Origin: an uncultured Eubacteriales bacterium
GTDB taxonomy: Bacteria > Acidobacteriota > Aminicenantia > Aminicenantales > Aminicenantaceae
Assembly (NCBI GenBank): GCA_964348015.1
Contig: CAYGBC010000050.1
Coordinates: 35,643 to 99,642, forward strand
DNA: 64,000 bases
Direction: 5' to 3'
The notes under the pieces are model-generated. The model was not told the DNA's origin and made no database searches. It saw only the letters and a list, made by a program, of their open reading frames with translations. Positions 1-64,000 of this stretch are shown piece by piece. A program made the translations under genes and the position numbers. How positions within the stretch are numbered: the stretch's first letter is position 1; each line of letters starts with the position of its first letter.

Positions 1-15
1 CCTTTTAAATGAAAA

Positions 16-405
16 ATGGGGGAAAAAATGGAAAGAATCACTGAAATTTTTGTCGTACTGGAAAATCGTCCTTCCACTTTGGGTGAGCTGTGCAGCCACC
101 TGGCTGAACACAAGATCAACATCGAAGCCATCGGCGTCTTCCAGGATACAGCCAAGATCTATGTCAAAAAGGTCAATAAAGCAATGAAGGTACTCGATAA
201 ATTGGACTACACGACGGAGCAGAGGGATGTTTTGAAGGTTGACCTTGAAAACAGACCTGGCGCACTGGCTGAAGTGGCCTCGAAGCTGGGAAATAAAGGA
301 ATCAATATCGAATACTGTTACGGAGCGCTTAGCAAGAAAGGCAATACCACCGCAGTGATTTTAGATGTTTCAGACATCGGCAGGGCTCTCGAGATATTAA
401 AATAA
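16..405 (+). CDS. ACT-domain (amino-acid-binding regulatory) protein with two tandem ACT-like halves
   Basis: 129-aa ORF with two ~60-aa halves of similar pattern (IFVVLENRPSTLGEL.. and VDLENRPGALAEV..GINIEY), typical of ACT domains. The ATG at 28 has GGGGGA 5 nt upstream and may be the true start. Confidence 0.65.
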   Translation: MGEKMERITEIFVVLENRPSTLGELCSHLAEHKINIEAIGVFQDTAKIYVKKVNKAMKVLDKLDYTTEQRDVLKVDLENRPGALAEVASKLGNKGINIEYCYGALSKKGNTTAVILDVSDIGRALEILK

Positions 406-413
406 AAAATCTT

Positions 414-564
414 GGGGTCAGGCTTTGATAGCTTTGATAAATCAAATGATAGGAGTCCAGCCCTAACAAGATATCAAGAGGCTGAATCTGAACGCATCCC
501 TCTGGTAAAGATTCTGGCAGGCCCTTAACTCACTCAGTTATCAAAGCTATCAAAGCCTGACCCC
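414..564. repeat. 151-bp element bounded by perfect 27-bp inverted repeats (MITE-like, long-loop hairpin or operator)
   Basis: GGGGTCAGGCTTTGATAGCTTTGATAA at 414-440 is the exact reverse complement of 538-564, with a 97-nt spacer. Each arm holds two tandem 9-mers: GCTTTGATA at 422-430 and 431-439, TATCAAAGC at 539-547 and 548-556. The right arm is followed by GTTTTTT and then the RBS of the next gene. Confidence 0.8.
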
Positions 565-588
565 GTTTTTTATCTGAAGGAGGTCCGC

Positions 589-1707
589 ATGAAGAACAAA
601 GGATCAAAGATTTTTATTCTCTTGCTGCTTTTCTTTTTCATCGGGATTTCTCATTCTGCCGAGATTCCTCTGGGGATACTTTTAGAGGAAGTTTACTCTG
701 TGCCCTCGCCTTCCGGTTATGAACATATGATGGCGAAGAAGATCCAGCACTATCTGCCGCGCAATTTGGCTGCGGAGAAGGATAACCTGGGAAGCCTGTA
801 TGTGGCCGCGGGAAAAGGAAAGGAACAGATGGTCCTTCTCGCGTGTATGGATGAGATGGGGTATATCGTCAGCGGCATAAACGATGAGGGATATCTGCTG
901 CTGGACAGAGTCGTGCCGGCTCCGCACCCGCTTTATGATTCCTTCCACTTGGGACATCCGATGCTGATCTGGACAGAGAAAGGAGCTGTTTCTGGGGTGA
1001 TGGCTCTACCTTCTGTCCATATCCTTTCACGAGAAGGAAGACAACAGCTGCAGAGCTTTTCCCTTGACCGGATATTCCTGGATGTGGGCGTTCAATCAAA
1101 AGAAGAAATCAAAAAGAAAGGGATCAGAATGCTGGATGCTGTGATCCCGTTTCGGGACCTCACCCGTCTCGCAGGGGATAGAATTTCTGGTTTCTCACTC
1201 GGGAACAAAGCCTGTTCGGCGCTGCTCCTGCACCTGGTCCGGAAAATCGATACGAGGAAGCTGGAGAATAGGACAACGTTTATCTGGATGGCTCAAACGA
1301 ATTTCTATTCCCGCGGTTCGAGGCCCAGGGCAGCGATGGGGGCACTTCGAGTGAAGATGAATCTCAATCCAGAAAATGTTCTCCTCATAGGAATCATACC
1401 AGTCGAGAGAGCCGGACAGATTGAAATCGCACTCGGAGCGGGGCCGGTCCTGGCTTATCCAGAGGACGGCCGTTCCGACCTCAGTGAAAAAATTAAGGAG
1501 ATCGCAGAAAAGGAAGAAATTTCTCTTCAGCATTTCCCGGGTTTTGAGTCCAGCCTGATGAGTCCGTTCGCCGCTGGAAACATGAATGTTCTGACTCTAG
1601 GGCTGCCCGTAAAATTTTCTTCAACTCCTGCTGAAGTGGTGGATTTGAAAGATGCCCAGGCTTTGGAAAAACTGATTTCCAACCTTCTTGAAGGAGGAAA
1701 AAGATGA
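589..1707 (+). CDS. M42-family peptidase homolog with signal peptide and degenerate metal-binding motifs (probably inactive)
   Basis: SD GAAGGAGG lies 6 nt upstream. The N-terminus KIFILLLLFFFIGISHSAE looks like a signal peptide. It aligns along its length with the neighbouring M42 gene, but HTDEIG is CMDEMG, DDRAG is GDRISG, QEEIG is AQTNF, and the C-terminal SHS is SST. Confidence 0.7.
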   Translation: MKNKGSKIFILLLLFFFIGISHSAEIPLGILLEEVYSVPSPSGYEHMMAKKIQHYLPRNLAAEKDNLGSLYVAAGKGKEQMVLLACMDEMGYIVSGINDEGYLLLDRVVPAPHPLYDSFHLGHPMLIWTEKGAVSGVMALPSVHILSREGRQQLQSFSLDRIFLDVGVQSKEEIKKKGIRMLDAVIPFRDLTRLAGDRISGFSLGNKACSALLLHLVRKIDTRKLENRTTFIWMAQTNFYSRGSRPRAAMGALRVKMNLNPENVLLIGIIPVERAGQIEIALGAGPVLAYPEDGRSDLSEKIKEIAEKEEISLQHFPGFESSLMSPFAAGNMNVLTLGLPVKFSSTPAEVVDLKDAQALEKLISNLLEGGKR

Positions 1708-2804
1708 GGGCAAAATATTGGATTTCTCTTATGGCACTGTGTCTCTGTTTCTCTGTTGTTTGGAGCAAACCGAATGGCCCCATGTCTTCATGGGAATTGC
1801 TGAAAGAGCTGGTTTTGATTCCCGGTGTGTCCGGGTATGAAGGAGAAGTGGCTGATTTTATCCAAACCCGTTTCCCGCGGGATATCCAGCCTCAAAGAGA
1901 TGACATCGAGAATATCTGGTTCACTGTCGGGGAAGGACGTCCTCATCTTCTTTTTGTAGCGCACACGGACGAGATTGGCTTGGTGGTGGAAGAGATAACA
2001 CCTGAAGGGACACTGAAAGTCAGAGGAAGAGGAGGATTTTTATCTCGAATGTACGAGGGCCGCCCTGTAGTGGTGTATACAGGAAAAGGAGCTGTCAACG
2101 GAGTCGTGGCTCTCCGGCCGGACTATTTCAAACGGGAAGCTGCGTCCTCATCTTTCAGGACGAGTGACATCGAAGTCTATCTAGGAGTCTCCTCGGAGAA
2201 AGAAGCGCGCAGCCTGGGGATTGAAAAAGGAGACTCGATCACCATAAAAAAGAGAATAAGCGAGCTTTCTCCAGACTTGATCGCGACACGGGCAGTGGAT
2301 GACCGGGCCGGGTGCGCAGCCCTTCTGGCCGCCGCCTTTGACATTGACTGGAAAAAGATTAAAGGGAAAACCATCACTTTTGCTTGGGATGTGCAGGAAG
2401 AGATCGGCCTGATCGGCGCCTCGCGTCTTGCCCAGACGCTCAAACCGGACTATGTTTTCCCCGTGGATACTTTTGTCTCTTCCGATGCGCCTCTGGATTC
2501 AAAGAGATTTGCCCGGATCGTTCTGGGGAAGGGAGCGGTTCTCCGTGCTATCGACAGCAGCAATATCGCTCCGAGGATCGAATTAGAAAAAGTCATGAAG
2601 ATTGCACAACGCAACGGTATTCCGTTTCAACTGGGCAACACCCGTGGTGGGAATGACGGCTCTGTCTTCATTCCAGGAGGAGCGACCGATATTCCTCTTT
2701 CGTGGCCTGGGGTGTATTCTCATTCTTTTATCGAAAAGATTCACCGCCACGACCTCGAAGCTTTGACACGGCTGATCGTGGCCATAGTCAAGGATTGGGA
2801 ATAG
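1704..2804 (+). CDS. M42-family metallo-aminopeptidase (TET/FrvX-like) with signal peptide
   Basis: Motifs seen: IPGVSGYE, FVAHTDEIGLVV, VDDRAGCAALL, DVQEEIGLIGA, PVDTF, YSHS. The N-terminus WISLMALCLCFSVVWS is hydrophobic. The start overlaps the previous stop as ATGA (1704-1707), with GAAGGAGG upstream. Confidence 0.85.
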   Translation: MRAKYWISLMALCLCFSVVWSKPNGPMSSWELLKELVLIPGVSGYEGEVADFIQTRFPRDIQPQRDDIENIWFTVGEGRPHLLFVAHTDEIGLVVEEITPEGTLKVRGRGGFLSRMYEGRPVVVYTGKGAVNGVVALRPDYFKREAASSSFRTSDIEVYLGVSSEKEARSLGIEKGDSITIKKRISELSPDLIATRAVDDRAGCAALLAAAFDIDWKKIKGKTITFAWDVQEEIGLIGASRLAQTLKPDYVFPVDTFVSSDAPLDSKRFARIVLGKGAVLRAIDSSNIAPRIELEKVMKIAQRNGIPFQLGNTRGGNDGSVFIPGGATDIPLSWPGVYSHSFIEKIHRHDLEALTRLIVAIVKDWE

Positions 2805-2874
2805 AATCCTGATCCCAATACTTCTTTTGATAAGGTCGAGCTTGACCTTTTCCGTTCGAAAATATACATTCCAT

Positions 2875-2913
2875 GTGTCATTGCGAGCGAAGCGTGGCAA
2901 TCTCGTAAGATGA
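2875..2913 (+). repeat. REP-like bipartite repeat unit (GTGTCATTGCGAG-N8-GGCAATCTC + GTAAGATGA tail)
   Basis: GTGTCATTGCGAGCGAAGCGTGGCAATCTCGTAAGATGA shares both boxes and the tail with the copy at 44044. The reverse-complement boxes recur at 44144 and in four copies at 63034-63214. It produces the spurious peptide ..RFARND.. in the antisense ORF 2583-3047. Confidence 0.65.
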
Positions 2914-2982
2914 TTCAGGTGTTCCTTTGAGTTTTGGCTTCGCCCTGATTCTATTTTAATCATTTCCTTTGAGGAGTGAGCC

Positions 2983-4488
2983 ATGAATGAAAACATAAAG
3001 AAAAAGAATATTCTTTTCACTTTCCCGCGGACCTTCTGGGTGGCCAATATGATGGAGCTGTTCGAAAGAGGAGCCTACTACGGATTGAACGCTGTTCTGG
3101 CTGTCTACCTGGCCGACCATCTTCATTTTGAGAAGCAATCGATCGGGCTCCTGCAGGGATTTGTGTATGCTCTCACTTACATCCTGCCCATATTCGGAGG
3201 AGCACTGGCTGACCGACTCGGCTACAGGAGGATGCTGCTTGTCGCTTTTTCTCTATTGACGGTTGGCTATTTTGCAGCCGGTCATACCGACATTTACGGA
3301 TTGATCTTTCTTTTTCTGCTGATCATGGCCACAGGAAGCGGCCTCTTCAAACCGATTATTACTGGAACTGTAGCCCGCACCACGACCAAAGAAAATAGCG
3401 GATTCGGATTCGGAGTGTACTATTGGAGCATCAATCTTGGCGCATTCCTCGCGCCTCTCTGGGTAAGTTACATCAAAGGGTTCAGCTGGCGTTACGTTTT
3501 CCTGTCTTCTGCGGCCTGGTGTTTTTTAATGCTCCTTCCGACGATATTCGTCTACAGAGACCCTGAGAGACCAAAGAGCACAAAGCCCATACGCCAGGTG
3601 CTGAAAGAAGCTCTACTTGTCCTGAGCAATTCTCGATTCATGCTGCTGATCGTCGTGTACTCCTGTTTCTGGATTCTGTATTTTCAGATGTTCGGTTCTA
3701 TTCTCTGGTATTTGCGGGATTTTATCGACAGAACGCCAGTGAACGATTTCATGCAGAAGATCTTTTTTTTGAGACCTTTCACGTTTGATGCGGAGTTTGT
3801 CACGATCATTAATGCCGGCACTATCGTGCTTCTTGTGATACTCGTCAGTCGGATCACAACAAATTTAAAGGTCATCCCTGTCATGGCCGCAGGGATCATC
3901 ATCGGGTCAGGAGGATTTTTGGTGCTGGCCTTTACCCGGAGCGCCTGGATGTTTATCCTGGGTATTGCGGTCTTTTCCGTCGGCGAGATGACCGCCCATC
4001 CCAAATACTACAGTTACGTCGGGATCGTCGCTCCCCAAGACAAAAAGGCCGTCTACATGGGCTACGCGTTTTTGTATGGTGTTTTTGGAAGTTTGTTTGG
4101 CAGCAATCTTGGCGCTGTCCTCTACGAGAAGCTGCTCAATCCTATTGTGCCAAATGCTGAGGATCTCTCCTCTGGTGTTTCTCTCTCTCCTGAAGTTATT
4201 GGCCAATTGAGATTTTTTTGGCTAATTTTCGCTGTCCTCGGAGTGGTCTGTCTTTTAGGTATGCTGCTCTATAATAAATTTTTTGTCGAGGATACGCCTG
4301 TAACTAACCACCGTGCCTGGAAGATCATGTTCGGAATATACATTGTGTTTGCTCTGGCCGGCATCTATTTCATAATTTCTTCCCTTTTTCTTGCTGAACA
4401 GATTCAGTGGAAGACTCTGGTTCAGGGGCTTATTCTGCTCGCTCTTGGAAGTGGGGGAGTGCGGATAAGCTTGAGGAGGAAAGAATGA
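2983..4488 (+). CDS. Proton-dependent oligopeptide transporter (POT/PTR2 family, MFS)
   Basis: 501 aa with many TM segments. The N-terminal region [19 protein letters not shown] ... [12 protein letters not shown] matches the POT signature region. SD GAGGAG lies upstream. Confidence 0.8.
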
Positions 4489-4904
4489 AATCTCTGACTG
4501 AATATCTTGTATTAAACACTGCAAAGAGGCGAGAATTCATCAACATCACCGGTGATGTGGAGGATTTCGTCGAGAAAAGCGGTGTCAAAGAAGGATTGTG
4601 CCTGGTCAATGCCATGCATATCACAGCCAGCGTCTTCATTAATGATGACGAAGGCGGGCTGCATCGCGATTTTGAAGAGTGGCTGGAGGCACTCGCACCT
4701 CATGAGCCGATTTCCCGGTACAGGCATAACCGGACAGGCGAAGATAATGGGGATGCCCATCTCAAAAGGACGATAATGGGAAGAGAGGTCGTGGTCGCTG
4801 TTACAGGAGGAAAGCTGGATTTTGGTCCCTGGGAGCAAATCTTTTATGGAGAATTTGACGGCCGGAGGAGAAAAAGGATCCTGGTCAAGATCATAGGAGA
4901 TTAA
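4485..4904 (+). CDS. YjbQ/UPF0047 family protein (secondary thiamine-phosphate synthase-like)
   Basis: [25 protein letters not shown] ... [15 protein letters not shown] ... NGDAHLK ... [14 protein letters not shown] is characteristic of YjbQ. I chose the internal ATG at 4485, which overlaps the transporter stop as ATGA; the upstream part of ORF 4407.. lies inside the POT gene. Confidence 0.85.
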
Positions 4905-4931
4905 AAAGCAGGCTGGATGCTCTTTCTGGGA

Positions 4932-5108
4932 TTATAATTTATATCCCTGTTTCATCATTTCCTGGTCGACTTCATACCGCAATGCCTGAAGTTTTTCGGA
5001 AAGCCATCCCAATTCATCGAAGCGCTCGATTTCTCCTTGAGCCGCTTTTAAATGACTCAAAACTGAATATAGGGCAAATGATATTTCAGGCCTATAATTT
5101 TTACTCAT
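4932..5108 (-). CDS. Small hypothetical protein (58 aa), below the ORF-track length cutoff
   Basis: My own translation: MSKNYRPEISFALYSVLSHLKAAQGEIERFDELGWLSEKLQALRYEVDQEMMKQGYKL. The ATG at 5108 is preceded by GGAGGGGG (5114-5121). No family was recognised. Confidence 0.35.
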   Translation of the reverse strand: MSKNYRPEISFALYSVLSHLKAAQGEIERFDELGWLSEKLQALRYEVDQEMMKQGYKL

Positions 5109-5278
5109 TCGAACCCCCTCCGTATTCGGCGCATTGTCCGTTGATCAGTATATCAAATTTGATTTAAGAAGGAAAAGGAGTTTTAAAAGGGAATACGTTC
5201 CTTTTTTGGGAAGGGAGACAGTCCCTATCTTCCTTAATATGAGGAAGTTAAGGGAAAGTCCGCATAAAAAGTCTTTTT

Positions 5279-5761
5279 TTATACAAAAAGCGTCACATCA
5301 GCTTGCTGGGCCTGCTCGATGAAGGATGCGACTCCCACACACTGGTTGACTTCATCGATCATGGTGTCTTTGGGAATCTCCATGACCTGCATGCTCATCT
5401 GGCATCCGATGAATTTGACTCCGAGATCTATGGCGGCCTGCCTGAGTTCGGCTAATGTGGGAACGTTTTTGGCTTTCATCATTTTCTTGAACATCCAGCG
5501 GCCGATTCCTCCGAAGCTCATTTTGCTCGGACTCGAACGGCTGATATCACCTCCGTAAAAAAGACCGAGCAGGCGTCCCAGGAAGCTTTTCCCGCTTCTC
5601 TTTTTTTTCTTGAGTGCGCGAAGACCCCAGAACGTGAAGAACATGGTCACATCCATGTTCGAGGCTGCTGCTCCGGTAGCTATGGAAAATGCTGCGAATA
5701 ATTTATCCATGTCGCCGCTGAAAACGACCATGGCCAACTTTTTCTTTTTTTCGTCTGGCAT
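5279..5761 (-). CDS. DsrE/DsrF/DrsH-like (DrsE_2 type) sulfur-relay-like protein
   Basis: KLAMVVFSGDMDKLFAAFSIATGAAASNMDVTMFFTFWGL ... GCQMSMQVMEI ... VGVASFIE resembles the DsrE-like family commonly paired with ArsR regulators. It lies 21 nt downstream of the arsR-family gene. Confidence 0.7.
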   Translation of the reverse strand: MPDEKKKKLAMVVFSGDMDKLFAAFSIATGAAASNMDVTMFFTFWGLRALKKKKRSGKSFLGRLLGLFYGGDISRSSPSKMSFGGIGRWMFKKMMKAKNVPTLAELRQAAIDLGVKFIGCQMSMQVMEIPKDTMIDEVNQCVGVASFIEQAQQADVTLFV

Positions 5762-5782
5762 CGTGAGAAATATCTCCTTGGA

Positions 5783-6118
5783 TTAAGGCTTGCGCTCGAT
5801 GGCGGCCTTAATCGTTTTGGACTGCGAAGAGAGGGCCTCCTGAAGGACTTCGCTGATCAGGTCGAAGGCTTGGATTATTTTAGGATTGGAAATTGAGTAA
5901 TAGACATTGATCCCCGCGCGGCGGTCTGTCACAATTCCTTTTGTCCTCAATATGGCTAAGTGTTGGGATAGATTGGCCTGAGATATTCCCGTTTTGTGCA
6001 CAAGTTCGTTAACGGACATCTCTTTCTGACGGAGGTTGTCCAGGATTTCCTGCCTTTTGGGATTGGAAAGAGTTTTACAGATGTCGGAATGAATGTTGTA
6101 GAAGTCTTTTTTTTTCAT
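5783..6118 (-). CDS. ArsR/SmtB-family transcriptional regulator
   Basis: The winged-HTH region ILDNLRQKEMSVNELVHKTGISQANLSQHLAILRTKGIV..R.G..VYYS is typical of ArsR family. Confidence 0.85.
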   Translation of the reverse strand: MKKKDFYNIHSDICKTLSNPKRQEILDNLRQKEMSVNELVHKTGISQANLSQHLAILRTKGIVTDRRAGINVYYSISNPKIIQAFDLISEVLQEALSSQSKTIKAAIERKP

Positions 6119-6152
6119 TTGTGTTGTCCTTTATTGACCCTCTTTCATTACA

Positions 6153-6164
6153 ATATTCGAATAT
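6153..6164. promoter_or_regulatory. Candidate ArsR-family operator (perfect 12-bp palindrome ATATTCGAATAT)
   Basis: A perfect palindrome lies 35 nt upstream of the arsR-family start codon (6118) in an AT-rich promoter region. ArsR/SmtB repressors usually bind AT-rich inverted repeats overlapping their own promoters. Confidence 0.35.
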
Positions 6165-6377
6165 ACAAATTTTAACTCATAAATTGACTCTTTTCAAGGA
6201 AGGGGGAGGATATATCGAAGGAAAAGCACCGTATTGCGAGGATGAAAGGATATGCAGGAGAAGTTTCTTTTTGTATGAAGAGAAACGGCTCCTCTCTTTC
6301 GCGAACAGAACGATGTATAAAAGGGGGCAGGCATTTTTTTTAATAAAGTAGCCTGTCCTCTTTAATTTAACTTTTAT

Positions 6378-9017
6378 TTAATTTCCTGGATAGAGCAGTG
6401 AATTCAACAGAAACTTGTATGTGCCGTGGGATTGGGCGCGGAACTGACAGCGGATCCCGATGAAAATGATGTGACCTTTTTTATATTTCGTATCCACCAC
6501 GGCGGCCCTTCGAGCGATGACCTCTTCTCCCAGAAGCCATCCGCTCAACAAAATGTCTTCGTCGGGAAAACTGGCGACCACTTTTCGGTCCCACTCTGCG
6601 CGTGGAACCCTGGTGTTGAAAACCATGCTGCGGGAGAACATGGCGGCCGCTTCACCGGGCATCCCGTAGCCGATGGGCGATGTACTGTCAACTTTAATTT
6701 TCAAAAGAGAGGTCGGACAGAAGAATCTGCTGCGCTCCACGCGTTCCAACGCGTTACTCACCGGGGGCTTGAACTCTTTAAAAACCAAGTCGCATGCATC
6801 ATTCAACGTGACGAGAATTCCACCCTTTTCCACGAAACTCTTCAGAGCTTCAACCCCTTCCTTCTCGATTCCTCCTTCATATTCGGGAGGGCCTTCTGAG
6901 TAATAGCGGGCATAGCGCGAGGTCGGGCTTGGCTTTCCTGATTTGATGATGTCAGCACTTTCACTCGCAAAAACGATCACGTCATATTTCGCTTTCAGGT
7001 CGACTTTTTTCGATTTTTCTGTTTTCTTCCCCTTCTTATCTTTAACCGGGGGTTTGAAGTCTTTGTTATGAAGAGTTGTGAACGGGATTCCCAGGTCATC
7101 CAAAACGTACCGTGTCCATCCCTCGTCCATGTTGGACCTCCAGGACTGGTAGAGGCCGATCCTGGGATTCTTCAGGGGTGATACGGGAACATTGGAAATG
7201 CTGAGGAGTCCGAAAGCTTTGGAATTCCATTTTTTCAGCAGGTCCGGGAGAAGCTTCTGGACGGCGGCCGTGTTCTTGGTGATGAAGCTTCCGGGAGCGG
7301 CTGTAAAATTTTCTCTTTTGATTTTGTCCTTTGAGCGGGACAACTCGATCTTGTTCTGGAGAAGAGCAAAGGCGATTGAATAAGAAGCGTTCATCCGGCT
7401 GTCCAGGACGATGTAAGCCGGAGCAGATTCTTTCTGAACTGGTGAAACGGAAACAGCGGGGACTTTTTCCAGTTTTTCTGTTTTGACCTCAAACGGCTTT
7501 TCGATCCGGTCGCATTCCACACCCATCTGCAGTGGAAGAGTCCAGCCCGCATTGTCATACGGAGGGACGGGAGGACCTCCGGGGTACTGTCGGAGATCCG
7601 GGTACTTTTGTCTTTCGAGCAGGGCCTGCGCATAGGGCTTGTAAGGCTGTGACATCCTGACCACAAAAGAACCAGCCGGATAGACTTTTCCTCCGGCGAT
7701 AAACTCTTCTTTAGCCTGCTGGATTTCCACGCCTCCGAGCCTCAGGATTTTGAGCATTCTCAGCGTTGTGGGATAGTCGCGCTGCTTGCTCGGGATGACA
7801 AACGCAAACGGCTCCCCTTTTTCTCTGTTTTCGATGGAATTCTTGTACATCCTGTAGAAGTTATACAGGAAATCTTCTTTATGAAGATACGCAGTCTTGA
7901 TCAAGCTCATCGTGAGCACAATCTCGTAGTCCACAAGGTCTCTGAGCCTCCACCAGCCCCCCGGCCAGGGGTCCGGGAATTCTATGCGTTTCTCATAGTA
8001 GGATTGGGGGACTTCTGTCGGCTCGATGTATATCGGAGAAGCGACGCGGACGGAGGCCATTTCACTGAGCAAGCCGACAACGTTGTGCAGCCAGGAGGTG
8101 TCGTCACAGGCCCCGATCCACCACGCGGTGAAGCTTCTTCCATGAACGACGCCTTTATAGCCATTCTTCTGGAGGTCATAGGCCATGTTCGCTCCGCAGA
8201 GGTTCACGCCGCGCCAAAGAAGGGGCTGAACGTTGGGTATCGGAGGATTCATGAACGGCGGGATGAAGAGCCGGGCGCCCGTCGAACCCATCTGGTGTTG
8301 ATCGATATGGACTTGAGGAAGCCAGTCATGGTACAAAATTTTGGTCACGGCTCTCGTCTCGGCCAGGTTGAACATGAACCAGTCACGGTTATTGTCATGC
8401 CCTGCGTAGTGATGGTAGAGCCATGGCATCCGGCCGCCCTCGTACTTGGTGCCCACGTATTTCCGGTACCAGTCTGTCACCATTTGCTGCCCATCAGGAT
8501 TCGAGGTTGGCACAAGAAGGACGATCACGTCATTCAGGACTTTCTCCGCATCGAATGGGGTCTTATCCGTTGCCAAATTGTAAGCCAACTCCATGGCCAT
8601 CTGAGAAGCCGCGATTTCAGTCGCATGCTGGTTGCATGTGACGAGCAGGATGACTTTTCCCTCCTTGGCGAGTTTTTTGGCTTCTTCAGGAGCCGTGATC
8701 CGAGGGTCTCTGAGCTTTTTCACGATTTCCCTGTAGGTGTCCAGTTTACCCATATTCTCTTTTGCAGTGATGACGGCCATGATCATCGGTTTTTTCAGTG
8801 TGGTCGTGCCGATTTCTATGACCTTGACTCTATCCGATTCCTGGTCCAGCTTTTTGAAATACGCTTGTATCTGGTTGTAGTCCGCCAGCTTGCGGTCCGC
8901 TCCGACTTTATGCCCGAGAAATTCTTCCGGGGGTGTCTGCGAAAGAAGAAAATTGGGGAGAAGGAATAAAGTCAACACGAGCACCCCTATGTTCAATCCT
9001 CTTTTGTATCGCCTCAT
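6378..9017 (-). CDS. Secreted M14-family zinc carboxypeptidase, large multidomain form
   Basis: Motifs seen: HXXE zinc motif (QHATEIA), SNPDGQ, HIDQHQMG. I chose the start at 9017 (MRRYKRGLNIGVLVLTLFLL, signal-like) because AAGGAGG lies directly upstream; the ORF-track start at 9074 has no RBS. Confidence 0.8.
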   Translation of the reverse strand: MRRYKRGLNIGVLVLTLFLLPNFLLSQTPPEEFLGHKVGADRKLADYNQIQAYFKKLDQESDRVKVIEIGTTTLKKPMIMAVITAKENMGKLDTYREIVKKLRDPRITAPEEAKKLAKEGKVILLVTCNQHATEIAASQMAMELAYNLATDKTPFDAEKVLNDVIVLLVPTSNPDGQQMVTDWYRKYVGTKYEGGRMPWLYHHYAGHDNNRDWFMFNLAETRAVTKILYHDWLPQVHIDQHQMGSTGARLFIPPFMNPPIPNVQPLLWRGVNLCGANMAYDLQKNGYKGVVHGRSFTAWWIGACDDTSWLHNVVGLLSEMASVRVASPIYIEPTEVPQSYYEKRIEFPDPWPGGWWRLRDLVDYEIVLTMSLIKTAYLHKEDFLYNFYRMYKNSIENREKGEPFAFVIPSKQRDYPTTLRMLKILRLGGVEIQQAKEEFIAGGKVYPAGSFVVRMSQPYKPYAQALLERQKYPDLRQYPGGPPVPPYDNAGWTLPLQMGVECDRIEKPFEVKTEKLEKVPAVSVSPVQKESAPAYIVLDSRMNASYSIAFALLQNKIELSRSKDKIKRENFTAAPGSFITKNTAAVQKLLPDLLKKWNSKAFGLLSISNVPVSPLKNPRIGLYQSWRSNMDEGWTRYVLDDLGIPFTTLHNKDFKPPVKDKKGKKTEKSKKVDLKAKYDVIVFASESADIIKSGKPSPTSRYARYYSEGPPEYEGGIEKEGVEALKSFVEKGGILVTLNDACDLVFKEFKPPVSNALERVERSRFFCPTSLLKIKVDSTSPIGYGMPGEAAAMFSRSMVFNTRVPRAEWDRKVVASFPDEDILLSGWLLGEEVIARRAAVVDTKYKKGHIIFIGIRCQFRAQSHGTYKFLLNSLLYPGN

Positions 9018-9122
9018 GTGAGCCTCCTTAATTTTGATTAGATTTCTTCTATCACCTGGTTTTTTTTCTGTCAAGGGAAAAGTCCAGCTTGCGAAGAGAC
9101 TTGGGAATTAACGGCTATTCCA

Positions 9123-9151
9123 TTGACAAAGAGAGGCGATAGAGATACGAT
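9123..9151 (+). promoter_or_regulatory. Sigma70-like promoter (TTGACA-17-TACGAT), possibly for the SRP RNA precursor
   Basis: TTGACA at 9123-9128, a 17-nt spacer, then TACGAT at 9146-9151. It sits about 85 nt upstream of the SRP RNA 5' helix. Only the sequence match supports it. Confidence 0.3.
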
Positions 9152-9240
9152 TTTTCTTGTACACCTCGAGTTGATCAGCCTCGTTGTTTTCAACATTAAA
9201 CGGAGCGTTCAGAAGAAAGAAGTTTTTCAAGGAACTCAAA

Positions 9241-9517
9241 GACGGACCGTGCTAGATGGGGAGCTAGCGGTGCCCTGTTGCCCACAATCCGCTCCAGTGG
9301 GGTCGAATTCCCTGTCGAGGCTGTGCTTTGTCTGGTCAGTGTCTGAGTAAGTGGTGTTGAGGGTTTGGGCTCTGCGCAAAGAGCTCTCTGTGAATCCCGT
9401 CAGGACCGGGAGGTAGCAGCGGTAGCAGAGCGGTCTCTTGTGCTGCAGGTCAGCCTGGCCTGAGCTAACTGCTCGGATAACGCAGGGAAAGTTCAGTCGG
9501 AGCAGGGTGCGCGGTCC
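9241..9517 (+). ncRNA. ffs: Signal recognition particle RNA, long (Bacillus-type) form with Alu domain
   Basis: The domain IV motif GTCAGGACCGGGAGGTAGCAGC at 9399-9420 compares with GUCAGGUCCGGAAGGAAGCAGC in E. coli and B. subtilis. The 3' side ..CCTGGCCTGAGCTAACTGCT.. and the 5' Alu-domain segment GGGGAGCTAGCGGTGCCCTGT..CAATCCGCTCCAG..GAATCCC parallel B. subtilis scRNA as I recall it. The 5' GGACCGTGC pairs with the 3' GCGCGGTCC, followed by TTTTTTT. Ends are good to about 10 nt. Confidence 0.85.
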
Positions 9518-9556
9518 TTTTTTTGGATTTTTTCCGCTGGTTCCTGTTGTTGCCGG

Positions 9557-10804
9557 TTAACCCAGGAAAAAATGCGCTTCTCGTATTTTATCCCTTACGG
9601 GCACGCCGTAGGGGCAGACCCTTTCACATTCAGGGCAGCTTATGCATGCGGATGCTGTCTGGGAAGGGCTGAGTCGGGAATAGGACTCTTTGGCTAAACC
9701 TGTTTTTCCGTATCCTTCATGATAAGCGAGGAAGCGCAGGATGGATGTGGTTTCTATATGGGAGGGGCAGCTCTTCCGACAGAGACCGCACATATGACAG
9801 TAGTTTTGAGAATTTTCCGCCACATGGCAGAAGAGGTTTCGTCTTTCTCCTTCTGTGAGGGACTTGCCGATCACTCCCAGGTCTTCTTCCAGTTGGTCAA
9901 ACGTCAGCATCTCTATTACGACTGAAGAGATTTCCTTATTTTCGAGTGCCCACTTGAGCATGGCCTGATAAATCGTGGTCTCACCGGTCTTGTATTTTTC
10001 CAGGTTCTGTCTTCTCCCCCCGATTTTCAGGGTCTTCATGGCGATGATCCCGACATCTTTTGAATGGGCCAGTTTGATCAGGCGGCGGGTTCCGCTGGCT
10101 CCAAGGTAATCGTCATAGGTCTGGATTTCTTTTTCAGTCCTCTGGATGTCGAAGACGTTATACCCGAGCTGGACCATGTCGTAATGGCCGCACTCAACAG
10201 CTTTCTTCACAACCTCATGATGGTTGGAGTGGCAGGAAAGGCCTCTAAACCTGTATTTCCCCTGTTTTTTGAGCTTCTCGAAGGCATTGAGAACTCTTTC
10301 ATCAACGAGGTTTTCTGGATTTGAAGCCCCATGAATCAAAAGAACATCCAGATAGTCTGTGTCGAGCCTTCGGAGGCTTCCCTCCACAGAGCTTATGATG
10401 GATTCTTCGCTCCAGTTCCGTCTGAGATGGAATTTCGTTCCCACGTGCACTTTATCCCTTCCCGCACGTTTGAGGAGCTGGCCGATTTGACGCTCGCTGT
10501 TGCCGTTCTGATAGGCATGGGATGTGTCGATGTAATTCACTCCTCTTTCGTACGCTTGATGAAGGATCGGCATCTCCGGCACCGGGCTTCCTCCCACTGA
10601 GATTTCGGAGATCTGCAGATTGGTTCTTCCCAGGCGGCGATAATACATCTGGCCTTTTTTCACTCTGGGACTCTGTTTTTCATCACCTGAAAGAAGCTTT
10701 GCAGGTGCCAGAGAGGCTGAAAAAGCCCCTAAAACACAGTTCCTGATAAAAGTTCGTCTTCCAGAAGATACATTGTGGTCTGGCGTGTCAATACTCATCA
10801 TCAA
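9557..10804 (-). CDS. Aldo/keto reductase with C-terminal Cys-rich (4Fe-4S-like) domain and Tat-type signal
   Basis: The N-terminus SGRRTFIRNCVLGAF resembles the twin-arginine motif. The AKR core shows GVNYIDTSHAYQNG and LLIHG. The C-terminus has CHMCGLCRKSCP and CISCPECERVCPYG cysteine clusters. Confidence 0.75.
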   Translation of the reverse strand: MMMSIDTPDHNVSSGRRTFIRNCVLGAFSASLAPAKLLSGDEKQSPRVKKGQMYYRRLGRTNLQISEISVGGSPVPEMPILHQAYERGVNYIDTSHAYQNGNSERQIGQLLKRAGRDKVHVGTKFHLRRNWSEESIISSVEGSLRRLDTDYLDVLLIHGASNPENLVDERVLNAFEKLKKQGKYRFRGLSCHSNHHEVVKKAVECGHYDMVQLGYNVFDIQRTEKEIQTYDDYLGASGTRRLIKLAHSKDVGIIAMKTLKIGGRRQNLEKYKTGETTIYQAMLKWALENKEISSVVIEMLTFDQLEEDLGVIGKSLTEGERRNLFCHVAENSQNYCHMCGLCRKSCPSHIETTSILRFLAYHEGYGKTGLAKESYSRLSPSQTASACISCPECERVCPYGVPVRDKIREAHFFLG

Positions 10805-10815
10805 GATCCTTTCGT

Positions 10816-11715
10816 TTAATCTTTCAAAAGGCTTAGCTCATTCAGCAGACTTCTTATGTTCTTTTTCCCTTTTTCATCCAGTGGAAGAAGCGGAAGCCGG
10901 GGAGGGCCGCCCGAATACCCGAGCATGTCGAGTGCGTACTTGATTCCCGGGATTCCGTGAACCTGGATGATGGCTTTATTGAGGAGCATCAGCTCAAGCT
11001 GGAGTTTGAGCGCTTCCTCGAGTTTTTTTTCTAGAAACAGGTTGTATAACCTGACGCAGTGATCCGGTGCGACTGAGGCTAAAGCCAGAATGCCTCCTTG
11101 AGCGCCGAGAAGAAGCCCCTGGAGAAAAAGTCCTCCCGCCCCAAGAAGAATGCTGAATTGAGGCGAAATGCGGGGGACGGCTTCTCCAACGGACGATAAA
11201 TTCCCAGAGCTGTCCTTGATTCCCGCGATGTTATTATGCTTGGAGAGTTCGACCATAAGGTCGGAGTCGACTGAGATGCCTGTGAACCGCGGAATATTGT
11301 AAATGATCACAGGGATGTTGGACTTTTCCGCTATCGTGAGATAGTGAGCCATCAGAGCTTTCCGGTCTATCAGAGATCTGAAATAGCTGGGGGTCCGGAC
11401 CAGAGCCGCGTCGATACCGAGTTCCGCCATCCTGTTTGTGAATGTGATAGTCGCTTTGGTGGACTCTCTGGCCGTGCCGACGATTATTTTTTTCCCTTGA
11501 GAAGTTGATTCTTTCGCCGCTTGAACGAGTTTTTCCGATTCGTCGTCAGAGAGATAGACGCTTTCTCCAGTGGAACCCAGGATGACGTAACCGGAAAGGC
11601 CGAACCGGTTGTATTTTTCGATGTTTGCCTTGAACCTTTGGGGGGATATCTCGTCTCCTGTGAAAGGAGTTGTCAAAGCGGCGAACACGCCCTTGAAATC
11701 AGAATGCATCTTCAT
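10816..11715 (-). CDS. DapA-family (dihydrodipicolinate synthase / N-acetylneuraminate lyase superfamily) aldolase
   Basis: Motifs seen: GVFAALTTPF, GSTGESVYLSDDE, IIYNIP, GIKDSSG (Schiff-base lysine context). Its specific function within the family is not resolved. Confidence 0.75.
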   Translation of the reverse strand: MKMHSDFKGVFAALTTPFTGDEISPQRFKANIEKYNRFGLSGYVILGSTGESVYLSDDESEKLVQAAKESTSQGKKIIVGTARESTKATITFTNRMAELGIDAALVRTPSYFRSLIDRKALMAHYLTIAEKSNIPVIIYNIPRFTGISVDSDLMVELSKHNNIAGIKDSSGNLSSVGEAVPRISPQFSILLGAGGLFLQGLLLGAQGGILALASVAPDHCVRLYNLFLEKKLEEALKLQLELMLLNKAIIQVHGIPGIKYALDMLGYSGGPPRLPLLPLDEKGKKNIRSLLNELSLLKD

Positions 11716-11784
11716 CTCTCCTCAAGTCCGGCCGGGCCATAACAGGTCTTTTGTCTCCAAAATTGAAAATGGCACACACAATTT

Positions 11785-12153
11785 TTACTGATTTTCGATC
11801 TTCTTTAACTCGTCATCATCGAAACCGAAATAGTGTGCAATCTCGTGAATCACCACCTCTTGGACTTTCTGTTTTATTTCGTCTTCTGTGAAGCAGATCT
11901 TTTCTATGGGTTTCTGATAGATGGTTATCACATCAGGAGGCACGTTTCCGTAGAAGGGACCTCTGTGCTTGTACGGCACACCATGGTAATGCCCCAAGAT
12001 CAGCTTGAAGGGTGAGCCTCCTAAACGATTGTAGACTTCTCTGGAAGGCTTCTCCTCGACGATGACCGTGATGTTTTCCAGACGTTCCTTAAAATTTTCT
12101 GGGAGTTCAGCCAGAGCCTCTTCGACGAGCTTCTCAAACTTTTCGCGTTCCAT
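11785..12153 (-). CDS. Small zincin-like metallopeptidase-family protein
   Basis: 122 aa with HEIAHYFGFDDDEL (HExxH) near the C-terminus, as in the small Zincin_1-type family. Confidence 0.65.
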   Translation of the reverse strand: MEREKFEKLVEEALAELPENFKERLENITVIVEEKPSREVYNRLGGSPFKLILGHYHGVPYKHRGPFYGNVPPDVITIYQKPIEKICFTEDEIKQKVQEVVIHEIAHYFGFDDDELKKIENQ

Positions 12154-12182
12154 CAGGCATATGGCTCCTTGAGAATTTTCTC

Positions 12183-12731
12183 CTATTTTTCGATCCCTTT
12201 TCTTGCTTTGACGCCTTTTTTGTAATAATGCTTTTTCTCTTTCATTTCGGTGACAAGGTCCGCTTTCTTAAGGAATGAGGGCGGGGCATATCGTCCAGTC
12301 AGGATGACTTCAACATCGTCAGGCTTTTCGGCCAAGAAAGCCAGGATTTCCTTCTCCGATAAGAGCTTGAAGTAGACCGCGACATTGATCTCGTCCAGGA
12401 TGACTATCCTGTATTTTGATGAAAGCATAGCCTCCCGGCATCTCTTCAGTCCTTTTCTGGCCTTTTGGATGTCTTCTTTGTCCGGGTCTTTTGTCACATG
12501 GATGAAGCCCTTTCGGCCGAATTGCTCGATGGTGATGTACGGAGAAAGACTCTTTGCAGAGAGAAGCTCTCCGTACAACTGGCCCTTGAGGAATTGCCCG
12601 ATATAAACTTTCTGTTTATGTCCGGCTGCCCGGAAAGCCAGCCCCAGAGCAGCGGTAGTTTTTCCCTTCCCGTTTCCAGTGTAGACCTGGATGTATCCTC
12701 TTCGTTTTTTCTTCTCGTCCATCTTAACCAC
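12183..12731 (-). CDS. cobO: Cob(I)yrinic acid a,c-diamide adenosyltransferase (CobO/BtuR type)
   Basis: Motifs seen: P-loop YTGNGKGKTTAALG, LDEINVA, TGRYAP, DLVTEMKEKKH. The ORF-track start is GTG (12731); an ATG at 12722 is an alternative. Confidence 0.85.
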   Translation of the reverse strand: MVKMDEKKKRRGYIQVYTGNGKGKTTAALGLAFRAAGHKQKVYIGQFLKGQLYGELLSAKSLSPYITIEQFGRKGFIHVTKDPDKEDIQKARKGLKRCREAMLSSKYRIVILDEINVAVYFKLLSEKEILAFLAEKPDDVEVILTGRYAPPSFLKKADLVTEMKEKKHYYKKGVKARKGIEK

Positions 12732-12907
12732 TATATTTTAAACCTTTTCCTGAGTCAATGACCATATCTGTCTAAAAAAAAAGCTCTGTATCAAATTTTC
12801 TTTTTATCGGAGGAGTTAGGTTTAAAAAATGAAAAAATTGACCATCATATACAGAAAATTGAGGCCTGACCGCCTGCTTCCAAGGAATTTTAAATTTATA
12901 TGACTTG

Positions 12908-12916
12908 TGCTATAAT
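12908..12916 (+). promoter_or_regulatory. Extended -10 element (TGcTATAAT) 7 nt upstream of the serS ATG (leaderless-type arrangement)
   Basis: TG at 12908-12909 and TATAAT at 12911-12916, with the canonical SerRS start MLDPKY at 12924. There is no Shine-Dalgarno between them. Confidence 0.45.
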
Positions 12917-12923
12917 CTGCGGC

Positions 12924-14195
12924 ATGTTAGACCCGAAATATGTGTTAGAAAACGCTGATGTTATCATAAAAAAGACAAAGGCCCGGGGGCTGGATATCAG
13001 CCTCAACAACTTCAAGAAGCTCTATCGGGAAAAGAAAAATCACCTGACGAAATCTGAAAATTTGCGCTTTGAACGCAATAAGGCTTCCCAGCGCGTTGCC
13101 CAGATGAAAAGAGAAGGGAAGGACGCCTCGTCGATCATCTCGAAGATGAAAAAGGTCTCTGATGAGATAAAAAGCCTCGAAGAGAAGTTGAAGGAGACTG
13201 AGGAGGAGATGAATAAGGTTTTGCTGGCGATTCCGAATGTTCCTCATGAATCTGTTCCGGAAGGTCAGAGCTCAGATCAAAATGTCGAAGTGCGGAAATT
13301 CGGAAAAAAGCCGAAATTTTCTTTTCCGGTCAAAGCTCACTGGGAAATCGGGAAAGATCTTGGAATCCTTGATTTTGAGAAGGCGGCCAAGATTGCCGGC
13401 TCAAGGTTCGCGGTGTATTTTGGGGCCGGTGCAAAACTGGAGAGAGCATTGATCAATTTCATGCTGGATCTCCATACGGGGGAAAAGGATTACAAGGAAG
13501 TGATTCCCCCATTTATCGCGAACGAAAGGAGCTTGACCGGAACGGGAAACCTGCCGAAGTTCGAGAACGACCTTTTCAAGCTGCGCGGATATCATTGGTA
13601 CATGATTCCCACGGCAGAGGTTCCTCTGACCAACCTGTACCAGGATGAAATCCTCGGGGGCGAGTCTCTTCCCAAGAGGTATGTGGCGTACACGCCGTGC
13701 TTCCGGCGGGAAGCAGGCTCCTACGGGAAAGATATACGAGGACTGATACGCCAGCATCAATTCAACAAGGTCGAGTTGATGAGTTTCACTCTGCCCGAGA
13801 CGTCCTATGAAGAGCTCGAGAAAATGACCCTGGATGCTGAAGAGGTGTTGAAAAGACTTGGATTGCATTACCGCGTTGTCGTGCTCTGTACGGCGGATTT
13901 GGGTTTTGCGGGGGCCAAAACCTATGACCTTGAACTCTGGATGCCCTACCAGAAAAAGTACATGGAAATCTCATCCTGCACCAACTGCGAGGATTTTCAG
14001 GCAAGAAGAGCCAACATCCGGTTTAAAAGAGAAGGAAAATCCAAGACTGAATTTGTCCACACGCTGAACGGTTCAGGCGTGGCTCTGGGGAGGACTGTGA
14101 GTGCCATCCTGGAAAGCTTCCAGAATGAGGACGGCACGGTCACGATCCCGGAAGCCCTGCGGACTTATATGGACGGCCTCGAGAAGATAGGCTGA
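12924..14195 (+). CDS. serS: Seryl-tRNA synthetase
   Basis: [10 protein letters not shown].. is the typical SerRS N-terminus and coiled-coil arm. Class II motifs are present: [35 protein letters not shown] chose the internal ATG at 12924. Confidence 0.95.
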
Positions 14196-14252
14196 AAAAG
14201 TGACCCACAACTGACATACAGAAGGTTATTCAGAGAAAATAAGCACATATCC

Positions 14253-14342
14253 GGAGGGATGGCCGAGTGGCTTAAGGCGGCGGTCTTGAAAATCGCTTCC
14301 CGGGCAACCGGGACGGGGGTTCGAATCCCTCTCCCTCCGCCA
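14253..14342 (+). tRNA. tRNA-Ser (anticodon UGA), type II with long variable arm, encoded CCA
   Basis: Hand-folded: acceptor GGAGGGA/TCCCTCC, D-arm GCC..GGC, anticodon stem GCGGT/ATCGC with loop CT-TGA-AA, long variable arm, T-arm GGGGG-TTCGAAT-CCCTC, then G and CCA. Confidence 0.95.
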
Positions 14343-14430
14343 GCCCCACACAACAGGAGATCCCATCCAAACGATATTTTAATTCTGTCCGGAAAAATGA
14401 TAGAATAGCTTCAGACTCTGACTCGTAAGC

Positions 14431-14524
<94 letters not shown>

Positions 14525-14548
14525 TCGAATTTCCCCATTAGAAGGCCC

Positions 14549-15619
14549 TTAATATCTTTGCTCGAGAAATTTTATGATTTTTGCACTTCCTGAGGGAAAA
14601 GGATAGCTCCGCATTCCTCGGAGAGTTACCCAGCGGTGATGGTTCTTAGTCATGAGGGGTGCATTTTTTAGCCTGCATTCATAGGCATACAGGGTTACTT
14701 GGAATTGAGTATAGGAATGCCGGACTCTGATCAGGAGATTTTCGGATTGGACTTCTGCCTTGAGCTCCTCTTTTATCTCTCGATGAAGAGCCTCTTCTAG
14801 TGTCTCCTCTTGTTTTCTTTTTCCTCCAGGGAATTCCCAGAGGTCAGCCAGGAGTCCTTCGGAGGGTCTTTTTTGAATGAGGAATCTTCCGTTTTTTCGG
14901 ATTATGGCCACAACTGTTTCAATCTTTCGATAATTCCTTTTTTTGGGGAGAGGAATGACCTCCTGTTGACCGTCTTTATACGCCTGGCAGTGATCACTGA
15001 GAGGGCAGAGAAGGCAGGAGGGATTTTTAGGCCGGCAAACCAGGGCTCCCAGCTCCATCATGGCCTGGTTAAAGATCCCGGGCCTTTTGTGCGGGAAGTG
15101 AGGAGTGAGAAAATCGAGTAAGGCTTTGTCTTTTTGAGGGTTGGCTTCACTGCGTACGCCTTTCAGCCTCATGAGAATTCTACGCACGTTGGCGTCTACA
15201 ACCGGAAACGGTTTGTTAAAGGCCAGGCTGAGAACCGCAGCCGTAATGTAAGGGCCGAATCCAGGGAGTTTGTTCAATTCCTTGTAGTCCTGGGGAAGTT
15301 GTCCGTTGAATTTCTCCATAATAATCTTTGAAGCACTATGGAGATTTTTCGCTCTCTGGTAATATCCCAAGCCCTGCCAGGCTTTGAGAACTCTTCTGAG
15401 CGGAGCTAGACTGAGGCTCTGAATATCCGGAAAGGTTTGGATCCATTCCAGATAATAGGGAAGTACGGCTTGGACGGTTGTCTGCTGGAGCATGACCTCA
15501 GAAACCCAGATCGTGTAGGGATTACGGTCCTTTCTCCATGGAAGATTTCTGTGATGCCGTTTGTACCAGAGCAACAATTTTCTCTGGAATGAGGATGTGC
15601 CTGTGTTTAGACCTTCCAT
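14549..15619 (-). CDS. mutY: A/G-specific adenine DNA glycosylase MutY
   Basis: Motifs seen: LLLWYKRHHRNLPWR, YTIWVSEVMLQQTTV, the HhH-GPD region, a Cys cluster (CRPKNPSCLLCPLSDHC) and a C-terminal NUDIX-like domain. Confidence 0.9.
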   Translation of the reverse strand: MEGLNTGTSSFQRKLLLWYKRHHRNLPWRKDRNPYTIWVSEVMLQQTTVQAVLPYYLEWIQTFPDIQSLSLAPLRRVLKAWQGLGYYQRAKNLHSASKIIMEKFNGQLPQDYKELNKLPGFGPYITAAVLSLAFNKPFPVVDANVRRILMRLKGVRSEANPQKDKALLDFLTPHFPHKRPGIFNQAMMELGALVCRPKNPSCLLCPLSDHCQAYKDGQQEVIPLPKKRNYRKIETVVAIIRKNGRFLIQKRPSEGLLADLWEFPGGKRKQEETLEEALHREIKEELKAEVQSENLLIRVRHSYTQFQVTLYAYECRLKNAPLMTKNHHRWVTLRGMRSYPFPSGSAKIIKFLEQRY

Positions 15620-16085
15620 TTATGTGCAGACAGCGTTCTCCCTTCGTTTTTTTAATGCCTGGGCATTACACAAGAGGTTCATACGTCAATAATTCCTCAT
15701 TGATCGATGCGCAAGACCGTTTTAGCACGATTGACTATCCTTTGGCAAAGCAAAGTTCTAAACTCTTCTTGACATCGGTATTTGAGTATTATATTTTTCT
15801 TAATGAATTCTAGAGAAAAAGCTGAAGTGCGCGGTGTTATAGCCATCCGGGAGTTCAGCTTGAAGGAGAGGCGGAGCCCGTTCCTGCGCACCTGGGATTA
15901 ATTCAAACCAAAAACTCTTCAACTGGAGAGATGGAAGTGATAGTCTTCACCGATGAGATGATGAATTCGGAATTCACCCCTCAAATCCTCCTTACCGATG
16001 ATTGACACTGTTCGCGTCATTTGCAATCATAGAACGCAACTGGGCTGTGTGTGTTTGAATTATTGATAATACCGACTAGGTCAAA

Positions 16086-18056
16086 ATGAAGAAAATAGGC
16101 AAATACGAAATCCAGAGCATACTGGGAAAGGGAGCCATGGGGATTGTCTACAAAGCTCTTGATCCCGATATCAACCGCCAAGTGGCCATCAAGACCATTC
16201 GTTTCGATTTATCCTCGGAAGAGACTGATACCGAAGAAATTATGCAGAGGTTCATGAGAGAAGCTCAGGCCGCGGGAAAACTGACTCACCCCAATATCAT
16301 CACGATCTTTGATGTGGGAAGAGAGCAGGACCTGACCTATATCGTTATGCAGTTTATCGAGGGTCCGAGTATCCAGAGGCTCATCGCCAAAGGCGAGAAA
16401 TTTTCTATCCCAGAAATCACCAAGCTCATGGAGTCGGTCTGCAGTGCTCTGGATTATGCCCATCAGAATGGGATCGTCCATCGGGATATTAAACCTGGAA
16501 ATATTCTGTTGGATAACAATAAAAAACCGTATATCTGTGATTTCGGTGTGGCGCGCGTTGACACTTCGACCTTAACGCAATCGGGAACAGCCGTGGGAAC
16601 TCCGAGCTACATGTCTCCTGAACAGGTCATGGGAAAGAAGGTAGACAAGCGCTCGGATATATTCTCTGTGGGATGTATCCTGTATGAAATTTTAACGGGA
16701 AGACGGCCTTTTGAAGCCGAGAGTATCACGACTGTTATTTATAAGATCATCAACGAAGAGCCTCCGGCCATCAGTGAGCTCAAAAAAGGGCTCCCGGCTG
16801 GATTTGGGAAGATCATCGCCAAAGCTTTAGCCAAGGACCCGAACAACCGCTACCAGAATTGCATTCAGCTTGCCGAGGATTTGCGTAACCTAGATAAACT
16901 GTCCGATAAAACCATAGCCGTTACCGTGACCAAAGAAGCTCAAATCCCTGAAATCGAGGAAAAAGAAGAGGAAAAAGAGGAAGAAAAGAAAGTTGAAGAA
17001 AAGAAGAAAAGCAGATTGGGACTCATCCTCGGGATCACCATACCTTCTGTTTTGATCATCGCGGCGGGTGGAGCTTATTTTTACAATGAGCAAACCGGGA
17101 AATTGCCTTTTGTGACAGAGGTTGTCCAGAAAGTAGCTGGAATGCTGGGCGCATCGCCGAGCAGAGCAGACCCTGGGGTGAAGCTCACCATAGAAGAGAA
17201 ATTGATCATGGCCCAAGAAAATTTAGAAAAAGGAAATTATGCGGAAACCATCCGTCTGGCTGAAGAAGTTTTGGCTGAAGATGCGGGCAACATGGCTGCT
17301 GAAGACTACAAGGAAAAAGCCCGGAAACAGTTGGAGATGGCAGGGGGGCAGCCCGGTCAGAAAGTTGAACCGAAACCACCCCCTGATTCTGAGGTCGTGG
17401 TTACCGACCCCAAAGTGCTTGCGCTCAACAGCATCAAACAGAGTTTTGAAAAAGGGGACTACGACGAGACGGTCAAACTGGCTGATGCTTTTCTTGCCGA
17501 GAATCCGGGTGATTCAACAGCTATGGATTATAAGAATAGAGCAGAAACCCAAATAACGATCGGAAGCATGCTCCAGACAGGAATCAATCACTTCAACAAC
17601 AAAAGATATGAACAGTGCAAACGGGAAATGGATAAAATATTAAAACTGGAATCAAGCCACAAAGAAGCCAAGACATACTGGAACAGGGCGGATCAGGCTA
17701 TTTTCGAGATCGGCGCGCGAAGGGATATCGCTCGAGTTGTGGAAAGTATAAGGAAGGCTGAGCAGGATAAGGAGCTCCCGGCGATTCTTTACTATATCGG
17801 ATCTGCAAATCTCAGAAATCAGAAACAATTAGACGCAACAGAAATTTTTAATAATTACGACAATATTCAATCTTATAACGAGAATATAACAATAAAATTC
17901 CAGGATAGAACACACGTAGAAGTGAAATTTTATAATTTATCCACGGCTGACAACAAGTATACAGCTCAACGAGAAAAGATTTACGAAGGAAACATCACTT
18001 GGACGATTGAAAGACAAGGGAAGAACTGGAAAATAATCAAAGAAGACAGACAATAG
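16086..18056 (+). CDS. Hanks-type Ser/Thr protein kinase with one TM segment and an extracytoplasmic helical/TPR-like domain
   Basis: Motifs seen: GKGAMGIVYKA, AIK, HRDIKPGNILL, DFG, SYMSPE. A K/E-rich linker is followed by the TM segment LGLILGITIPSVLIIAAGGAYF. Confidence 0.9.
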   Translation: MKKIGKYEIQSILGKGAMGIVYKALDPDINRQVAIKTIRFDLSSEETDTEEIMQRFMREAQAAGKLTHPNIITIFDVGREQDLTYIVMQFIEGPSIQRLIAKGEKFSIPEITKLMESVCSALDYAHQNGIVHRDIKPGNILLDNNKKPYICDFGVARVDTSTLTQSGTAVGTPSYMSPEQVMGKKVDKRSDIFSVGCILYEILTGRRPFEAESITTVIYKIINEEPPAISELKKGLPAGFGKIIAKALAKDPNNRYQNCIQLAEDLRNLDKLSDKTIAVTVTKEAQIPEIEEKEEEKEEEKKVEEKKKSRLGLILGITIPSVLIIAAGGAYFYNEQTGKLPFVTEVVQKVAGMLGASPSRADPGVKLTIEEKLIMAQENLEKGNYAETIRLAEEVLAEDAGNMAAEDYKEKARKQLEMAGGQPGQKVEPKPPPDSEVVVTDPKVLALNSIKQSFEKGDYDETVKLADAFLAENPGDSTAMDYKNRAETQITIGSMLQTGINHFNNKRYEQCKREMDKILKLESSHKEAKTYWNRADQAIFEIGARRDIARVVESIRKAEQDKELPAILYYIGSANLRNQKQLDATEIFNNYDNIQSYNENITIKFQDRTHVEVKFYNLSTADNKYTAQREKIYEGNITWTIERQGKNWKIIKEDRQ

Positions 18057-18115
18057 TAGTACTCGGCATATTAGCCGTTTTTAAAAGAATCACTGCCTAT
18101 AAGAGGAGGGAAAGG

Positions 18116-20035
18116 ATGGTACAGAAGAAACTCAGAATAGGCATAACCTTAACCAGAGTGTTTCTCCTGTTTTTTCTCGTTGGTGTTCTGGTGGCCGCCC
18201 CTGTTAAGATTAAAGTCAAGCTGGACAACGCGAGCATCAAAGCCACCAAAGCCATCGCAGGAAGGACTCTTGCCCGGGTTCCTTTGAATACTATACTGGA
18301 TGGGCAGAGGGAGGGATCCTGGTACAGAGTCAGCTATCAAGGAGCCTCCGGATACATCCATTCGATGAATGTTGAAGAGGTCACGGGAGCCGTGGCTGGA
18401 GGACCGGGCATGGAAACAAAGACTCAGCCAGAAATCGTTGCTGAGATCGGTGTTAAAATGAATGAGAGCACGAAGAAGATCAGCCAGGAGAAAAAGTATG
18501 ATGAAGCCATTGATTCTCTCTGGCCCTTGGTTGCCAAAGCTTTCACGGTCATAGACAAGAGAAAAGAGAAAGAATTGGCGACTGAGATCTTCTACTGGAT
18601 GGGAGTGGCTCACGCCAGCAAGGGAGATTCGCTGTCGGCCTTGAGAGAATTCAGGAATATGTATGAAGTGGATTACAGTTATGCAAAGACAATTGTCCGT
18701 TTGAATCCAGACCCGAGGATCGTGACTCTCACTGACCAGGCTGACAAAGAATTCAGGGGATTGATCACAGAATATTCGCTCGAGATCTCAACCGACCCGA
18801 AAGAAGCGAAGATAACGATCAACGGGAACGAAATCGGTTTGTCTCCTGAAATTTACAGGACCACATCACCAGAGGTGGTTTTAGAGATAGAAAAAGAAGG
18901 TTATAAGCCTGTCCGGGACGAGTTTTTCATCACTCACACTCCGTTTGAAAAAAATTATACTCTCGAGAGAGCCGGAAGAGACCTTGACATCAAATCTAAT
19001 CCCGTCGGTGCTCGAGTATTCATGGATGGTCAAGATATGAATGCCGCGACAAACTGTGTGTTGCAGGCTGTAGCGTTCGGTAAGCACAGAGTCAGGATTG
19101 TCAAAGAAAATTATGCAGAGTGGGAAGGAGAGGTGAATATCCCGATTGGAGAGGGAGCTTTTTCTCTCTCGGTTTCGTTAACTCCGGTCAATTACAAGTT
19201 CATTCACAAATGGGGAAGTGCTGTGAGTCAAATCTTCAAGGATGCCGCGGGCGTAGCTGTGGACAGCGAGAACAATGTGTATATCGCAAACGAAGGGGCA
19301 AGGCAAATACAGAAAATCACTTCGGATTGGAAATTCGATAATGCCTGGGGCGGAGGAGGCAAAGATGCAAAGGCCATTCGGAGCCCTGGGGGCATTGCCA
19401 TCGATAAGCAGGGAAATATCTTTGTGACGGATGTCAAAAATAATTGCGTGTTTAAGTTTGATAAAGCGGGGAAGTACAAGCTCAAATGGGGTGCACTCGG
19501 ACAGCAGAACCATCAATTCTCTGAGCCAAAAGGTATCGCCACGGACAGCAAAGGCAATGTGTATGTCGTTGATTATGGGAATAACCGTGTCAAAAAATAC
19601 GGGAACGGAGCGAAGTTATTGAGAATATGGGGACGGCGCGGCGCTGCTGATGGAGAATTCTACCTGCCGACTGCGGTGGCCGTGAATTCTAAAGACGAGG
19701 TCTTTGTACTGGATAGGAATCGAGTGCAGAAGTTCACGAATGACGGACGATTCCTCGCAAAGTGGGGAAGAGTGGGCACATCCGACGGCGCATTCAAGAG
19801 TGCCCAGGGAATGTTCATAGATAAAGACGATTTTGTGTATATTGCTGATTCGGGCAACAACAGAATTCTGAAATTCGATGAAAACGGTAAACAGATCGCA
19901 AAATGGGGAAGCACCGGGACCGGAGAAGGCCAGATGATGAGTCCAATCTCTATCGCTGTGGATGCCCGGGGGTATGTGTATATTGTCGAAAAAGACAACA
20001 ACAGAGTTCAGCTGTTCGGAGTCGTGACCGAATAA
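18116..20035 (+). CDS. Exported SH3b - PEGA - NHL-repeat beta-propeller protein
   Basis: N-terminal hydrophobic segment, then an SH3b-like region (GSWYRVSYQGASGYIH). Two PEGA-like modules follow (ITINGNEIGLSPE..EKEGYKP and VFMDGQDM..HRVRIVKENY). Six NHL-type repeats are present (GIA.D..GN.YV.D..NNR..KF). It lies 59 nt after the kinase gene. Confidence 0.7.
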   Translation: MVQKKLRIGITLTRVFLLFFLVGVLVAAPVKIKVKLDNASIKATKAIAGRTLARVPLNTILDGQREGSWYRVSYQGASGYIHSMNVEEVTGAVAGGPGMETKTQPEIVAEIGVKMNESTKKISQEKKYDEAIDSLWPLVAKAFTVIDKRKEKELATEIFYWMGVAHASKGDSLSALREFRNMYEVDYSYAKTIVRLNPDPRIVTLTDQADKEFRGLITEYSLEISTDPKEAKITINGNEIGLSPEIYRTTSPEVVLEIEKEGYKPVRDEFFITHTPFEKNYTLERAGRDLDIKSNPVGARVFMDGQDMNAATNCVLQAVAFGKHRVRIVKENYAEWEGEVNIPIGEGAFSLSVSLTPVNYKFIHKWGSAVSQIFKDAAGVAVDSENNVYIANEGARQIQKITSDWKFDNAWGGGGKDAKAIRSPGGIAIDKQGNIFVTDVKNNCVFKFDKAGKYKLKWGALGQQNHQFSEPKGIATDSKGNVYVVDYGNNRVKKYGNGAKLLRIWGRRGAADGEFYLPTAVAVNSKDEVFVLDRNRVQKFTNDGRFLAKWGRVGTSDGAFKSAQGMFIDKDDFVYIADSGNNRILKFDENGKQIAKWGSTGTGEGQMMSPISIAVDARGYVYIVEKDNNRVQLFGVVTE

Positions 20036-20101
20036 AGCAAAAATCCAGTTCTCAGAATAAACCAGTTATTTTTGCACAAAAGTCCTCACCTTATACCGGG
20101 C

Positions 20102-20905
20102 TCAAAAATCAATTGTAACGCTCAGGCATCCAATCCAATGAGTCCGCTCGCTCTGTAAAACCGCATCTTTTAAGGTTCTATCCAGAAGCGCCATGTACTG
20201 TCCACGGGCTGCAAGAGAGACTGAATCCGTCATCTTTAAGGTCAGGTCTGCGGTCAAGAGGATGTCTATGAATGAGGGATCAGAGACGCTGAAATATCCG
20301 CGGTTATACCGGGCATCACCGTAACCTCCAGAAATCGCCATTTCCAGGCTTAAACGGGAGAGGAGGGGGATATCAGATGCGATTTTCCCAGATAAATAGA
20401 ATCCATCAATTTCATCAAAATCGTAAAAGATGCCGAGCCAAAAGGCCAGCGGAAAGGCTTTAAGCGCATATCCTGCGGTAATGAACATTTCTGTTGTGGC
20501 TCCGGAGGCTGTATTGGGAAACATATAATGAATGATCCCGGTATCAAGCCTGAGAGAACCAGAGGAGAGTGAGTAGAAGGCGGTCAGGTCGATTTCAGAA
20601 AATTTGTTTTTCGTTCCGTATACATCGGTAAAATCATAATTTCCCCATATGTTGAACGCAAGGGAGCCGGTCCCGCCTGTGGCGTTGGTGACGGTCACAG
20701 AGGGTTGGAACACGGGATCGTCATTGATGACAAGCCCGCGCCAGACATAGTCTGTGCAGAAATCGAATGAGGCGTTGACTTCGATCTTTTCTGTGGAAAA
20801 GGCAGCCGAGGGCGCAGAGAGGGATGAAATGAACAACAGAGCGGATAGAAGAAAGAATTTCTGTATACACAGGGACAGTCGATTCTTTGTTCTGTAGGGT
20901 CTCAC
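20102..20905 (-). CDS. Putative outer-membrane beta-barrel protein (TorF/Gcw-like porin family)
   Basis: A signal peptide ends in ..SAPSAAFS. The DYVWRGLVINDDPVFQPSVTV motif and alternating beta-strand pattern fit this family, and the C-terminus ends in F. The start is GTG. Confidence 0.5.
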   Translation of the reverse strand: MRPYRTKNRLSLCIQKFFLLSALLFISSLSAPSAAFSTEKIEVNASFDFCTDYVWRGLVINDDPVFQPSVTVTNATGGTGSLAFNIWGNYDFTDVYGTKNKFSEIDLTAFYSLSSGSLRLDTGIIHYMFPNTASGATTEMFITAGYALKAFPLAFWLGIFYDFDEIDGFYLSGKIASDIPLLSRLSLEMAISGGYGDARYNRGYFSVSDPSFIDILLTADLTLKMTDSVSLAARGQYMALLDRTLKDAVLQSERTHWIGCLSVTIDF

Positions 20906-21184
20906 TTGTTTTCTATCTCTCTTGCTTGCGGCAGGAAGGTCGTTTTTGAGCAGGGATGGCTTCTGTGTTTTAAGCCAAAAAGCTTATAGCACAGGATATC
21001 TTCATTGTCAAAAACGTTTCGCTTTATCTCGGTACTTTCGGTGGTGTATACTGAGCGACACAGTGAGATGTTTTAACTCTCCAAACTCAAGAAGGATGCG
21101 ATTCCTCTTTATCTCTTTCGTGCCGGTCATCATCACGCAGGAGAAACGGAGTGGAGAGTTCAGTTTCTTAAAAGGGAGGAAAGA

Positions 21185-24100
21185 ATGAAGAAAGCGATCC
21201 TTCTGGGCGTGGCCGTTCTGTTTATTTTACCCTCGTCCTTTTATGGGGCGGTGACAGTCCGTGAGATTGAAATGAAGATTCCCACGTACCGTTCAGGACC
21301 CGATGACCCAAGCCCTCCACTCTGGAATTCGAGAGCCTATCCTTATCCGATGCAGACGGATATCACTCGAGATAAGATTGTTCAGATTCACAGAGTCGTC
21401 GAGATGGAGAACGACTACATCAAGCTCTTGATTCTGCCCGACATCGGAGGAAGAATTTTGGCGGCCCTCGACAAGACAAACAATAACTTCGACTTCATTT
21501 ATCATAATCATGTCATAAAGCCAGGTCTTGTTGCGCTAAGAGGAGCCTGGCTTTCCGGCGGTATCGAATGGAATTTCCCGACTCTGGGACATACGGTGAA
21601 CACTTTTTCGCCCGTGAACCACAAAATCTTGAATAATAAGGATGGGAGCGTGACATGCGTTGTCGGAACTGAGGAATGGGTGAGAAGAATGAAGTGGGAA
21701 GTGTTCATCACTCTGTATCCAGACAGGTCTCATTTCAAGACCAAGATCAGGCTATACAACCGAACGCTGACTCACAATAACGGCTATTTCTGGGTCAATG
21801 CCGCTGCGCATGCCTGGCTGGATACGAGAGTCATATTTCCTCCGACCGATCACACTTTTGCGGGAGGCCGGAGGAATCCCAGATCCTGGCCTGTGTATGA
21901 GGGAAGGGACGTCTCCTGGTACAAGAATACTCCTTATGCCCATGATTATTTTTGCGGGACTCCAGGCGATTTCAATGGCGCGTACAATTATGAAAAAGAC
22001 AACGGGACTGCCCATTACGCTTCCCGGTTTGAGAGCCCGGGGAAAAAGTTCTGGACCTGGGGCACAGCGCCCAGCGGAACGATCTGGGAGGACCTTCTCA
22101 CAGATGAAGACGGCCAGTACATCGAAATTCAGGCCGGAAGGCTTCCCACTCAGGGAGACACCTGGATTTTCGAGCCTCATCTTGTCGAGGAATGGGATGA
22201 ATGGTGGTATCCCTTAAAAAGGATGCGTGGTTTTGTGAAAGCCAATCCAGACGCGGCCGTGAACCTTGAAATAGGAAAGGGTCAGGTCTTCATGGCTCTG
22301 AATACGACCAGAATCTTCCGGAATGCAGAGATCCGGCTGCATCGCGGGAGTGATCTCATCTTTTCGGAAAAACTGGATATTTCGCCCGAAGGATTCTACA
22401 CAAAGAATATGAAGAGAGATGATAACGCAGGAGTGTTCAGGCTTGAGCTTCTGGATGAAACGGGCCGGAAAATCATCGATTATTCAACTGAGAAGCCTGA
22501 AATCCCAGCTCCTGAGCTCCAGCCGCATTTTCCGGATGATGCGCCCCAGTCCGCGGAAGTGGCTTTTCTCAAAGGATATTATTCTCTCAAACACTGGAAT
22601 CTTGAAGCGGCTATCCGTCACTTCAAAGAAGCACTGGGAATGGATTCCGAGCTGACACCGGCCATGAGATGGTTGGGCATCCTCCATTACAAGATCGGGA
22701 AGACCGAAGAGGCACTCAGTCTTTTTGAAAGTGTCATTCAAAGAGATGAAGATGATCATACGGCGCGTTACTATAGGGCGTTATCCAAAAAAAGACTCGG
22801 GATCGAACAGCGCTTGAAAGAAGATCTCCACATGGTCTCGAGAAGAGCCGAATACAGGCATGTGGCACCGTACGTTGTCGCGGCCGTGGAGTTGGAAGAG
22901 AAAGAGTATTTGAACGCGAGAGGTGCGCTGAAAAAAGCGATCAGAAATAATCCGGATGATATTAAAGCGAAAGTCATGCTCGCGGCCGTGGACAGGCATC
23001 TTGGGAATACAAAAGAAGCGGAGCGATTTCTCGATCACGCTTTGAGAGAGGACCCGATTTCTCCTTTGATCCTGATCGAAAAAGTCCTGTTGACTGGAGA
23101 AGATGATACTGGGCCTTTACCCGACGATCCGGAATACTTCCTTGAGGCGGCCGCGGATTACATGGAGATGAATCTGATGGAGGATGCGGTTCGTGTTCTT
23201 GAATATTACTTGAAGAGAGAGAAGCCAAGAGAATATGCTCTCGTGTATTACTATCTCGGATATCTAAAGGACAGGCTGGATGATAAAGAAGAGGCTGAGA
23301 AATATTTCAAGAAAGCCTTTGCAAGCAGCCCAGATTTTGTGTTCCCTTTCAGAGTCGAGACCGAGAGCGTCCTCAAACTCGCTTTAGAATATAACCGCTC
23401 GGATTGGAAGGCGCACTATTATCTCGGGAACTTTCTTGCTGCAAAGTACAGGTGGAAGGAAGGACTGGAAAGCTATGAAAAAGCCGCCCGGTTTTCTCCC
23501 GGATTTCCTGTTCTTTACAGGAATCTTGGAGAGATTTACTGGAAGAAACTTCGGGATTTTCAAAAGGCCGAAAAGATGTTCGAGAAGGCGGTGTCTTTTT
23601 CATCGAACGATTTCCGGCTGTATGTGGCTCTGGATGAACTGTATGCGATTAACGGAAAACATTCTGAGAGGGAAAAACTTTATGCAGAATCTCCTCCTCA
23701 GATCAAGGGGAACTTCAACTACGTGATCAAAAGAGCGCAGTACTACACGGACACGGACCAACCCACCCAGGCACTGGAAATCCTGAGGGCCCATGAGTTT
23801 CTCCCCTGGGAAGGATGGACCAGAGCGAGAGGAGTGTACGTGCTTGCCCTTTTAAAAAGGGCCCGTTCCTATAGAGAGGCCAAAAAATACCAAAAGGCAC
23901 TCAATGATTACATCGCGGCGATGGAGTATCCGAAGAATTTGGGAACAGGGAGGCCGGCATTTCCTGTCTTCATCAGAGAAAATTACTATATCGGATTATG
24001 TTATAGGGGATTGGGGAAGGAAGATCTTGCAGAAAAACATTTCAGGGAAGCGGGGATACAGAAAACAGGGGTTGCGTCCGTAAATACCTATTATAGAGCA

Positions 24101-24349
24101 TTAGCATTGAGAGCGCTTGGAAAGGAAAAAGAGGCAGAAACAGTGTTCGCTGGAATGAAGGATTGGTGCGAGAACCTGATCCACCGAAACCGAAGAGCCG
24201 GACCACAGCATTATCTCTGGGCCTCGATGGCCTGCCATGCTCTCGGGAATGATACAAGAGCCAGGGAGTACATCCGCAAGGCGATAAAGTTGAATCCGCC
24301 GTATCGATGGGCGGCATTTTTCGCGCACGAAAGCGGCCTTTTCAGGTGA
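21185..24349 (+). CDS. Large secreted protein: DUF5107-like N-terminal domain plus extensive TPR repeats
   Basis: It has a signal peptide. The N-terminal block YPYPMQ..ENDYIKLLILPDIGGRILAALDK..GAWLSGGIEWNFPTLGH resembles DUF5107 as I recall it. The C-terminal ~600 aa are TPR-like (many A..YY.LG....A). Confidence 0.55.
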   Translation: MKKAILLGVAVLFILPSSFYGAVTVREIEMKIPTYRSGPDDPSPPLWNSRAYPYPMQTDITRDKIVQIHRVVEMENDYIKLLILPDIGGRILAALDKTNNNFDFIYHNHVIKPGLVALRGAWLSGGIEWNFPTLGHTVNTFSPVNHKILNNKDGSVTCVVGTEEWVRRMKWEVFITLYPDRSHFKTKIRLYNRTLTHNNGYFWVNAAAHAWLDTRVIFPPTDHTFAGGRRNPRSWPVYEGRDVSWYKNTPYAHDYFCGTPGDFNGAYNYEKDNGTAHYASRFESPGKKFWTWGTAPSGTIWEDLLTDEDGQYIEIQAGRLPTQGDTWIFEPHLVEEWDEWWYPLKRMRGFVKANPDAAVNLEIGKGQVFMALNTTRIFRNAEIRLHRGSDLIFSEKLDISPEGFYTKNMKRDDNAGVFRLELLDETGRKIIDYSTEKPEIPAPELQPHFPDDAPQSAEVAFLKGYYSLKHWNLEAAIRHFKEALGMDSELTPAMRWLGILHYKIGKTEEALSLFESVIQRDEDDHTARYYRALSKKRLGIEQRLKEDLHMVSRRAEYRHVAPYVVAAVELEEKEYLNARGALKKAIRNNPDDIKAKVMLAAVDRHLGNTKEAERFLDHALREDPISPLILIEKVLLTGEDDTGPLPDDPEYFLEAAADYMEMNLMEDAVRVLEYYLKREKPREYALVYYYLGYLKDRLDDKEEAEKYFKKAFASSPDFVFPFRVETESVLKLALEYNRSDWKAHYYLGNFLAAKYRWKEGLESYEKAARFSPGFPVLYRNLGEIYWKKLRDFQKAEKMFEKAVSFSSNDFRLYVALDELYAINGKHSEREKLYAESPPQIKGNFNYVIKRAQYYTDTDQPTQALEILRAHEFLPWEGWTRARGVYVLALLKRARSYREAKKYQKALNDYIAAMEYPKNLGTGRPAFPVFIRENYYIGLCYRGLGKEDLAEKHFREAGIQKTGVASVNTYYRALALRALGKEKEAETVFAGMKDWCENLIHRNRRAGPQHYLWASMACHALGNDTRAREYIRKAIKLNPPYRWAAFFAHESGLFR

Positions 24350-24362
24350 ATTTTTTTAGCAT

Positions 24363-24390
24363 TTGACATCAATATTTCTTTTGTATAAAT
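24363..24390 (+). promoter_or_regulatory. Sigma70-like promoter (TTGACA - 15/16 nt - TATAAAT)
   Basis: TTGACA at 24363-24368 and TATAAA at 24384-24389 (or ATAAAT at 24385-24390). It lies about 80 nt upstream of the RsbW-like gene. Confidence 0.4.
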
Positions 24391-24469
24391 TGTATGAATT
24401 AAGATAAAAACCTGCGGTGGAAAAGTAGAAAATTTTGTAAGTAATCTTACAGAAGAAAAGAATCCGCGC

Positions 24470-24892
24470 ATGAAAACCTTAAAGATAAAAAGTGAATTGT
24501 CTGAGCTGGACAGAATGAGGAGTTTTTTAAAAGAATACCTGGATGGATTGAAGATATCAGATAAAGACTATTTCAAGATTGAGCTTGCGCTCCTGGAAAT
24601 ATGCGTGAATATCATGAGGTACGCCTACCCTCAAAGCAACGGCGATATCCAGATCAAAATCTGGCAGGATCAGGGGAAGATGTTTTTTGAGATAAGAGAC
24701 AGTGGTGTTCCGTTTGATCCTCGAAAATTGAAAGAGCCGGATATAGAAGAAAGCATCAAAAAGGAACAAACGGGGGGATTAGGAGTTTACCTCTCCCGTT
24801 CGCTAGTGGATGGTTTTGATTATAAGAGGGAAAACGACCAGAACGTCCTCACCATATCTAAGAATATCAAAAGAGCTGAGGCTTCTCTTTAA
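24470..24892 (+). CDS. RsbW/SpoIIAB-like anti-sigma-factor serine kinase (HATPase_c)
   Basis: 140 aa with the N-box ELALLEICVNIMRYAY, DSGVPFD, and the G-box GGLGVYLSRSLVDGFDY. Confidence 0.75.
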   Translation: MKTLKIKSELSELDRMRSFLKEYLDGLKISDKDYFKIELALLEICVNIMRYAYPQSNGDIQIKIWQDQGKMFFEIRDSGVPFDPRKLKEPDIEESIKKEQTGGLGVYLSRSLVDGFDYKRENDQNVLTISKNIKRAEASL

Positions 24893-25719
24893 TCGTATAA
24901 AACGGCATCCTCTCCCAGTTTGGAAATCCGGTCATCAATCCATTGGATGATCAGGTCTCTTCGAATGAGTGTGGCCTCGATTTCTTTATCTGTCAGGTAT
25001 TCTCCAACGACTTCCCTGACCACTTCAGGAGTCATTGCCCGCAATTTTTCGACCAAAGCGCGTGGCAGCTGCTTCATGAGCCTTGCGCCTTCCTTATACT
25101 TTTCGTCGTAAATCAGATTTTTGGTGAATTTCTTGGAGGTCCGGAAGCTGCGGGAATGGTCGATCAGGATCATCCGCCAGTCCTCCATGATGAGATACTG
25201 ATTCTGGTGCCTGTCCTCGTTGGCGATCAGGTTGTCAAAAGCGCGCTGCAGGTAGAGCGCTCTGTTCCAGGGAAAGACTTTATAAGATGGAGTTTTGATC
25301 TTTTTTTCGTATTTTTCTTTCAGGCTCATTTCGGCGTCGATCCAGAGCTGGATAGAACCTCGGTTCCCGCGGAATCTTCTCTCCACAGTGGGAGGGACCA
25401 TATTCAGTCCCAAATACTTGTCTAACCGGTACGCGGCGATTTCCCATCTCCAGTTTTCTAAAAAGCCTTTCATCCGGCCTTCCGGATTTTTCCACAATGC
25501 CTGATTTTGGATTCCGTCTTTTTCCAGCTTGAGAACCCAGGGACTGGTCACGGCTTCCCGACTTCGCATCTGCTCCTGTTCGATAATTTCTGCCTCCTTC
25601 AGAAATTTTTCCCATTTCTCCCTTTCAGCCACTTCTTCTTCTGTGAACTGGGCGGCGAGTGGATTGCTGAATCCCAAGATTACGATTAAAATGGAAAGAA
25701 TAAGAATCCCTTTTTTCAT
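24889..25719 (-). CDS. Exported protein with type-II PI4K / SCO1664-like atypical kinase fold (paralog A)
   Basis: The signal peptide is MKKGILILSILIVILGFSNPLAAQ. Motifs seen: LWKNPEG (FKP-like lysine), EIAAYRLDKYLGLNMVPPTVER, GSIQLW, LIANEDRHQNQYLI (DR..N catalytic-loop-like), ILIDHSRSFR (IDxG-like). The fold assignment comes from remembered motifs only. Confidence 0.55.
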   Translation of the reverse strand: MKKGILILSILIVILGFSNPLAAQFTEEEVAEREKWEKFLKEAEIIEQEQMRSREAVTSPWVLKLEKDGIQNQALWKNPEGRMKGFLENWRWEIAAYRLDKYLGLNMVPPTVERRFRGNRGSIQLWIDAEMSLKEKYEKKIKTPSYKVFPWNRALYLQRAFDNLIANEDRHQNQYLIMEDWRMILIDHSRSFRTSKKFTKNLIYDEKYKEGARLMKQLPRALVEKLRAMTPEVVREVVGEYLTDKEIEATLIRRDLIIQWIDDRISKLGEDAVLYD

Positions 25720-25796
25720 TTTTCTGATCTCCTTTCGATAAATTTTCGGTTGAATTTATTTCTTTTCTTTTTCTTCGTATTCTTCCTGATCAAGTT

Positions 25797-26642
25797 TCAA
25801 TACAAGACCTTATCTTCGCCCTGTTCTCGAATCATCTCCTGGATCTCTTTCAACAGCAGGTCCTTTCTGATGAGAATGGCTTTGATCTCTTTTTTCTTAA
25901 GACAGGGCCTAAGTGTCTGCATAAGATTATCGGAGTTCAAAGCCTTGACTTTTTCCACGAATGTGCGCGGAAGCCGCCTGAACAGCAGTGCGCCCTTGAT
26001 CCCGTTTTTTCCGTAAACAAGCTGCTTTGTGAATTTTTGAGTGCTTCGGAAAGCCCGGGAATGGTCGATCAGAATAATGCGCCACTCCGTGTTGAACAGA
26101 ATGTTCTGTTGAGTCCGATCATCATTCGCGATCAAGCAGTCAAACGCGCGTGTGATGTATTTCATGTTGTTTCGGTTATCTCTTTTCTCTTTTGGAATCC
26201 TGATATTCTCCTCCATGACATCGAGCTCGCTGTAGAGCTTGTCGATTCCGAGCTGCAGGGATCCTTTTTTCCCGTTAAATTCTCTCTCCACGGTCGGGGG
26301 GATCATGTTGAGGTCGAGAAGCTTATCCATCTCGTAGGCAGCGATCTCATACTGCCACCCTTCAAGGAAGCCCTGTTGCATTCCCTTTGGATTTTTCCAG
26401 AGGCCTTTTCGGACGACGTCTCCTTTTTTCAACGTGAGCCAGATCGGTTTTGTCACGCCTTCACCCACATCTTTGTATTCAATGATCTCTGCCGTCTTGA
26501 GGAATTCTTCCCACTGGGGCCTTTCGTTGACTTCAGCCGGTGAGAACTGTCCGTTCACCCCAGAGATCTGTATGCTGAGAAGGAATAGAAAAAGCACCAG
26601 TAAGGTCTTTGTCCTCATTTTATGTCTCTTCTCCTTTTCCAT
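25797..26642 (-). CDS. Exported protein with type-II PI4K / SCO1664-like atypical kinase fold (paralog B)
   Basis: It is collinear with paralog A: LWKNPKG, EIAAYEMDKLLDLNMIPPTVER, GSLQLG, LIANDDRTQQNILF, ILIDHSRAFR. I chose the start at 26642 (GGGGAG RBS; MEKEKRHKMRTKTLLVLFLFLLSIQISG, signal-like). The ORF-track start is 26702. Confidence 0.55.
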   Translation of the reverse strand: MEKEKRHKMRTKTLLVLFLFLLSIQISGVNGQFSPAEVNERPQWEEFLKTAEIIEYKDVGEGVTKPIWLTLKKGDVVRKGLWKNPKGMQQGFLEGWQYEIAAYEMDKLLDLNMIPPTVEREFNGKKGSLQLGIDKLYSELDVMEENIRIPKEKRDNRNNMKYITRAFDCLIANDDRTQQNILFNTEWRIILIDHSRAFRSTQKFTKQLVYGKNGIKGALLFRRLPRTFVEKVKALNSDNLMQTLRPCLKKKEIKAILIRKDLLLKEIQEMIREQGEDKVLY

Positions 26643-26714
26643 TTTTCTCCCCTGAGATTGTGTTTTTAATATAGAATCATTTAGAAAAAAAATCAAACCC
26701 AAAAGTCATTTCGG

Positions 26715-26743
26715 TTGACACAACTTTAGTGAACAGTGATAAT
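26715..26743 (+). promoter_or_regulatory. Sigma70-like promoter (TTGACA-17-GATAAT)
   Basis: TTGACA at 26715-26720 and GATAAT at 26738-26743, about 80 nt upstream of the YjiK-like gene. Confidence 0.45.
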
Positions 26744-26824
26744 TTTTTCATAAAACTGAATGAATGAATTCAGAACTGGTGATGCGTTATCGTTTATAAA
26801 GATTCGATTCGTAATGCGAGGATT

Positions 26825-27691
26825 ATGATGAAAATTCGGTCATTTTTAATGAGTGCATTATTATTAACTGTCTTTTTTGTTTTGTATTATTCCTGCAATC
26901 CAGCAAAGAGATCGCCGACAATTGCCTTTCCGTACTTGTGGCTGGATGAGCCAGGATTTGGAGGAGATATAGACCAGCAGGGCATTGTCGAGCCATCGGG
27001 CATCTGTTTTCATCCGTTCAGGAAGACGTTGTTTGTGGTGAGTGATGAGGGAGAGCTCTTCGAGATTGAGACGGATGGGACGCCGGTGGACAGTGTCGAG
27101 ATCCCTCCGGGAGGATTGGATTTAGAAGATGTGACGGTTCATCCAGAGACAGGGTTTTTGTACTTGGTGGTCGAAGGAGATGACATCATTCTCGAGTATG
27201 ATCCGGATACAAAGAAAGTCATACGGACGTTTCCCGTAAACAGAGAATACCAGGGAAATGCAAATTTTCTCCAAAAACAGGAAGAAGAAGAATTTGATAA
27301 CGGCATCGAGTCCATCACGTTTGTCCCGGATGAGGAGCATCCGGAGGGGGGGACGTTCTATATGGGTAACCAGTATGATCCTTCCTGCATCATGGAGGTC
27401 TTTATTCCCCTAAAATCCAGTCAAGCGAAAACAGCCGAGGCGCGGATTCTCCGGGTTTTGCCGTTTGATATCAAAGATCCCGCAGCCATGTATTATGACC
27501 CAAAAACAGGTCTGCTCAACGTCGTCAACGATGCGGATAATATATTCGTGGAGCTCACTCTGGACGGCAAAATGGTCAAAGAATACGCCTTTCTCGGGAA
27601 TGACCAGGAAGGGATCGCATGGGATGAGGAGGGCTACCTGTACATCGCCCAGGATATCGGAGGAATCATCCACGTCAAAGATTTAAGATAA
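26825..27691 (+). CDS. SdiA-regulated/YjiK-like beta-propeller lipoprotein
   Basis: The N-terminus ALLLTVFFVLYYSC is lipobox-like. The block GIVEPSGICFHPFRKTLFVVSDEGELFEI and repeated ..D.EG.. segments resemble the YjiK (SdiA-regulated) family. Confidence 0.55.
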   Translation: MMKIRSFLMSALLLTVFFVLYYSCNPAKRSPTIAFPYLWLDEPGFGGDIDQQGIVEPSGICFHPFRKTLFVVSDEGELFEIETDGTPVDSVEIPPGGLDLEDVTVHPETGFLYLVVEGDDIILEYDPDTKKVIRTFPVNREYQGNANFLQKQEEEEFDNGIESITFVPDEEHPEGGTFYMGNQYDPSCIMEVFIPLKSSQAKTAEARILRVLPFDIKDPAAMYYDPKTGLLNVVNDADNIFVELTLDGKMVKEYAFLGNDQEGIAWDEEGYLYIAQDIGGIIHVKDLR

Positions 27692-27728
27692 GAGAATATT
27701 TCAGAGATGAATATGTAATTTTTGCCTT

Positions 27729-29126
27729 TTATTCCACCTGATATTCTGCTTTTTGTGCGGATAGTCTTTTATGTTCTCGTCTTATTAAAAAACAAAAGAT
27801 TATCCAGATTACTGCTGCAACAACATTGACTCTTGCAAAGTTTTCGTTGCGGAAGTTGAGATATGTCGTGCCGATAAATACAGTCAAAGCGACCAATACA
27901 TCACCTGTTCGCACAAAAAAAGTATCTATGGCTGCCTTGGCTTTGTATTTAGCCTCCCTTGAAGTGATAAGAAAAAGGGCTCCCTTGGTTGTGTTCATGA
28001 GGGAGTAATCCGTACTATTTTCCAGAGTTTTGGTCCACCTGACTACAGCAAAAGATGCTCCGAGGCCGATTAAAAAGTATCCTCCGAGGGCGATGAAAGG
28101 TAGGAAGAGAACCGCTCCTCTGACACCAAACCATTTGAAAATCCGTGAAACAAGGAATAGCTGGATCAACATGCCCAGAAGATTGACAATCTCATTAAAA
28201 CCGGATTCTATTTTAGTGAAATATCGTACAGTTGCTTCTTCTGAATCCTCAATTTCTCCGGCTAATCGAGCTTCATTAGCTGACTGTTTCCATACATCAG
28301 ATCTAATGTATTCCCCAGTGGTGTTAACGTAATTGAGCATCAGAATCATAAAAGCAACAAAAATGAGGTAGCGGCTTTTTAGGATCAAGCGGAATCCCCC
28401 GCCTTTTTGGAGTGGTTTTTCCTGGGTTTTTTCTCCAACCTCGCTTTCAACAATACGAGCCGATGCCTTTTGTCTGATTCTTTTAACCTCTCTTTTATGG
28501 ATAATAATCGTTAAGACAATGGAAATTACTAAGATAGCACCAGCCAGAAGCATAAATTGATAAACACTCAGTGGCCCCTCTGGCTGCACGAGATTTTTAG
28601 TTACCTTTGCTCCAAGATAAGCACCTAAGCTTTGTCCTATCATGATTATCGGGAATAAGCGTTTTCCTGCTTGTTCTGTATATATATCGTTGGAAAATCC
28701 CCAAAATTGGGCGACAACAAAAACACCAAAAATTCCTAGCCAAATCCAAAAAACAACGCCTAGAATACTCAATGGAGTATTAAAAATTCCTAAAATATAA
28801 AAAAGCACTAAATTCGAGATAAAGAAGGAGGTTACAGAGACTATTAAAACGTTGCGTGGAATTTTAGAAGAGAGAAAGCTGAATATCTTTATAACGAAAA
28901 TAAGCAGAATGGCCACAGCTGCATAAAGATACGCTTCTTGAGAGGCTTCGTATTTTGTTAAGATTAGTCCTTTTCTGAGTGGTTTCAGAATAGAATAAGC
29001 GCCCATAATCAGAAATATATTGAGTAACAAAAAAAAGACTGTCAGGCCTTCACCTGGATGGATGACTGTGAAGAGCCTAAAAATTTTATAAATGAATCCA
29101 GACGGTTTTTCTTCAGCTGTCATCAT
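27729..29126 (-). CDS. TLC-family (ATP/ADP translocase-like, Npt1/Npt2) nucleotide transporter homolog 1
   Basis: About 12 TM segments. The N-terminal IFRLFTVIHPGEGLTVFFLLLNIFLIMGAYSILKPLRKGLIL and VVAQFWGFSNDIYTEQAGKRLFP match the FW.FAN.I...EAKR.Y hallmark of Rickettsia/Chlamydia Tlc/Npt proteins. The start is uncertain: ATG at 29126 or 29123, or TTG at 29141. Confidence 0.7.
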   Translation of the reverse strand: MMTAEEKPSGFIYKIFRLFTVIHPGEGLTVFFLLLNIFLIMGAYSILKPLRKGLILTKYEASQEAYLYAAVAILLIFVIKIFSFLSSKIPRNVLIVSVTSFFISNLVLFYILGIFNTPLSILGVVFWIWLGIFGVFVVAQFWGFSNDIYTEQAGKRLFPIIMIGQSLGAYLGAKVTKNLVQPEGPLSVYQFMLLAGAILVISIVLTIIIHKREVKRIRQKASARIVESEVGEKTQEKPLQKGGGFRLILKSRYLIFVAFMILMLNYVNTTGEYIRSDVWKQSANEARLAGEIEDSEEATVRYFTKIESGFNEIVNLLGMLIQLFLVSRIFKWFGVRGAVLFLPFIALGGYFLIGLGASFAVVRWTKTLENSTDYSLMNTTKGALFLITSREAKYKAKAAIDTFFVRTGDVLVALTVFIGTTYLNFRNENFARVNVVAAVIWIIFCFLIRREHKRLSAQKAEYQVE

Positions 29127-29240
29127 TTTTTCTTTTGCCAAAGGCTGCTCTGAATTCCCCGTCTAGACTTTCTGATATGCTTCGTTTTTTTATTTATCTT
29201 ATGCGCATCTTTATTCTTGAGCTATTGAGGCTGGACATAA

Positions 29241-30644
29241 TTATTTCGCTTGTTGTTCTATTCCTTTTGCTGATAGTTTTTTATGCTCTTTCATGACGAG
29301 AAAACAAATTACAATCATGATGCCAATCAAAAGGACGTTGAATGTCGCAAATCCTTCGGTCTTGAGTGCCAAATAAGTGGTTCCGAGGAAAACGAGTATG
29401 GCAGATAAAACATCGCCACTTCGGTGAAAGAAAGTGTCGATAGCTGCCTTGGCTTTGTATTTTTCTTCTCGTGAAGTGATGAGAAAGAGAGAATGGCGGG
29501 TGGTATTCATGAGCGAATAATCTGTTCCGTTTTCAGCCACTTTAACCCAATGGACCATCATCAGAGAGGCTCCGAGAGCGATGAGAAAATATCCGCCGAG
29601 AGCAATGAAAGGAAGGAAGAGAAGGGCAATCCTGACGCCAAACCACTTGAAGATTCGAGAGACAAGAAAAAGCTGGATGAACATCGCAACAAGATTAAAA
29701 TATTTCATGAATCCAGCATAAAACTGGCCGATGAATTCCTCTAAAGTTAATCCTCCTGTTTGGCCAGCTTCCACAGCTTCTACTCCGACGCGTTTGACAA
29801 ATTCCCCTAATATATATTCGCCATTCGTGTTAATAAAATTCAAGAGCAAAACAAGAAAGGCAATGTAGAGAAGATAACGTTTTTTGAAAAGAAGCTGAAA
29901 TCCACCTCCTTTTTCAAGCGGTTTGACCTGCTCTTTTTTTTCTGATTTTTCCTGGCTGATTTTTGCTTCCGCATAATCTGATCGTTTTGATTCTCTATTG
30001 TGAATAATCCAAGTCAATAATATGCATATTCCAAGGACTGCTCCTGCCACAAGCATCATTTGGTACAGGCCCAGGGGCACCACGAGCCGTTCCGCAATCG
30101 CGCTTCCAGAAAAAGCTCCGAAGGTTGCACCAAAAGCGACTAAAGGAAACAGTCTTTTTCCTGCCTCAGGCGTGTAGAGATCATTGGCAAAACCCCAGAA
30201 TTGGGCCACTACCATGACGTTGAATATTCCCACCCAAATGAAAAAGATAATACCCATGGTGCCGAGATCAATCCCACTGTAAGACAATCCAAAAAAGATG
30301 ACTAAGTTAGAAATAAAAAAGAGAGTCACCCATGTGATTAACTTCTGACGCGGGAACTTGGACGCGATGCCGCTGAATGCTTTAACCACAAAAACAAGCA
30401 AGACGGCAATGGCGGCAGAAAGATAGCTTTTCATTTCTGCCCCTTTTCCGGCTAAAATGAGGGCTTCTCTCACAGGTTTTATGATGTAATAAGCTGCCAG
30501 AAGAAGAAAGACGTTGAACATCAAAAGAAAAGCCGTGAGAGCTTCACCAGGATGGATGACTGTGAAAAGTCTGAGAATTTTGTATCCTATTCCTCCCGAT
30601 TTGGCTCCAGATGCAAGCGCGACTCGAGGATTATCATTATTCAT
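29241..30644 (-). CDS. TLC-family (ATP/ADP translocase-like) nucleotide transporter homolog 2
   Basis: It is a paralog of the previous gene (ILRLFTVIHPGEALTAFLLMFNVFLLLAAYYIIKPVREALIL; VVAQFWGFANDLYTPEAGKRLFP). SD GGAGGGG lies 5 nt upstream of the ATG. Confidence 0.7.
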   Translation of the reverse strand: MNNDNPRVALASGAKSGGIGYKILRLFTVIHPGEALTAFLLMFNVFLLLAAYYIIKPVREALILAGKGAEMKSYLSAAIAVLLVFVVKAFSGIASKFPRQKLITWVTLFFISNLVIFFGLSYSGIDLGTMGIIFFIWVGIFNVMVVAQFWGFANDLYTPEAGKRLFPLVAFGATFGAFSGSAIAERLVVPLGLYQMMLVAGAVLGICILLTWIIHNRESKRSDYAEAKISQEKSEKKEQVKPLEKGGGFQLLFKKRYLLYIAFLVLLLNFINTNGEYILGEFVKRVGVEAVEAGQTGGLTLEEFIGQFYAGFMKYFNLVAMFIQLFLVSRIFKWFGVRIALLFLPFIALGGYFLIALGASLMMVHWVKVAENGTDYSLMNTTRHSLFLITSREEKYKAKAAIDTFFHRSGDVLSAILVFLGTTYLALKTEGFATFNVLLIGIMIVICFLVMKEHKKLSAKGIEQQAK

Positions 30645-30781
30645 TGAATCCCCTCCTTTTTTCTTGAATGCAATGGTTATGCAAATCCCTTTTTCTTGGC
30701 CTGGAATACTTTGCTTTTAAGGTGGGTTGAGTTGAGATGGTAATAGACTCCAACCAAAGCGTTTGGAATAAATTTATCAGC

Positions 30782-30810
30782 ACTATATTTAAATCGAGAA
30801 GGGATGTCAA
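30782..30810 (-). promoter_or_regulatory. Sigma70-like promoter (TTGACA-17-TATAGT) for the TLC2-TLC1 pair
   Basis: The minus strand reads TTGACA TCCCTTCTCGATTTAAA TATAGT: -35 at 30805-30810, -10 at 30782-30787. It lies about 135 nt upstream of the TLC2 ATG. Confidence 0.5.
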
Positions 30811-31031
30811 CCATCAAAGGAACAAAATCTGCGCCGATTTTTTCCACTATTCCTGTGAATATCCTTGTTGAAAAATGCAGGGTGGGGCATTTTAAAAAAT
30901 TGATTTTTTTACAATTCCGGGAAGTTGCACAATTTTTGGTCACCTGATTTTTGCTGTGAAATGAGTCCTAAAATGACGGGCAGCTACGGGTCAGAATGAG
31001 GGTTTTAATGCTGATAAAAGAAGGTGTGGCA

Positions 31032-31832
31032 TTAAAAAAGGACTGCGGCTTCCCCTTTTTCTTCGATCAGTTTTTGAATCGTTTCAATAATCAGTTTTTT
31101 CCGTCCCAGCAACGCATCAATCTCGTCTTTATTCAGATATTTTTTCAATTTTGATTTTATCTTTTTGTCTTCTATTTTCTGCAAGTTCTGGTAGAGCTTC
31201 CTCGAGCAGCGAGTGATTTCGCATCCTTCGATGAGCTTCGGCAAAGGTTTGAAAGCCTCGGAGAAATCGACTCTCCAGACCTTCCATTCGTCTGTAATTA
31301 AAATATCCTGAAGGTCGGATTGCTGGCAGAGTGATGTGTCATAGACGAGATACTCGAATATTTTAATTTCCTCGAGCGTATTAAAGAAACTCTCAGGATC
31401 GGGGGGCGCGATTTTTTTTAGCCGGCGTTCTCCTTCATCCCAAAGAAGACTGACTAATATTTGAAGCGAGCCCTTTCTCCCACCTAAATTTCGCTCAACA
31501 ACGGGTGGGATTATGTTAAGGTCGAGCAATTTATCCAGCTCATACGCAGCGAGTCCGTATATATAGCTGTCGGTGGGCACTCTCGGTCTCTGGTAATTTG
31601 AAAATTTGAGAAATCCTCTTTTTTTGATACCGCCGACATCAAGATGCACAAAATAAGAATCTCCTCTTGTCCCACTCGGTCTCCTGTTGCTTATGGTGGC
31701 TTTTTTCAAATATTTTTCGGTTTCTTTAATATCGAAGCTCTCTTGATTGCCCCAGAGAAAGTTGGAAAATGTTAAAACAGCGATGACAAAGAAGGCAATG
31801 AAAGCGCGTTCTAAACTTTTTTCGGTTTTCAT
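31032..31832 (-). CDS. Exported paralog C of the PI4K-like family with degenerate catalytic motifs (pseudokinase-like)
   Basis: N-terminal hydrophobic segment AFIAFFVIAVLTFSNFLWG. It keeps GLAAYELDKLLDLNIIPPVVER and GSLQIL. Where A and B have NEDRHQN it has CQQSDLQ, and where they have IDHSR it has VDFSE. Confidence 0.55.
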   Translation of the reverse strand: MKTEKSLERAFIAFFVIAVLTFSNFLWGNQESFDIKETEKYLKKATISNRRPSGTRGDSYFVHLDVGGIKKRGFLKFSNYQRPRVPTDSYIYGLAAYELDKLLDLNIIPPVVERNLGGRKGSLQILVSLLWDEGERRLKKIAPPDPESFFNTLEEIKIFEYLVYDTSLCQQSDLQDILITDEWKVWRVDFSEAFKPLPKLIEGCEITRCSRKLYQNLQKIEDKKIKSKLKKYLNKDEIDALLGRKKLIIETIQKLIEEKGEAAVLF

Positions 31833-31875
31833 GATCCTTCCTCCATTGCGAAGGTATATAAATCTGTGTTCGGGT

Positions 31876-33093
31876 TCAGGATTTGATAGAAAGCCATAGC
31901 GCGTTAATTGTTATTGAAAAGACAAGACGCATCTCCTTTGACTTGCCGTTGACAAAGGTCGAAGCCTCTTCACCTATCCGGGGTTTGAGCCATGGTTTAA
32001 AGAGCTGTTTTTCAGAGCTCTCGATAATCAAAGCGCTGAGTTTACCTTGTGGGTAGACACTGGATATATTGGTGTCGATGATCCAGACTTTTCCGCTGTA
32101 TCGGCTCATCTCTGCTTCGTTTTTCACTTGCTGAGGAGTATGAGCCGTCACGATGGATGTGGCACTGAGATTTTTTAATATTTTATCCAAAATCGGCTCA
32201 AACTCAGGACCCCTGTAGGAGTAATCCCTGTACCAGAGCGGTCCATTCTCATCGAAGACAATTTCATAAGTGGGACGAGGTTCTCGGCCGAGCAAACGCG
32301 CAACCCGAAACATATCGAGTTCCCTGCGGAGACGGTCATTCAGTTTTTTCAACGGCCAGGTTGAATATTTTTCACTGATTCCTCCGTGGACGAATACGAT
32401 GCCGTTAATTTTGATCACAGCATTGTGTTGAAGGATCCATGGGGCGTAATTTTTATTGAATTCTCTGATGTAATGCCACCGCACATGACGCCTTGTCAAG
32501 AGAGTGACATTCATAGAATTCCGAATTTTTTCCTCCCAGAAGGCTCTGATATTTGGATTGATTTCGGATTTGCTGTCATCTTCATCGGAGGATGGGATCC
32601 TGAGCCTTTTTCTGATTTTTCTCTCTTCCTTCTCGATGTATTCAGCAGGGAGGAAAGACATCAACTGCTCGACAGGCACGTAGCCCCTTCTGTCGAAGGC
32701 GATATCGCTGATATTCATTTCTTCGTGGTTGCCGATCAGCATGTGGACTTTGCCCCCGGCTTCCTCGGCTTCCTCTTCTAACTTTTTCAAAAGAACAAAG
32801 ATTTTTTTCGCATCAGGGCCTCTGTCCATGATATCGCCGATCTGCACGAGATGGGTTTTTCCCGCTATCCAGCGGAGGTTATCATCTAAGATCCCATTTT
32901 CTGGGTCTTTCAATATTTCGATAAAGTTATCATAGTCTCCGTGAAGGTCTCCGACAGCCACAATCCTCTCCACGCCGGTCCATTCGCAGCGGATGTCTTC
33001 GGAGAACAGATTTGTGAAAAAGACTAAAATGAATACAGAAATGATTGTGAAACGACAGAGTTTTGGCGCCAGAGTTTTATTTAATTCGCGCAT
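31876..33093 (-). CDS. Exported/membrane-anchored PPP-family metallophosphoesterase (Shelph-like Ser/Thr phosphatase)
   Basis: PPP signatures are present: VGDLHGD, GDIMDRGPD, GNHE, VHGG. The N-terminus CRFTIISVFILVFFTNLF is hydrophobic. It lies 43 nt upstream of paralog C on the same strand. Confidence 0.75.
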   Translation of the reverse strand: MRELNKTLAPKLCRFTIISVFILVFFTNLFSEDIRCEWTGVERIVAVGDLHGDYDNFIEILKDPENGILDDNLRWIAGKTHLVQIGDIMDRGPDAKKIFVLLKKLEEEAEEAGGKVHMLIGNHEEMNISDIAFDRRGYVPVEQLMSFLPAEYIEKEERKIRKRLRIPSSDEDDSKSEINPNIRAFWEEKIRNSMNVTLLTRRHVRWHYIREFNKNYAPWILQHNAVIKINGIVFVHGGISEKYSTWPLKKLNDRLRRELDMFRVARLLGREPRPTYEIVFDENGPLWYRDYSYRGPEFEPILDKILKNLSATSIVTAHTPQQVKNEAEMSRYSGKVWIIDTNISSVYPQGKLSALIIESSEKQLFKPWLKPRIGEEASTFVNGKSKEMRLVFSITINALWLSIKS

Positions 33094-33287
33094 CTCGCGT
33101 ATTTCCCCTCATTATCTGAAATTCATCTCTTCACTTATATAGTAATTTAATGCAGGGGAATGTCAAGGTTCTTCATAGACATTGATTTTATAACTCATTG
33201 AATTTATTCCATTTTGGCGGTTCTGCTTGACTATTTTCTCTGGAGTTGGTATTTTTCTTTTCACAAGCTTTCAAGGGATCCTGAAAG

Positions 33288-36044
33288 ATGAAATGCCCGC
33301 AGTGTCAAAAAGAGAATCCAGACGACAGCCATTTTTGCAGTCACTGTGGATCCAAGGTTCATTCACCGGATAAGCCTCCGGCCCATCCCACAAAGACCGT
33401 CGAAGTCCCATCCGAGGAATTGAACGTGGGAAGTACGTTCGCGGGACGATACAAGATCGTCAAAGAGTTGGGGCGAGGAGGAATGGGGGTCGTCTATAAG
33501 ACTCAAGACACCAAACTCAAGAGAGAAGTCGCCTTGAAATCTCTTTCCCCCCAACTCCTGGGAGACGAAACAAAAGTCCGTTTTGTACGCGAAGCTCAAG
33601 CCGCCGCTGCCCTGAACCATCCGAATATCTGCACGGTGTACGAAATTGATGAATCCAAGGGAAAATCTTTCATTGCCATGGAATACATCGAAGGCCAAAC
33701 ACTCAAAGAAAAAACGGCGATGAGACCTCTGAACCTCAACGAAGCTCTGGAGATCGGGATTCAGATCGCAGACGGCCTCCGGCATGCGCATGACAAAGGC
33801 ATCGTTCACCGGGATATCAAGAGCTCGAATATCATGATCAAAAAAAACGGCCAGGCAAAAGTGATGGATTTTGGACTGGCCAAGCTTATCGGGAGCACCA
33901 TGGTGACACGCGAAGGAACAACTCTGGGAACCATATCGTACATGTCACCTGAGCAGGCCCAGGGTAAAGCAGTGGATCAGCGGTCTGATATTTGGTCGTT
34001 GGGAGTTGTTTTGTATGAATTGGTGTCGGGCCAATTGCCTTTTCTCGGAGAACATGATCAGGCCGTGATCTATTCGATTATCAATGACGAGCCGCTGCCT
34101 GTCACCTCTCTTCGCAGCGGAGTCCCGTTGGAATTTGAAAGGATTATTCATAAATGCCTGGAGAAGGATCCGGACTTTCGGTATCAGAACACGATTGACC
34201 TTCAAGCGGACCTCAAGCGGATGAAGAGAGATTTCGAAAAAGAAAAAGTCACGTCTGTGGCCACCACAATTCTTGCCAAACCGCGGAAAAGAAAGAGGAG
34301 TAAAGTGTCTCCGATTATTCTATGGGTGGCCATCTCGATTTGTGCAGTGACGCTCTTACTCGCGTTGTCCTTTTCTCTCTTCAAGCCTCAAAAGCCCACA
34401 AGTGAATTCAATCTGTTTCCGTTTACAGGAGGAGACGAGGTTTCCGTGTTTCCCAGCTGGTCTCCGGATGGAATGTGGATTGTCTACGCGTCGGATGAGG
34501 GAGGAAATCTGGATATCTGGAAAAAGTCGATTGAAGGGAGTGAAGCGATTCGAATCACATCCAGCCCTTATAATGAAAATGAACCTGCCTTTTCTCCGGA
34601 CGGGCGTCAGATTGCATTTTCCAGCGATCGGGAAGGCAGTGGAATTTTCATCATTCTCGCAGAAGGAGGAACCCCATTCCGTTTAACAGATTTTGGAGTT
34701 CGCCCTTCCTGGTCGCCGGATGGAAAGACTCTGGCTTTTGATCTGTACGGAGATATATATCTCACCCCCTCCACAGAAAATGAGCCCAGGCTTGAGGTGA
34801 GAGGAACAAGCGGCATTCCGTACACGGTGTGGTCTCCGGATGGGGAAAGGATTCTTTTCTGGAATCGAACCAAAGGGGATGTTTATGTGCGTTCTCTCAA
34901 GAATGGGAATTCAGAGCCGTTGGGATTAGTTCCCGCTGGGCAGGAAATTTCCGGCCTGGCCTTATCGAATGATGGACGGGTGTTGGTCATGAGCCGCGGT
35001 TCTTTCGGAGGGAATAAAAACCTGCTCAGAGTGAATCTCAATCCCAAGACTTTAAAACCCATAGGGAGCCCGGCTCATCTCTCTGTCACTTCCACAGAAG
35101 ATATTCAATGTGCTCTTTCTCCGGATGGGACCAGGCTGGCCTTCAGAGCGTCCCAGTTAGAGCGTCACCTTTGGGCCTTTCCATTAGACACAGATGAAGG
35201 TTCACTCAAAGGGGAGGGAAGAAGAATCACTTTTAAGAGCCAGCTCAATTACTATCCTGCGTGTTCTTCAGATGGACAGATGTTAGTTTGGACATCGCAT
35301 TTTGCAGGCAAAGGAGTATTGTGCACAAAAAACCTTGGAGAGGGCGAAGAGAGCAAAACAACTCTGGAATGGGGACGGAAGGTCAGGGAAGTCGGCGGGA
35401 GTTTCTCTCCCGATGGCAAACGGATATGTTATTCTTCGACGATTAATGGCTCCTATGAGCTCTGGATCCTTCCGTCTTTGCGAACTGTCGCAAGAAAGTT
35501 GACCTCTCCGGACGAACGGCAGCGGGACACTTTGACCGCTTGGTCTCCGAAAGCAGACACCATCGCATTTTATTCGAATCGAAGTCAGAGCTGGGATATA
35601 TGGACCGTTCAGGTCGGCGGGGCGGACCAGCCCAAGCAGCTCACTCCTTGGGAAAGCAATGAGCAGTATCCCTGCTGGTCCCCGGATGGGCAGAGAATTG
35701 CGTTTAAAACGACCCAAGAGGGAAATGCGGATATATGGATAATGAATTCGGACGGAGGAAACCCCCGGCCCTATATAAAGCACCCGGCTGAAGAATGCTG
35801 GTCCTCGTGGTCTCCGGATGGACGATGGTTTTATTTTGTTTCGAATCGCGGGGGAGTATTTAATGTCTGGGCGAGGGCGACAGAGAGTGGCGAGATTCAC
35901 CAGGTCACTCACTATAGCGGTCAGTCTCAAGGACTTCCGGATGCAGGCTTATTCACCAAATTTGCTGTGACTCCGACACACCTGATAATCCCGCTGGAAT
36001 CCCGAGAAGGGAATTTGTATATACTCGAGAATTTGAAAAATTAA
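33288..36044 (+). CDS. Hanks-type Ser/Thr kinase with N-terminal zinc ribbon, TM segment and two extracytoplasmic TolB/PD40-type beta-propellers
   Basis: Zinc ribbon CPQCQKENPDDSHFCSHCG. Kinase motifs: GRGGMGVVYK, HRDIKSSNIMI, DFG, SYMSPE. The TM segment is ILWVAISICAVTLLLALSFSLF. Many WSPDG/FSPDG repeats typical of PD40 follow. Confidence 0.9.
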   Translation: MKCPQCQKENPDDSHFCSHCGSKVHSPDKPPAHPTKTVEVPSEELNVGSTFAGRYKIVKELGRGGMGVVYKTQDTKLKREVALKSLSPQLLGDETKVRFVREAQAAAALNHPNICTVYEIDESKGKSFIAMEYIEGQTLKEKTAMRPLNLNEALEIGIQIADGLRHAHDKGIVHRDIKSSNIMIKKNGQAKVMDFGLAKLIGSTMVTREGTTLGTISYMSPEQAQGKAVDQRSDIWSLGVVLYELVSGQLPFLGEHDQAVIYSIINDEPLPVTSLRSGVPLEFERIIHKCLEKDPDFRYQNTIDLQADLKRMKRDFEKEKVTSVATTILAKPRKRKRSKVSPIILWVAISICAVTLLLALSFSLFKPQKPTSEFNLFPFTGGDEVSVFPSWSPDGMWIVYASDEGGNLDIWKKSIEGSEAIRITSSPYNENEPAFSPDGRQIAFSSDREGSGIFIILAEGGTPFRLTDFGVRPSWSPDGKTLAFDLYGDIYLTPSTENEPRLEVRGTSGIPYTVWSPDGERILFWNRTKGDVYVRSLKNGNSEPLGLVPAGQEISGLALSNDGRVLVMSRGSFGGNKNLLRVNLNPKTLKPIGSPAHLSVTSTEDIQCALSPDGTRLAFRASQLERHLWAFPLDTDEGSLKGEGRRITFKSQLNYYPACSSDGQMLVWTSHFAGKGVLCTKNLGEGEESKTTLEWGRKVREVGGSFSPDGKRICYSSTINGSYELWILPSLRTVARKLTSPDERQRDTLTAWSPKADTIAFYSNRSQSWDIWTVQVGGADQPKQLTPWESNEQYPCWSPDGQRIAFKTTQEGNADIWIMNSDGGNPRPYIKHPAEECWSSWSPDGRWFYFVSNRGGVFNVWARATESGEIHQVTHYSGQSQGLPDAGLFTKFAVTPTHLIIPLESREGNLYILENLKN

Positions 36045-36106
36045 GCCTTACCTACAGATATTATTAATCTTTACATCTTCATGTAAAAAAAGTAATATAA
36101 AATCAA

Positions 36107-36457
36107 ATGGTGGTTGAAAAGGAAAGGCGGATATCTCCGAGGGTTCCGGTCGAGGTCAATCTGCGGCTGTGCAGAGATGAGAAAGTCGAGAAAAAGTCAA
36201 AAGGAATAATTAAAAATATTACACTCGATGGGCTGTGCGTGGAGACCGATTTGCCTGCCTCAGTGGGTTCTGATCTGGTGTTCAGCCTTGATACGCCGTG
36301 CGAGTTTAAATTCAACATATTCGGAAAAATCATCTGGCAGGAAAAGAAAGGCGATCTCTTCAGGTACGGGACGAAATTCACAAAGCTGGAAATCACAGAA
36401 AAGCCCGACCTCTACAAGTTCATCCTTGTGACGATGTGCTTGAACGAGCAGCAATAA
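36107..36457 (+). CDS. PilZ-domain protein (candidate c-di-GMP receptor)
   Basis: 116 aa with RRISPR (RxxxR-type) followed by NITLDG (D/N-x-S/T-x-x-G), the two PilZ binding motifs. Confidence 0.65.
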   Translation: MVVEKERRISPRVPVEVNLRLCRDEKVEKKSKGIIKNITLDGLCVETDLPASVGSDLVFSLDTPCEFKFNIFGKIIWQEKKGDLFRYGTKFTKLEITEKPDLYKFILVTMCLNEQQ

Positions 36458-36557
36458 TCATCTCTGAATTCAAGACTCAATTTCTCTTTGGAATCCTTTG
36501 GATTCATTCGGAAAATAAACATTATAAATAATATAAACAATGGATATAAATAATGGA

Positions 36558-36586
36558 TTGACTTTAAATTTTTCTTTTGATAAAAA
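36558..36586 (+). promoter_or_regulatory. Sigma70-like promoter with extended -10 (TTGACT-17-TAAAAA, TGa upstream)
   Basis: TTGACT at 36558-36563, TG at 36578-36579, TAAAAA at 36581-36586. It lies about 80 nt upstream of the STAS gene and is preceded by direct repeats TATAAATAAT (36524.. and 36545..). Confidence 0.4.
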
Positions 36587-36664
36587 GCTAAAGAGAAGAA
36601 GCAGTCTGATAAGGAACTGCCCGAAAATAATAGAGAAATAAGGTCTTCAGAAAGGAAGAATGAT

Positions 36665-37012
36665 ATGGAAATAAACGCAAGAGAAAAAGATGATGTCGTA
36701 ATCTTTGATATTGAGGGGGAAATCAGAAGATCGGATATATCAGACATCACTCTTCACCAGCTCGTTAAAGACCAATTGGACTCCGGAAAGAGAAATATCC
36801 TCCTCAATTTTCAAAATGTTGAATTCATCGACAGTTTTGGAGTCGGGGAAATACTGGCGAGCTATATTTCCACTAACAATTTGGGCGGTAAACTGAAGAT
36901 CGCAAAGATATCCAAAAAACTTTATCTTGTTTTCCAGGTCACAATGCTCACGAAGGTTCTTGAAATATTCGATGAAGAAGACGTGGCCTTAGACAGCTTC
37001 GAAAAAGAATAG
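36665..37012 (+). CDS. STAS-domain anti-sigma-factor antagonist (SpoIIAA/RsbV-like)
   Basis: 115 aa with VVIFDIEGEI.. and the conserved phosphorylatable serine context EFIDSFGVGEIL (Ser57 by my count). Confidence 0.85.
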   Translation: MEINAREKDDVVIFDIEGEIRRSDISDITLHQLVKDQLDSGKRNILLNFQNVEFIDSFGVGEILASYISTNNLGGKLKIAKISKKLYLVFQVTMLTKVLEIFDEEDVALDSFEKE

Positions 37013-37047
37013 CCTTCGCCGCAGATTTCTTAGGGTTATAGCAATTT

Positions 37048-39723
37048 ATGGCTAAAAGTCGCCTCTACAGAATTCTGTCGCGGATTGTCGATATCAAGCC
37101 TGGCGAAGAAATCATTGCCTCCCTCCTTTTCCTGTATTTCTTTTTCATCATGTTCCCTTACTACATCATCAAACCTTACAGGGATGCGAAGTATATCGTC
37201 AGGGAAGGATCAGGAGAACTCCCGATTGCCTATCTGTCGACAGCGGTTGCGGTAGGGATTATTGTGGCTTTTTATTCCCGTCTTCAAGTCAAGATTCCGA
37301 TGCGCGTTTTAGTCATCGGAAGCCTCATATTTTTTATCGTGACCTGCTTCCTTTTTCACCAGATATTTACAGGACCGCGGGAATATTCAAATGTGCCGCT
37401 GATATTTTGGATATGGGCCAATCTTTTCGTCGTGGTTTTGGGAACCCAATTCTGGATAATGGTGAATGATGTCTTCAATCCGAGGGAAGCCAAAAGAATG
37501 ATCGGCTTTTTTGGCGGCGGCGGACTCCTGGGGGGAATTTGCGGAGCCTCTTTAACGGGTGTGCTCGGGAGGAAATACCCTAATGAACTTCTTATCATCG
37601 CATTTGGAATGCTGATACTGTGTGTAGTTGTAGTGAATTTCATATTCATCTGGCAGAAAAAGAAAAGTCCTCCGGCTGATACACAAAGTCATAAGGGCCA
37701 AACGAGTGGAGCAGAGCTTGCAAAGGTGGGTTTTTTGGATAGTTTCAACACGATAAGAAAAAACAAATACTTGCTGCTTCTCGCTATTGTCGTGGTTCTC
37801 ACTTTTATCGCGGCCACATTCATTGATTACCAATCCAAAACCGTGATCGATGTGTATGAGGAGAGGATGGACCGCATGCTCCTCATATTCGGGTTTTTTC
37901 ATGCGGGATTGCTGGTCCTCCCTTTCTTTATTTCCATATTCATGACCAGCGCTATTATCAGGCGATTTGGGATTGGTCTGACACTGCTGCTCTTCCCGCT
38001 GATATTGCTCTTTTGTGCAGGTGGAATCGCAATTTGGCCTATTCTTCCGTTAGCCATCTTCATCAAAACAAGCGATAAAAGCCTTTCCTTTTCTCTTAAC
38101 CAGTTTGTGCGGGAACTTCTCTACATCCCTATCTCGCCCGAGATGAAATACAAAGCCAAAGTATTCATCGATATGTTTCTCAACAGGTTTGCCAAAGGCT
38201 TAGGCGCGACGATACTCATACTCCTGCCTCTTCTCATTCCCGCTTTCAGGGGCGGAGCGGGATCAAATACTTTGATCGACAATGAGGCTTTAGGAAAACC
38301 TGGTGTCGTGGAAAAGACTGAAATGCCAGGAAAATCCGACATATCAGAGCCTGATACGGAGAAAAGATCAGGGGGCCAGCAGGTGGAGGATGAATTGGAA
38401 AAGAGGGATATACGAGAAACAAGAATTCGAATTGTGAGCGTTATTTCCGTCTTTTTTATTTTAGCCTGGATTTTCTTCAATCTCAAAGTCAGCAAAGAAT
38501 ACACCAAGACAGTCAAAAACAAATTAGAAATAAAGTGGGACCGGGCAGACAGGATGGTAGCGGAAAAAGTGGATGTGGATTATACAAAATTGATTTTTGA
38601 TACCCTGGAGAGCAAGAACCGGAGTTCGGTCCTGTATGCGATGCATATCTTTGATTTGATTAGGCAGGACAAGCTCACTCCAGAAGTGAAAAAATTGATT
38701 TCCCAGAAATCAGATGAGGTGAAAGTGTCTGCGCTGGGAGGCCTATTTGAGTCCGGCGAGTTCGGTCTTCTCCCCGAAACGGATGAGATCATCAGCGAAG
38801 ATGTCCTGGAAAAAGAAATTGGAGAGATCATGTCCCTGGATGTCTATCAAGATGTGATGAAAAGCTATGTCGAAAAAGCGCTGAAAGATGAGAGCATCGA
38901 GTCGGAGACAGCCAAAATGGAAGTGGCCAAAGCGATCGGATTGATGGAGTCTGATTCTCCTCTTGCCCAGAAGCTGGAAGACCTCCTCTGGGAGGAGTCT
39001 CCGGAAGTGAGCAAATACGCACTCGAGAGCGCCGCGAAGCTCCGGAGGAAAGAGTATGTTCCCGCGCTGATCCAAAAGCTGACAAGCCCCGTCACCAGGG
39101 AAGATGCAAGCGGTGCACTGAAAAGATATGGAAATACGATAACTGGCACTCTGTCGGATTATCTCAGCGACCGAGAGGAAAATGTGGAATTGAGGAACGC
39201 CGCCGCATCTGTCCTGGCCCGCATCGGAACTCAAGATGCCGGAGATTTTTTAACATGGGAGTTGGTGGAAGGCAAGGGGGAGATCGATACGGAACTCATT
39301 GATGCTCTGGACCGGATCCGTTCGGAAAATCCTGAAGTTCGGTTTGGATTTACTGCGGTAGAGACAAAAATACTCCAGAAAGTAAAGAAATACTGTCAGC
39401 TGTTTGTGAGGCATTTTGGCGCAAAATCCAAAAGGAAAAAAGTGGAGAAGATCATAGAGCTGCCTGAAAATTTAAATGTCCTGCTGATGAATATTTTCAA
39501 ACTGTTGGGACTCATTTACTCTCGAGAAGATATCATGAGGGCCTATCAGAACATACGAGTCGGAACAAAGGATTCAGTGGATTATGCTGTCGAGCTTCTC
39601 GATAACACCATACGAAAAGAGATGAGAGAGCTCATCGTTCCTCTGATGGAAGACCTGCCGCTTGAAGAACGGGTGAAAAGATGCAGAAACTGCCTGAAGT
39701 ACTTTACGAGGTCGAATAAATAA
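37048..39723 (+). CDS. TLC-family transporter domain fused to a C-terminal HEAT-repeat domain (paralog 1)
   Basis: The N-terminal ~470 aa are TLC-like: ILSRIVDIKPGEEIIASLLFLYFFFIMFPYYIIKPYRDAKYI; TQFWIMVNDVFNPREAKRMIGFFG. The C-terminal ~400 aa are soluble with HEAT-like repeats (ESPEVSKYALESAAKLRRKEYVPALIQKL..). Confidence 0.7.
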   Translation: MAKSRLYRILSRIVDIKPGEEIIASLLFLYFFFIMFPYYIIKPYRDAKYIVREGSGELPIAYLSTAVAVGIIVAFYSRLQVKIPMRVLVIGSLIFFIVTCFLFHQIFTGPREYSNVPLIFWIWANLFVVVLGTQFWIMVNDVFNPREAKRMIGFFGGGGLLGGICGASLTGVLGRKYPNELLIIAFGMLILCVVVVNFIFIWQKKKSPPADTQSHKGQTSGAELAKVGFLDSFNTIRKNKYLLLLAIVVVLTFIAATFIDYQSKTVIDVYEERMDRMLLIFGFFHAGLLVLPFFISIFMTSAIIRRFGIGLTLLLFPLILLFCAGGIAIWPILPLAIFIKTSDKSLSFSLNQFVRELLYIPISPEMKYKAKVFIDMFLNRFAKGLGATILILLPLLIPAFRGGAGSNTLIDNEALGKPGVVEKTEMPGKSDISEPDTEKRSGGQQVEDELEKRDIRETRIRIVSVISVFFILAWIFFNLKVSKEYTKTVKNKLEIKWDRADRMVAEKVDVDYTKLIFDTLESKNRSSVLYAMHIFDLIRQDKLTPEVKKLISQKSDEVKVSALGGLFESGEFGLLPETDEIISEDVLEKEIGEIMSLDVYQDVMKSYVEKALKDESIESETAKMEVAKAIGLMESDSPLAQKLEDLLWEESPEVSKYALESAAKLRRKEYVPALIQKLTSPVTREDASGALKRYGNTITGTLSDYLSDREENVELRNAAASVLARIGTQDAGDFLTWELVEGKGEIDTELIDALDRIRSENPEVRFGFTAVETKILQKVKKYCQLFVRHFGAKSKRKKVEKIIELPENLNVLLMNIFKLLGLIYSREDIMRAYQNIRVGTKDSVDYAVELLDNTIRKEMRELIVPLMEDLPLEERVKRCRNCLKYFTRSNK

Positions 39724-39724
39724 A

Positions 39725-42241
39725 ATGGTTAAGAACTCGACTCACAAGATATTATCAAGGGTCATTGATGTCAGACCCGAAGAAGTGTCTTCCTCTATCC
39801 TTCTGTTTCTTTATTTTTTCTTTATCACTTCTTCCGCCGGCATCATCAAACCGGTCAAGCTTTCTCTTTTCTTGGACCAGCTCACCTTTGAAAAACTGCC
39901 TTTTGCCTATCTTTTGACCGCAGTATTCATGGGATTCTTTGTATCTTTGAATACTCGGTTATTGCGCGCCATGAAGAGGCACGTGTACATTTCTCTCAGC
40001 CTGGCTTTTTTTATGGCGAATCTTTTCCTGTTCTGGATACTTTTTAGGATAGAATGGCAGTGGACATCATTAGCGTATTGGCTGTGGTCAGAGATATTCA
40101 TGGTGACCACAGTGACGCAATTCTGGATCCTGGTGAATGACATCTATCATCCCCGCCAGGCCAAACGGCTGGTCGGTTTTTTAGTCAGCGGAGGGCTTTT
40201 AGGAGGAATTTGCGGGTCTCTGCTTTCTTTTCTGCTGATACAATCGCGGGTCATAGGGACCGAAGGATTACTTTTAGTCTGCCCTTTATTGCTGGCTTTG
40301 TGCCTTGTCGTTATTGTCTTTGTGAAGAAGTACCAAATACAAGAAAGCAAAGACGAAAAAAAGAAAGAAGTCGCATTCAAGAAGCCAAAAGTCGGATACA
40401 TCGAGAGTCTGCGCTTACTCAAAAAAAGCCGTCATCTGATTTTTCTGAGCGGGATCATGATCTCGGCAATTGTGGTCACGACACTGATTGATTTTCAATT
40501 CAATTCAATCATAGATCATCGGTTTGTTGATAAAAACGCTCAGACGGCCTTTTTCAGCGCGTTTTTCGCTGCGCTGATGATTTTTTCTTTTTTGCTTCAC
40601 ACTTTCCTGACCAGCCGGATTTTGAGAAAATTTGGGATACAGATCGCTCTGCTGATCGCTCCTTTCCTGTTACTTCTCGGTTCAGGAGCCGTGTTTTTCC
40701 TTATGGGGGCACTTTTTTATTGGGCCGTAGTTCTCAAGTTCACTGACAAAAGTTTTGCGCATTCGCTCAATCAATCTGTCAGAGAACTGCTGTATATCCC
40801 GATTCCTCCTGAAATTAAATACAAGGCCAAGGTGTTCATCGATATGTTCGTCAATAAACTTGCCCGGGGCATCGGTGCCCTTCTCCTTTTGGGGGCTTTT
40901 ACAGTTTTTGGCTTGGGAGGGAAAGAACCTGCGGGCATTGTCGGATATATCAGTGCCATGGTGGTCATTTTCGCTGCCTTGTGGATCGCACTCAACCTGT
41001 TGATCACCAGAGAGTACGTGAATATCGTGAAAAGAAGCCTGAAAATAAAATGGCGGGATGCGGACAAGTTGATCGGAGAAAAGATTGATGTGGATATGAC
41101 AAAGCTGGTTTTTGACACTCTGGAGAGCAAAAACAGGAGTTCGGTCCTCTACGCCATGAATCTTTTTGACCTCGTCAAGAAAGAAAAGATGAGCCCCGAG
41201 TTGAAAAAGATTATCTCTCAAAAATCAGACGAGATAAAAGCGACTTCCATGGATGTGCTTTTTGAAATGGAGGGTGAAGTTTTAGTGCCTGAAATGGAGG
41301 ACACTCTCGATGAGGCGGACCTGAACGCCCAGATTCAGGAGATCATGTCTCTGGACGTTTACCAGGAATTGATGAAGGACAAGATCGATAGGATTGTCAG
41401 TGAAGAGGGAAAAGATGCGGAGATCTCCAGGATGGAGGCCGCCAAAGTCATGGGGATGATGGAAGCCTCTCCTCCCCTGATCCAGAGCCTCAGCAAGTTG
41501 ATCAGGGATGAGTCACCAGAGGTCGTCAGCTATGCGGTGGAGAGTGCGGGGAAATTGAGAAGAAAGGAACTCGTCCCGTTTATCGTCCGCCACCTGAACA
41601 ATCCATTCATTCAGAGAATTGCCCAAAATGCCTTGGTGGGATACGGTGAAAAGATTATCGGAACACTGAGAGATTATCTGGGAGACAACAGAGAAGACCT
41701 GTCATTGAGAAAAGCGATCCCCGATATCATAGCCCGAGTGAGTACTCAGAGAGCAGCCAATATCTTGACTCTGGAACTGAAAAAGAAAAATAAAGATGTC
41801 GAGCCTGAGATTATTGCGGCCATCTACAAGATGAAATCGAAGAATCCAAAACTGGTTTTCGAAGAAATGGTCGTACTGCCGGAAATTATGGAGAAAATCA
41901 AAGAAAGTCATGAGATTCTAATTGAAATAGACGAGTTGGTGAGAGGAAAGAAAATTGAGCCTCTCGCTAAAAATCTTGAGAATGATCTGGACCGCTCGAT
42001 CAGACGGATTTTTGAGCTATTGAGTCTAATATATCCTTATGAAGATATGATCAAAGCTTACCAGAATATTTGTTCCGGAACGAGAAAAGCCATGGATTAT
42101 TCGCTGGAGCTTCTGGATAACACTGTGAAAAGAGAAATCATGGAAGTTCTTCTTCCCCTTATAGAAGATATTCCCCTGGAAGATAAAGCCAGGAAGGGCA
42201 AGAAAGTACTCAAAACTTTAGAAAAGTCTAAATCTTCTTGA
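39725..42241 (+). CDS. TLC-family transporter domain fused to a C-terminal HEAT-repeat domain (paralog 2)
   Basis: It is collinear with the previous gene (TQFWILVNDIYHPRQAKRLVGFLV; DVDMTKLVFDTLESKNRSSVLYAMNLFDL versus DVDYTKLIFDTLESKNRSSVLYAMHIFDL). The ATG lies 1 nt after the upstream stop. Confidence 0.7.
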   Translation: MVKNSTHKILSRVIDVRPEEVSSSILLFLYFFFITSSAGIIKPVKLSLFLDQLTFEKLPFAYLLTAVFMGFFVSLNTRLLRAMKRHVYISLSLAFFMANLFLFWILFRIEWQWTSLAYWLWSEIFMVTTVTQFWILVNDIYHPRQAKRLVGFLVSGGLLGGICGSLLSFLLIQSRVIGTEGLLLVCPLLLALCLVVIVFVKKYQIQESKDEKKKEVAFKKPKVGYIESLRLLKKSRHLIFLSGIMISAIVVTTLIDFQFNSIIDHRFVDKNAQTAFFSAFFAALMIFSFLLHTFLTSRILRKFGIQIALLIAPFLLLLGSGAVFFLMGALFYWAVVLKFTDKSFAHSLNQSVRELLYIPIPPEIKYKAKVFIDMFVNKLARGIGALLLLGAFTVFGLGGKEPAGIVGYISAMVVIFAALWIALNLLITREYVNIVKRSLKIKWRDADKLIGEKIDVDMTKLVFDTLESKNRSSVLYAMNLFDLVKKEKMSPELKKIISQKSDEIKATSMDVLFEMEGEVLVPEMEDTLDEADLNAQIQEIMSLDVYQELMKDKIDRIVSEEGKDAEISRMEAAKVMGMMEASPPLIQSLSKLIRDESPEVVSYAVESAGKLRRKELVPFIVRHLNNPFIQRIAQNALVGYGEKIIGTLRDYLGDNREDLSLRKAIPDIIARVSTQRAANILTLELKKKNKDVEPEIIAAIYKMKSKNPKLVFEEMVVLPEIMEKIKESHEILIEIDELVRGKKIEPLAKNLENDLDRSIRRIFELLSLIYPYEDMIKAYQNICSGTRKAMDYSLELLDNTVKREIMEVLLPLIEDIPLEDKARKGKKVLKTLEKSKSS

Positions 42242-42280
42242 AATCTCACTTTATTGGGCTTATAATAACAACCATTAAAA

Positions 42281-43957
42281 ATGCCAAAGTTATTCGTCTA
42301 CCCAAAAAAAGGAGAGGAACTCGTTATTCCTCTCAAAGATAACAAAATCTCCATAGGCCGGTCTGCTGATAATGACATTCCGATTCTCGATCCATTCTGT
42401 TCAGGGCATCACGCCTTCATTTATCCCAAAGAAGAAGGGTATGCGGTCAGGGATAACGGCAGCAAAAACGGAACTTTCCTGAACGGGAAAAAACTTGTCG
42501 CCGAAACAGAATTGAAAAAGAGCGATGAGGTTCTTATCGGGTCGACGAGGATCATCTTTGACGACAGGCTTTCCACGAACGTGGAAATGATGGAAGCCAC
42601 ATCTCCCACAACAAACATCAACACCATAATCAATGTGGAGGATGTCCTGAAGAAGTCTGATATCGATACGACGTTGAAAGCCACTTTTGCCTCGGTGGAC
42701 ATGGAAAAGGTCAAGACGGAGCACAAAGCCTTCTCGGTGTTGAGTGAAGTGAGTAAAGCCCTTATTCTCCATAAGCCTCTGGGAGAACTCCTGGACAGCA
42801 TCATGGACCTCATCTGCGAAAACCTCCCGATGGACAGAGGAATTTTGATGTTGAAAGAGGGGAATCCTCCGCAGTTTATTCCGAAAGTGGTCCGGATCAA
42901 CAATGAGGGGCTGAAGAATCAGCGGATTCAGGTGAGTCAGAGCATTATCAATATGGCAGTGAATAAAAACTCCTCGGTCCTCACGTCTGACGCCCAGGCT
43001 GACTCGCGCTTCAAGGCTCAAGAGAGCATCATTAAATTCAACATCCATTCCGCCATGTGCGTTCCCCTGTGGAATAACAGAGAGATCATAGGAATCATTT
43101 ATTCTGACCGAATATCTCTGATGGATCAGTTCACGGATGAGGACCTCAAGATGCTGACTCTTCTGTCCAATTTAGCGGCGGTTAAAATAGAAAATGCGAA
43201 GCTGATTGAGCAGGCTATCGAGAAAGAAAAGATGGAGAAGGAGCTGGCTCTGGCTGCGAAAATTCAGGAGGATTTTCTCCCTAAAGAGAGCCCGAAGCTC
43301 AAGAATTATAAGATTGCCGGTTCGAATGTGCCGTGTTATCAGGTCGGAGGGGATTACTATGATTTTATCCCGATTGATGATAAACGCCTGGGCATTGTCA
43401 TTGCTGATGTCTCCGGAAAAGGTGTCAGCGCATCCCTCCTCATGGCTTCCTTGAGAGCGGCTCTTCAGTCCGAGCTTTTTCCCAAATACAAAGTGGATGA
43501 GATGGCGGGCAAACTGAACGATTTTGTCCACCGCAGTTCTTCCCCGAACAGCTTCATCACCTTCTTCTTCTGCGAGCTGGACAAGAAAACCGGCGAATTG
43601 AGATACATCAACGCCGGCCATAATCCTCCGATTGTCCTGGATAAAAAAGGCAAAGTGTATCGCATGGAAAGCTGTGGTTTGTGTTTGGGGATGTTTCCTT
43701 CTGTGGATTATGGAGTGCAGAATGTGACATTGAATCCTGGGGATACGGCTGTGCTGTTTACAGACGGAATCACCGAAAGCCGCAACAAAGACAATAAAGA
43801 GTTCACTGAAGAGAAGTTAATTAAACTGCTCCAAAAAAATGTCAAACTGTCCGCGCAGAAGCTCCTGGATAAAGTCAATGAGGAAGTCGATAAATTCACG
43901 GCTGGAGCTGAACGTATGGATGATATGACGCTCGTCGTCATCCAGCGATGTGAATAG
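42281..43957 (+). CDS. FHA - GAF - PP2C (SpoIIE/RsbU-type) serine phosphatase
   Basis: FHA region: ISIGRSADNDIPI..SGHHAFI..DNGSKNGTFLNG. The central region is GAF-like. The PP2C/SpoIIE region shows GGDYYDF, GIVIADVSGKGVSASLLMA, LFTDGITE, DDMTLVVI. Confidence 0.85.
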   Translation: MPKLFVYPKKGEELVIPLKDNKISIGRSADNDIPILDPFCSGHHAFIYPKEEGYAVRDNGSKNGTFLNGKKLVAETELKKSDEVLIGSTRIIFDDRLSTNVEMMEATSPTTNINTIINVEDVLKKSDIDTTLKATFASVDMEKVKTEHKAFSVLSEVSKALILHKPLGELLDSIMDLICENLPMDRGILMLKEGNPPQFIPKVVRINNEGLKNQRIQVSQSIINMAVNKNSSVLTSDAQADSRFKAQESIIKFNIHSAMCVPLWNNREIIGIIYSDRISLMDQFTDEDLKMLTLLSNLAAVKIENAKLIEQAIEKEKMEKELALAAKIQEDFLPKESPKLKNYKIAGSNVPCYQVGGDYYDFIPIDDKRLGIVIADVSGKGVSASLLMASLRAALQSELFPKYKVDEMAGKLNDFVHRSSSPNSFITFFFCELDKKTGELRYINAGHNPPIVLDKKGKVYRMESCGLCLGMFPSVDYGVQNVTLNPGDTAVLFTDGITESRNKDNKEFTEEKLIKLLQKNVKLSAQKLLDKVNEEVDKFTAGAERMDDMTLVVIQRCE

Positions 43958-44043
43958 TCTTTCTTTTCAAGATTAATCCTATTTCCCCCTACGCTCGCCA
44001 ATTTAATAATCTCATTGCGAATTTAACACTGAAGTTTGATATT

Positions 44044-44172
44044 GTGTCATTGCGAGCTTGCGCGGCAATCTCATAAGATGAAATGTATCCATCATTATGA
44101 ATATAAAGAAGTAGATCTAGAACATAAAACCATTTTTCCCTAAGAGATTGCCGCGCAAGCTCGCAATGACAC
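44044..44172. repeat. Pair of REP-like units in inverted orientation forming a perfect 29-bp stem (71-nt loop)
   Basis: GTGTCATTGCGAGCTTGCGCGGCAATCTC at 44044-44072 is the exact reverse complement of 44144-44172. It sits between two convergent transcription units (PP2C gene and PfkB gene). Confidence 0.85.
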
Positions 44173-44209
44173 CAATATATTCAATATCAATAATAAAAAT
44201 GTATCAATT

Positions 44210-45508
44210 TCAATCCGATTTCCTTGATTCCTTGCTTTTGGGTTGAGTTTTCTTTGTATTCAGGTTTGAGAGCAAGGTTTCTTTATCCGAAAACACCCTC
44301 CCGGAATCTATGACTCTGGCCATGTCTCGATGTTTGGGAATATTCCTGTACTGGTCAGAAGGTGTCCGAGTGACATAGCAGGCGGCCATAAGATGTCCTG
44401 CATGGCATAATCGTTCCAAGTCCTCTTCCGCGATACCACTCGTCCAGAATTTCTCTGCATAGTCCTGGCCTTTTATCCATTCAGCCTCAAAGCCGGCTCT
44501 GAAGGAATCTCCGGCTCCGATGAACCTGTCCGCATCCGCGATAACATATCGCGATTCAACAGGAATCGGTCCCACCTGTTTTCCCTCTGGATGAATGGTC
44601 ATGATGTAAGCCATCGTGCCCGCTGTGATACCGAAGATCCGGGGTGAAAGATCAGCGCAGTAATCTCCGGCTATTTTTTGAATGAACTCACGGTTTCTCT
44701 CTTCCTGGCTCCCTTGATGCGAGAAAAAACCGAAGGTGTGCGCGATCATCATCGCTTCAGCTTCAGAGGCAAAGAACCAGCTCAGATGCGGCAAAACAGG
44801 CTTGAGGAAGTTGTATCCCTCGATGATTTCTCCTCGTTTAATCGAGTCTTGAGGATTTTTGGAAAGCGTATGAGGGTCGACCATCGTGATGTATCCTTTT
44901 TTTTTCAGCTTTTCCATGACTCTTCCCAGTTTTTCCCCGTCTTCACTGTCCATCGTTTCGGCAGCTCCGGAATAGACGTAGTGAATAATGGCCCCGTTGG
45001 GCAGACGGTTTATCATGTCGAAGATCTCTTTTTTCTCAAGATCCAGGTCATCAACCGCATTAGGGGCATGGAGGATGGCCTCTCTTCTGTCTTCTTGAGA
45101 TGGCTTGATGAAGGAGGCTGCAGACGGCAGGGTGGAGTGAGGGATGATCAGGGGAGTCGTTTCTGTTTTTTCCATGATATCCATCATATATCTTCCGTGG
45201 ATATCGTACCTGTCCTTCTCGATTCCCAGAGAAGTCAGGATTCCTGCCTTTGCACCCGAGAGTGAAACCAGTGGAGCAATGTTGAGGGATCCTCCCCCCA
45301 TGGCATAAGAGTTTTTCTTTATTTTGAGCCATTCCGGACGGACAGGAACCATGCGATCTCTGTTCACAACAAGTCCGTCCCCCGCAATATCGTCCAGGAA
45401 ATCGAATTCAGGGTTTGTCATGTCGCAGCAGGTGGTTCCCGCAACCAAGAGAGATAGCTCTGTCAGGTTTTTTTCTGTGAGTTTTTTCTCAGGAGAATCT
45501 TGGAACAT
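44210..45508 (-). CDS. PfkB-family carbohydrate/nucleoside kinase with ~90-aa N-terminal extension
   Basis: It has the C-terminal PfkB signature GAGDSFRAGF and an earlier GG motif region (GGGSLNIA). At 432 aa it is longer than typical ribokinase-family members. Confidence 0.7.
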   Translation of the reverse strand: MFQDSPEKKLTEKNLTELSLLVAGTTCCDMTNPEFDFLDDIAGDGLVVNRDRMVPVRPEWLKIKKNSYAMGGGSLNIAPLVSLSGAKAGILTSLGIEKDRYDIHGRYMMDIMEKTETTPLIIPHSTLPSAASFIKPSQEDRREAILHAPNAVDDLDLEKKEIFDMINRLPNGAIIHYVYSGAAETMDSEDGEKLGRVMEKLKKKGYITMVDPHTLSKNPQDSIKRGEIIEGYNFLKPVLPHLSWFFASEAEAMMIAHTFGFFSHQGSQEERNREFIQKIAGDYCADLSPRIFGITAGTMAYIMTIHPEGKQVGPIPVESRYVIADADRFIGAGDSFRAGFEAEWIKGQDYAEKFWTSGIAEEDLERLCHAGHLMAACYVTRTPSDQYRNIPKHRDMARVIDSGRVFSDKETLLSNLNTKKTQPKSKESRKSD

Positions 45509-45535
45509 TTATCATGTGATGGTCTATAAGAAAAT

Positions 45536-46264
45536 TTACCTGGTTTTCAGGTATTTCTGGACCAGCTCATCGAATTTTGCCGTCCCTGGGAGTTCAGTGC
45601 ACAAGAGATATTTCGGGATTTCATCCTCGATGATTTCCGGGAATCTTCCGAATTCGCTCAAAAAAATATTATCAGTTCTGTCGTCATTGACCGAAGAAAC
45701 TTCTTCGACTAATACCTTGCCCTGACTGGCTTGGCCCCAGAATTCATGATAATGTCCCGGATCGAGCCTCGCTCTTTCCCCTGGAAAGAGTGTGATCGTG
45801 GTCCCTGGCGCAAAGCTTGTCCATATTCCGTTCTGGAGGATCTTGACCGAGGTTTCTTCGTCGACTTTTTTGTCGCCACTGACATTGAACAGCTTTATCT
45901 GGAGATTTCCCCCTCCAATGTTGATAATATCCTCGGTCTTGCTGCGGTGATGATGCATGGGTGTAATCTGTTTCTCTCCGACAATCAAAAGTTTGTTCGA
46001 GTAAGCCTGGTCAACAGGCTGCCCCTCCGGGCCGATAATTCCGTTGGAAAGGGTGTAGCAGAGAAGCCCTATCGACTCGAATTTTCCCGAGCCAAAATCC
46101 GTAAGATCCCATCCGATTCCTCTTTTCTCAAGCTCGTCCGCGCGTTCTCTGTTTTCAGACCAGTCTTCAAGATTCCAGAATGCCTGAGGAGGAAGAGGAA
46201 TTCTCCTGGATTCAAGGAATGCGATTCCCTCGTCCAACTGATGGTTAATTTCTGACCGCTTCAT
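45536..46264 (-). CDS. D-lyxose/D-mannose-type sugar isomerase (cupin)
   Basis: Motifs seen: GWDLTDFGSGKFESIGL, EKQITPMHHHRSKTEDIIN, GHYHEFW. These resemble the lyxose-isomerase cupin family. Confidence 0.65.
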   Translation of the reverse strand: MKRSEINHQLDEGIAFLESRRIPLPPQAFWNLEDWSENRERADELEKRGIGWDLTDFGSGKFESIGLLCYTLSNGIIGPEGQPVDQAYSNKLLIVGEKQITPMHHHRSKTEDIINIGGGNLQIKLFNVSGDKKVDEETSVKILQNGIWTSFAPGTTITLFPGERARLDPGHYHEFWGQASQGKVLVEEVSSVNDDRTDNIFLSEFGRFPEIIEDEIPKYLLCTELPGTAKFDELVQKYLKTR

Positions 46265-46272
46265 TTTTATTC

Positions 46273-46297
46273 AAAAAAAGGGGCCTGGCCCCTTTTT
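46273..46297 (-). terminator. Rho-independent terminator (bidirectional GC hairpin flanked by A7/T5)
   Basis: AAAAAAAGGGGCCTGGCCCCTTTTT. On the minus strand a GGGGCC/GGCCCC stem is followed by 7 U. It lies between the AroM-like stop (46316) and the isomerase start (46264). Confidence 0.75.
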
Positions 46298-46315
46298 AAT
46301 TTTTTTCAATGGCCG

Positions 46316-46984
46316 TTAAACGATCTGGTTGATGGCATGCGCAAGTATTATCCTGGGGAGGAGAACAGGGCAGGGGAGAGTAGTTTGAAGCTGCCGCTTA
46401 TCCTGTTCCGTGTATCCGATACAGTCGAGAACAACCGCCTCCACTTTATTTTCTTTCAGGTTTTGAGCGATTTCCTCCCAGCTTTTCCCTTCGCCGTAGG
46501 GAGATTTCGCTACTGCTGTGACTTTTTCAACGTCCCATTTTTTCTCTGAAATTTTCATCTGGCCTTCCAGAGGAACGACCACTCCGAGATTGTGAATCTG
46601 TAAGGCTTGAGTGACGAGAAAGTGCAGATAAATATGAGGGAATATTACCGGAAAGGAAAACTGTGTTTCGTGAAACTCATGCGTGCAGAGGACTCCGACC
46701 GCTCTGACATCCCTCTTTGTTCTCATGAGATCAACGGCTTCATGGAAAAAAGGACCGATTTTATTTTCACTCAGTTGAACCTGGCTCCCGTCTTTGGTCC
46801 GGGTGACCAGAGAGACTTCTCCGAATTCAGGCTTGAACAGATCGATTTCCTCAGGGGGCATGCCGTCCAATAATCCCTGCTCATCAATCACTATTTGGGG
46901 AAGAAGATAAGGCCTCATTTCAGGAATCACGTCCTCTCGTGGAGACTGGCCGATTGTGAAAAGTCCGATTTTAACTGGATCCAT
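46316..46984 (-). CDS. AroM-family protein
   Basis: IGLFTIGQSPREDVIPEM near the N-terminus and VVLDCIGYT near the C-terminus resemble AroM family as I recall it. Confidence 0.55.
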   Translation of the reverse strand: MDPVKIGLFTIGQSPREDVIPEMRPYLLPQIVIDEQGLLDGMPPEEIDLFKPEFGEVSLVTRTKDGSQVQLSENKIGPFFHEAVDLMRTKRDVRAVGVLCTHEFHETQFSFPVIFPHIYLHFLVTQALQIHNLGVVVPLEGQMKISEKKWDVEKVTAVAKSPYGEGKSWEEIAQNLKENKVEAVVLDCIGYTEQDKRQLQTTLPCPVLLPRIILAHAINQIV

Positions 46985-47120
46985 CCTGCATTCTCGATGT
47001 TCGTAATGGTGTTCGCTATATATATAACAGTTTAGTCAATTTTAGAACAGGATTATGGCCATTTTTTTGTTTATTTTTGTTGAAATTGATCCATATTTTT
47101 TACTTTCCAGCCTTAGCCTG

Positions 47121-48062
47121 TTATTCTTTGCCGGTTGTTTTGAAATGCTCCAATGAGCCGTAAAGAGAAATGAGCCTCTGGAATTCTTTATCGTCATAAA
47201 AAGAACATTTTCCCCCTCCGAATGCTTTGGCCGTTTCAACCACAAACCGGACTGCCAATTCAATATCCACACAGTGGTTGGCGCCGGTTGCACACCCGGG
47301 CACGGGAACTTCTGTTGTGATAGCCACCCCCACGACAGGGGAGCTGGTTGCAGTGGCGGGCTGCAGGATACTGTTGAGATGGTAAATCTCATTCCCGTAG
47401 GGGGTGATATCCTGTGTTGTGATGGGAAAAACCACGGGCATTTTGCCGGTCACATTCTGCATGACGTCCAGCAGGTCTTCGCTCACTCTGAGGATGTACC
47501 CATCCTTCACAGTCGGGGAGATGGCGAATCCGCGGCAGTTGATAACGCGGTTGCCCTTTGTGGTGTCGATTGAGAGGATCGCCTCCATTCGTTCATCCAC
47601 CTCAAATTTATTCATCGTTTCCATGGACACAGGAGCATCCATGAACGGCACCGGTTCATGCGGAATGATGGGGGAGTGGGGGCAGAGATGCGTGGCGATG
47701 ATCACTTTTCCTTGAAGCGCGTCTCCTCTTTTTCTCATATGCGCAATCTTGGCAGCGGAAGCCAGAGCTGTGATCGCGCCGTCCGCATCCGAGACGAGTC
47801 CGGTTTTATGGGGCCTGGCCCCGATCCCACCCAGACGCCCGATGAGGCCCAATGTCGGAGATTTTTGAGTCTTTGATGTTGCGCCTTCTCCTTGAATGAT
47901 GATCTTCATAAACAGTGTCTCGCCCTTGTCTTCCTTGATGTTCTGAATTTCGATCTCCGATTCCTCGAGTCCGCGAGCAAAGAAATAGTTTTTTAACTCG
48001 TCCGGATCAATTTTGGGAGCATCGAGCAGTTCATACACTTCTATGACCTGTTTGAATGCCAT
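47121..48062 (-). CDS. Conserved protein of unknown function (DUF1177-like)
   Basis: 313 aa with GRLGGIGARPHKTGLVSDADGAITAL. I recall this family co-occurring with AroM-family genes. The assignment is from memory and is uncertain. Confidence 0.45.
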   Translation of the reverse strand: MAFKQVIEVYELLDAPKIDPDELKNYFFARGLEESEIEIQNIKEDKGETLFMKIIIQGEGATSKTQKSPTLGLIGRLGGIGARPHKTGLVSDADGAITALASAAKIAHMRKRGDALQGKVIIATHLCPHSPIIPHEPVPFMDAPVSMETMNKFEVDERMEAILSIDTTKGNRVINCRGFAISPTVKDGYILRVSEDLLDVMQNVTGKMPVVFPITTQDITPYGNEIYHLNSILQPATATSSPVVGVAITTEVPVPGCATGANHCVDIELAVRFVVETAKAFGGGKCSFYDDKEFQRLISLYGSLEHFKTTGKE

Positions 48063-48065
48063 GGC

Positions 48066-49598
48066 TCACTCCTTTTCAGGGAAAATTTTCATGATTATGT
48101 AATAGAGAATGATCGAAGCAAGAATTCCGTTAAAGGCAAAGACAGAGAAAGGAAAAATCTTGATTGTGAACGGGTGTCCGGAAGTCGTCCAGCCTATGAG
48201 AAAAGCAGTAAGATAGACGCCCAAAGCTTTGGCGTTGACTCTGGACAATGCCTTCCCCCTAAAATCTGACTTTCGCATCCTTCGCAGGAGATAATAGTCG
48301 CATATGAAGATTCCGCCGATCGGCCCGATACTCACGGCTAAAATTGTTAAAAACAACTCGAGCCCCTCCAGGATGCCGAGCGCGGCGAACAGGGAGGCCA
48401 CCACACCCGCGATGATCGTGATGATCCACCTCTTTGTCCGGAAAATATTATTCAAAGCGAGCACAGAGGAGTAAATATTGCTGTCGTTTGTTGTCCATTG
48501 AGCCAGGAGGAGGACAAGGAAACCGATAAATCCCAATCCCAGGTACTGGTTGTCGATGATGAGCTCAGGAAGCCTCTCATGGTAGACGCCGGTGTTCATG
48601 GCGAGCACTGAGCCGACCAGATGAAGGAAGGCGCTGGCCGCCATGGCGACCGATGCCGCAAGGAAGATGTCTTTTATTCGCGGTTTGGCATACCGGAAGA
48701 TATCCGCGCTTGTTATCGCTCCAACGATGAATCCTCCCGCCACGATTGAAGCCGCCGCGCCTAAAGTGACCGGATAGGGATTCGGCTGGTGCTCGAGCGC
48801 TAAGGAGACCAGAGTTTCAGACGGAAGAAAATTGAAGCCCATTTTGATCATTCCCCAGATAAAGATGAGGATCATGAATGGAGAGGCGATCCAGCTGAGA
48901 ACGCTCAATCCTCGAATTCCGAAAATGGCCGGGAGCATCATCAGGATTCCGCACACAAAAGAGAAAACTGGCAGGTGGAAATCCGTTTCCAGATAGAATT
49001 GAATCGTGCGGGCAAAAAAGGCGGCCTGCACGCCGAACCAGCCGATGAGAGAGAATGCGATAGAAAGAGAGACCAGGATGGCGCCGATCCGCCCGAACGA
49101 GAAATTCGCTATTAATGGAGTAGAAAACCCTGTTTTTGCCCCGATGTAACCTGTCAGCCCCATCATCGCGATGAGGATAAACTCCCCAAGGATGTAGGAG
49201 AGGATCACACTGGATACTTTCCCCAGTCCCAGACCGACCATCATCCCGCGAAAAATGGCAGACATGACGACAGCGATACCGATCCAGATCACAGCCAGAT
49301 GGATCCATGTTTTTCTCTGGCTGAGAGGGACGGATTCTAAGGAATAATCTTCCAGTACCTGGGAAGTTCCCCTTGGCCTTTCCATCAGTAAAGTAATATA
49401 CAAAAATGCATTCCCCGTCAATGAAGGAACGAATTTTATCTCATTGGGGGAAAGCGCGGCAATCCCACAAGATAGGCCAAATGGGATTAAGGTGCCATTG
49501 GCGCTACAGTGCGGCAGTCTCGTCGATGGGGCATTGTGAATTCCGTGTGCATAGCCGATAAAATCCTCATAACTTTTCTCATTCTTGGTATTTGACAT
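48066..49598 (-). CDS. NCS1-family (purine-cytosine/allantoin/hydantoin type) permease
   Basis: 510 aa with about 12 TM segments. The entry motif SVPLSQRKTWIHLAVIWIGIAV is typical of NCS1/CodB-like permeases. A 3-nt gap separates it from the next gene. Confidence 0.7.
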   Translation of the reverse strand: MSNTKNEKSYEDFIGYAHGIHNAPSTRLPHCSANGTLIPFGLSCGIAALSPNEIKFVPSLTGNAFLYITLLMERPRGTSQVLEDYSLESVPLSQRKTWIHLAVIWIGIAVVMSAIFRGMMVGLGLGKVSSVILSYILGEFILIAMMGLTGYIGAKTGFSTPLIANFSFGRIGAILVSLSIAFSLIGWFGVQAAFFARTIQFYLETDFHLPVFSFVCGILMMLPAIFGIRGLSVLSWIASPFMILIFIWGMIKMGFNFLPSETLVSLALEHQPNPYPVTLGAAASIVAGGFIVGAITSADIFRYAKPRIKDIFLAASVAMAASAFLHLVGSVLAMNTGVYHERLPELIIDNQYLGLGFIGFLVLLLAQWTTNDSNIYSSVLALNNIFRTKRWIITIIAGVVASLFAALGILEGLELFLTILAVSIGPIGGIFICDYYLLRRMRKSDFRGKALSRVNAKALGVYLTAFLIGWTTSGHPFTIKIFPFSVFAFNGILASIILYYIIMKIFPEKE

Positions 49599-49791
49599 AC
49601 CATATCCCCTGTGCTATAAGTTTTGCGGGGGAGAGAAGAGTAATGAAAAAAAAGCAAGGAAATTTGAAAATCAGAGAGAAAATAACTCGGTGTTCTGCAA
49701 TGAGAGGATGTTATTTTTTTTCTATAATTAATTTTCAATCTGTCCACACTCACTTTCCTCCCTCAAAACTTATTCTCCACTCATAAAACAA

Positions 49792-52578
49792 ATGATTGCT
49801 TCCGGAAACAAAGTCAAGCACTACGAAATCCTTGAACAGATCGGCAAGGGAGGAATGGGGGAAGTCTATCTGGCTCAGGATACAGTGCTCGACCGCAAGG
49901 TTGCGATTAAATTCCTCCCTGAAGAGATGCAGATAGATGCCAAGGCACGAGTCCGTCTTGTGCGCGAAGCCAAGGCCGCGGCCTCTTTGGACCATCCGTT
50001 CATATGCAAAATCTACGAGACCGGAGAGTTCGAAGGGAAAGCGTTCATCGTGATGGAATATATCGAAGGCAAGGATCTCAAGGAAAAATTAGAGGAGGGA
50101 GTCCTCCCCCTCAGGGATTCTCTTGAAATGGCATTAGAAATCGCAGAGGCTTTAGAAGAGGCGCATGAAAAAGGCATCGTCCATCGCGACTTAAAGCCCT
50201 CAAATGTCATGATCACACCGCGGGGGCATGTCAAAGTCATGGATTTTGGCCTGGCCAAACATTTTCTGACCGAAGGTGAAGGGGATATCACTCAAACACT
50301 GACACAGGATTCGATAACGGGACAAGGGGCCATAGTGGGCACCTTAGCCTACATGTCTCCGGAACAGGCTCGAGGAGAAATGGTTGATGCCAGAAGTGAT
50401 ATTTTTTCTTTAGGAATACTCATCTACGAGATGACAACAGGAAGACATCCGTTTTCGAAAGCCAATCCATTAGAAACTTTGACTTCGATCCTCAGGGATG
50501 CCACACCCGCAGTGAATATCACGCCCAAAATGATGAATCCAATACTCAGCCCCATACTGCGCAAAGCCCTGGCCAAAGAGCCTGAGAACAGATACCAAAA
50601 TATAAAAGATTTAATCGATGACATCAAAAAACTTCTGAGGGAGGCTGCAGGAAGAGCTCGCTTTATATTCCGCCCGGTGCCTGTGATAATCGGAGGGATC
50701 GTCATCGTGGCCATGCTGCTGACTGGAGTATGGTTATTTACCCGGCGGCCCGAGCCCAACCTTCCGGCGTACTCCCCCGTAAAGCTATCCATTCTCGTCG
50801 CAGATTTTGAGAACAAAACAGGCGATCCTGTGTTTGATGGGGCTCTCGAACAGGCGTTTGGGCTTGGTTTGGATGCGCCTCTGATATCCATTTATGATCG
50901 TCCAACAGCTCGAAAGTTGATGAAACAATTGTCTCCGGGAGCCGACAATAAGCTGGATGTGGAACAGGCTAAATTAATATCCGCAAGAGAAGGAATTGAT
51001 GTGATTGTGGCGGCATCGATTGAACCCAAAGGGGAGGGGTATGTCATCAAAGTCTGGGCGATAGACTCTGTCACATCCAGAAAGATTGTGGAACGCACAG
51101 CGACGATCAAAACAAAGGCGGATGTGCTTCAAGCCGTCCCCACGCTCGCAGCTGAACTGAGATCAGAATTGAGCGGTATGCCGTTAGACTCCACTGAAAC
51201 TTTGGAGCAGGAAACAACGACCACAACCTCACTAGGCGCGTTGAATGCGTACACGCGAGCTCAGGAGCTCGCTGCGGAAGGCAAACAAGAAGAAGCCATC
51301 GAGGAATACAAGCGCGCCATCGAAGAAGATCCGAATTTCGGTCGTCCTTACTCAGGTCTTGCCACGATCTACTTAAACCGAGGTGAATACGAGAAAAGCG
51401 AGGAGTACCTCAAAAAGGCCTTAATTCATATTGATACAATGACAGAGCGGGAAAGATATCGAACTCGAAGCCTTTGGTATGTTTTAACACGGGATTATAA
51501 CAAACTCATCGAAGAGAGCAGTGCGCTTGTAGAAAAGTTTCCTGCTGATTCTGCTGGACATGGAAATCTATCATACGCTTATTTCATGGTTAGAAACATG
51601 TCCAAAGCCGCCGAACACGGAGAAATAATGGCGGAGCTCTTTCCTGAGAACGTGAACGCTAGATACAATTTGAGCTGGTATGCATTGGGCTCTTGTGATT
51701 TTGAATTGGCCAAGCGGGAAGCCAATAAGGCGCTGGAACTTGACCCAAAATATGAGCAGGCCTATATTACACTGGCGCTTTCGGAGCTGGGTCTGGAACA
51801 GCCCTCGCAAGCGGAAAATACCTATGAGCAGCTCAAGACTTTGAGTTCTTGGGGAGCTTCCCTGGGAACAATGGGTTTAGCGGACATCGCTCTGTATGAA
51901 GGGCGTCTGGAAGGCGCCAAGAAGATTCTTGAGGAAGGAATTGACAAAGATTTAGAGAACAAGAGACCCGACTTGGCTGCGCATAAAAAGGTCATGCTGG
52001 CTCATGCGTATCTTTTTCTCGGGCAGAATGACCTTGCCCTTCAACTCGCAGATCAGGCCTATGCAGAAAGAAAAGAAATTGATGTGAAGATTCCTGTTTC
52101 ACTGATCTATCTGGAACTCGGAAGAGTTGATAAAGCCGATTCTGTCGCATCGGAGCTCAACAAACTGCTTGAATCCGAGCCCCGAGCTTACTCAAAAATA
52201 ATCCAAGGTGAAATAGCAAAGAAGCAGGGCGATATACCAAAAGCGTTAGAATTTTTTAATGAGTCTCAGCAGTTGCTTGATACCTGGCTTGTTCATTTAT
52301 CTTTAGGAAAAGCCTATCTTGAAGCCAAAGCTTTCACGAAAGCCCACTCAGAGTTTGAAATATGTCTAAAACGAAGAGGGGAGACAGCTTCTGTCTTCTT
52401 TAATGATTATCCCTCATTCTTCTATTTTCCTCAGGTCCATTATTATTTGGGACGCACTCTAGAAGGACTCGGGAGTCCTGCGGCTGCAGATGCCTACCAA
52501 AAATTTCTCCAAATCAAATTGAAGGGCGAGGAGGAATGGATGATCGGTGATGCGCGCAGGCGGCTGAGATCTCTCTGA
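49792..52578 (+). CDS. Hanks-type Ser/Thr kinase with TM segment, LpoB/TolB-N-like module and extracytoplasmic TPR array
   Basis: Motifs seen: GKGGMGEVYLA, AIK, HRDLKPSNVMI, DFG, AYMSPE. The TM segment is VPVIIGGIVIVAMLLTGVWLF. About 450 aa of TPR-like repeats follow. Confidence 0.9.
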   Translation: MIASGNKVKHYEILEQIGKGGMGEVYLAQDTVLDRKVAIKFLPEEMQIDAKARVRLVREAKAAASLDHPFICKIYETGEFEGKAFIVMEYIEGKDLKEKLEEGVLPLRDSLEMALEIAEALEEAHEKGIVHRDLKPSNVMITPRGHVKVMDFGLAKHFLTEGEGDITQTLTQDSITGQGAIVGTLAYMSPEQARGEMVDARSDIFSLGILIYEMTTGRHPFSKANPLETLTSILRDATPAVNITPKMMNPILSPILRKALAKEPENRYQNIKDLIDDIKKLLREAAGRARFIFRPVPVIIGGIVIVAMLLTGVWLFTRRPEPNLPAYSPVKLSILVADFENKTGDPVFDGALEQAFGLGLDAPLISIYDRPTARKLMKQLSPGADNKLDVEQAKLISAREGIDVIVAASIEPKGEGYVIKVWAIDSVTSRKIVERTATIKTKADVLQAVPTLAAELRSELSGMPLDSTETLEQETTTTTSLGALNAYTRAQELAAEGKQEEAIEEYKRAIEEDPNFGRPYSGLATIYLNRGEYEKSEEYLKKALIHIDTMTERERYRTRSLWYVLTRDYNKLIEESSALVEKFPADSAGHGNLSYAYFMVRNMSKAAEHGEIMAELFPENVNARYNLSWYALGSCDFELAKREANKALELDPKYEQAYITLALSELGLEQPSQAENTYEQLKTLSSWGASLGTMGLADIALYEGRLEGAKKILEEGIDKDLENKRPDLAAHKKVMLAHAYLFLGQNDLALQLADQAYAERKEIDVKIPVSLIYLELGRVDKADSVASELNKLLESEPRAYSKIIQGEIAKKQGDIPKALEFFNESQQLLDTWLVHLSLGKAYLEAKAFTKAHSEFEICLKRRGETASVFFNDYPSFFYFPQVHYYLGRTLEGLGSPAAADAYQKFLQIKLKGEEEWMIGDARRRLRSL

Positions 52579-52624
52579 TTTTCTTCTCTTTTTTCCTTTT
52601 TTCTCTGCGATGAGCTGATTCTAC

Positions 52625-55600
52625 TTATTTATCATATTTAACAACTGCAAACACTGTGGGAATCGTATCCTTCTCACTGTAACCCACCACAAAGATTCCT
52701 GTTTCGCTTAACGCCATATCTCTGGCCACATCATCCTTCCCTGAAGGACCATCATACTGGGCTATCCAAATTATATTTCCGGAGGTGTCGTATTTGATGA
52801 GGAAGAAATCTTTATCTGCGGCGAGTTCATTTTCTTCTGTTGTGATAAAACCCGCCACATAGACATCCGCACCGTCAAAAGCTATGGCAACAGCTTCGTC
52901 ATTTCCGAATTTGCCATCATGACGTTCAACCCATGATTGAATTCCATCACTGGAATATTTGACTGTCGCGTAGTCAAGCCCATTAGTCCCTGAACTTTTC
53001 CCTGTCACATAAACGTCACCTGTGGATTCATCAACAGCAATGGCGGCAGCAACATCCTCCCCATTTCCCGTGCCGTTATAAAATCTGCCTCCTGGCCAGA
53101 GAACAGTTCCGTTTTCGTCATACTTCACAGTGTAGTAGTCTGTTCCATTTGTATCGCCTGAAGTGTATCCCGTGACATAGATATACACAGCACCTAACGG
53201 GTCTTCATAAAGAGCCATGTCAGTGGGTTCGTCGTCCCCGAAGTGAGGTCCGTCATCCCTTACGAGCCATTGGAAATTTCCAGAGCTGTCATATTTTATT
53301 GTGACGTAATCATGACTGGTCTCTTCGTCATTTTTTGAACTCTCTTGACTCTTCCCGGTGACGTAGACATTTCCTGCACTATCCACAGCTATCGCAGTCG
53401 CCACATCATTGCCGTTTCTCGTAGAATCGTATCCTTCCTCCCAGATGATGTCTCCTGATAGGCGGCTGTATTTTATCGTCGTGTAGTCTGCGTGTTTTTT
53501 CACGTTTCCTCTGTGGACAAATCCTGCCCCATGAGGATTCCCCTCGCTGTCGAGAGCTAAATCATTCCCCCCATCGCCCAGATGGGACGGGCCGTCATAC
53601 CGGTTTTCCCAGATTATATGTCCATCGGCAAGATCATATTTGACGGTGCAGATGTCCTGGCCTTCACCCGTGGGGTCTCCCAGACTTGTGCCCGTGACAT
53701 AGACGCCAGATGAATCAACGGCGATGGCACTCGGCACGTCATCTCCATTCCCAGGACCATTATAAGTTTGGCCCTCAAGCCAGAGTTTATTGCCATCCGC
53801 GTCATATTTCACAGTATAATAATCTTTCCCGGTCCCGTCGCCATAAGTGAATCCCGTCACATAGAGATTTCCTGAAGAATCTGTGGTTGCGGCAACCGCT
53901 TCACCGTCCACTCCCTCGACAGCCCATATGTGTACTTTGGGATGTATTGTAATGGTAAATGTTTCCGTTTCAGGGGAGCGCTGATAACATTCTGATGAGA
54001 AGTTATCCGTAACTTCAACTGTGATGTCGTAAGTTTGTGGATACGTGGCATCTGGATCGAATATTGGAGTCCCTGTAATTGATACATTATATCCAATTCC
54101 TTCAGAAGGGCTCAAAGCCAATCCAGGTGGTAATCCCTTAACAGTCCAGGAGGGGACTGCTTCCGCATTGCTGACAGAAAAAGTAGCGGTTTCGTAAGGA
54201 GAGCCAAGCTGCCCATCGGGAAGCGACGATGGGTCGGCGCTGATTTCGAGTTCTAATGGCATAATGCAGAGGTCGAATTCTTTTTCTGCTTTATGAACCC
54301 AAGTGATAAAGTCATCTGTAACCGTAACCTTGACTTTAAAATCACCTGCAAGTTGAGGTACACCACCAATGTCCATTATCTCACCATTGCTACCGCTAAT
54401 TAATGTTGTAAGACCGAGGCTTACAGGATTTCCATACTTATCAGTTTCAGACAAGCTCCAACTATACGGAGGCACACCTCCACTGGCATCAAATGAAACA
54501 TTGTTGCTGTAATCCTGCATCTTAAGCCCATCAGGAGCATCTGGCGGTATCATTATGATCTTTATAGGCTCAGGATCATCGATAAAAAGAGTAAATTTTT
54601 GCGTGTCTGATTCTCCTAAGTTATCAGTGACCTTTACCGTGAAGGAGAAATCTCCTGCTTCTTTTGGAGTCCCGTAAATCTCTCCGTTTCCACTTAAGTA
54701 CATTTCAACTGGCAAGGAGCCATCATATAAACTCCATGAATAAGGTTCTGTGCCACCGATCGCTCTCAAGGTTTCGCCGGTATACGCGACACCGGCTTTT
54801 CCGTCATCCAGGGAATCTGGCAGAATTTGGAGCGTGATAGCAACTAAGCTGCCTTCTGTTGATGAATGAGACACAACCACAGCTCCGACATTGTCCGCAT
54901 AATCTTCGGGATTTGAGTTTGATGGAGTGCCGTTTGAAGTTCCGGACGAGCCCCCAAAACTGCCGAAACCTATGAAGCTGCCAAAATTTCCGAAGCCAAC
55001 GAATCCCCCGGGGGAAGGCGCAGAAGTCTTTGTATCGATAACGCGGAGTAGAACGATCGCTTCTTCTCCCGGCACAAGAGAGAATGTCGCGTTTGTAAAA
55101 TCCTCATTCGCAAGCTCAGGATCGACAATTTTTTCATAACTCGAAATGTCCGGACTGACATCGGGATTCACGATATTTATAAGGAGTTCATGCTGTTCCT
55201 CTTGCTGCAGAGTGCACTGTCCGTCTGTTCCAGGTGTCTTGTGAACTTTGTAGACAAGAAGCTGATTGTAATAACCGTAGGGCAGTTCATCTCCTGCAAT
55301 AGTTTTCAGAGTATACGATGAACCCGTATCGCCTGAGTTTGTCACTCTCCAGATTTTATCAACAATTTCCGATCCATCTTTTGTATTGGTATTGAATACA
55401 GCGGGATTTAAGATATTGGCGTTGAACACAGCGGGGTTGAACACAGCGGGGTTGAACACAGCAGGATTGAACACAGCAGGATTGAACACCGCGGGATTGA
55501 ACACAGCGGGGTTGAACACAGCAGGATTGAACACCGCAGGATTGAACACAGCGGGATTGATGAGGTTCGTCTCAGGTGCAGGTATGCCCTCTGGGCTTGA

Positions 55601-57877
55601 CCAGTTTACGATTCCCTCGTCGTAGATTTTGAGATCAATCGATTCCTCAGGAGATCCGCCTTCTCCGACTAAATATAAATAAACATAGCCGATGAAATCA
55701 CCTCCCAATTCAGGATCAGGAACTTCAGTAACTTGAACAGTTGTCGTATGCGGACTGTCAGAATTTACGAAGACATGATGGGATATGGCCGAATATGCAG
55801 GAACATCTATGGTGAGCGTGTGGAGAGCGGTCCCACTCGGTAAGAACGATGCCTTACCAGGAGGTTCTGGCGGATTGAGAATATCCAAATTAAAAGTTTT
55901 TGGATAACCCGTCATATTCTCCACATTGACGATAAACGTTTTTTGACCTGCTCCGCTCGGCTTATAATTTGCCGGGCATCCAATCGAGATTCCACGCGTA
56001 ATTCTGGAAACATAGACATTCTGATCACGCATACCAGAATTGAATCCAGGTAAACAATTTTCATGATCCGGAGGGCCATACCATGTCCAAGGATTAAAAT
56101 CGTCATAGGGATCATCCGCAGGAGGATGCACATCACGGTTATCTGCCCAGCTGACATAAAAAACAAAAGGATCTCTGGATTCAGTTGATTCAGTGAGCAC
56201 TTCTCCTGTGTTAAAACGCCAACCGCCCTCGTCATTTATGAACATGGGCGCCGGAGCGATATCTATGTAGTCCCCGATAAAAGGCACTGTTCCACCCTGG
56301 AAAAGAGGATAATTGGGAGGATTATACTGGAGTTGCGTGGGTATGAGATAACCATCCGCGTCAGTCTTGAGAGTGCCATCCGGATTCCTTTCTAAACCCC
56401 ATAGATACCGGGAGACTTGAATGGATGGCTCGAATTGAGTGGCGCCCGGATCTGCTTGCGCAAGCCGGACATCAATTGTTTCGCGCCACTGGCAGGGATA
56501 ATCCCCTTGCGAGGGATCAGGGCATTGGCCTTCACCAAGATAGTAATCCGTAAGCCACTTTTCTGTATTACCTCCTTTTTCCAGGCGATAAGAAAAACGC
56601 GAATCATACCAAGCTATTAGGAGCTTCCCCGCCGCAAATGTCATGGAAGGCATGAACATGTGACCTTCTGCATAATAATCCTCAGATGTAAGGTTATAAT
56701 CATTATGAATCCTTGCTTGCAGAGGCCAACCGAAACCATATTGGGCAGAAGTGAAAAAAATCCGAGCGGGCCCATTTTCATATTCCCTCTGCGCCCAGGC
56801 TATGTAAACCCTGTGGTTATTGTCGACAGTCATTGTCGGAAAGGCATTGGAACGGAACTGGACAGTCCCTAATTCAAGATCATATGTCGGCTGATCGAAA
56901 GGAAAGCCGATGATCGCCGCCTCTTCGGCTTTAGTGAAGGTCTGTCCGTGATCTGTGGATTTCGCGATCATGATGGCATCGGCAACGTTGCCCTCGGCGA
57001 ATCGTCTCCATGCCACATACACATCCCCGTTGAGCGGGTCTACGGCGATCGTGGTTCCCTGGTTGATCTTTTGGCTTTCGCTCAGTTTGATGGGTTTCTC
57101 CCATGTGTCGCCTCCGTCGATAGACCTGACGAACATAATCTTGTTATGGACCGTTTTTTGGATGTCTCCGAGAAACGTGCTGTAAACAAGGAAAACGAGG
57201 CCATCTGAGTAGCCTGGACGCGGCACGTCAACTGCCAGCCAGGGCTTGTCCGCAAACTGACCGCTGGTCCCTTCATCAACGATCGTTGTATCGATATACC
57301 GTATCGCATCTCCACTTTCAGTATCGTTGTAATCTTTATACCGACAGACAAAGATCACGCTGTTCCCATTTCTGATCCGGTCGAATGCTATGCCGCTGTA
57401 AAAGAAAAGACCATCTATTCCTGCCCGTACAGTCGGATCAGATGCGGCATCAAATTCTTTGAGCGAATCACCCACCTCAATTTGCGGATCAGTAATGTAC
57501 CCAGGAAGAAGTTTGCTTTTCCAGGACTGACCTCCGTCATAGGATGTGAACACTCCCAGCCACGCGTCACCCGCAGCGGCTTCCTCTGGAATGCCCGGGA
57601 GGTTTCCCTGTGATTCCCATGTATCGACAGACCGATAGTCATTGGCACCCGCGAGAAGATGGAGCTCATTGAGTGAGGAGACTGCAATTGACGGTTCATT
57701 TTGCCGTTGAAGGTAGACATCCCCCTCTGGATCCGGCCAGGCCTTGCTGGAGGTCATGTTCACATTTCGACCAGCAATGAGATCTTCTGGACCTGGGTTG
57801 GATTTGAGTGGAATTCCTGTGGCTATTAGTATGATAGCGATGACACATGAAAAATAAAATATGTGGCGTTTAGTCAT
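52625..57877 (-). CDS. Giant (1750-aa) anchored surface protein: BNR/sialidase-like propeller, NPAVF pentapeptide array, G/F-rich linker, Ig-like (He_PIG-type) domains, SBBP-type beta-propeller repeats
   Basis: N-terminal hydrophobic anchor IFYFSCVIAIILIATG. Asp-boxes SYDGGQSW, SIDGGDTW, STDHGQTF. Ig-like modules (..GGTEPYSWSL..G.LP..GTP..GDF.FTV.VTD). C-terminal repeats of the type YVTG....DY.TVKYD..G...W. Confidence 0.75.
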   Translation of the reverse strand: MTKRHIFYFSCVIAIILIATGIPLKSNPGPEDLIAGRNVNMTSSKAWPDPEGDVYLQRQNEPSIAVSSLNELHLLAGANDYRSVDTWESQGNLPGIPEEAAAGDAWLGVFTSYDGGQSWKSKLLPGYITDPQIEVGDSLKEFDAASDPTVRAGIDGLFFYSGIAFDRIRNGNSVIFVCRYKDYNDTESGDAIRYIDTTIVDEGTSGQFADKPWLAVDVPRPGYSDGLVFLVYSTFLGDIQKTVHNKIMFVRSIDGGDTWEKPIKLSESQKINQGTTIAVDPLNGDVYVAWRRFAEGNVADAIMIAKSTDHGQTFTKAEEAAIIGFPFDQPTYDLELGTVQFRSNAFPTMTVDNNHRVYIAWAQREYENGPARIFFTSAQYGFGWPLQARIHNDYNLTSEDYYAEGHMFMPSMTFAAGKLLIAWYDSRFSYRLEKGGNTEKWLTDYYLGEGQCPDPSQGDYPCQWRETIDVRLAQADPGATQFEPSIQVSRYLWGLERNPDGTLKTDADGYLIPTQLQYNPPNYPLFQGGTVPFIGDYIDIAPAPMFINDEGGWRFNTGEVLTESTESRDPFVFYVSWADNRDVHPPADDPYDDFNPWTWYGPPDHENCLPGFNSGMRDQNVYVSRITRGISIGCPANYKPSGAGQKTFIVNVENMTGYPKTFNLDILNPPEPPGKASFLPSGTALHTLTIDVPAYSAISHHVFVNSDSPHTTTVQVTEVPDPELGGDFIGYVYLYLVGEGGSPEESIDLKIYDEGIVNWSSPEGIPAPETNLINPAVFNPAVFNPAVFNPAVFNPAVFNPAVFNPAVFNPAVFNPAVFNANILNPAVFNTNTKDGSEIVDKIWRVTNSGDTGSSYTLKTIAGDELPYGYYNQLLVYKVHKTPGTDGQCTLQQEEQHELLINIVNPDVSPDISSYEKIVDPELANEDFTNATFSLVPGEEAIVLLRVIDTKTSAPSPGGFVGFGNFGSFIGFGSFGGSSGTSNGTPSNSNPEDYADNVGAVVVSHSSTEGSLVAITLQILPDSLDDGKAGVAYTGETLRAIGGTEPYSWSLYDGSLPVEMYLSGNGEIYGTPKEAGDFSFTVKVTDNLGESDTQKFTLFIDDPEPIKIIMIPPDAPDGLKMQDYSNNVSFDASGGVPPYSWSLSETDKYGNPVSLGLTTLISGSNGEIMDIGGVPQLAGDFKVKVTVTDDFITWVHKAEKEFDLCIMPLELEISADPSSLPDGQLGSPYETATFSVSNAEAVPSWTVKGLPPGLALSPSEGIGYNVSITGTPIFDPDATYPQTYDITVEVTDNFSSECYQRSPETETFTITIHPKVHIWAVEGVDGEAVAATTDSSGNLYVTGFTYGDGTGKDYYTVKYDADGNKLWLEGQTYNGPGNGDDVPSAIAVDSSGVYVTGTSLGDPTGEGQDICTVKYDLADGHIIWENRYDGPSHLGDGGNDLALDSEGNPHGAGFVHRGNVKKHADYTTIKYSRLSGDIIWEEGYDSTRNGNDVATAIAVDSAGNVYVTGKSQESSKNDEETSHDYVTIKYDSSGNFQWLVRDDGPHFGDDEPTDMALYEDPLGAVYIYVTGYTSGDTNGTDYYTVKYDENGTVLWPGGRFYNGTGNGEDVAAAIAVDESTGDVYVTGKSSGTNGLDYATVKYSSDGIQSWVERHDGKFGNDEAVAIAFDGADVYVAGFITTEENELAADKDFFLIKYDTSGNIIWIAQYDGPSGKDDVARDMALSETGIFVVGYSEKDTIPTVFAVVKYDK
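55394..55558 (-). repeat. In-frame tandem 15-bp repeat encoding 11 pentads (9x NPAVF, NANIL, NPAVF)
   Basis: Plus-strand units [G/A]TTGAACAC[A/C]GC[G/A]GG are repeated head-to-tail from 55421 to 55555, with a degenerate and a further unit at 55394-55420. The only variable positions are codon third positions. Confidence 0.95.
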
Positions 57878-57903
57878 GATTTTCTCCCTTTACATCCATT
57901 ATT

Positions 57904-58074
57904 TCAGTTATTGATTTTTTCTCGAAGAGAAATGAATTTTATACCGGATGGATTCATTTTGAGCCAGAGAAAAAGCGTTCCCTGGTTCTGAGGAAACCGG
58001 ATAGAATTCGAAGGATTAGCCGCTTTGACTGGATATATATTCGCGGTTAATGTCTTGCCCCGGTATTCTGTCAT
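57904..58074 (-). CDS. Possible small protein (56 aa) just upstream of the giant surface-protein gene
   Basis: The ATG at 58074 is preceded by AAGGAG 4 nt upstream, and the stop lies 26 nt before the giant gene's start. It has no recognisable family (MTEYRGKTLTANIYPVKAANPSN..). Confidence 0.3.
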   Translation of the reverse strand: MTEYRGKTLTANIYPVKAANPSNSIRFPQNQGTLFLWLKMNPSGIKFISLREKINN

Positions 58075-58284
58075 ATAACTCCTTTTCCCCTCGGAATGAT
58101 ATTTTTGTACCAAACGGGAAGCATAAAGTCAAGAAAATAAGCTCATATTTTATATAACTTATATTGTATATAAGATGAAATGCGCGCAGATAAAGTTACT
58201 GTGCGGACAGCGAAAAAGTGATTGTTAGTGGAAAAGTATGACAGAATTGTATTCGAGAAAATGAGAAAAATAACAGGTTGTATA

Positions 58285-59667
58285 CTATTTTTTCTCTTCG
58301 GTGTCCTTTTCCACTGGCTCAGGTCTCCAGTCTTTGTTCTCTTTCGGGAATTCATCGAGAATGGCTGAATCCATTCGGAACAAATAATCGAACCGGGCGT
58401 TTTTTATGACAACCGTCCCGACCTCCTTATCCACAGCTCCGGTCAGGACTGTGATCTCCTCGGCGTCCTCGTCATCGCTTTTCACCCAGATCTTAATTAT
58501 CCCTTGAGGTTTATCCAGCCCGTAATCCTTCAGATTCAAAGGAGGATCGATGAATTCTTCAGCTTCCAGGCTTTCGATCTGCCGGATAAACGTCTGAACC
58601 TTATTGTTATCCGCATTCTCCTGGACAGGAGACTCAAAATGCCAGTTGTTCTCCTCGTCTTTGGAGAGTTCCCAGTCCAGCTCTCCCATCTTGAATTGAA
58701 GACGGTTGACGTCCCAGCTGTAGAAGTTGGCGACCTCTTTTTCCCTCAATTCCAATACTTCTTCCTCGAGATCAGAGAGGATCGTATCTTCGGTCTCGAT
58801 GATTTTAGACGAGAGGGATGTGGTGGCGTAAAGCTTCTCGTCTTTCTTATGGAGAGAAAAGGTCAGTTCCTGACTTTTGACAGGCAGGGACAGTGCGATT
58901 TCATAGTCAGGCTGGTCGAGTCCGAACTTTTTGAGATCTTCTATGGGTTTGTCTTCAGAGACAAATTCCTTCGCTTTTAAATTTGAGAGGGAATTCAGAA
59001 TGCCGCTGATCTTGCTTTCCACAGCGAGGGATTTCACTGGCTTTTCCAAAAACCATTCCTCTTCTTTCTTTTCAGCTTCCCACTGAATTGCCTTTGCCCG
59101 CAGAATCACGCGTTTCACTTCATCCGTTTCAAACCTGTAGATGTCCTTCTGACGGAATTTGAACAGGCTTTTGTCCATCGTGTCCTTGAGGTGGCTGGGG
59201 ATGAGCACGACGCGTGTTTCATCGTCTCTTTTGGCAAAGAAGGTGCTGTCCAGAAGATTCTCGCCCCCCACGAGGATTTTGACCGGTTGTTCCCTGTCTT
59301 TGAACCAGAGCGTAATTTCTTTTTGAGGGATTTCGTATTTCCCCAAATCGACGGGCTCTTCTTCCACCACTCTCTCTATCTGGAGATCCGAGAAATTGTC
59401 TGCTATGCGGTCCACTTCATATTTATCCGCTTCGGCTTCAAGAGGTTCGGTAATGACCCATCCTTCATCCCCGTTCTTCGTCTTTTGAAAAGTGATGATC
59501 TCGTCGTTTCTTTTGAGCCTGATCTTCTGGACATCGTCAGAAGAGAGGAAAACCAGTTTATCCTCATCACCTTCTTTTCCTCCTCCCTTAAACTCTTCGA
59601 AAAGAAGAACGAAGGCCAAGAGAACCGCAAAAGCGACGAAAAGGATGAAGGTTGTTTTAAACTTCAT
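58285..59667 (-). CDS. DUF4340-like exported protein (accessory to GldG-type ABC system)
   Basis: The N-terminal anchor is MKFKTTFILFVAFAVLLAFVLLF. It is a K/E-rich repetitive beta-type protein. The start overlaps the GldG-like stop as ATGA, and this position after GldG matches the usual DUF4340 context. Confidence 0.55.
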   Translation of the reverse strand: MKFKTTFILFVAFAVLLAFVLLFEEFKGGGKEGDEDKLVFLSSDDVQKIRLKRNDEIITFQKTKNGDEGWVITEPLEAEADKYEVDRIADNFSDLQIERVVEEEPVDLGKYEIPQKEITLWFKDREQPVKILVGGENLLDSTFFAKRDDETRVVLIPSHLKDTMDKSLFKFRQKDIYRFETDEVKRVILRAKAIQWEAEKKEEEWFLEKPVKSLAVESKISGILNSLSNLKAKEFVSEDKPIEDLKKFGLDQPDYEIALSLPVKSQELTFSLHKKDEKLYATTSLSSKIIETEDTILSDLEEEVLELREKEVANFYSWDVNRLQFKMGELDWELSKDEENNWHFESPVQENADNNKVQTFIRQIESLEAEEFIDPPLNLKDYGLDKPQGIIKIWVKSDDEDAEEITVLTGAVDKEVGTVVIKNARFDYLFRMDSAILDEFPKENKDWRPEPVEKDTEEKK

Positions 59668-61250
59668 AGTGACCGTCTCCTCACATAGACTGTGATTCCG
59701 GCGACCAGAACAACAAGCGGGAGAATGATAACGGACACGAAAAAGAGGATTCGCCCCTGCGTAGCGGTCATTTGGATCGTTTTCAGGAAGGCTGTCCTCG
59801 CCTGGATGGAGATCAAGTCGGCTTCTTCAGCGAGCCAGTTGATCGCGTTGAGGAACAGGTTCCCGTTACCCGAGAGATAGTAATATCTGTTGGCGGCAAA
59901 GTCTGAGTCTCCGAATACGGCCAGGCGTCCTTCCTCTTTCGGGCTTTCTTCTTCAGGCGGAGTCTTTTCCTTCATTTCCTCTTCAGGCTCTGTTGGGTCC
60001 TGCGCATCCTCTTCTCTGGGCTCTACGGTCACCACCGCCGCGAGGGATACAGGGCCGGCGACATCTGTATTTTCGTCAAACGTGACTTCCTGCTCTGTGA
60101 GCTGCCGTTCTGACCAGGCGTTCGAGCTTGTTTTGGCCAGTATGGTGGTTGTGACTCCTTCGGGCTTATCCTCTGTCTCATCCACTGAGCGCGCATACGG
60201 GAAGAACGTGGCGAAATTGAATTTGGCAGTGATCGGATGGGGTTCATAGCCGGTCACAACGGGCATGAAGTAGTCTCCCCCCATAAGGCGGGAGACAGTG
60301 TCCACGATCAAGTCATCCTCAAGCTGAATGCCGTATTCAGCAAGGAAAGCTTTCAATCCAGGAGCAGTTTCGGGGTCGACCATCCAGAAAACCCGTCCTC
60401 CTTCACTAATGAAATTCCGGATGGTTTCCAGTTCGTTGGGCAGGAGGTCTTTCTTCGCACCCGGGATGACGAGGACCGAACAGTCTTCCGGAAAATTATC
60501 CGCCAAAGCCAGAGTGAGCTTTTTCACTTCATAGGCGAGTTTTTCCAGCTCTTCTTTGACGATGGAGTAGCCGATTTGTTCGCTGCTCTCAATGCTTGTC
60601 TCTCCGTGCCCTTCGAGAAAATAGAGCACTTTTTTCTTTACTCTGGAGACTTTGACGATGGCATTGGTCAGGTCTTCCTCGCTTGTTGTCGTGATACGGC
60701 TTTCTTTATCCCCGCTAGCCAGTATGGTGGTTCCGTCAGTCGTAACATCATATCTTTTGACCAAACCGGGATTCTTGTCGGGATCGATGAACTCGTACTT
60801 GATCCTCTTGGAATGGTAGGCATAGTTTTGAAGAAGGTTTTCCATTTTGCCCTTGTTGAAATTCCCTTCCAGGAAGAAACACCGGATGTTCACCTGCTCT
60901 TTGAGGTTTTTAAGAACCTGTACGGATTGGTCCGACAGGCTGTGGAGTTTGGCTTCTGTGAAATCGAACCGGTGATGATGCCTGGCGAAGAAATAATTGA
61001 AGAGAATCAGGATGCCCAATACGAGGACCACGACCACCAACATGTTGCCCGAATAAATGAAGGACCGGCGTTTAAAGCCTTCTTTGAGAGAGGAGAGATT
61101 GATGACGATGTAGAATATCAAAGCCGCGATTCCGATGACTCCGAGAATGAGGGCAATCGTTTTCCTGTGCGGCCAGATTCTCCAGGAAACCAGAGCGAAA
61201 AATATCAGAGCTAAGGCGATATAGTTCAGGTTGTGTTTAATTTTTTCCAT
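59664..61250 (-). CDS. GldG-like ABC-transport auxiliary component
   Basis: N- and C-terminal TM segments flank a large exported domain with VLYFLEGHGE and FGDSDFA motifs typical of the GldG family. I chose the start at 61250 (GGAGGT RBS); the ORF-track GTG is at 61262. Confidence 0.75.
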   Translation of the reverse strand: MEKIKHNLNYIALALIFFALVSWRIWPHRKTIALILGVIGIAALIFYIVINLSSLKEGFKRRSFIYSGNMLVVVVLVLGILILFNYFFARHHHRFDFTEAKLHSLSDQSVQVLKNLKEQVNIRCFFLEGNFNKGKMENLLQNYAYHSKRIKYEFIDPDKNPGLVKRYDVTTDGTTILASGDKESRITTTSEEDLTNAIVKVSRVKKKVLYFLEGHGETSIESSEQIGYSIVKEELEKLAYEVKKLTLALADNFPEDCSVLVIPGAKKDLLPNELETIRNFISEGGRVFWMVDPETAPGLKAFLAEYGIQLEDDLIVDTVSRLMGGDYFMPVVTGYEPHPITAKFNFATFFPYARSVDETEDKPEGVTTTILAKTSSNAWSERQLTEQEVTFDENTDVAGPVSLAAVVTVEPREEDAQDPTEPEEEMKEKTPPEEESPKEEGRLAVFGDSDFAANRYYYLSGNGNLFLNAINWLAEEADLISIQARTAFLKTIQMTATQGRILFFVSVIILPLVVLVAGITVYVRRRSL

Positions 61251-61252
61251 TC

Positions 61253-62020
61253 TTACCTCCACCTTCGGGACTGAATCACTGAATGTGTGAGAAAAAGACC
61301 GAGAAATATAAAACTGAGATAGTAAACGAGGTCTGTGGTATCCAGGATTCCGCGTGTCAGGTCGTCAAAATGCTGGAAGAAGGAGAGGTAATTAAGGACA
61401 TCTTCCCACATTCCGCTCGCCGAGCCTGCCGCCCAGTTCAGTATCCAGAAAAGAAGAAGAACGCCGAAGGTCAGCATGGCGGCCACAACCTGGCTTTCTG
61501 TCACGGAAGAGAAAAATATTCCGATGGCCAGGAACGCAGCGCCCATCAGAAACAATCCCAGATATCCATTCAGGATGGGAGCGAGTTCAGGGTTTCCGTA
61601 AGCAAACGTGAAGATCGAGAGGATTCCGGTCAACAGCAGCATCACCAAAAGCACAAAAAGGGCGGCCAAATATTTTCCCAGAATGATCTGACTGACGGAA
61701 AGTGGGGAGGTGAACAGCAGCTCATCTGTCTGCCTTTTTTTCTCTTCAGCGAAAAGCCGCATGGTGAGGAGCGGGATCGCGAATAATAGGATAATGCTGA
61801 TGTTGTGAAAAAGAGGAGAGTAGACCATTTGATTGATGTTGAGCTGCTGGATCGCTTCCGGATATCTTGAAGCCTGCATGGAATAGGAATTGAACCACCA
61901 GATCAAGCTGTAGAAGAAGAATCCTGTCACCACCAGGAACACAAAGGTAACCACATAGGCGATCGGAGATGTGAAATAGGTATTAATTTCTCTTTTGCAT
62001 ATGGCCCATATATTTTTCAT
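61253..62020 (-). CDS. ABC-2-type transporter permease (GldF-like)
   Basis: 255 aa with 6 TM segments. The N-terminal IWAICKREINTYFTSPIAYVV is typical of ABC-2 permeases. The start overlaps the ATPase stop as ATGA. Confidence 0.8.
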   Translation of the reverse strand: MKNIWAICKREINTYFTSPIAYVVTFVFLVVTGFFFYSLIWWFNSYSMQASRYPEAIQQLNINQMVYSPLFHNISIILLFAIPLLTMRLFAEEKKRQTDELLFTSPLSVSQIILGKYLAALFVLLVMLLLTGILSIFTFAYGNPELAPILNGYLGLFLMGAAFLAIGIFFSSVTESQVVAAMLTFGVLLLFWILNWAAGSASGMWEDVLNYLSFFQHFDDLTRGILDTTDLVYYLSFIFLGLFLTHSVIQSRRWR

Positions 62021-62943
62021 TGCTCCACACCTCCCGAGATAACGCTGAGATACAGGTCTTCGATGTCCATCCCCAGAGGTTTCATTTCGAGTAATCCCAG
62101 ATCTTTTTCCACGACGAGCCTTGTGATGTCATCCCTTAAATCTTTCCCTTTGCTCCATTCCACAGTCATCTCATCTTCTTTCTGAGATATCTTTGCGACT
62201 CCAGGGATTTTCCCGAACAGGGAAGAGACCTCCTTTCCGTGCTTTTTAAGCTTCAGGACAACGCCTTCTTTTTCTTTGAAGGAGGTGGTAAGGTCTTCCA
62301 GTGATCCCGAGGCCATGAGGTTTCCTTCATTGATGATGACCGCCCCATCACATGTTTGAGTCATTTCTGCCAAAATATGGGTGGACAGGAGTATGGTTCG
62401 GTCTCCTTTGAGAGACCTGATCAGCTGTCTGATCTCGATGATCTGGGCCGGGTCCAGACCGATGGTTGGCTCATCCAGAATCAGTACCTGGGGATCATGG
62501 ATGAGAGCCTGAGCGATTCCCACCCGCTGTTTAAAACCTCGAGAGATGTTTTTGATGAGTCTTCCCCGAACCTGTTCCAGACCGCTGATCGCGATGGACT
62601 TTTCTACAGCTTCCTGCCTTTGAGACGAAGGGATTTGTTTGATCTCTCCGACAAAGTTCAGGAAGGAGTGCACAGTCATTTCTGGATACAGAGGAAGCAC
62701 TTCTGGGAGATAGCCGATAGTTTTTTTGAGTTCGTTGGGCTGTTCAAAGACATCGAATCCTGCCACCGAGGCCTTTCCGTCTGTGGCGGGGAGGTATCCC
62801 GTGAGGATTCTCATGGTCGTTGTCTTTCCAGCAGCGTTCGGACCGAGAAGCCCCCAGATTTCCCCTTTTTCCACCTTGAAGCTCAGGTCCTTGACGGCCA
62901 GCAATTCGCCATATTTTTTGGACAGGTTCTCAACTTCAATCAT
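62017..62943 (-). CDS. ABC transporter ATP-binding protein (GldA-like)
   Basis: Walker A GPNAAGKTTT, the signature-region LSRGFKQRVGIAQAL, and Walker B LILDEPT. Confidence 0.9.
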   Translation of the reverse strand: MIEVENLSKKYGELLAVKDLSFKVEKGEIWGLLGPNAAGKTTTMRILTGYLPATDGKASVAGFDVFEQPNELKKTIGYLPEVLPLYPEMTVHSFLNFVGEIKQIPSSQRQEAVEKSIAISGLEQVRGRLIKNISRGFKQRVGIAQALIHDPQVLILDEPTIGLDPAQIIEIRQLIRSLKGDRTILLSTHILAEMTQTCDGAVIINEGNLMASGSLEDLTTSFKEKEGVVLKLKKHGKEVSSLFGKIPGVAKISQKEDEMTVEWSKGKDLRDDITRLVVEKDLGLLEMKPLGMDIEDLYLSVISGGVEQ

Positions 62944-63033
62944 ATTTCATCATCCTCCTTTGTTTGAGAGGTTTGAGAATTGGAATTATAAAATCTATTT
63001 TAATACCTGTTAAATACTTGCCTTATCTCTCTT

Positions 63034-63214
63034 TTATGAGATTGCCACGTCATTTCATTCCTCGCAATGACACCTCTAATTTTTCCCATTTTTCTTATGA
63101 GATTGCCACGTCATTTCATTCCTCGCAATGACAATTGTGCAAGATTGTCAAGCTGCGCTCGCAATGACAAATAATTTTGGATAGTCGCCATTTTTCGCTT
63201 CATTCGCGATGACA
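63034..63214 (-). repeat. Array of four same-orientation REP-like units (GAGATTGCC-N-CTCGCAATGACA), progressively degenerate
   Basis: Units lie at 63034-63073 and 63095-63133 (near-identical, TTATGAGATTGCCACGTCATTTCATTCCTCGCAATGACA), at 63142-63169 (AGATTGTCAAGCTGCGCTCGCAATGACA) and at 63184-63214 (degenerate). They fill the gap between the argS stop and the ABC ATPase start. Confidence 0.7.
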
Positions 63215-63249
63215 TCATACCATTATCGTTTTATTTATTTTTAACTCCA

Positions 63250-64000
63250 TTACATCAGCTCAGGTTGCGGGATGCCCATCAGAGACAGTGCCTGCCGGAG
63301 CACTTCTTTGATGGTAAAGATCGTCAGGATACGGATGTTTTTCACGTCTGTGTTTTTCTCGGCCAGAATCGAATATTGATGATAATAGGCATTGAACTTC
63401 TGCGAGAGATTGAAAGTGTACTTGGCCAGATGAGAGAATTCCAGAGAGCGGATGGAATGGAGAACTTCCTCTTCAAACTGTGAAGCATAAAAAACAACAT
63501 CCCAGAAATCCGTCAGTTCTTTTTCAGGCAGCTTCTCCAGAGGAATCTCCTCGGCGGAAAGGAGAGCCTGAAGGTCTTTGTCCTCAAAGCCTTCTCTTTC
63601 TTTCAGCTTGCGGAATATGCTGTTGATCCGCACGAGTGTGTACTGGAGATAGGGGCCTGTCTCGCCTTCAAAATTCAAGGCTTCTTCGAAGTCAAAGACG
63701 ATTAGAGAATTTCGGGCAAACTTGAGCATGAAATACCGCAGAGCGCCGACCGAGATGTTCTGGGCGGTTTTCTTTTTGAGGTCTGTGGAGAGTTCCGGGT
63801 TTCTCTTCCCGACTTCCGCCAGAGCCTTTTCTTCGAGCCTGTCCAGGAGGTCATCCGCCTTAACACCTAAGCCTTTTCGCCCGGAGACTTCGAGAAAGTC
63901 CTTGTCCTGGTCATCTTTGGAAATGCTCAGGTCGAGCTCTTTCAGGCTTTTGGGGGAAAGACCCACCATCTCGTAAAAGAAATGAATGGACTTTTCGGCT
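63250..64000 (-). CDS. argS: Arginyl-tRNA synthetase, C-terminal part (5' end lies beyond the window)
   Basis: The C-terminal DALR anticodon-binding domain ends in ..LSLMGIPQPELM, as in ArgRS. The frame stays open upstream of the internal Met at 63969 through to the window edge. Confidence 0.9.
   Translation of the reverse strand, partial: AEKSIHFFYEMVGLSPKSLKELDLSISKDDQDKDFLEVSGRKGLGVKADDLLDRLEEKALAEVGKRNPELSTDLKKKTAQNISVGALRYFMLKFARNSLIVFDFEEALNFEGETGPYLQYTLVRINSIFRKLKEREGFEDKDLQALLSAEEIPLEKLPEKELTDFWDVVFYASQFEEEVLHSIRSLEFSHLAKYTFNLSQKFNAYYHQYSILAEKNTDVKNIRILTIFTIKEVLRQALSLMGIPQPELM

Follow-up and report, generated by a model that had tools for sequence, protein, structure and literature searches.

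A gene cluster conserved in the Aminicenantes/Acidobacteriota appears to encode a complete phospho-cycle of the partner-switching type that is dedicated to membrane proteins of the NTT-HEAT family and not to a sigma factor, a reading to which we give an even chance of being correct. The cluster was analysed in a 64-kb window (the whole stretch of DNA examined) of contig CAYGBC010000050.1, from the genome of an uncultured Aminicenantes bacterium (GCA_964348015.1). Its core consists of four genes on the + strand in the order STAS, TLC-HEAT1, TLC-HEAT2 and FHA-GAF-PP2C, separated by gaps of 35, 1 and 39 nt. This layout had been given in a preliminary description made from the DNA letters, and both the coordinates and the domain assignments proposed there for the STAS protein, the TLC-HEAT pair and the FHA-GAF-PP2C protein were confirmed, the latter by Pfam.

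The first gene (36665..37012, + strand) encodes a STAS-only protein of 115 aa (Pfam STAS, 8e-12), which scored 55.1 bits against NCBIfam TIGR00377, where the cut-off is 53.45. In the alignment, Ser57 of this protein corresponds to the phosphorylated Ser58 of SpoIIAA, so that the phosphorylatable serine context is indeed retained, and both Ser57 and the surrounding motif VxFIDSFGVGEILASY were invariant in 64/64 orthologues. The protein therefore has the single domain and the conserved phosphorylatable serine of a partner-switching STAS protein. No other protein of the cluster is as well conserved: its median identity is 87%, compared with 69% for the PP2C protein and 49-60% for NTT-HEAT, as might be anticipated for a hub that serves several partners.

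The product of the last gene (42281..43957, + strand) is a SpoIIE/RsbU-type phosphatase of 558 aa with an FHA domain (Pfam, 6e-18), a GAF domain (3e-15) and a SpoIIE/PP2C domain (9e-54). Comparison of 70 orthologues showed that the phosphothreonine-binding residues of the FHA domain (R27, S41, H44 and N63) were invariant in 70/70, and that the metal-binding residues D358, D361 and D376 of the PP2C domain were also invariant, with D495, D547 and D548 nearly so; the protein is thus a member of the SpoIIE/RsbU family with intact metal-binding aspartates, as found in partner-switching modules. The complete genome CP070825.1 has a truncated catalytic domain in its PP2C but retains the other genes of the cassette. 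A GHKL serine kinase of the RsbW/SpoIIAB type, again as in partner-switching modules, is encoded with the STAS gene; in this window the kinase gene (24470..24892, + strand; 140 aa; HATPase_c_2, 4e-28) lies about 12 kb upstream of the STAS cassette. Its N, G1 and G2 box residues were kept in 30/30 orthologues, and it scored below the NCBIfam RsbW equivalog cut-offs. The preliminary description had treated it as a lone gene, a view that did not survive comparison with other genomes: about half of the related genomes have the RsbW-like gene directly 3' of the PP2C gene, an arrangement seen in at least 27 of 36 loci of type A, and in two loci (L012 and L015) a single PP2C-RsbW open reading frame was found. 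This adjacency and fusion identify the kinase as a member of the module, and it is the probable cognate kinase of the STAS protein.

Between the STAS and phosphatase genes lie two NTT-HEAT paralogues of 891 aa (paralogue 1; 37048..39723, + strand) and 838 aa (paralogue 2; 39725..42241, + strand), both with matches to Pfam TLC, MFS_1 and HEAT_2. Long stretches of the two had been described as nearly identical, but they share only 39% identity over their full length, and at most 16 consecutive residues are identical. A recent conversion event between the two genes could also be ruled out, since their identity at the DNA level does not exceed 73% (over 134 nt). The tandem duplication was present in about half of the clade genomes, with the paralogue 1 copy confined to 'type B' genomes. 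An acidic insertion of about 60 aa in paralogue 1 was considered as a target for the Hanks kinase and the FHA domain and was rejected, as its position, the loop between TM11 and TM12, is predicted to lie in the periplasm, and the orthologues lack it.

In the AF2 model of paralogue 2 (mean pLDDT 77.8), 12 TM helices lead through a linker to a HEAT solenoid (residues 540-838), which by prediction places the HEAT domain in the cytoplasm. A Foldseek search with this model returned AtNTT1 (9j3l; TM-score 0.77, rmsd 3.3 A) as the best match and Chlamydia NTT1 (9j3n; TM-score 0.74) as the next, both above other MFS proteins, so that paralogue 2 is predicted to have the 12-TM MFS-like fold of the solved NTT1 structures. 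Pfam (TLC and HEAT_2) and the AF2 model together give the architecture of an NTT-HEAT fusion, with an N-terminal NTT domain and C-terminal HEAT repeats. In sequence searches for membership of the NTT/TLC nucleotide transporters (AAA family, TC 2.A.12), the pair scored 51-65 bits against Pfam TLC (gathering score 21) and phmmer against the PDB gave 2e-12 for AtNTT1, and the scores of 56-63 bits against NCBIfam TIGR00769 were far under the cut-off of 387. Nucleotide transport, which had been assumed in the preliminary description, is not established by a match of 63 bits against a cut-off of 387, and the substrate can be called NTT-like, not demonstrably a nucleotide.

Loss of the gene order in other genomes had been named beforehand as grounds for abandoning the idea of a functional unit. 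It was not observed. In a genome scan with a 5-sequence alignment as the query, covering 80 species-level Aminicenantes/Acidobacteriota genomes, every evaluable locus had STAS followed by NTT-HEAT (one or two copies) and then FHA-GAF-PP2C; a single class-level lineage supplied all 80 loci, and shared ancestry contributes to this synteny. The STAS gene was directly 5' of NTT-HEAT in 63/63 evaluable loci and FHA-GAF-PP2C directly 3' in 71/73 loci by ORF criteria, the two exceptions being frameshifted NTT-HEAT genes that the PP2C gene still adjoined. Median intergenic gaps in the related loci were 18-43 nt. The linkage was kept while the cluster proteins diverged to 35-40% identity; the flanking genes differ among loci (for example L001, L010 and L039), and two block orders were found, X-Y (about 42 loci) and Y-X (about 38). 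Over about 80 species, STAS, NTT-HEAT and PP2C form an inseparable set. With the switch locked to NTT-HEAT over this range, the NTT-HEAT proteins are its probable target or sensor.

The cluster is preceded by a promoter-like element, P1 (36558..36586, + strand), with a -35 box TTGACT (36558-36563), a 17-nt spacer, a TG (36578-36579) and a -10 box TAAAAA (36581-36586). The sequence TTGACTTT-N13-(T/C)TGATAAA was found upstream of STAS in 59/67 related loci, in both arrangements, and the spacer is AT-rich in some loci and GC-rich in others while the boxes persist, so that the element, noticed in the window from its sequence, is real in the phylogenetic sense. No Rfam element or riboswitch was found in the STAS leader. 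The suggestion that one promoter serves the whole operon had to be revised, because a second conserved promoter, P2 (42238..42266, + strand), stands directly 5' of the PP2C gene. It reads TTGAAA, 17 nt, TATAAT, matches 11 of 12 consensus positions, and has a -35 box that overlaps the stop codon of paralogue 2; it was kept in 31/36 type B and 30/39 type A loci, whereas shuffling predicts fewer than 0.2 loci. P1 is predicted to drive STAS together with the one or two NTT-HEAT genes, and P2 the PP2C gene, plus the kinase gene in the ancestral-looking arrangement. On this prediction the STAS gene shares its P1 transcript with NTT-HEAT and not with its own kinase, and the presence of P2 suggests that the phosphatase can be expressed independently.

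Upstream of the cassette lies block Y (24889..33093, - strand), which accompanies the STAS cassette whichever the block order. It contains, on the - strand, three genes for HipA/PI3K-like proteins with signal peptides (24889-25719, 25797-26702 and 31032-31832), two further paralogues that are TLC-only permeases (27729-29141 and 29241-30644) and an exported PPP-type metallophosphoesterase (31876-33093), and it encloses an SdiA-regulated lipoprotein gene on the + strand (26825-27691). Beside distant NTT-HEAT genes, too, there are orthologues of the TLC-only, Metallophos and hyp266 genes. An accessory insert (33288..36457, + strand) occupies the interval between block Y and P1, and Pfam recovered in it the two proteins that had been reported immediately upstream of the cluster: a protein with a Zn-ribbon, a Hanks kinase domain and a PD40 propeller (33288-36044, + strand) and, after it, a PilZ protein (36107-36457, + strand; Pfam PilZ, 6e-10). 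Of the c-di-GMP-binding motifs of PilZ receptors, RxxxR is represented by RRISPR and the second motif reads NITLDG, with Thr replacing the Ser of (D/N)xSxxG. Control of the module by c-di-GMP and the Hanks kinase, as had been envisaged, was not supported. PilZ was present in 9 related loci, and about 8 have an orthologue of the Hanks kinase, with positions that vary from locus to locus; most relatives have neither; PilZ also lies upstream of P1, outside the P1 transcription unit. Because of this rarity and variable placement, PilZ/c-di-GMP and the Hanks kinase would be accessory at best.

The components could also be read as a canonical partner-switching system, in which the RsbW-like protein would be the anti-sigma factor of a sigma factor encoded elsewhere or of the primary sigma factor, STAS its antagonist and PP2C the input, and NTT-HEAT would be co-transcribed cargo or a member of the regulon. 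The STAS protein, kinase and PP2C match the SpoIIAA/RsbV, SpoIIAB/RsbW and SpoIIE/RsbU families, and RsbW-like proteins of about 140 aa usually bind sigma factors, the 140 aa of this kinase being a typical anti-sigma size. In canonical modules the sigma gene is usually part of the operon, as in rsbV-rsbW-sigB and spoIIA. Here, Pfam identified no Sigma70 domain in any window ORF of at least 110 aa, and jackhmmer with FliA, RpoS and RpoE found no sigma factor in the 64-kb window while the same scan found some in other loci, in agreement with what had been reported for the window. Nor did the window, or the 80 clade loci out to about 8 kb, yield a group 3 or group 4 sigma factor, so the linked cognate alternative sigma factor that marks a partner-switching module is absent from the window and from these loci, which counts against the canonical interpretation. 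A housekeeping RpoD-type gene does lie divergently upstream of STAS in L062, L064 and L080 only, and the sigma factor search was confined to the window and the loci; however, these 3/80 loci are closely related, and other genomes carry unrelated insertions at the same site. Furthermore, NTT-HEAT is always placed between STAS and PP2C, and the predicted STAS promoter is common to NTT-HEAT and not to the kinase. We therefore consider a canonical sigma factor output unlikely.

A rather different possibility is that NTT-HEAT is the input of the switch, its transport cycle or substrate occupancy being relayed through the HEAT domain to PP2C and the kinase, with phospho-STAS as the output, as proposed for SypA, BtrV and RbaV. 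The distant NTT-HEAT operons consist of signalling genes without a DNA-binding output, as expected if the membrane protein were the sensor, and the very strong conservation of STAS is compatible with more than one partner; STAS-only proteins whose non-sigma targets are yet to be found are also documented (PMC8256260). However, the PP2C protein already has FHA and GAF inputs and a third, membrane input is not required, the apparent sharing of a transcript by STAS and NTT-HEAT is in keeping with a subunit-like relation, and the neighbourhood contains no conserved candidate for a downstream target. The sensing role is in our view doubtful, with perhaps one chance in several of being correct. There is also the prospect that the genes are neighbours simply through kinship of the sampled genomes, with no functional coupling, for which it can be said that all of the loci belong to one class-level lineage. 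Yet the linkage outlasts divergence to 35-40% identity, the swap in block order, the duplication and complete turnover of the flanks; the promoters are conserved, a PP2C-kinase fusion exists, and PilZ and the Hanks kinase are present at the same site in some loci and missing from others, so that unselected neighbours are evidently not retained. Inherited synteny of this kind is very improbable.

NTT-HEAT and NTT-HEAT-cNBD fusions were described by Major, Embley and Williams in 2017 (PMC5381601); the preliminary description was correct in calling the function of TLC-HEAT proteins unknown, the fusion family itself being already on record. The searchable literature contained no usable functional study of NTT-HEAT and no report of a link between STAS and NTT-HEAT. 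The family is large, with 1713 representatives at E<=1e-30 (more than 1700 clusters at 50% identity), and the NTT-HEAT proteins of the window are about 30% identical to its general members. Its distribution takes in cyanobacteria, Chlamydiae (Chlamydia trachomatis), deltaproteobacteria and oomycetes. A cNMP-binding gene was found at position +1 in 51/80 general NTT-HEAT loci, a fused cNMP-binding domain was present in 19/19 long NTT-HEAT representatives tested, and genes for a GAF histidine kinase, REC and REC-PP2C proteins follow the cNMP-binding gene in the same operons. None of the Aminicenantes-clade loci (0/82) had a cNMP-binding or REC gene, and an HMM made from 63 STAS orthologues detected no STAS in 80 distant NTT-HEAT loci, even at E<=50 with --max; the STAS link is therefore clade-specific in that sample. 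STAS fused to NTT-HEAT was likewise not seen among the database matches, the long representatives and the clade loci. The STAS set and the cNMP-binding/REC set are thus mutually exclusive between clades, and the occurrence of cNMP-binding/REC partners in other phyla suggests that the STAS module is a lineage-specific replacement of the regulatory partner of NTT-HEAT.

If the phospho-cycle is dedicated to NTT-HEAT as we propose, the RsbW-like kinase would phosphorylate STAS on Ser57 and PP2C would take the phosphate off, at a rate set by a small ligand on the GAF domain and a phosphothreonine protein on the FHA domain. The phosphorylation state of STAS would then decide whether STAS, or the kinase that it titrates, docks on the HEAT solenoid, and this docking would either switch the NTT-type 12-TM permease or read its state. 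Other phyla may fill the same role with the small cNMP-binding protein, encoded next to NTT-HEAT or fused to it, in company with the GAF histidine kinase, REC and REC-PP2C. More generally, NTT-HEAT proteins might be signalling-coupled permeases or transceptors whose HEAT solenoid docks interchangeable small regulators, phospho-switched STAS being the one used in Aminicenantes; this wider view is tentative, and we would call it possible, not probable.

Were this wider view correct, this would be the first partner-switching module with a membrane transporter as its direct output and would give a first functional handle on the very large NTT-HEAT family. The cluster and the distant signalling operons argue that this family is wired to cytoplasmic signalling, through cNMP, two-component, PP2C or STAS proteins. 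NTT-HEAT proteins are widespread and have been uncharacterised since 2017, and the cluster supplies concrete, testable partners for them; to the partner-switching field it offers a well-defined candidate for a non-sigma target, which is missing for systems of the SypA, BtrV and RbaV type. The module is compact, with 4-5 genes and two consensus-like promoters, and should be portable to E. coli despite its uncultured host.

The N-terminal NTT/TLC 12-TM domain and C-terminal HEAT repeats are common to the window proteins and the NTT-HEAT family as described (PMC5381601), but the Aminicenantes proteins are shorter (about 830 aa) and without a cNMP-binding partner, and in their clade STAS lies 5' and FHA-GAF-PP2C (plus RsbW) 3'. 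With the RsbV-RsbW-RsbU and SpoIIAA-SpoIIAB-SpoIIE modules of Bacillus the cluster shares a STAS protein with a DS(x)G phospho-Ser, a GHKL kinase of about 140 aa and a PP2C with N-terminal inputs. Unlike those modules, it has no sigma gene in the operon or neighbourhood, one or two membrane proteins are encoded between STAS and PP2C, the kinase gene is apparently transcribed with the phosphatase gene or lies about 12 kb off, and the inputs are FHA and GAF.

Non-canonical partner switching with a non-sigma output is known from HsbR/HsbA of Pseudomonas. Non-sigma outputs have also been described for SypE/SypA of Vibrio fischeri, BtrU/V/W of Bordetella type III secretion and RbaV/W of Rhodobacter (PMC8256260). 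In SypE and HsbR the kinase and PP2C are in one protein, as in L012 and L015, and systems of the SypA, BtrV, RbaV and HsbA type resemble the present one in having a STAS phospho-switch without a dedicated sigma factor. They differ in that their target is unidentified, a secretion or biofilm function, FlgM or a diguanylate cyclase, whereas here the candidate is the transporter-like NTT-HEAT.

A free-standing STAS-only protein, MlaB, is a subunit of the ABC transporter MlaFEDB. The SulP/SLC26 transporters carry a C-terminal STAS domain (PMC8256260). Both SLC26 and MlaB are precedents for the STAS fold as a cytoplasmic regulatory or accessory part of a membrane transporter, but in SLC26 the STAS domain is covalently fused and the transporter fold is unrelated, and MlaB binds an ABC ATPase and has no known cycling by an RsbW/PP2C pair. 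The STAS protein of the cluster, in contrast to both, combines a full SpoIIAA-type phospho-site with what appear to be a dedicated kinase and phosphatase.

The preliminary description had placed four ORFs on the plus strand, separated by 35, 1 and 39 nt, and both their positions and these gaps were confirmed. They encode a STAS-only protein (36665-37012; Pfam STAS, 8e-12), two NTT-HEAT paralogues, each a 12-TM NTT/TLC domain fused to a C-terminal HEAT solenoid (paralogue 1, 37048-39723; paralogue 2, 39725-42241; Pfam TLC, MFS_1 and HEAT_2 in both), and an FHA-GAF-SpoIIE (PP2C) protein (42281-43957; SpoIIE, 9e-54). Pfam bore out the domain calls made for these genes, as well as those for a PilZ protein just upstream of the cassette (36107-36457) and, before it, a Zn-ribbon Hanks kinase with a PD40 propeller (33288-36044). 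An RsbW/SpoIIAB-type HATPase_c_2 protein is encoded at 24470-24892 (+; Pfam, 4e-28). The window was assigned to Candidatus Aminicenantes from its top database matches; the evidence throughout is comparative, the organisms are uncultured and the genome sample for the cassette represents one clade.

A genome scan with one genome per species gave 178 matches, and the best 80 of these 178 loci, all from Aminicenantes or Acidobacteriota MAGs, were annotated via homology to the window proteins. The order STAS, NTT-HEAT, PP2C noted in the window was found to hold in other genomes: STAS lay directly 5' of the NTT-HEAT gene(s) in 63/63 loci with upstream DNA, and the PP2C gene directly 3' of NTT-HEAT in 71/73, the two exceptions being frameshifted NTT-HEAT genes that the PP2C gene still adjoins. 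Intergenic gaps had medians of 18-43 nt. Two arrangements were seen. In type A (about 42 loci) a single NTT-HEAT gene lies in the order STAS, NTT-HEAT, PP2C, RsbW-like kinase on one strand, followed on the opposite strand by two HipA/PI3K-like genes, a TLC-only gene and a metallophosphoesterase gene. In type B (about 38 loci, the window included) the NTT-HEAT gene is duplicated, and the second block, running from the kinase through the metallophosphoesterase, lies 5' of STAS and not 3' of PP2C. Because the flanking genes turn over completely, being wholly different from locus to locus, and type A and type B cassette proteins share as little as 35-40% identity, the linkage appears to be maintained and not merely inherited.

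The same comparison altered the reading of the RsbW-like kinase, which had been described as a lone gene. Since the kinase follows PP2C in type A, and the block that carries it has moved 5' of STAS in type B, the 24470 gene most probably encodes the cognate kinase of the cassette, displaced by a block swap. In two species-level genomes the PP2C stop codon has been lost, and an uninterrupted reading frame of ~729 aa (L012, 10559-12748; L015, 10564-12747) joins FHA-GAF-PP2C to the RsbW-like kinase through a linker of about 10 aa, a Rosetta-stone fusion that recalls SypE and HsbR. The N, G1 and G2 box residues were kept in 30/30 kinase orthologues. Ser57 of STAS aligned onto the phosphorylated Ser58 of SpoIIAA, as taken from solved complexes, and was invariant, together with the motif VxFIDSFGVGEILASY, in 64/64 orthologues. 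Among 70 PP2C orthologues the metal-binding residues D358, D361 and D376 were invariant, and D495, D547 and D548 were kept in 67-68. The STAS/kinase/phosphatase triad is complete and apparently active. No other protein of the cluster was nearly as conserved as STAS. In type B loci its median identity to the window protein is 87%, whereas the NTT-HEAT paralogues reach 60% and 49%, PP2C 69% and the metallophosphoesterase 48%, and the best 120 database matches of STAS were all at least 86% identical; such conservation would be expected of a small hub that needs to suit several partners.

The promoter-like element 5' of STAS (36558-36586) proved to be a genuine phylogenetic footprint, TTGACTTT-N13-(T/C)TGATAAA being present in 59/67 loci of both types with a spacer that alternates between AT-rich and GC-rich; an Rfam search of the STAS leader returned no element. 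The proposal that all four genes stand behind this one promoter did not survive, as a second conserved and near-consensus promoter, TTGAAA-17-TATAAT (42238-42266 in the window), precedes the PP2C gene and overlaps the last NTT-HEAT stop codon. It reads TAGAAT in high-GC relatives and was found in 61/75 loci, where fewer than 0.2 would be expected by chance. Because of this second promoter the cluster is predicted to form two co-directional transcription units, the first promoter driving STAS, probably as a co-transcript with NTT-HEAT, and the second driving PP2C, plus the kinase in type A. In the complete genome CP070825.1 (L001/L043, 12543-13871) the PP2C orthologue ends after its GAF domain, at HMM position 390, so that the catalytic domain is absent, and immediately beside it, on the other strand, is a Plug-domain gene. 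The kinase-bearing block is not near the cassette in this genome. As STAS and both NTT-HEAT genes nevertheless persist there, the tie between STAS and NTT-HEAT may be the more basic one, although the shortened PP2C could alternatively reflect decay of the system.

The two NTT-HEAT paralogues had been credited with nearly identical stretches, but they share 39% identity over their full length and their best DNA repeats reach 70-73% over 100-134 nt, so the duplication is old. Paralogue 1 is 891 aa long, against about 831 aa in orthologues, because some 60 aa of acidic, low-complexity sequence (residues ~400-465) are inserted in the TM11-TM12 loop, which is predicted to be periplasmic. Two further TLC-only paralogues on the minus strand (27729-29141 and 29241-30644) show 55% identity between themselves and 28% to the TM region of the NTT-HEAT pair. 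Assignment to TLC holds at superfamily level only, the NTT-HEAT proteins scoring above the threshold of Pfam TLC but 56-63 bits against NCBIfam TIGR00769, whose cut-off is 387. In the AlphaFold2 structure predicted for paralogue 2 (mean pLDDT 77.8), a linker of low confidence connects twelve TM helices to a HEAT solenoid (540-838) that is modelled with confidence. Its top structural matches were two ATP/ADP translocators, AtNTT1 (9j3l, TM-score 0.77) and Chlamydia NTT1 (9j3n, 0.74), followed by generic MFS proteins. The modelled topology and these matches make the fold NTT-like, with the HEAT domain expected on the cytoplasmic side.

[quoted passage not shown] Our literature search on NTT-HEAT found no mention of STAS or PP2C. 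An exhaustive profile search gave 1713 NTT-HEAT clusters at E<=1e-30, and all 19 long representatives scanned had a cNMP-binding domain. In 80 metagenomic loci of this general family (NTT-HEAT of about 920 aa), the gene at +1 encoded a 143-aa cNMP-binding protein in 51, and STAS was found in none, even at permissive thresholds; conversely, no cNMP-binding or receiver gene occurred in the 82 Aminicenantes-clade loci. The 29 general-family loci with at least 4.5 kb downstream included cNMP-binding (21), stand-alone receiver (15), GAF histidine kinase (14), REC-PP2C (6) and HDOD-GAF (4) genes. A typical operon there reads NTT-HEAT, 143-aa cNMP-binding protein, GAF histidine kinase, REC-PP2C, REC, and lacks both STAS and any DNA-binding output; often upstream are a TLC-only orthologue, an Omp85 protein and a secreted 577-aa protein without a Pfam match. 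GAF and SpoIIE-type PP2C domains are common to both partner sets. These data suggest a membrane protein that as a rule sits within signalling operons and whose partners can be exchanged. Because orthologues of the TLC-only gene (HMM E ~1e-150), the metallophosphoesterase and one of the HipA-like genes are likewise found beside distant NTT-HEAT genes, that association predates the STAS link.

In the window the remainder of the second block (24889-33093 on the minus strand, with an SdiA-regulated/phytase-like lipoprotein gene at 26825-27691 on the plus strand) is co-conserved, and its proteins are apparently exported. Three paralogues of about 270-300 aa carry signal peptides, and their kinase motifs resemble those of HipA_2/SCO1664 and, weakly, of FAM20; DRHxxN and IDHS are preserved in 24889-25719 but degenerate in its two paralogues. 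The block also encodes the two TLC-only permeases and a PPP-type metallophosphoesterase (1e-31 to a Shewanella cold-active protein-tyrosine phosphatase). Its gene content suggests an extracytoplasmic system for processing and uptake of phospho-compounds, tied to NTT-HEAT. Elsewhere lie a bacterial large SRP RNA (9247-9514) and two tRNA genes (14253-14339 and 14431-14521), all Rfam gathering-threshold matches, and on the minus strand a 1750-aa protein with BNR/Asp-box, He_PIG and beta-propeller repeats (52625-57877), probably a large surface or secreted protein.

A phosphothreonine input to the PP2C is implied because its FHA domain is invariant, residues R27, S41, H44 and N63 being unchanged in all 70 orthologues. 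About eight type B loci have an orthologue of the Zn-ribbon Hanks kinase, whose position varies (upstream, convergent downstream or after the second NTT-HEAT gene). In L082 the orthologue (7930-8537; 42% identical to 33288-36044) takes the usual place of PP2C, 53 nt past the second NTT-HEAT gene, and the contig ends there. The kinase, which recurs yet changes position, could reasonably supply the phosphothreonine for this input. It and PilZ are both absent from most relatives, and in L002 the metallophosphoesterase gene directly abuts the STAS promoter region. The suggested c-di-GMP control is not a conserved feature, PilZ being present in nine related loci and lying upstream of the first promoter. 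The window has three Hanks-type Ser/Thr kinases (16086-18056, 33288-36044 and 49792-52578), one followed by a PEGA/NHL propeller gene, one with the PD40 propeller and one with TPR repeats; phospho-signalling on Ser/Thr is evidently dense in the source genome.

In the loci compared, the triad is obligately linked to NTT-HEAT, with no alternative sigma factor linked to it. In such a module the RsbW-like kinase would phosphorylate STAS on Ser57 and the PP2C, under GAF and FHA control, would reverse this; the phospho-state would decide whether STAS, or kinase released from it, binds the cytoplasmic HEAT solenoid, and binding would either switch the permease or read it out. We give this coupled model as a whole about an even chance of being correct, and hold its output step, direct docking to the HEAT domain, more tentatively. 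The RsbW-like kinase could instead be a canonical anti-sigma factor for an unlinked sigma factor, which seems unlikely. The earlier statement that the 64 kb encode no sigma factor stands: Pfam found a Sigma70 domain in none of the window's ORFs of at least 110 aa, and jackhmmer, started from E. coli FliA, RpoS and RpoE, likewise gave no match there, although it did pick up sigma factors in other loci and so was sensitive enough. Bearing on the anti-sigma reading, an RpoD-type, housekeeping sigma-70 gene (region 1.2, a long non-conserved insert, regions 2-4) lies divergently 5' of STAS in L062 (3403-4965), L064 (3402-4958) and L080 (3406-5112), on the minus strand. However, this adjacency is limited to three closely related genomes and to an insertion-prone site, occupied in the window by the Hanks kinase and PilZ, and is regarded as coincidental. 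We likewise think it improbable that NTT-HEAT is a sensing transporter that provides the input, with phospho-STAS acting elsewhere.

A STAS-based module coupled to NTT-HEAT would have precedents. MlaB is a STAS fold in service of a transporter. The STAS domains of SLC26 proteins also serve a transporter, and STAS systems with non-sigma, unknown targets are well documented (PMC8256260), so the cassette does not constitute a new category.
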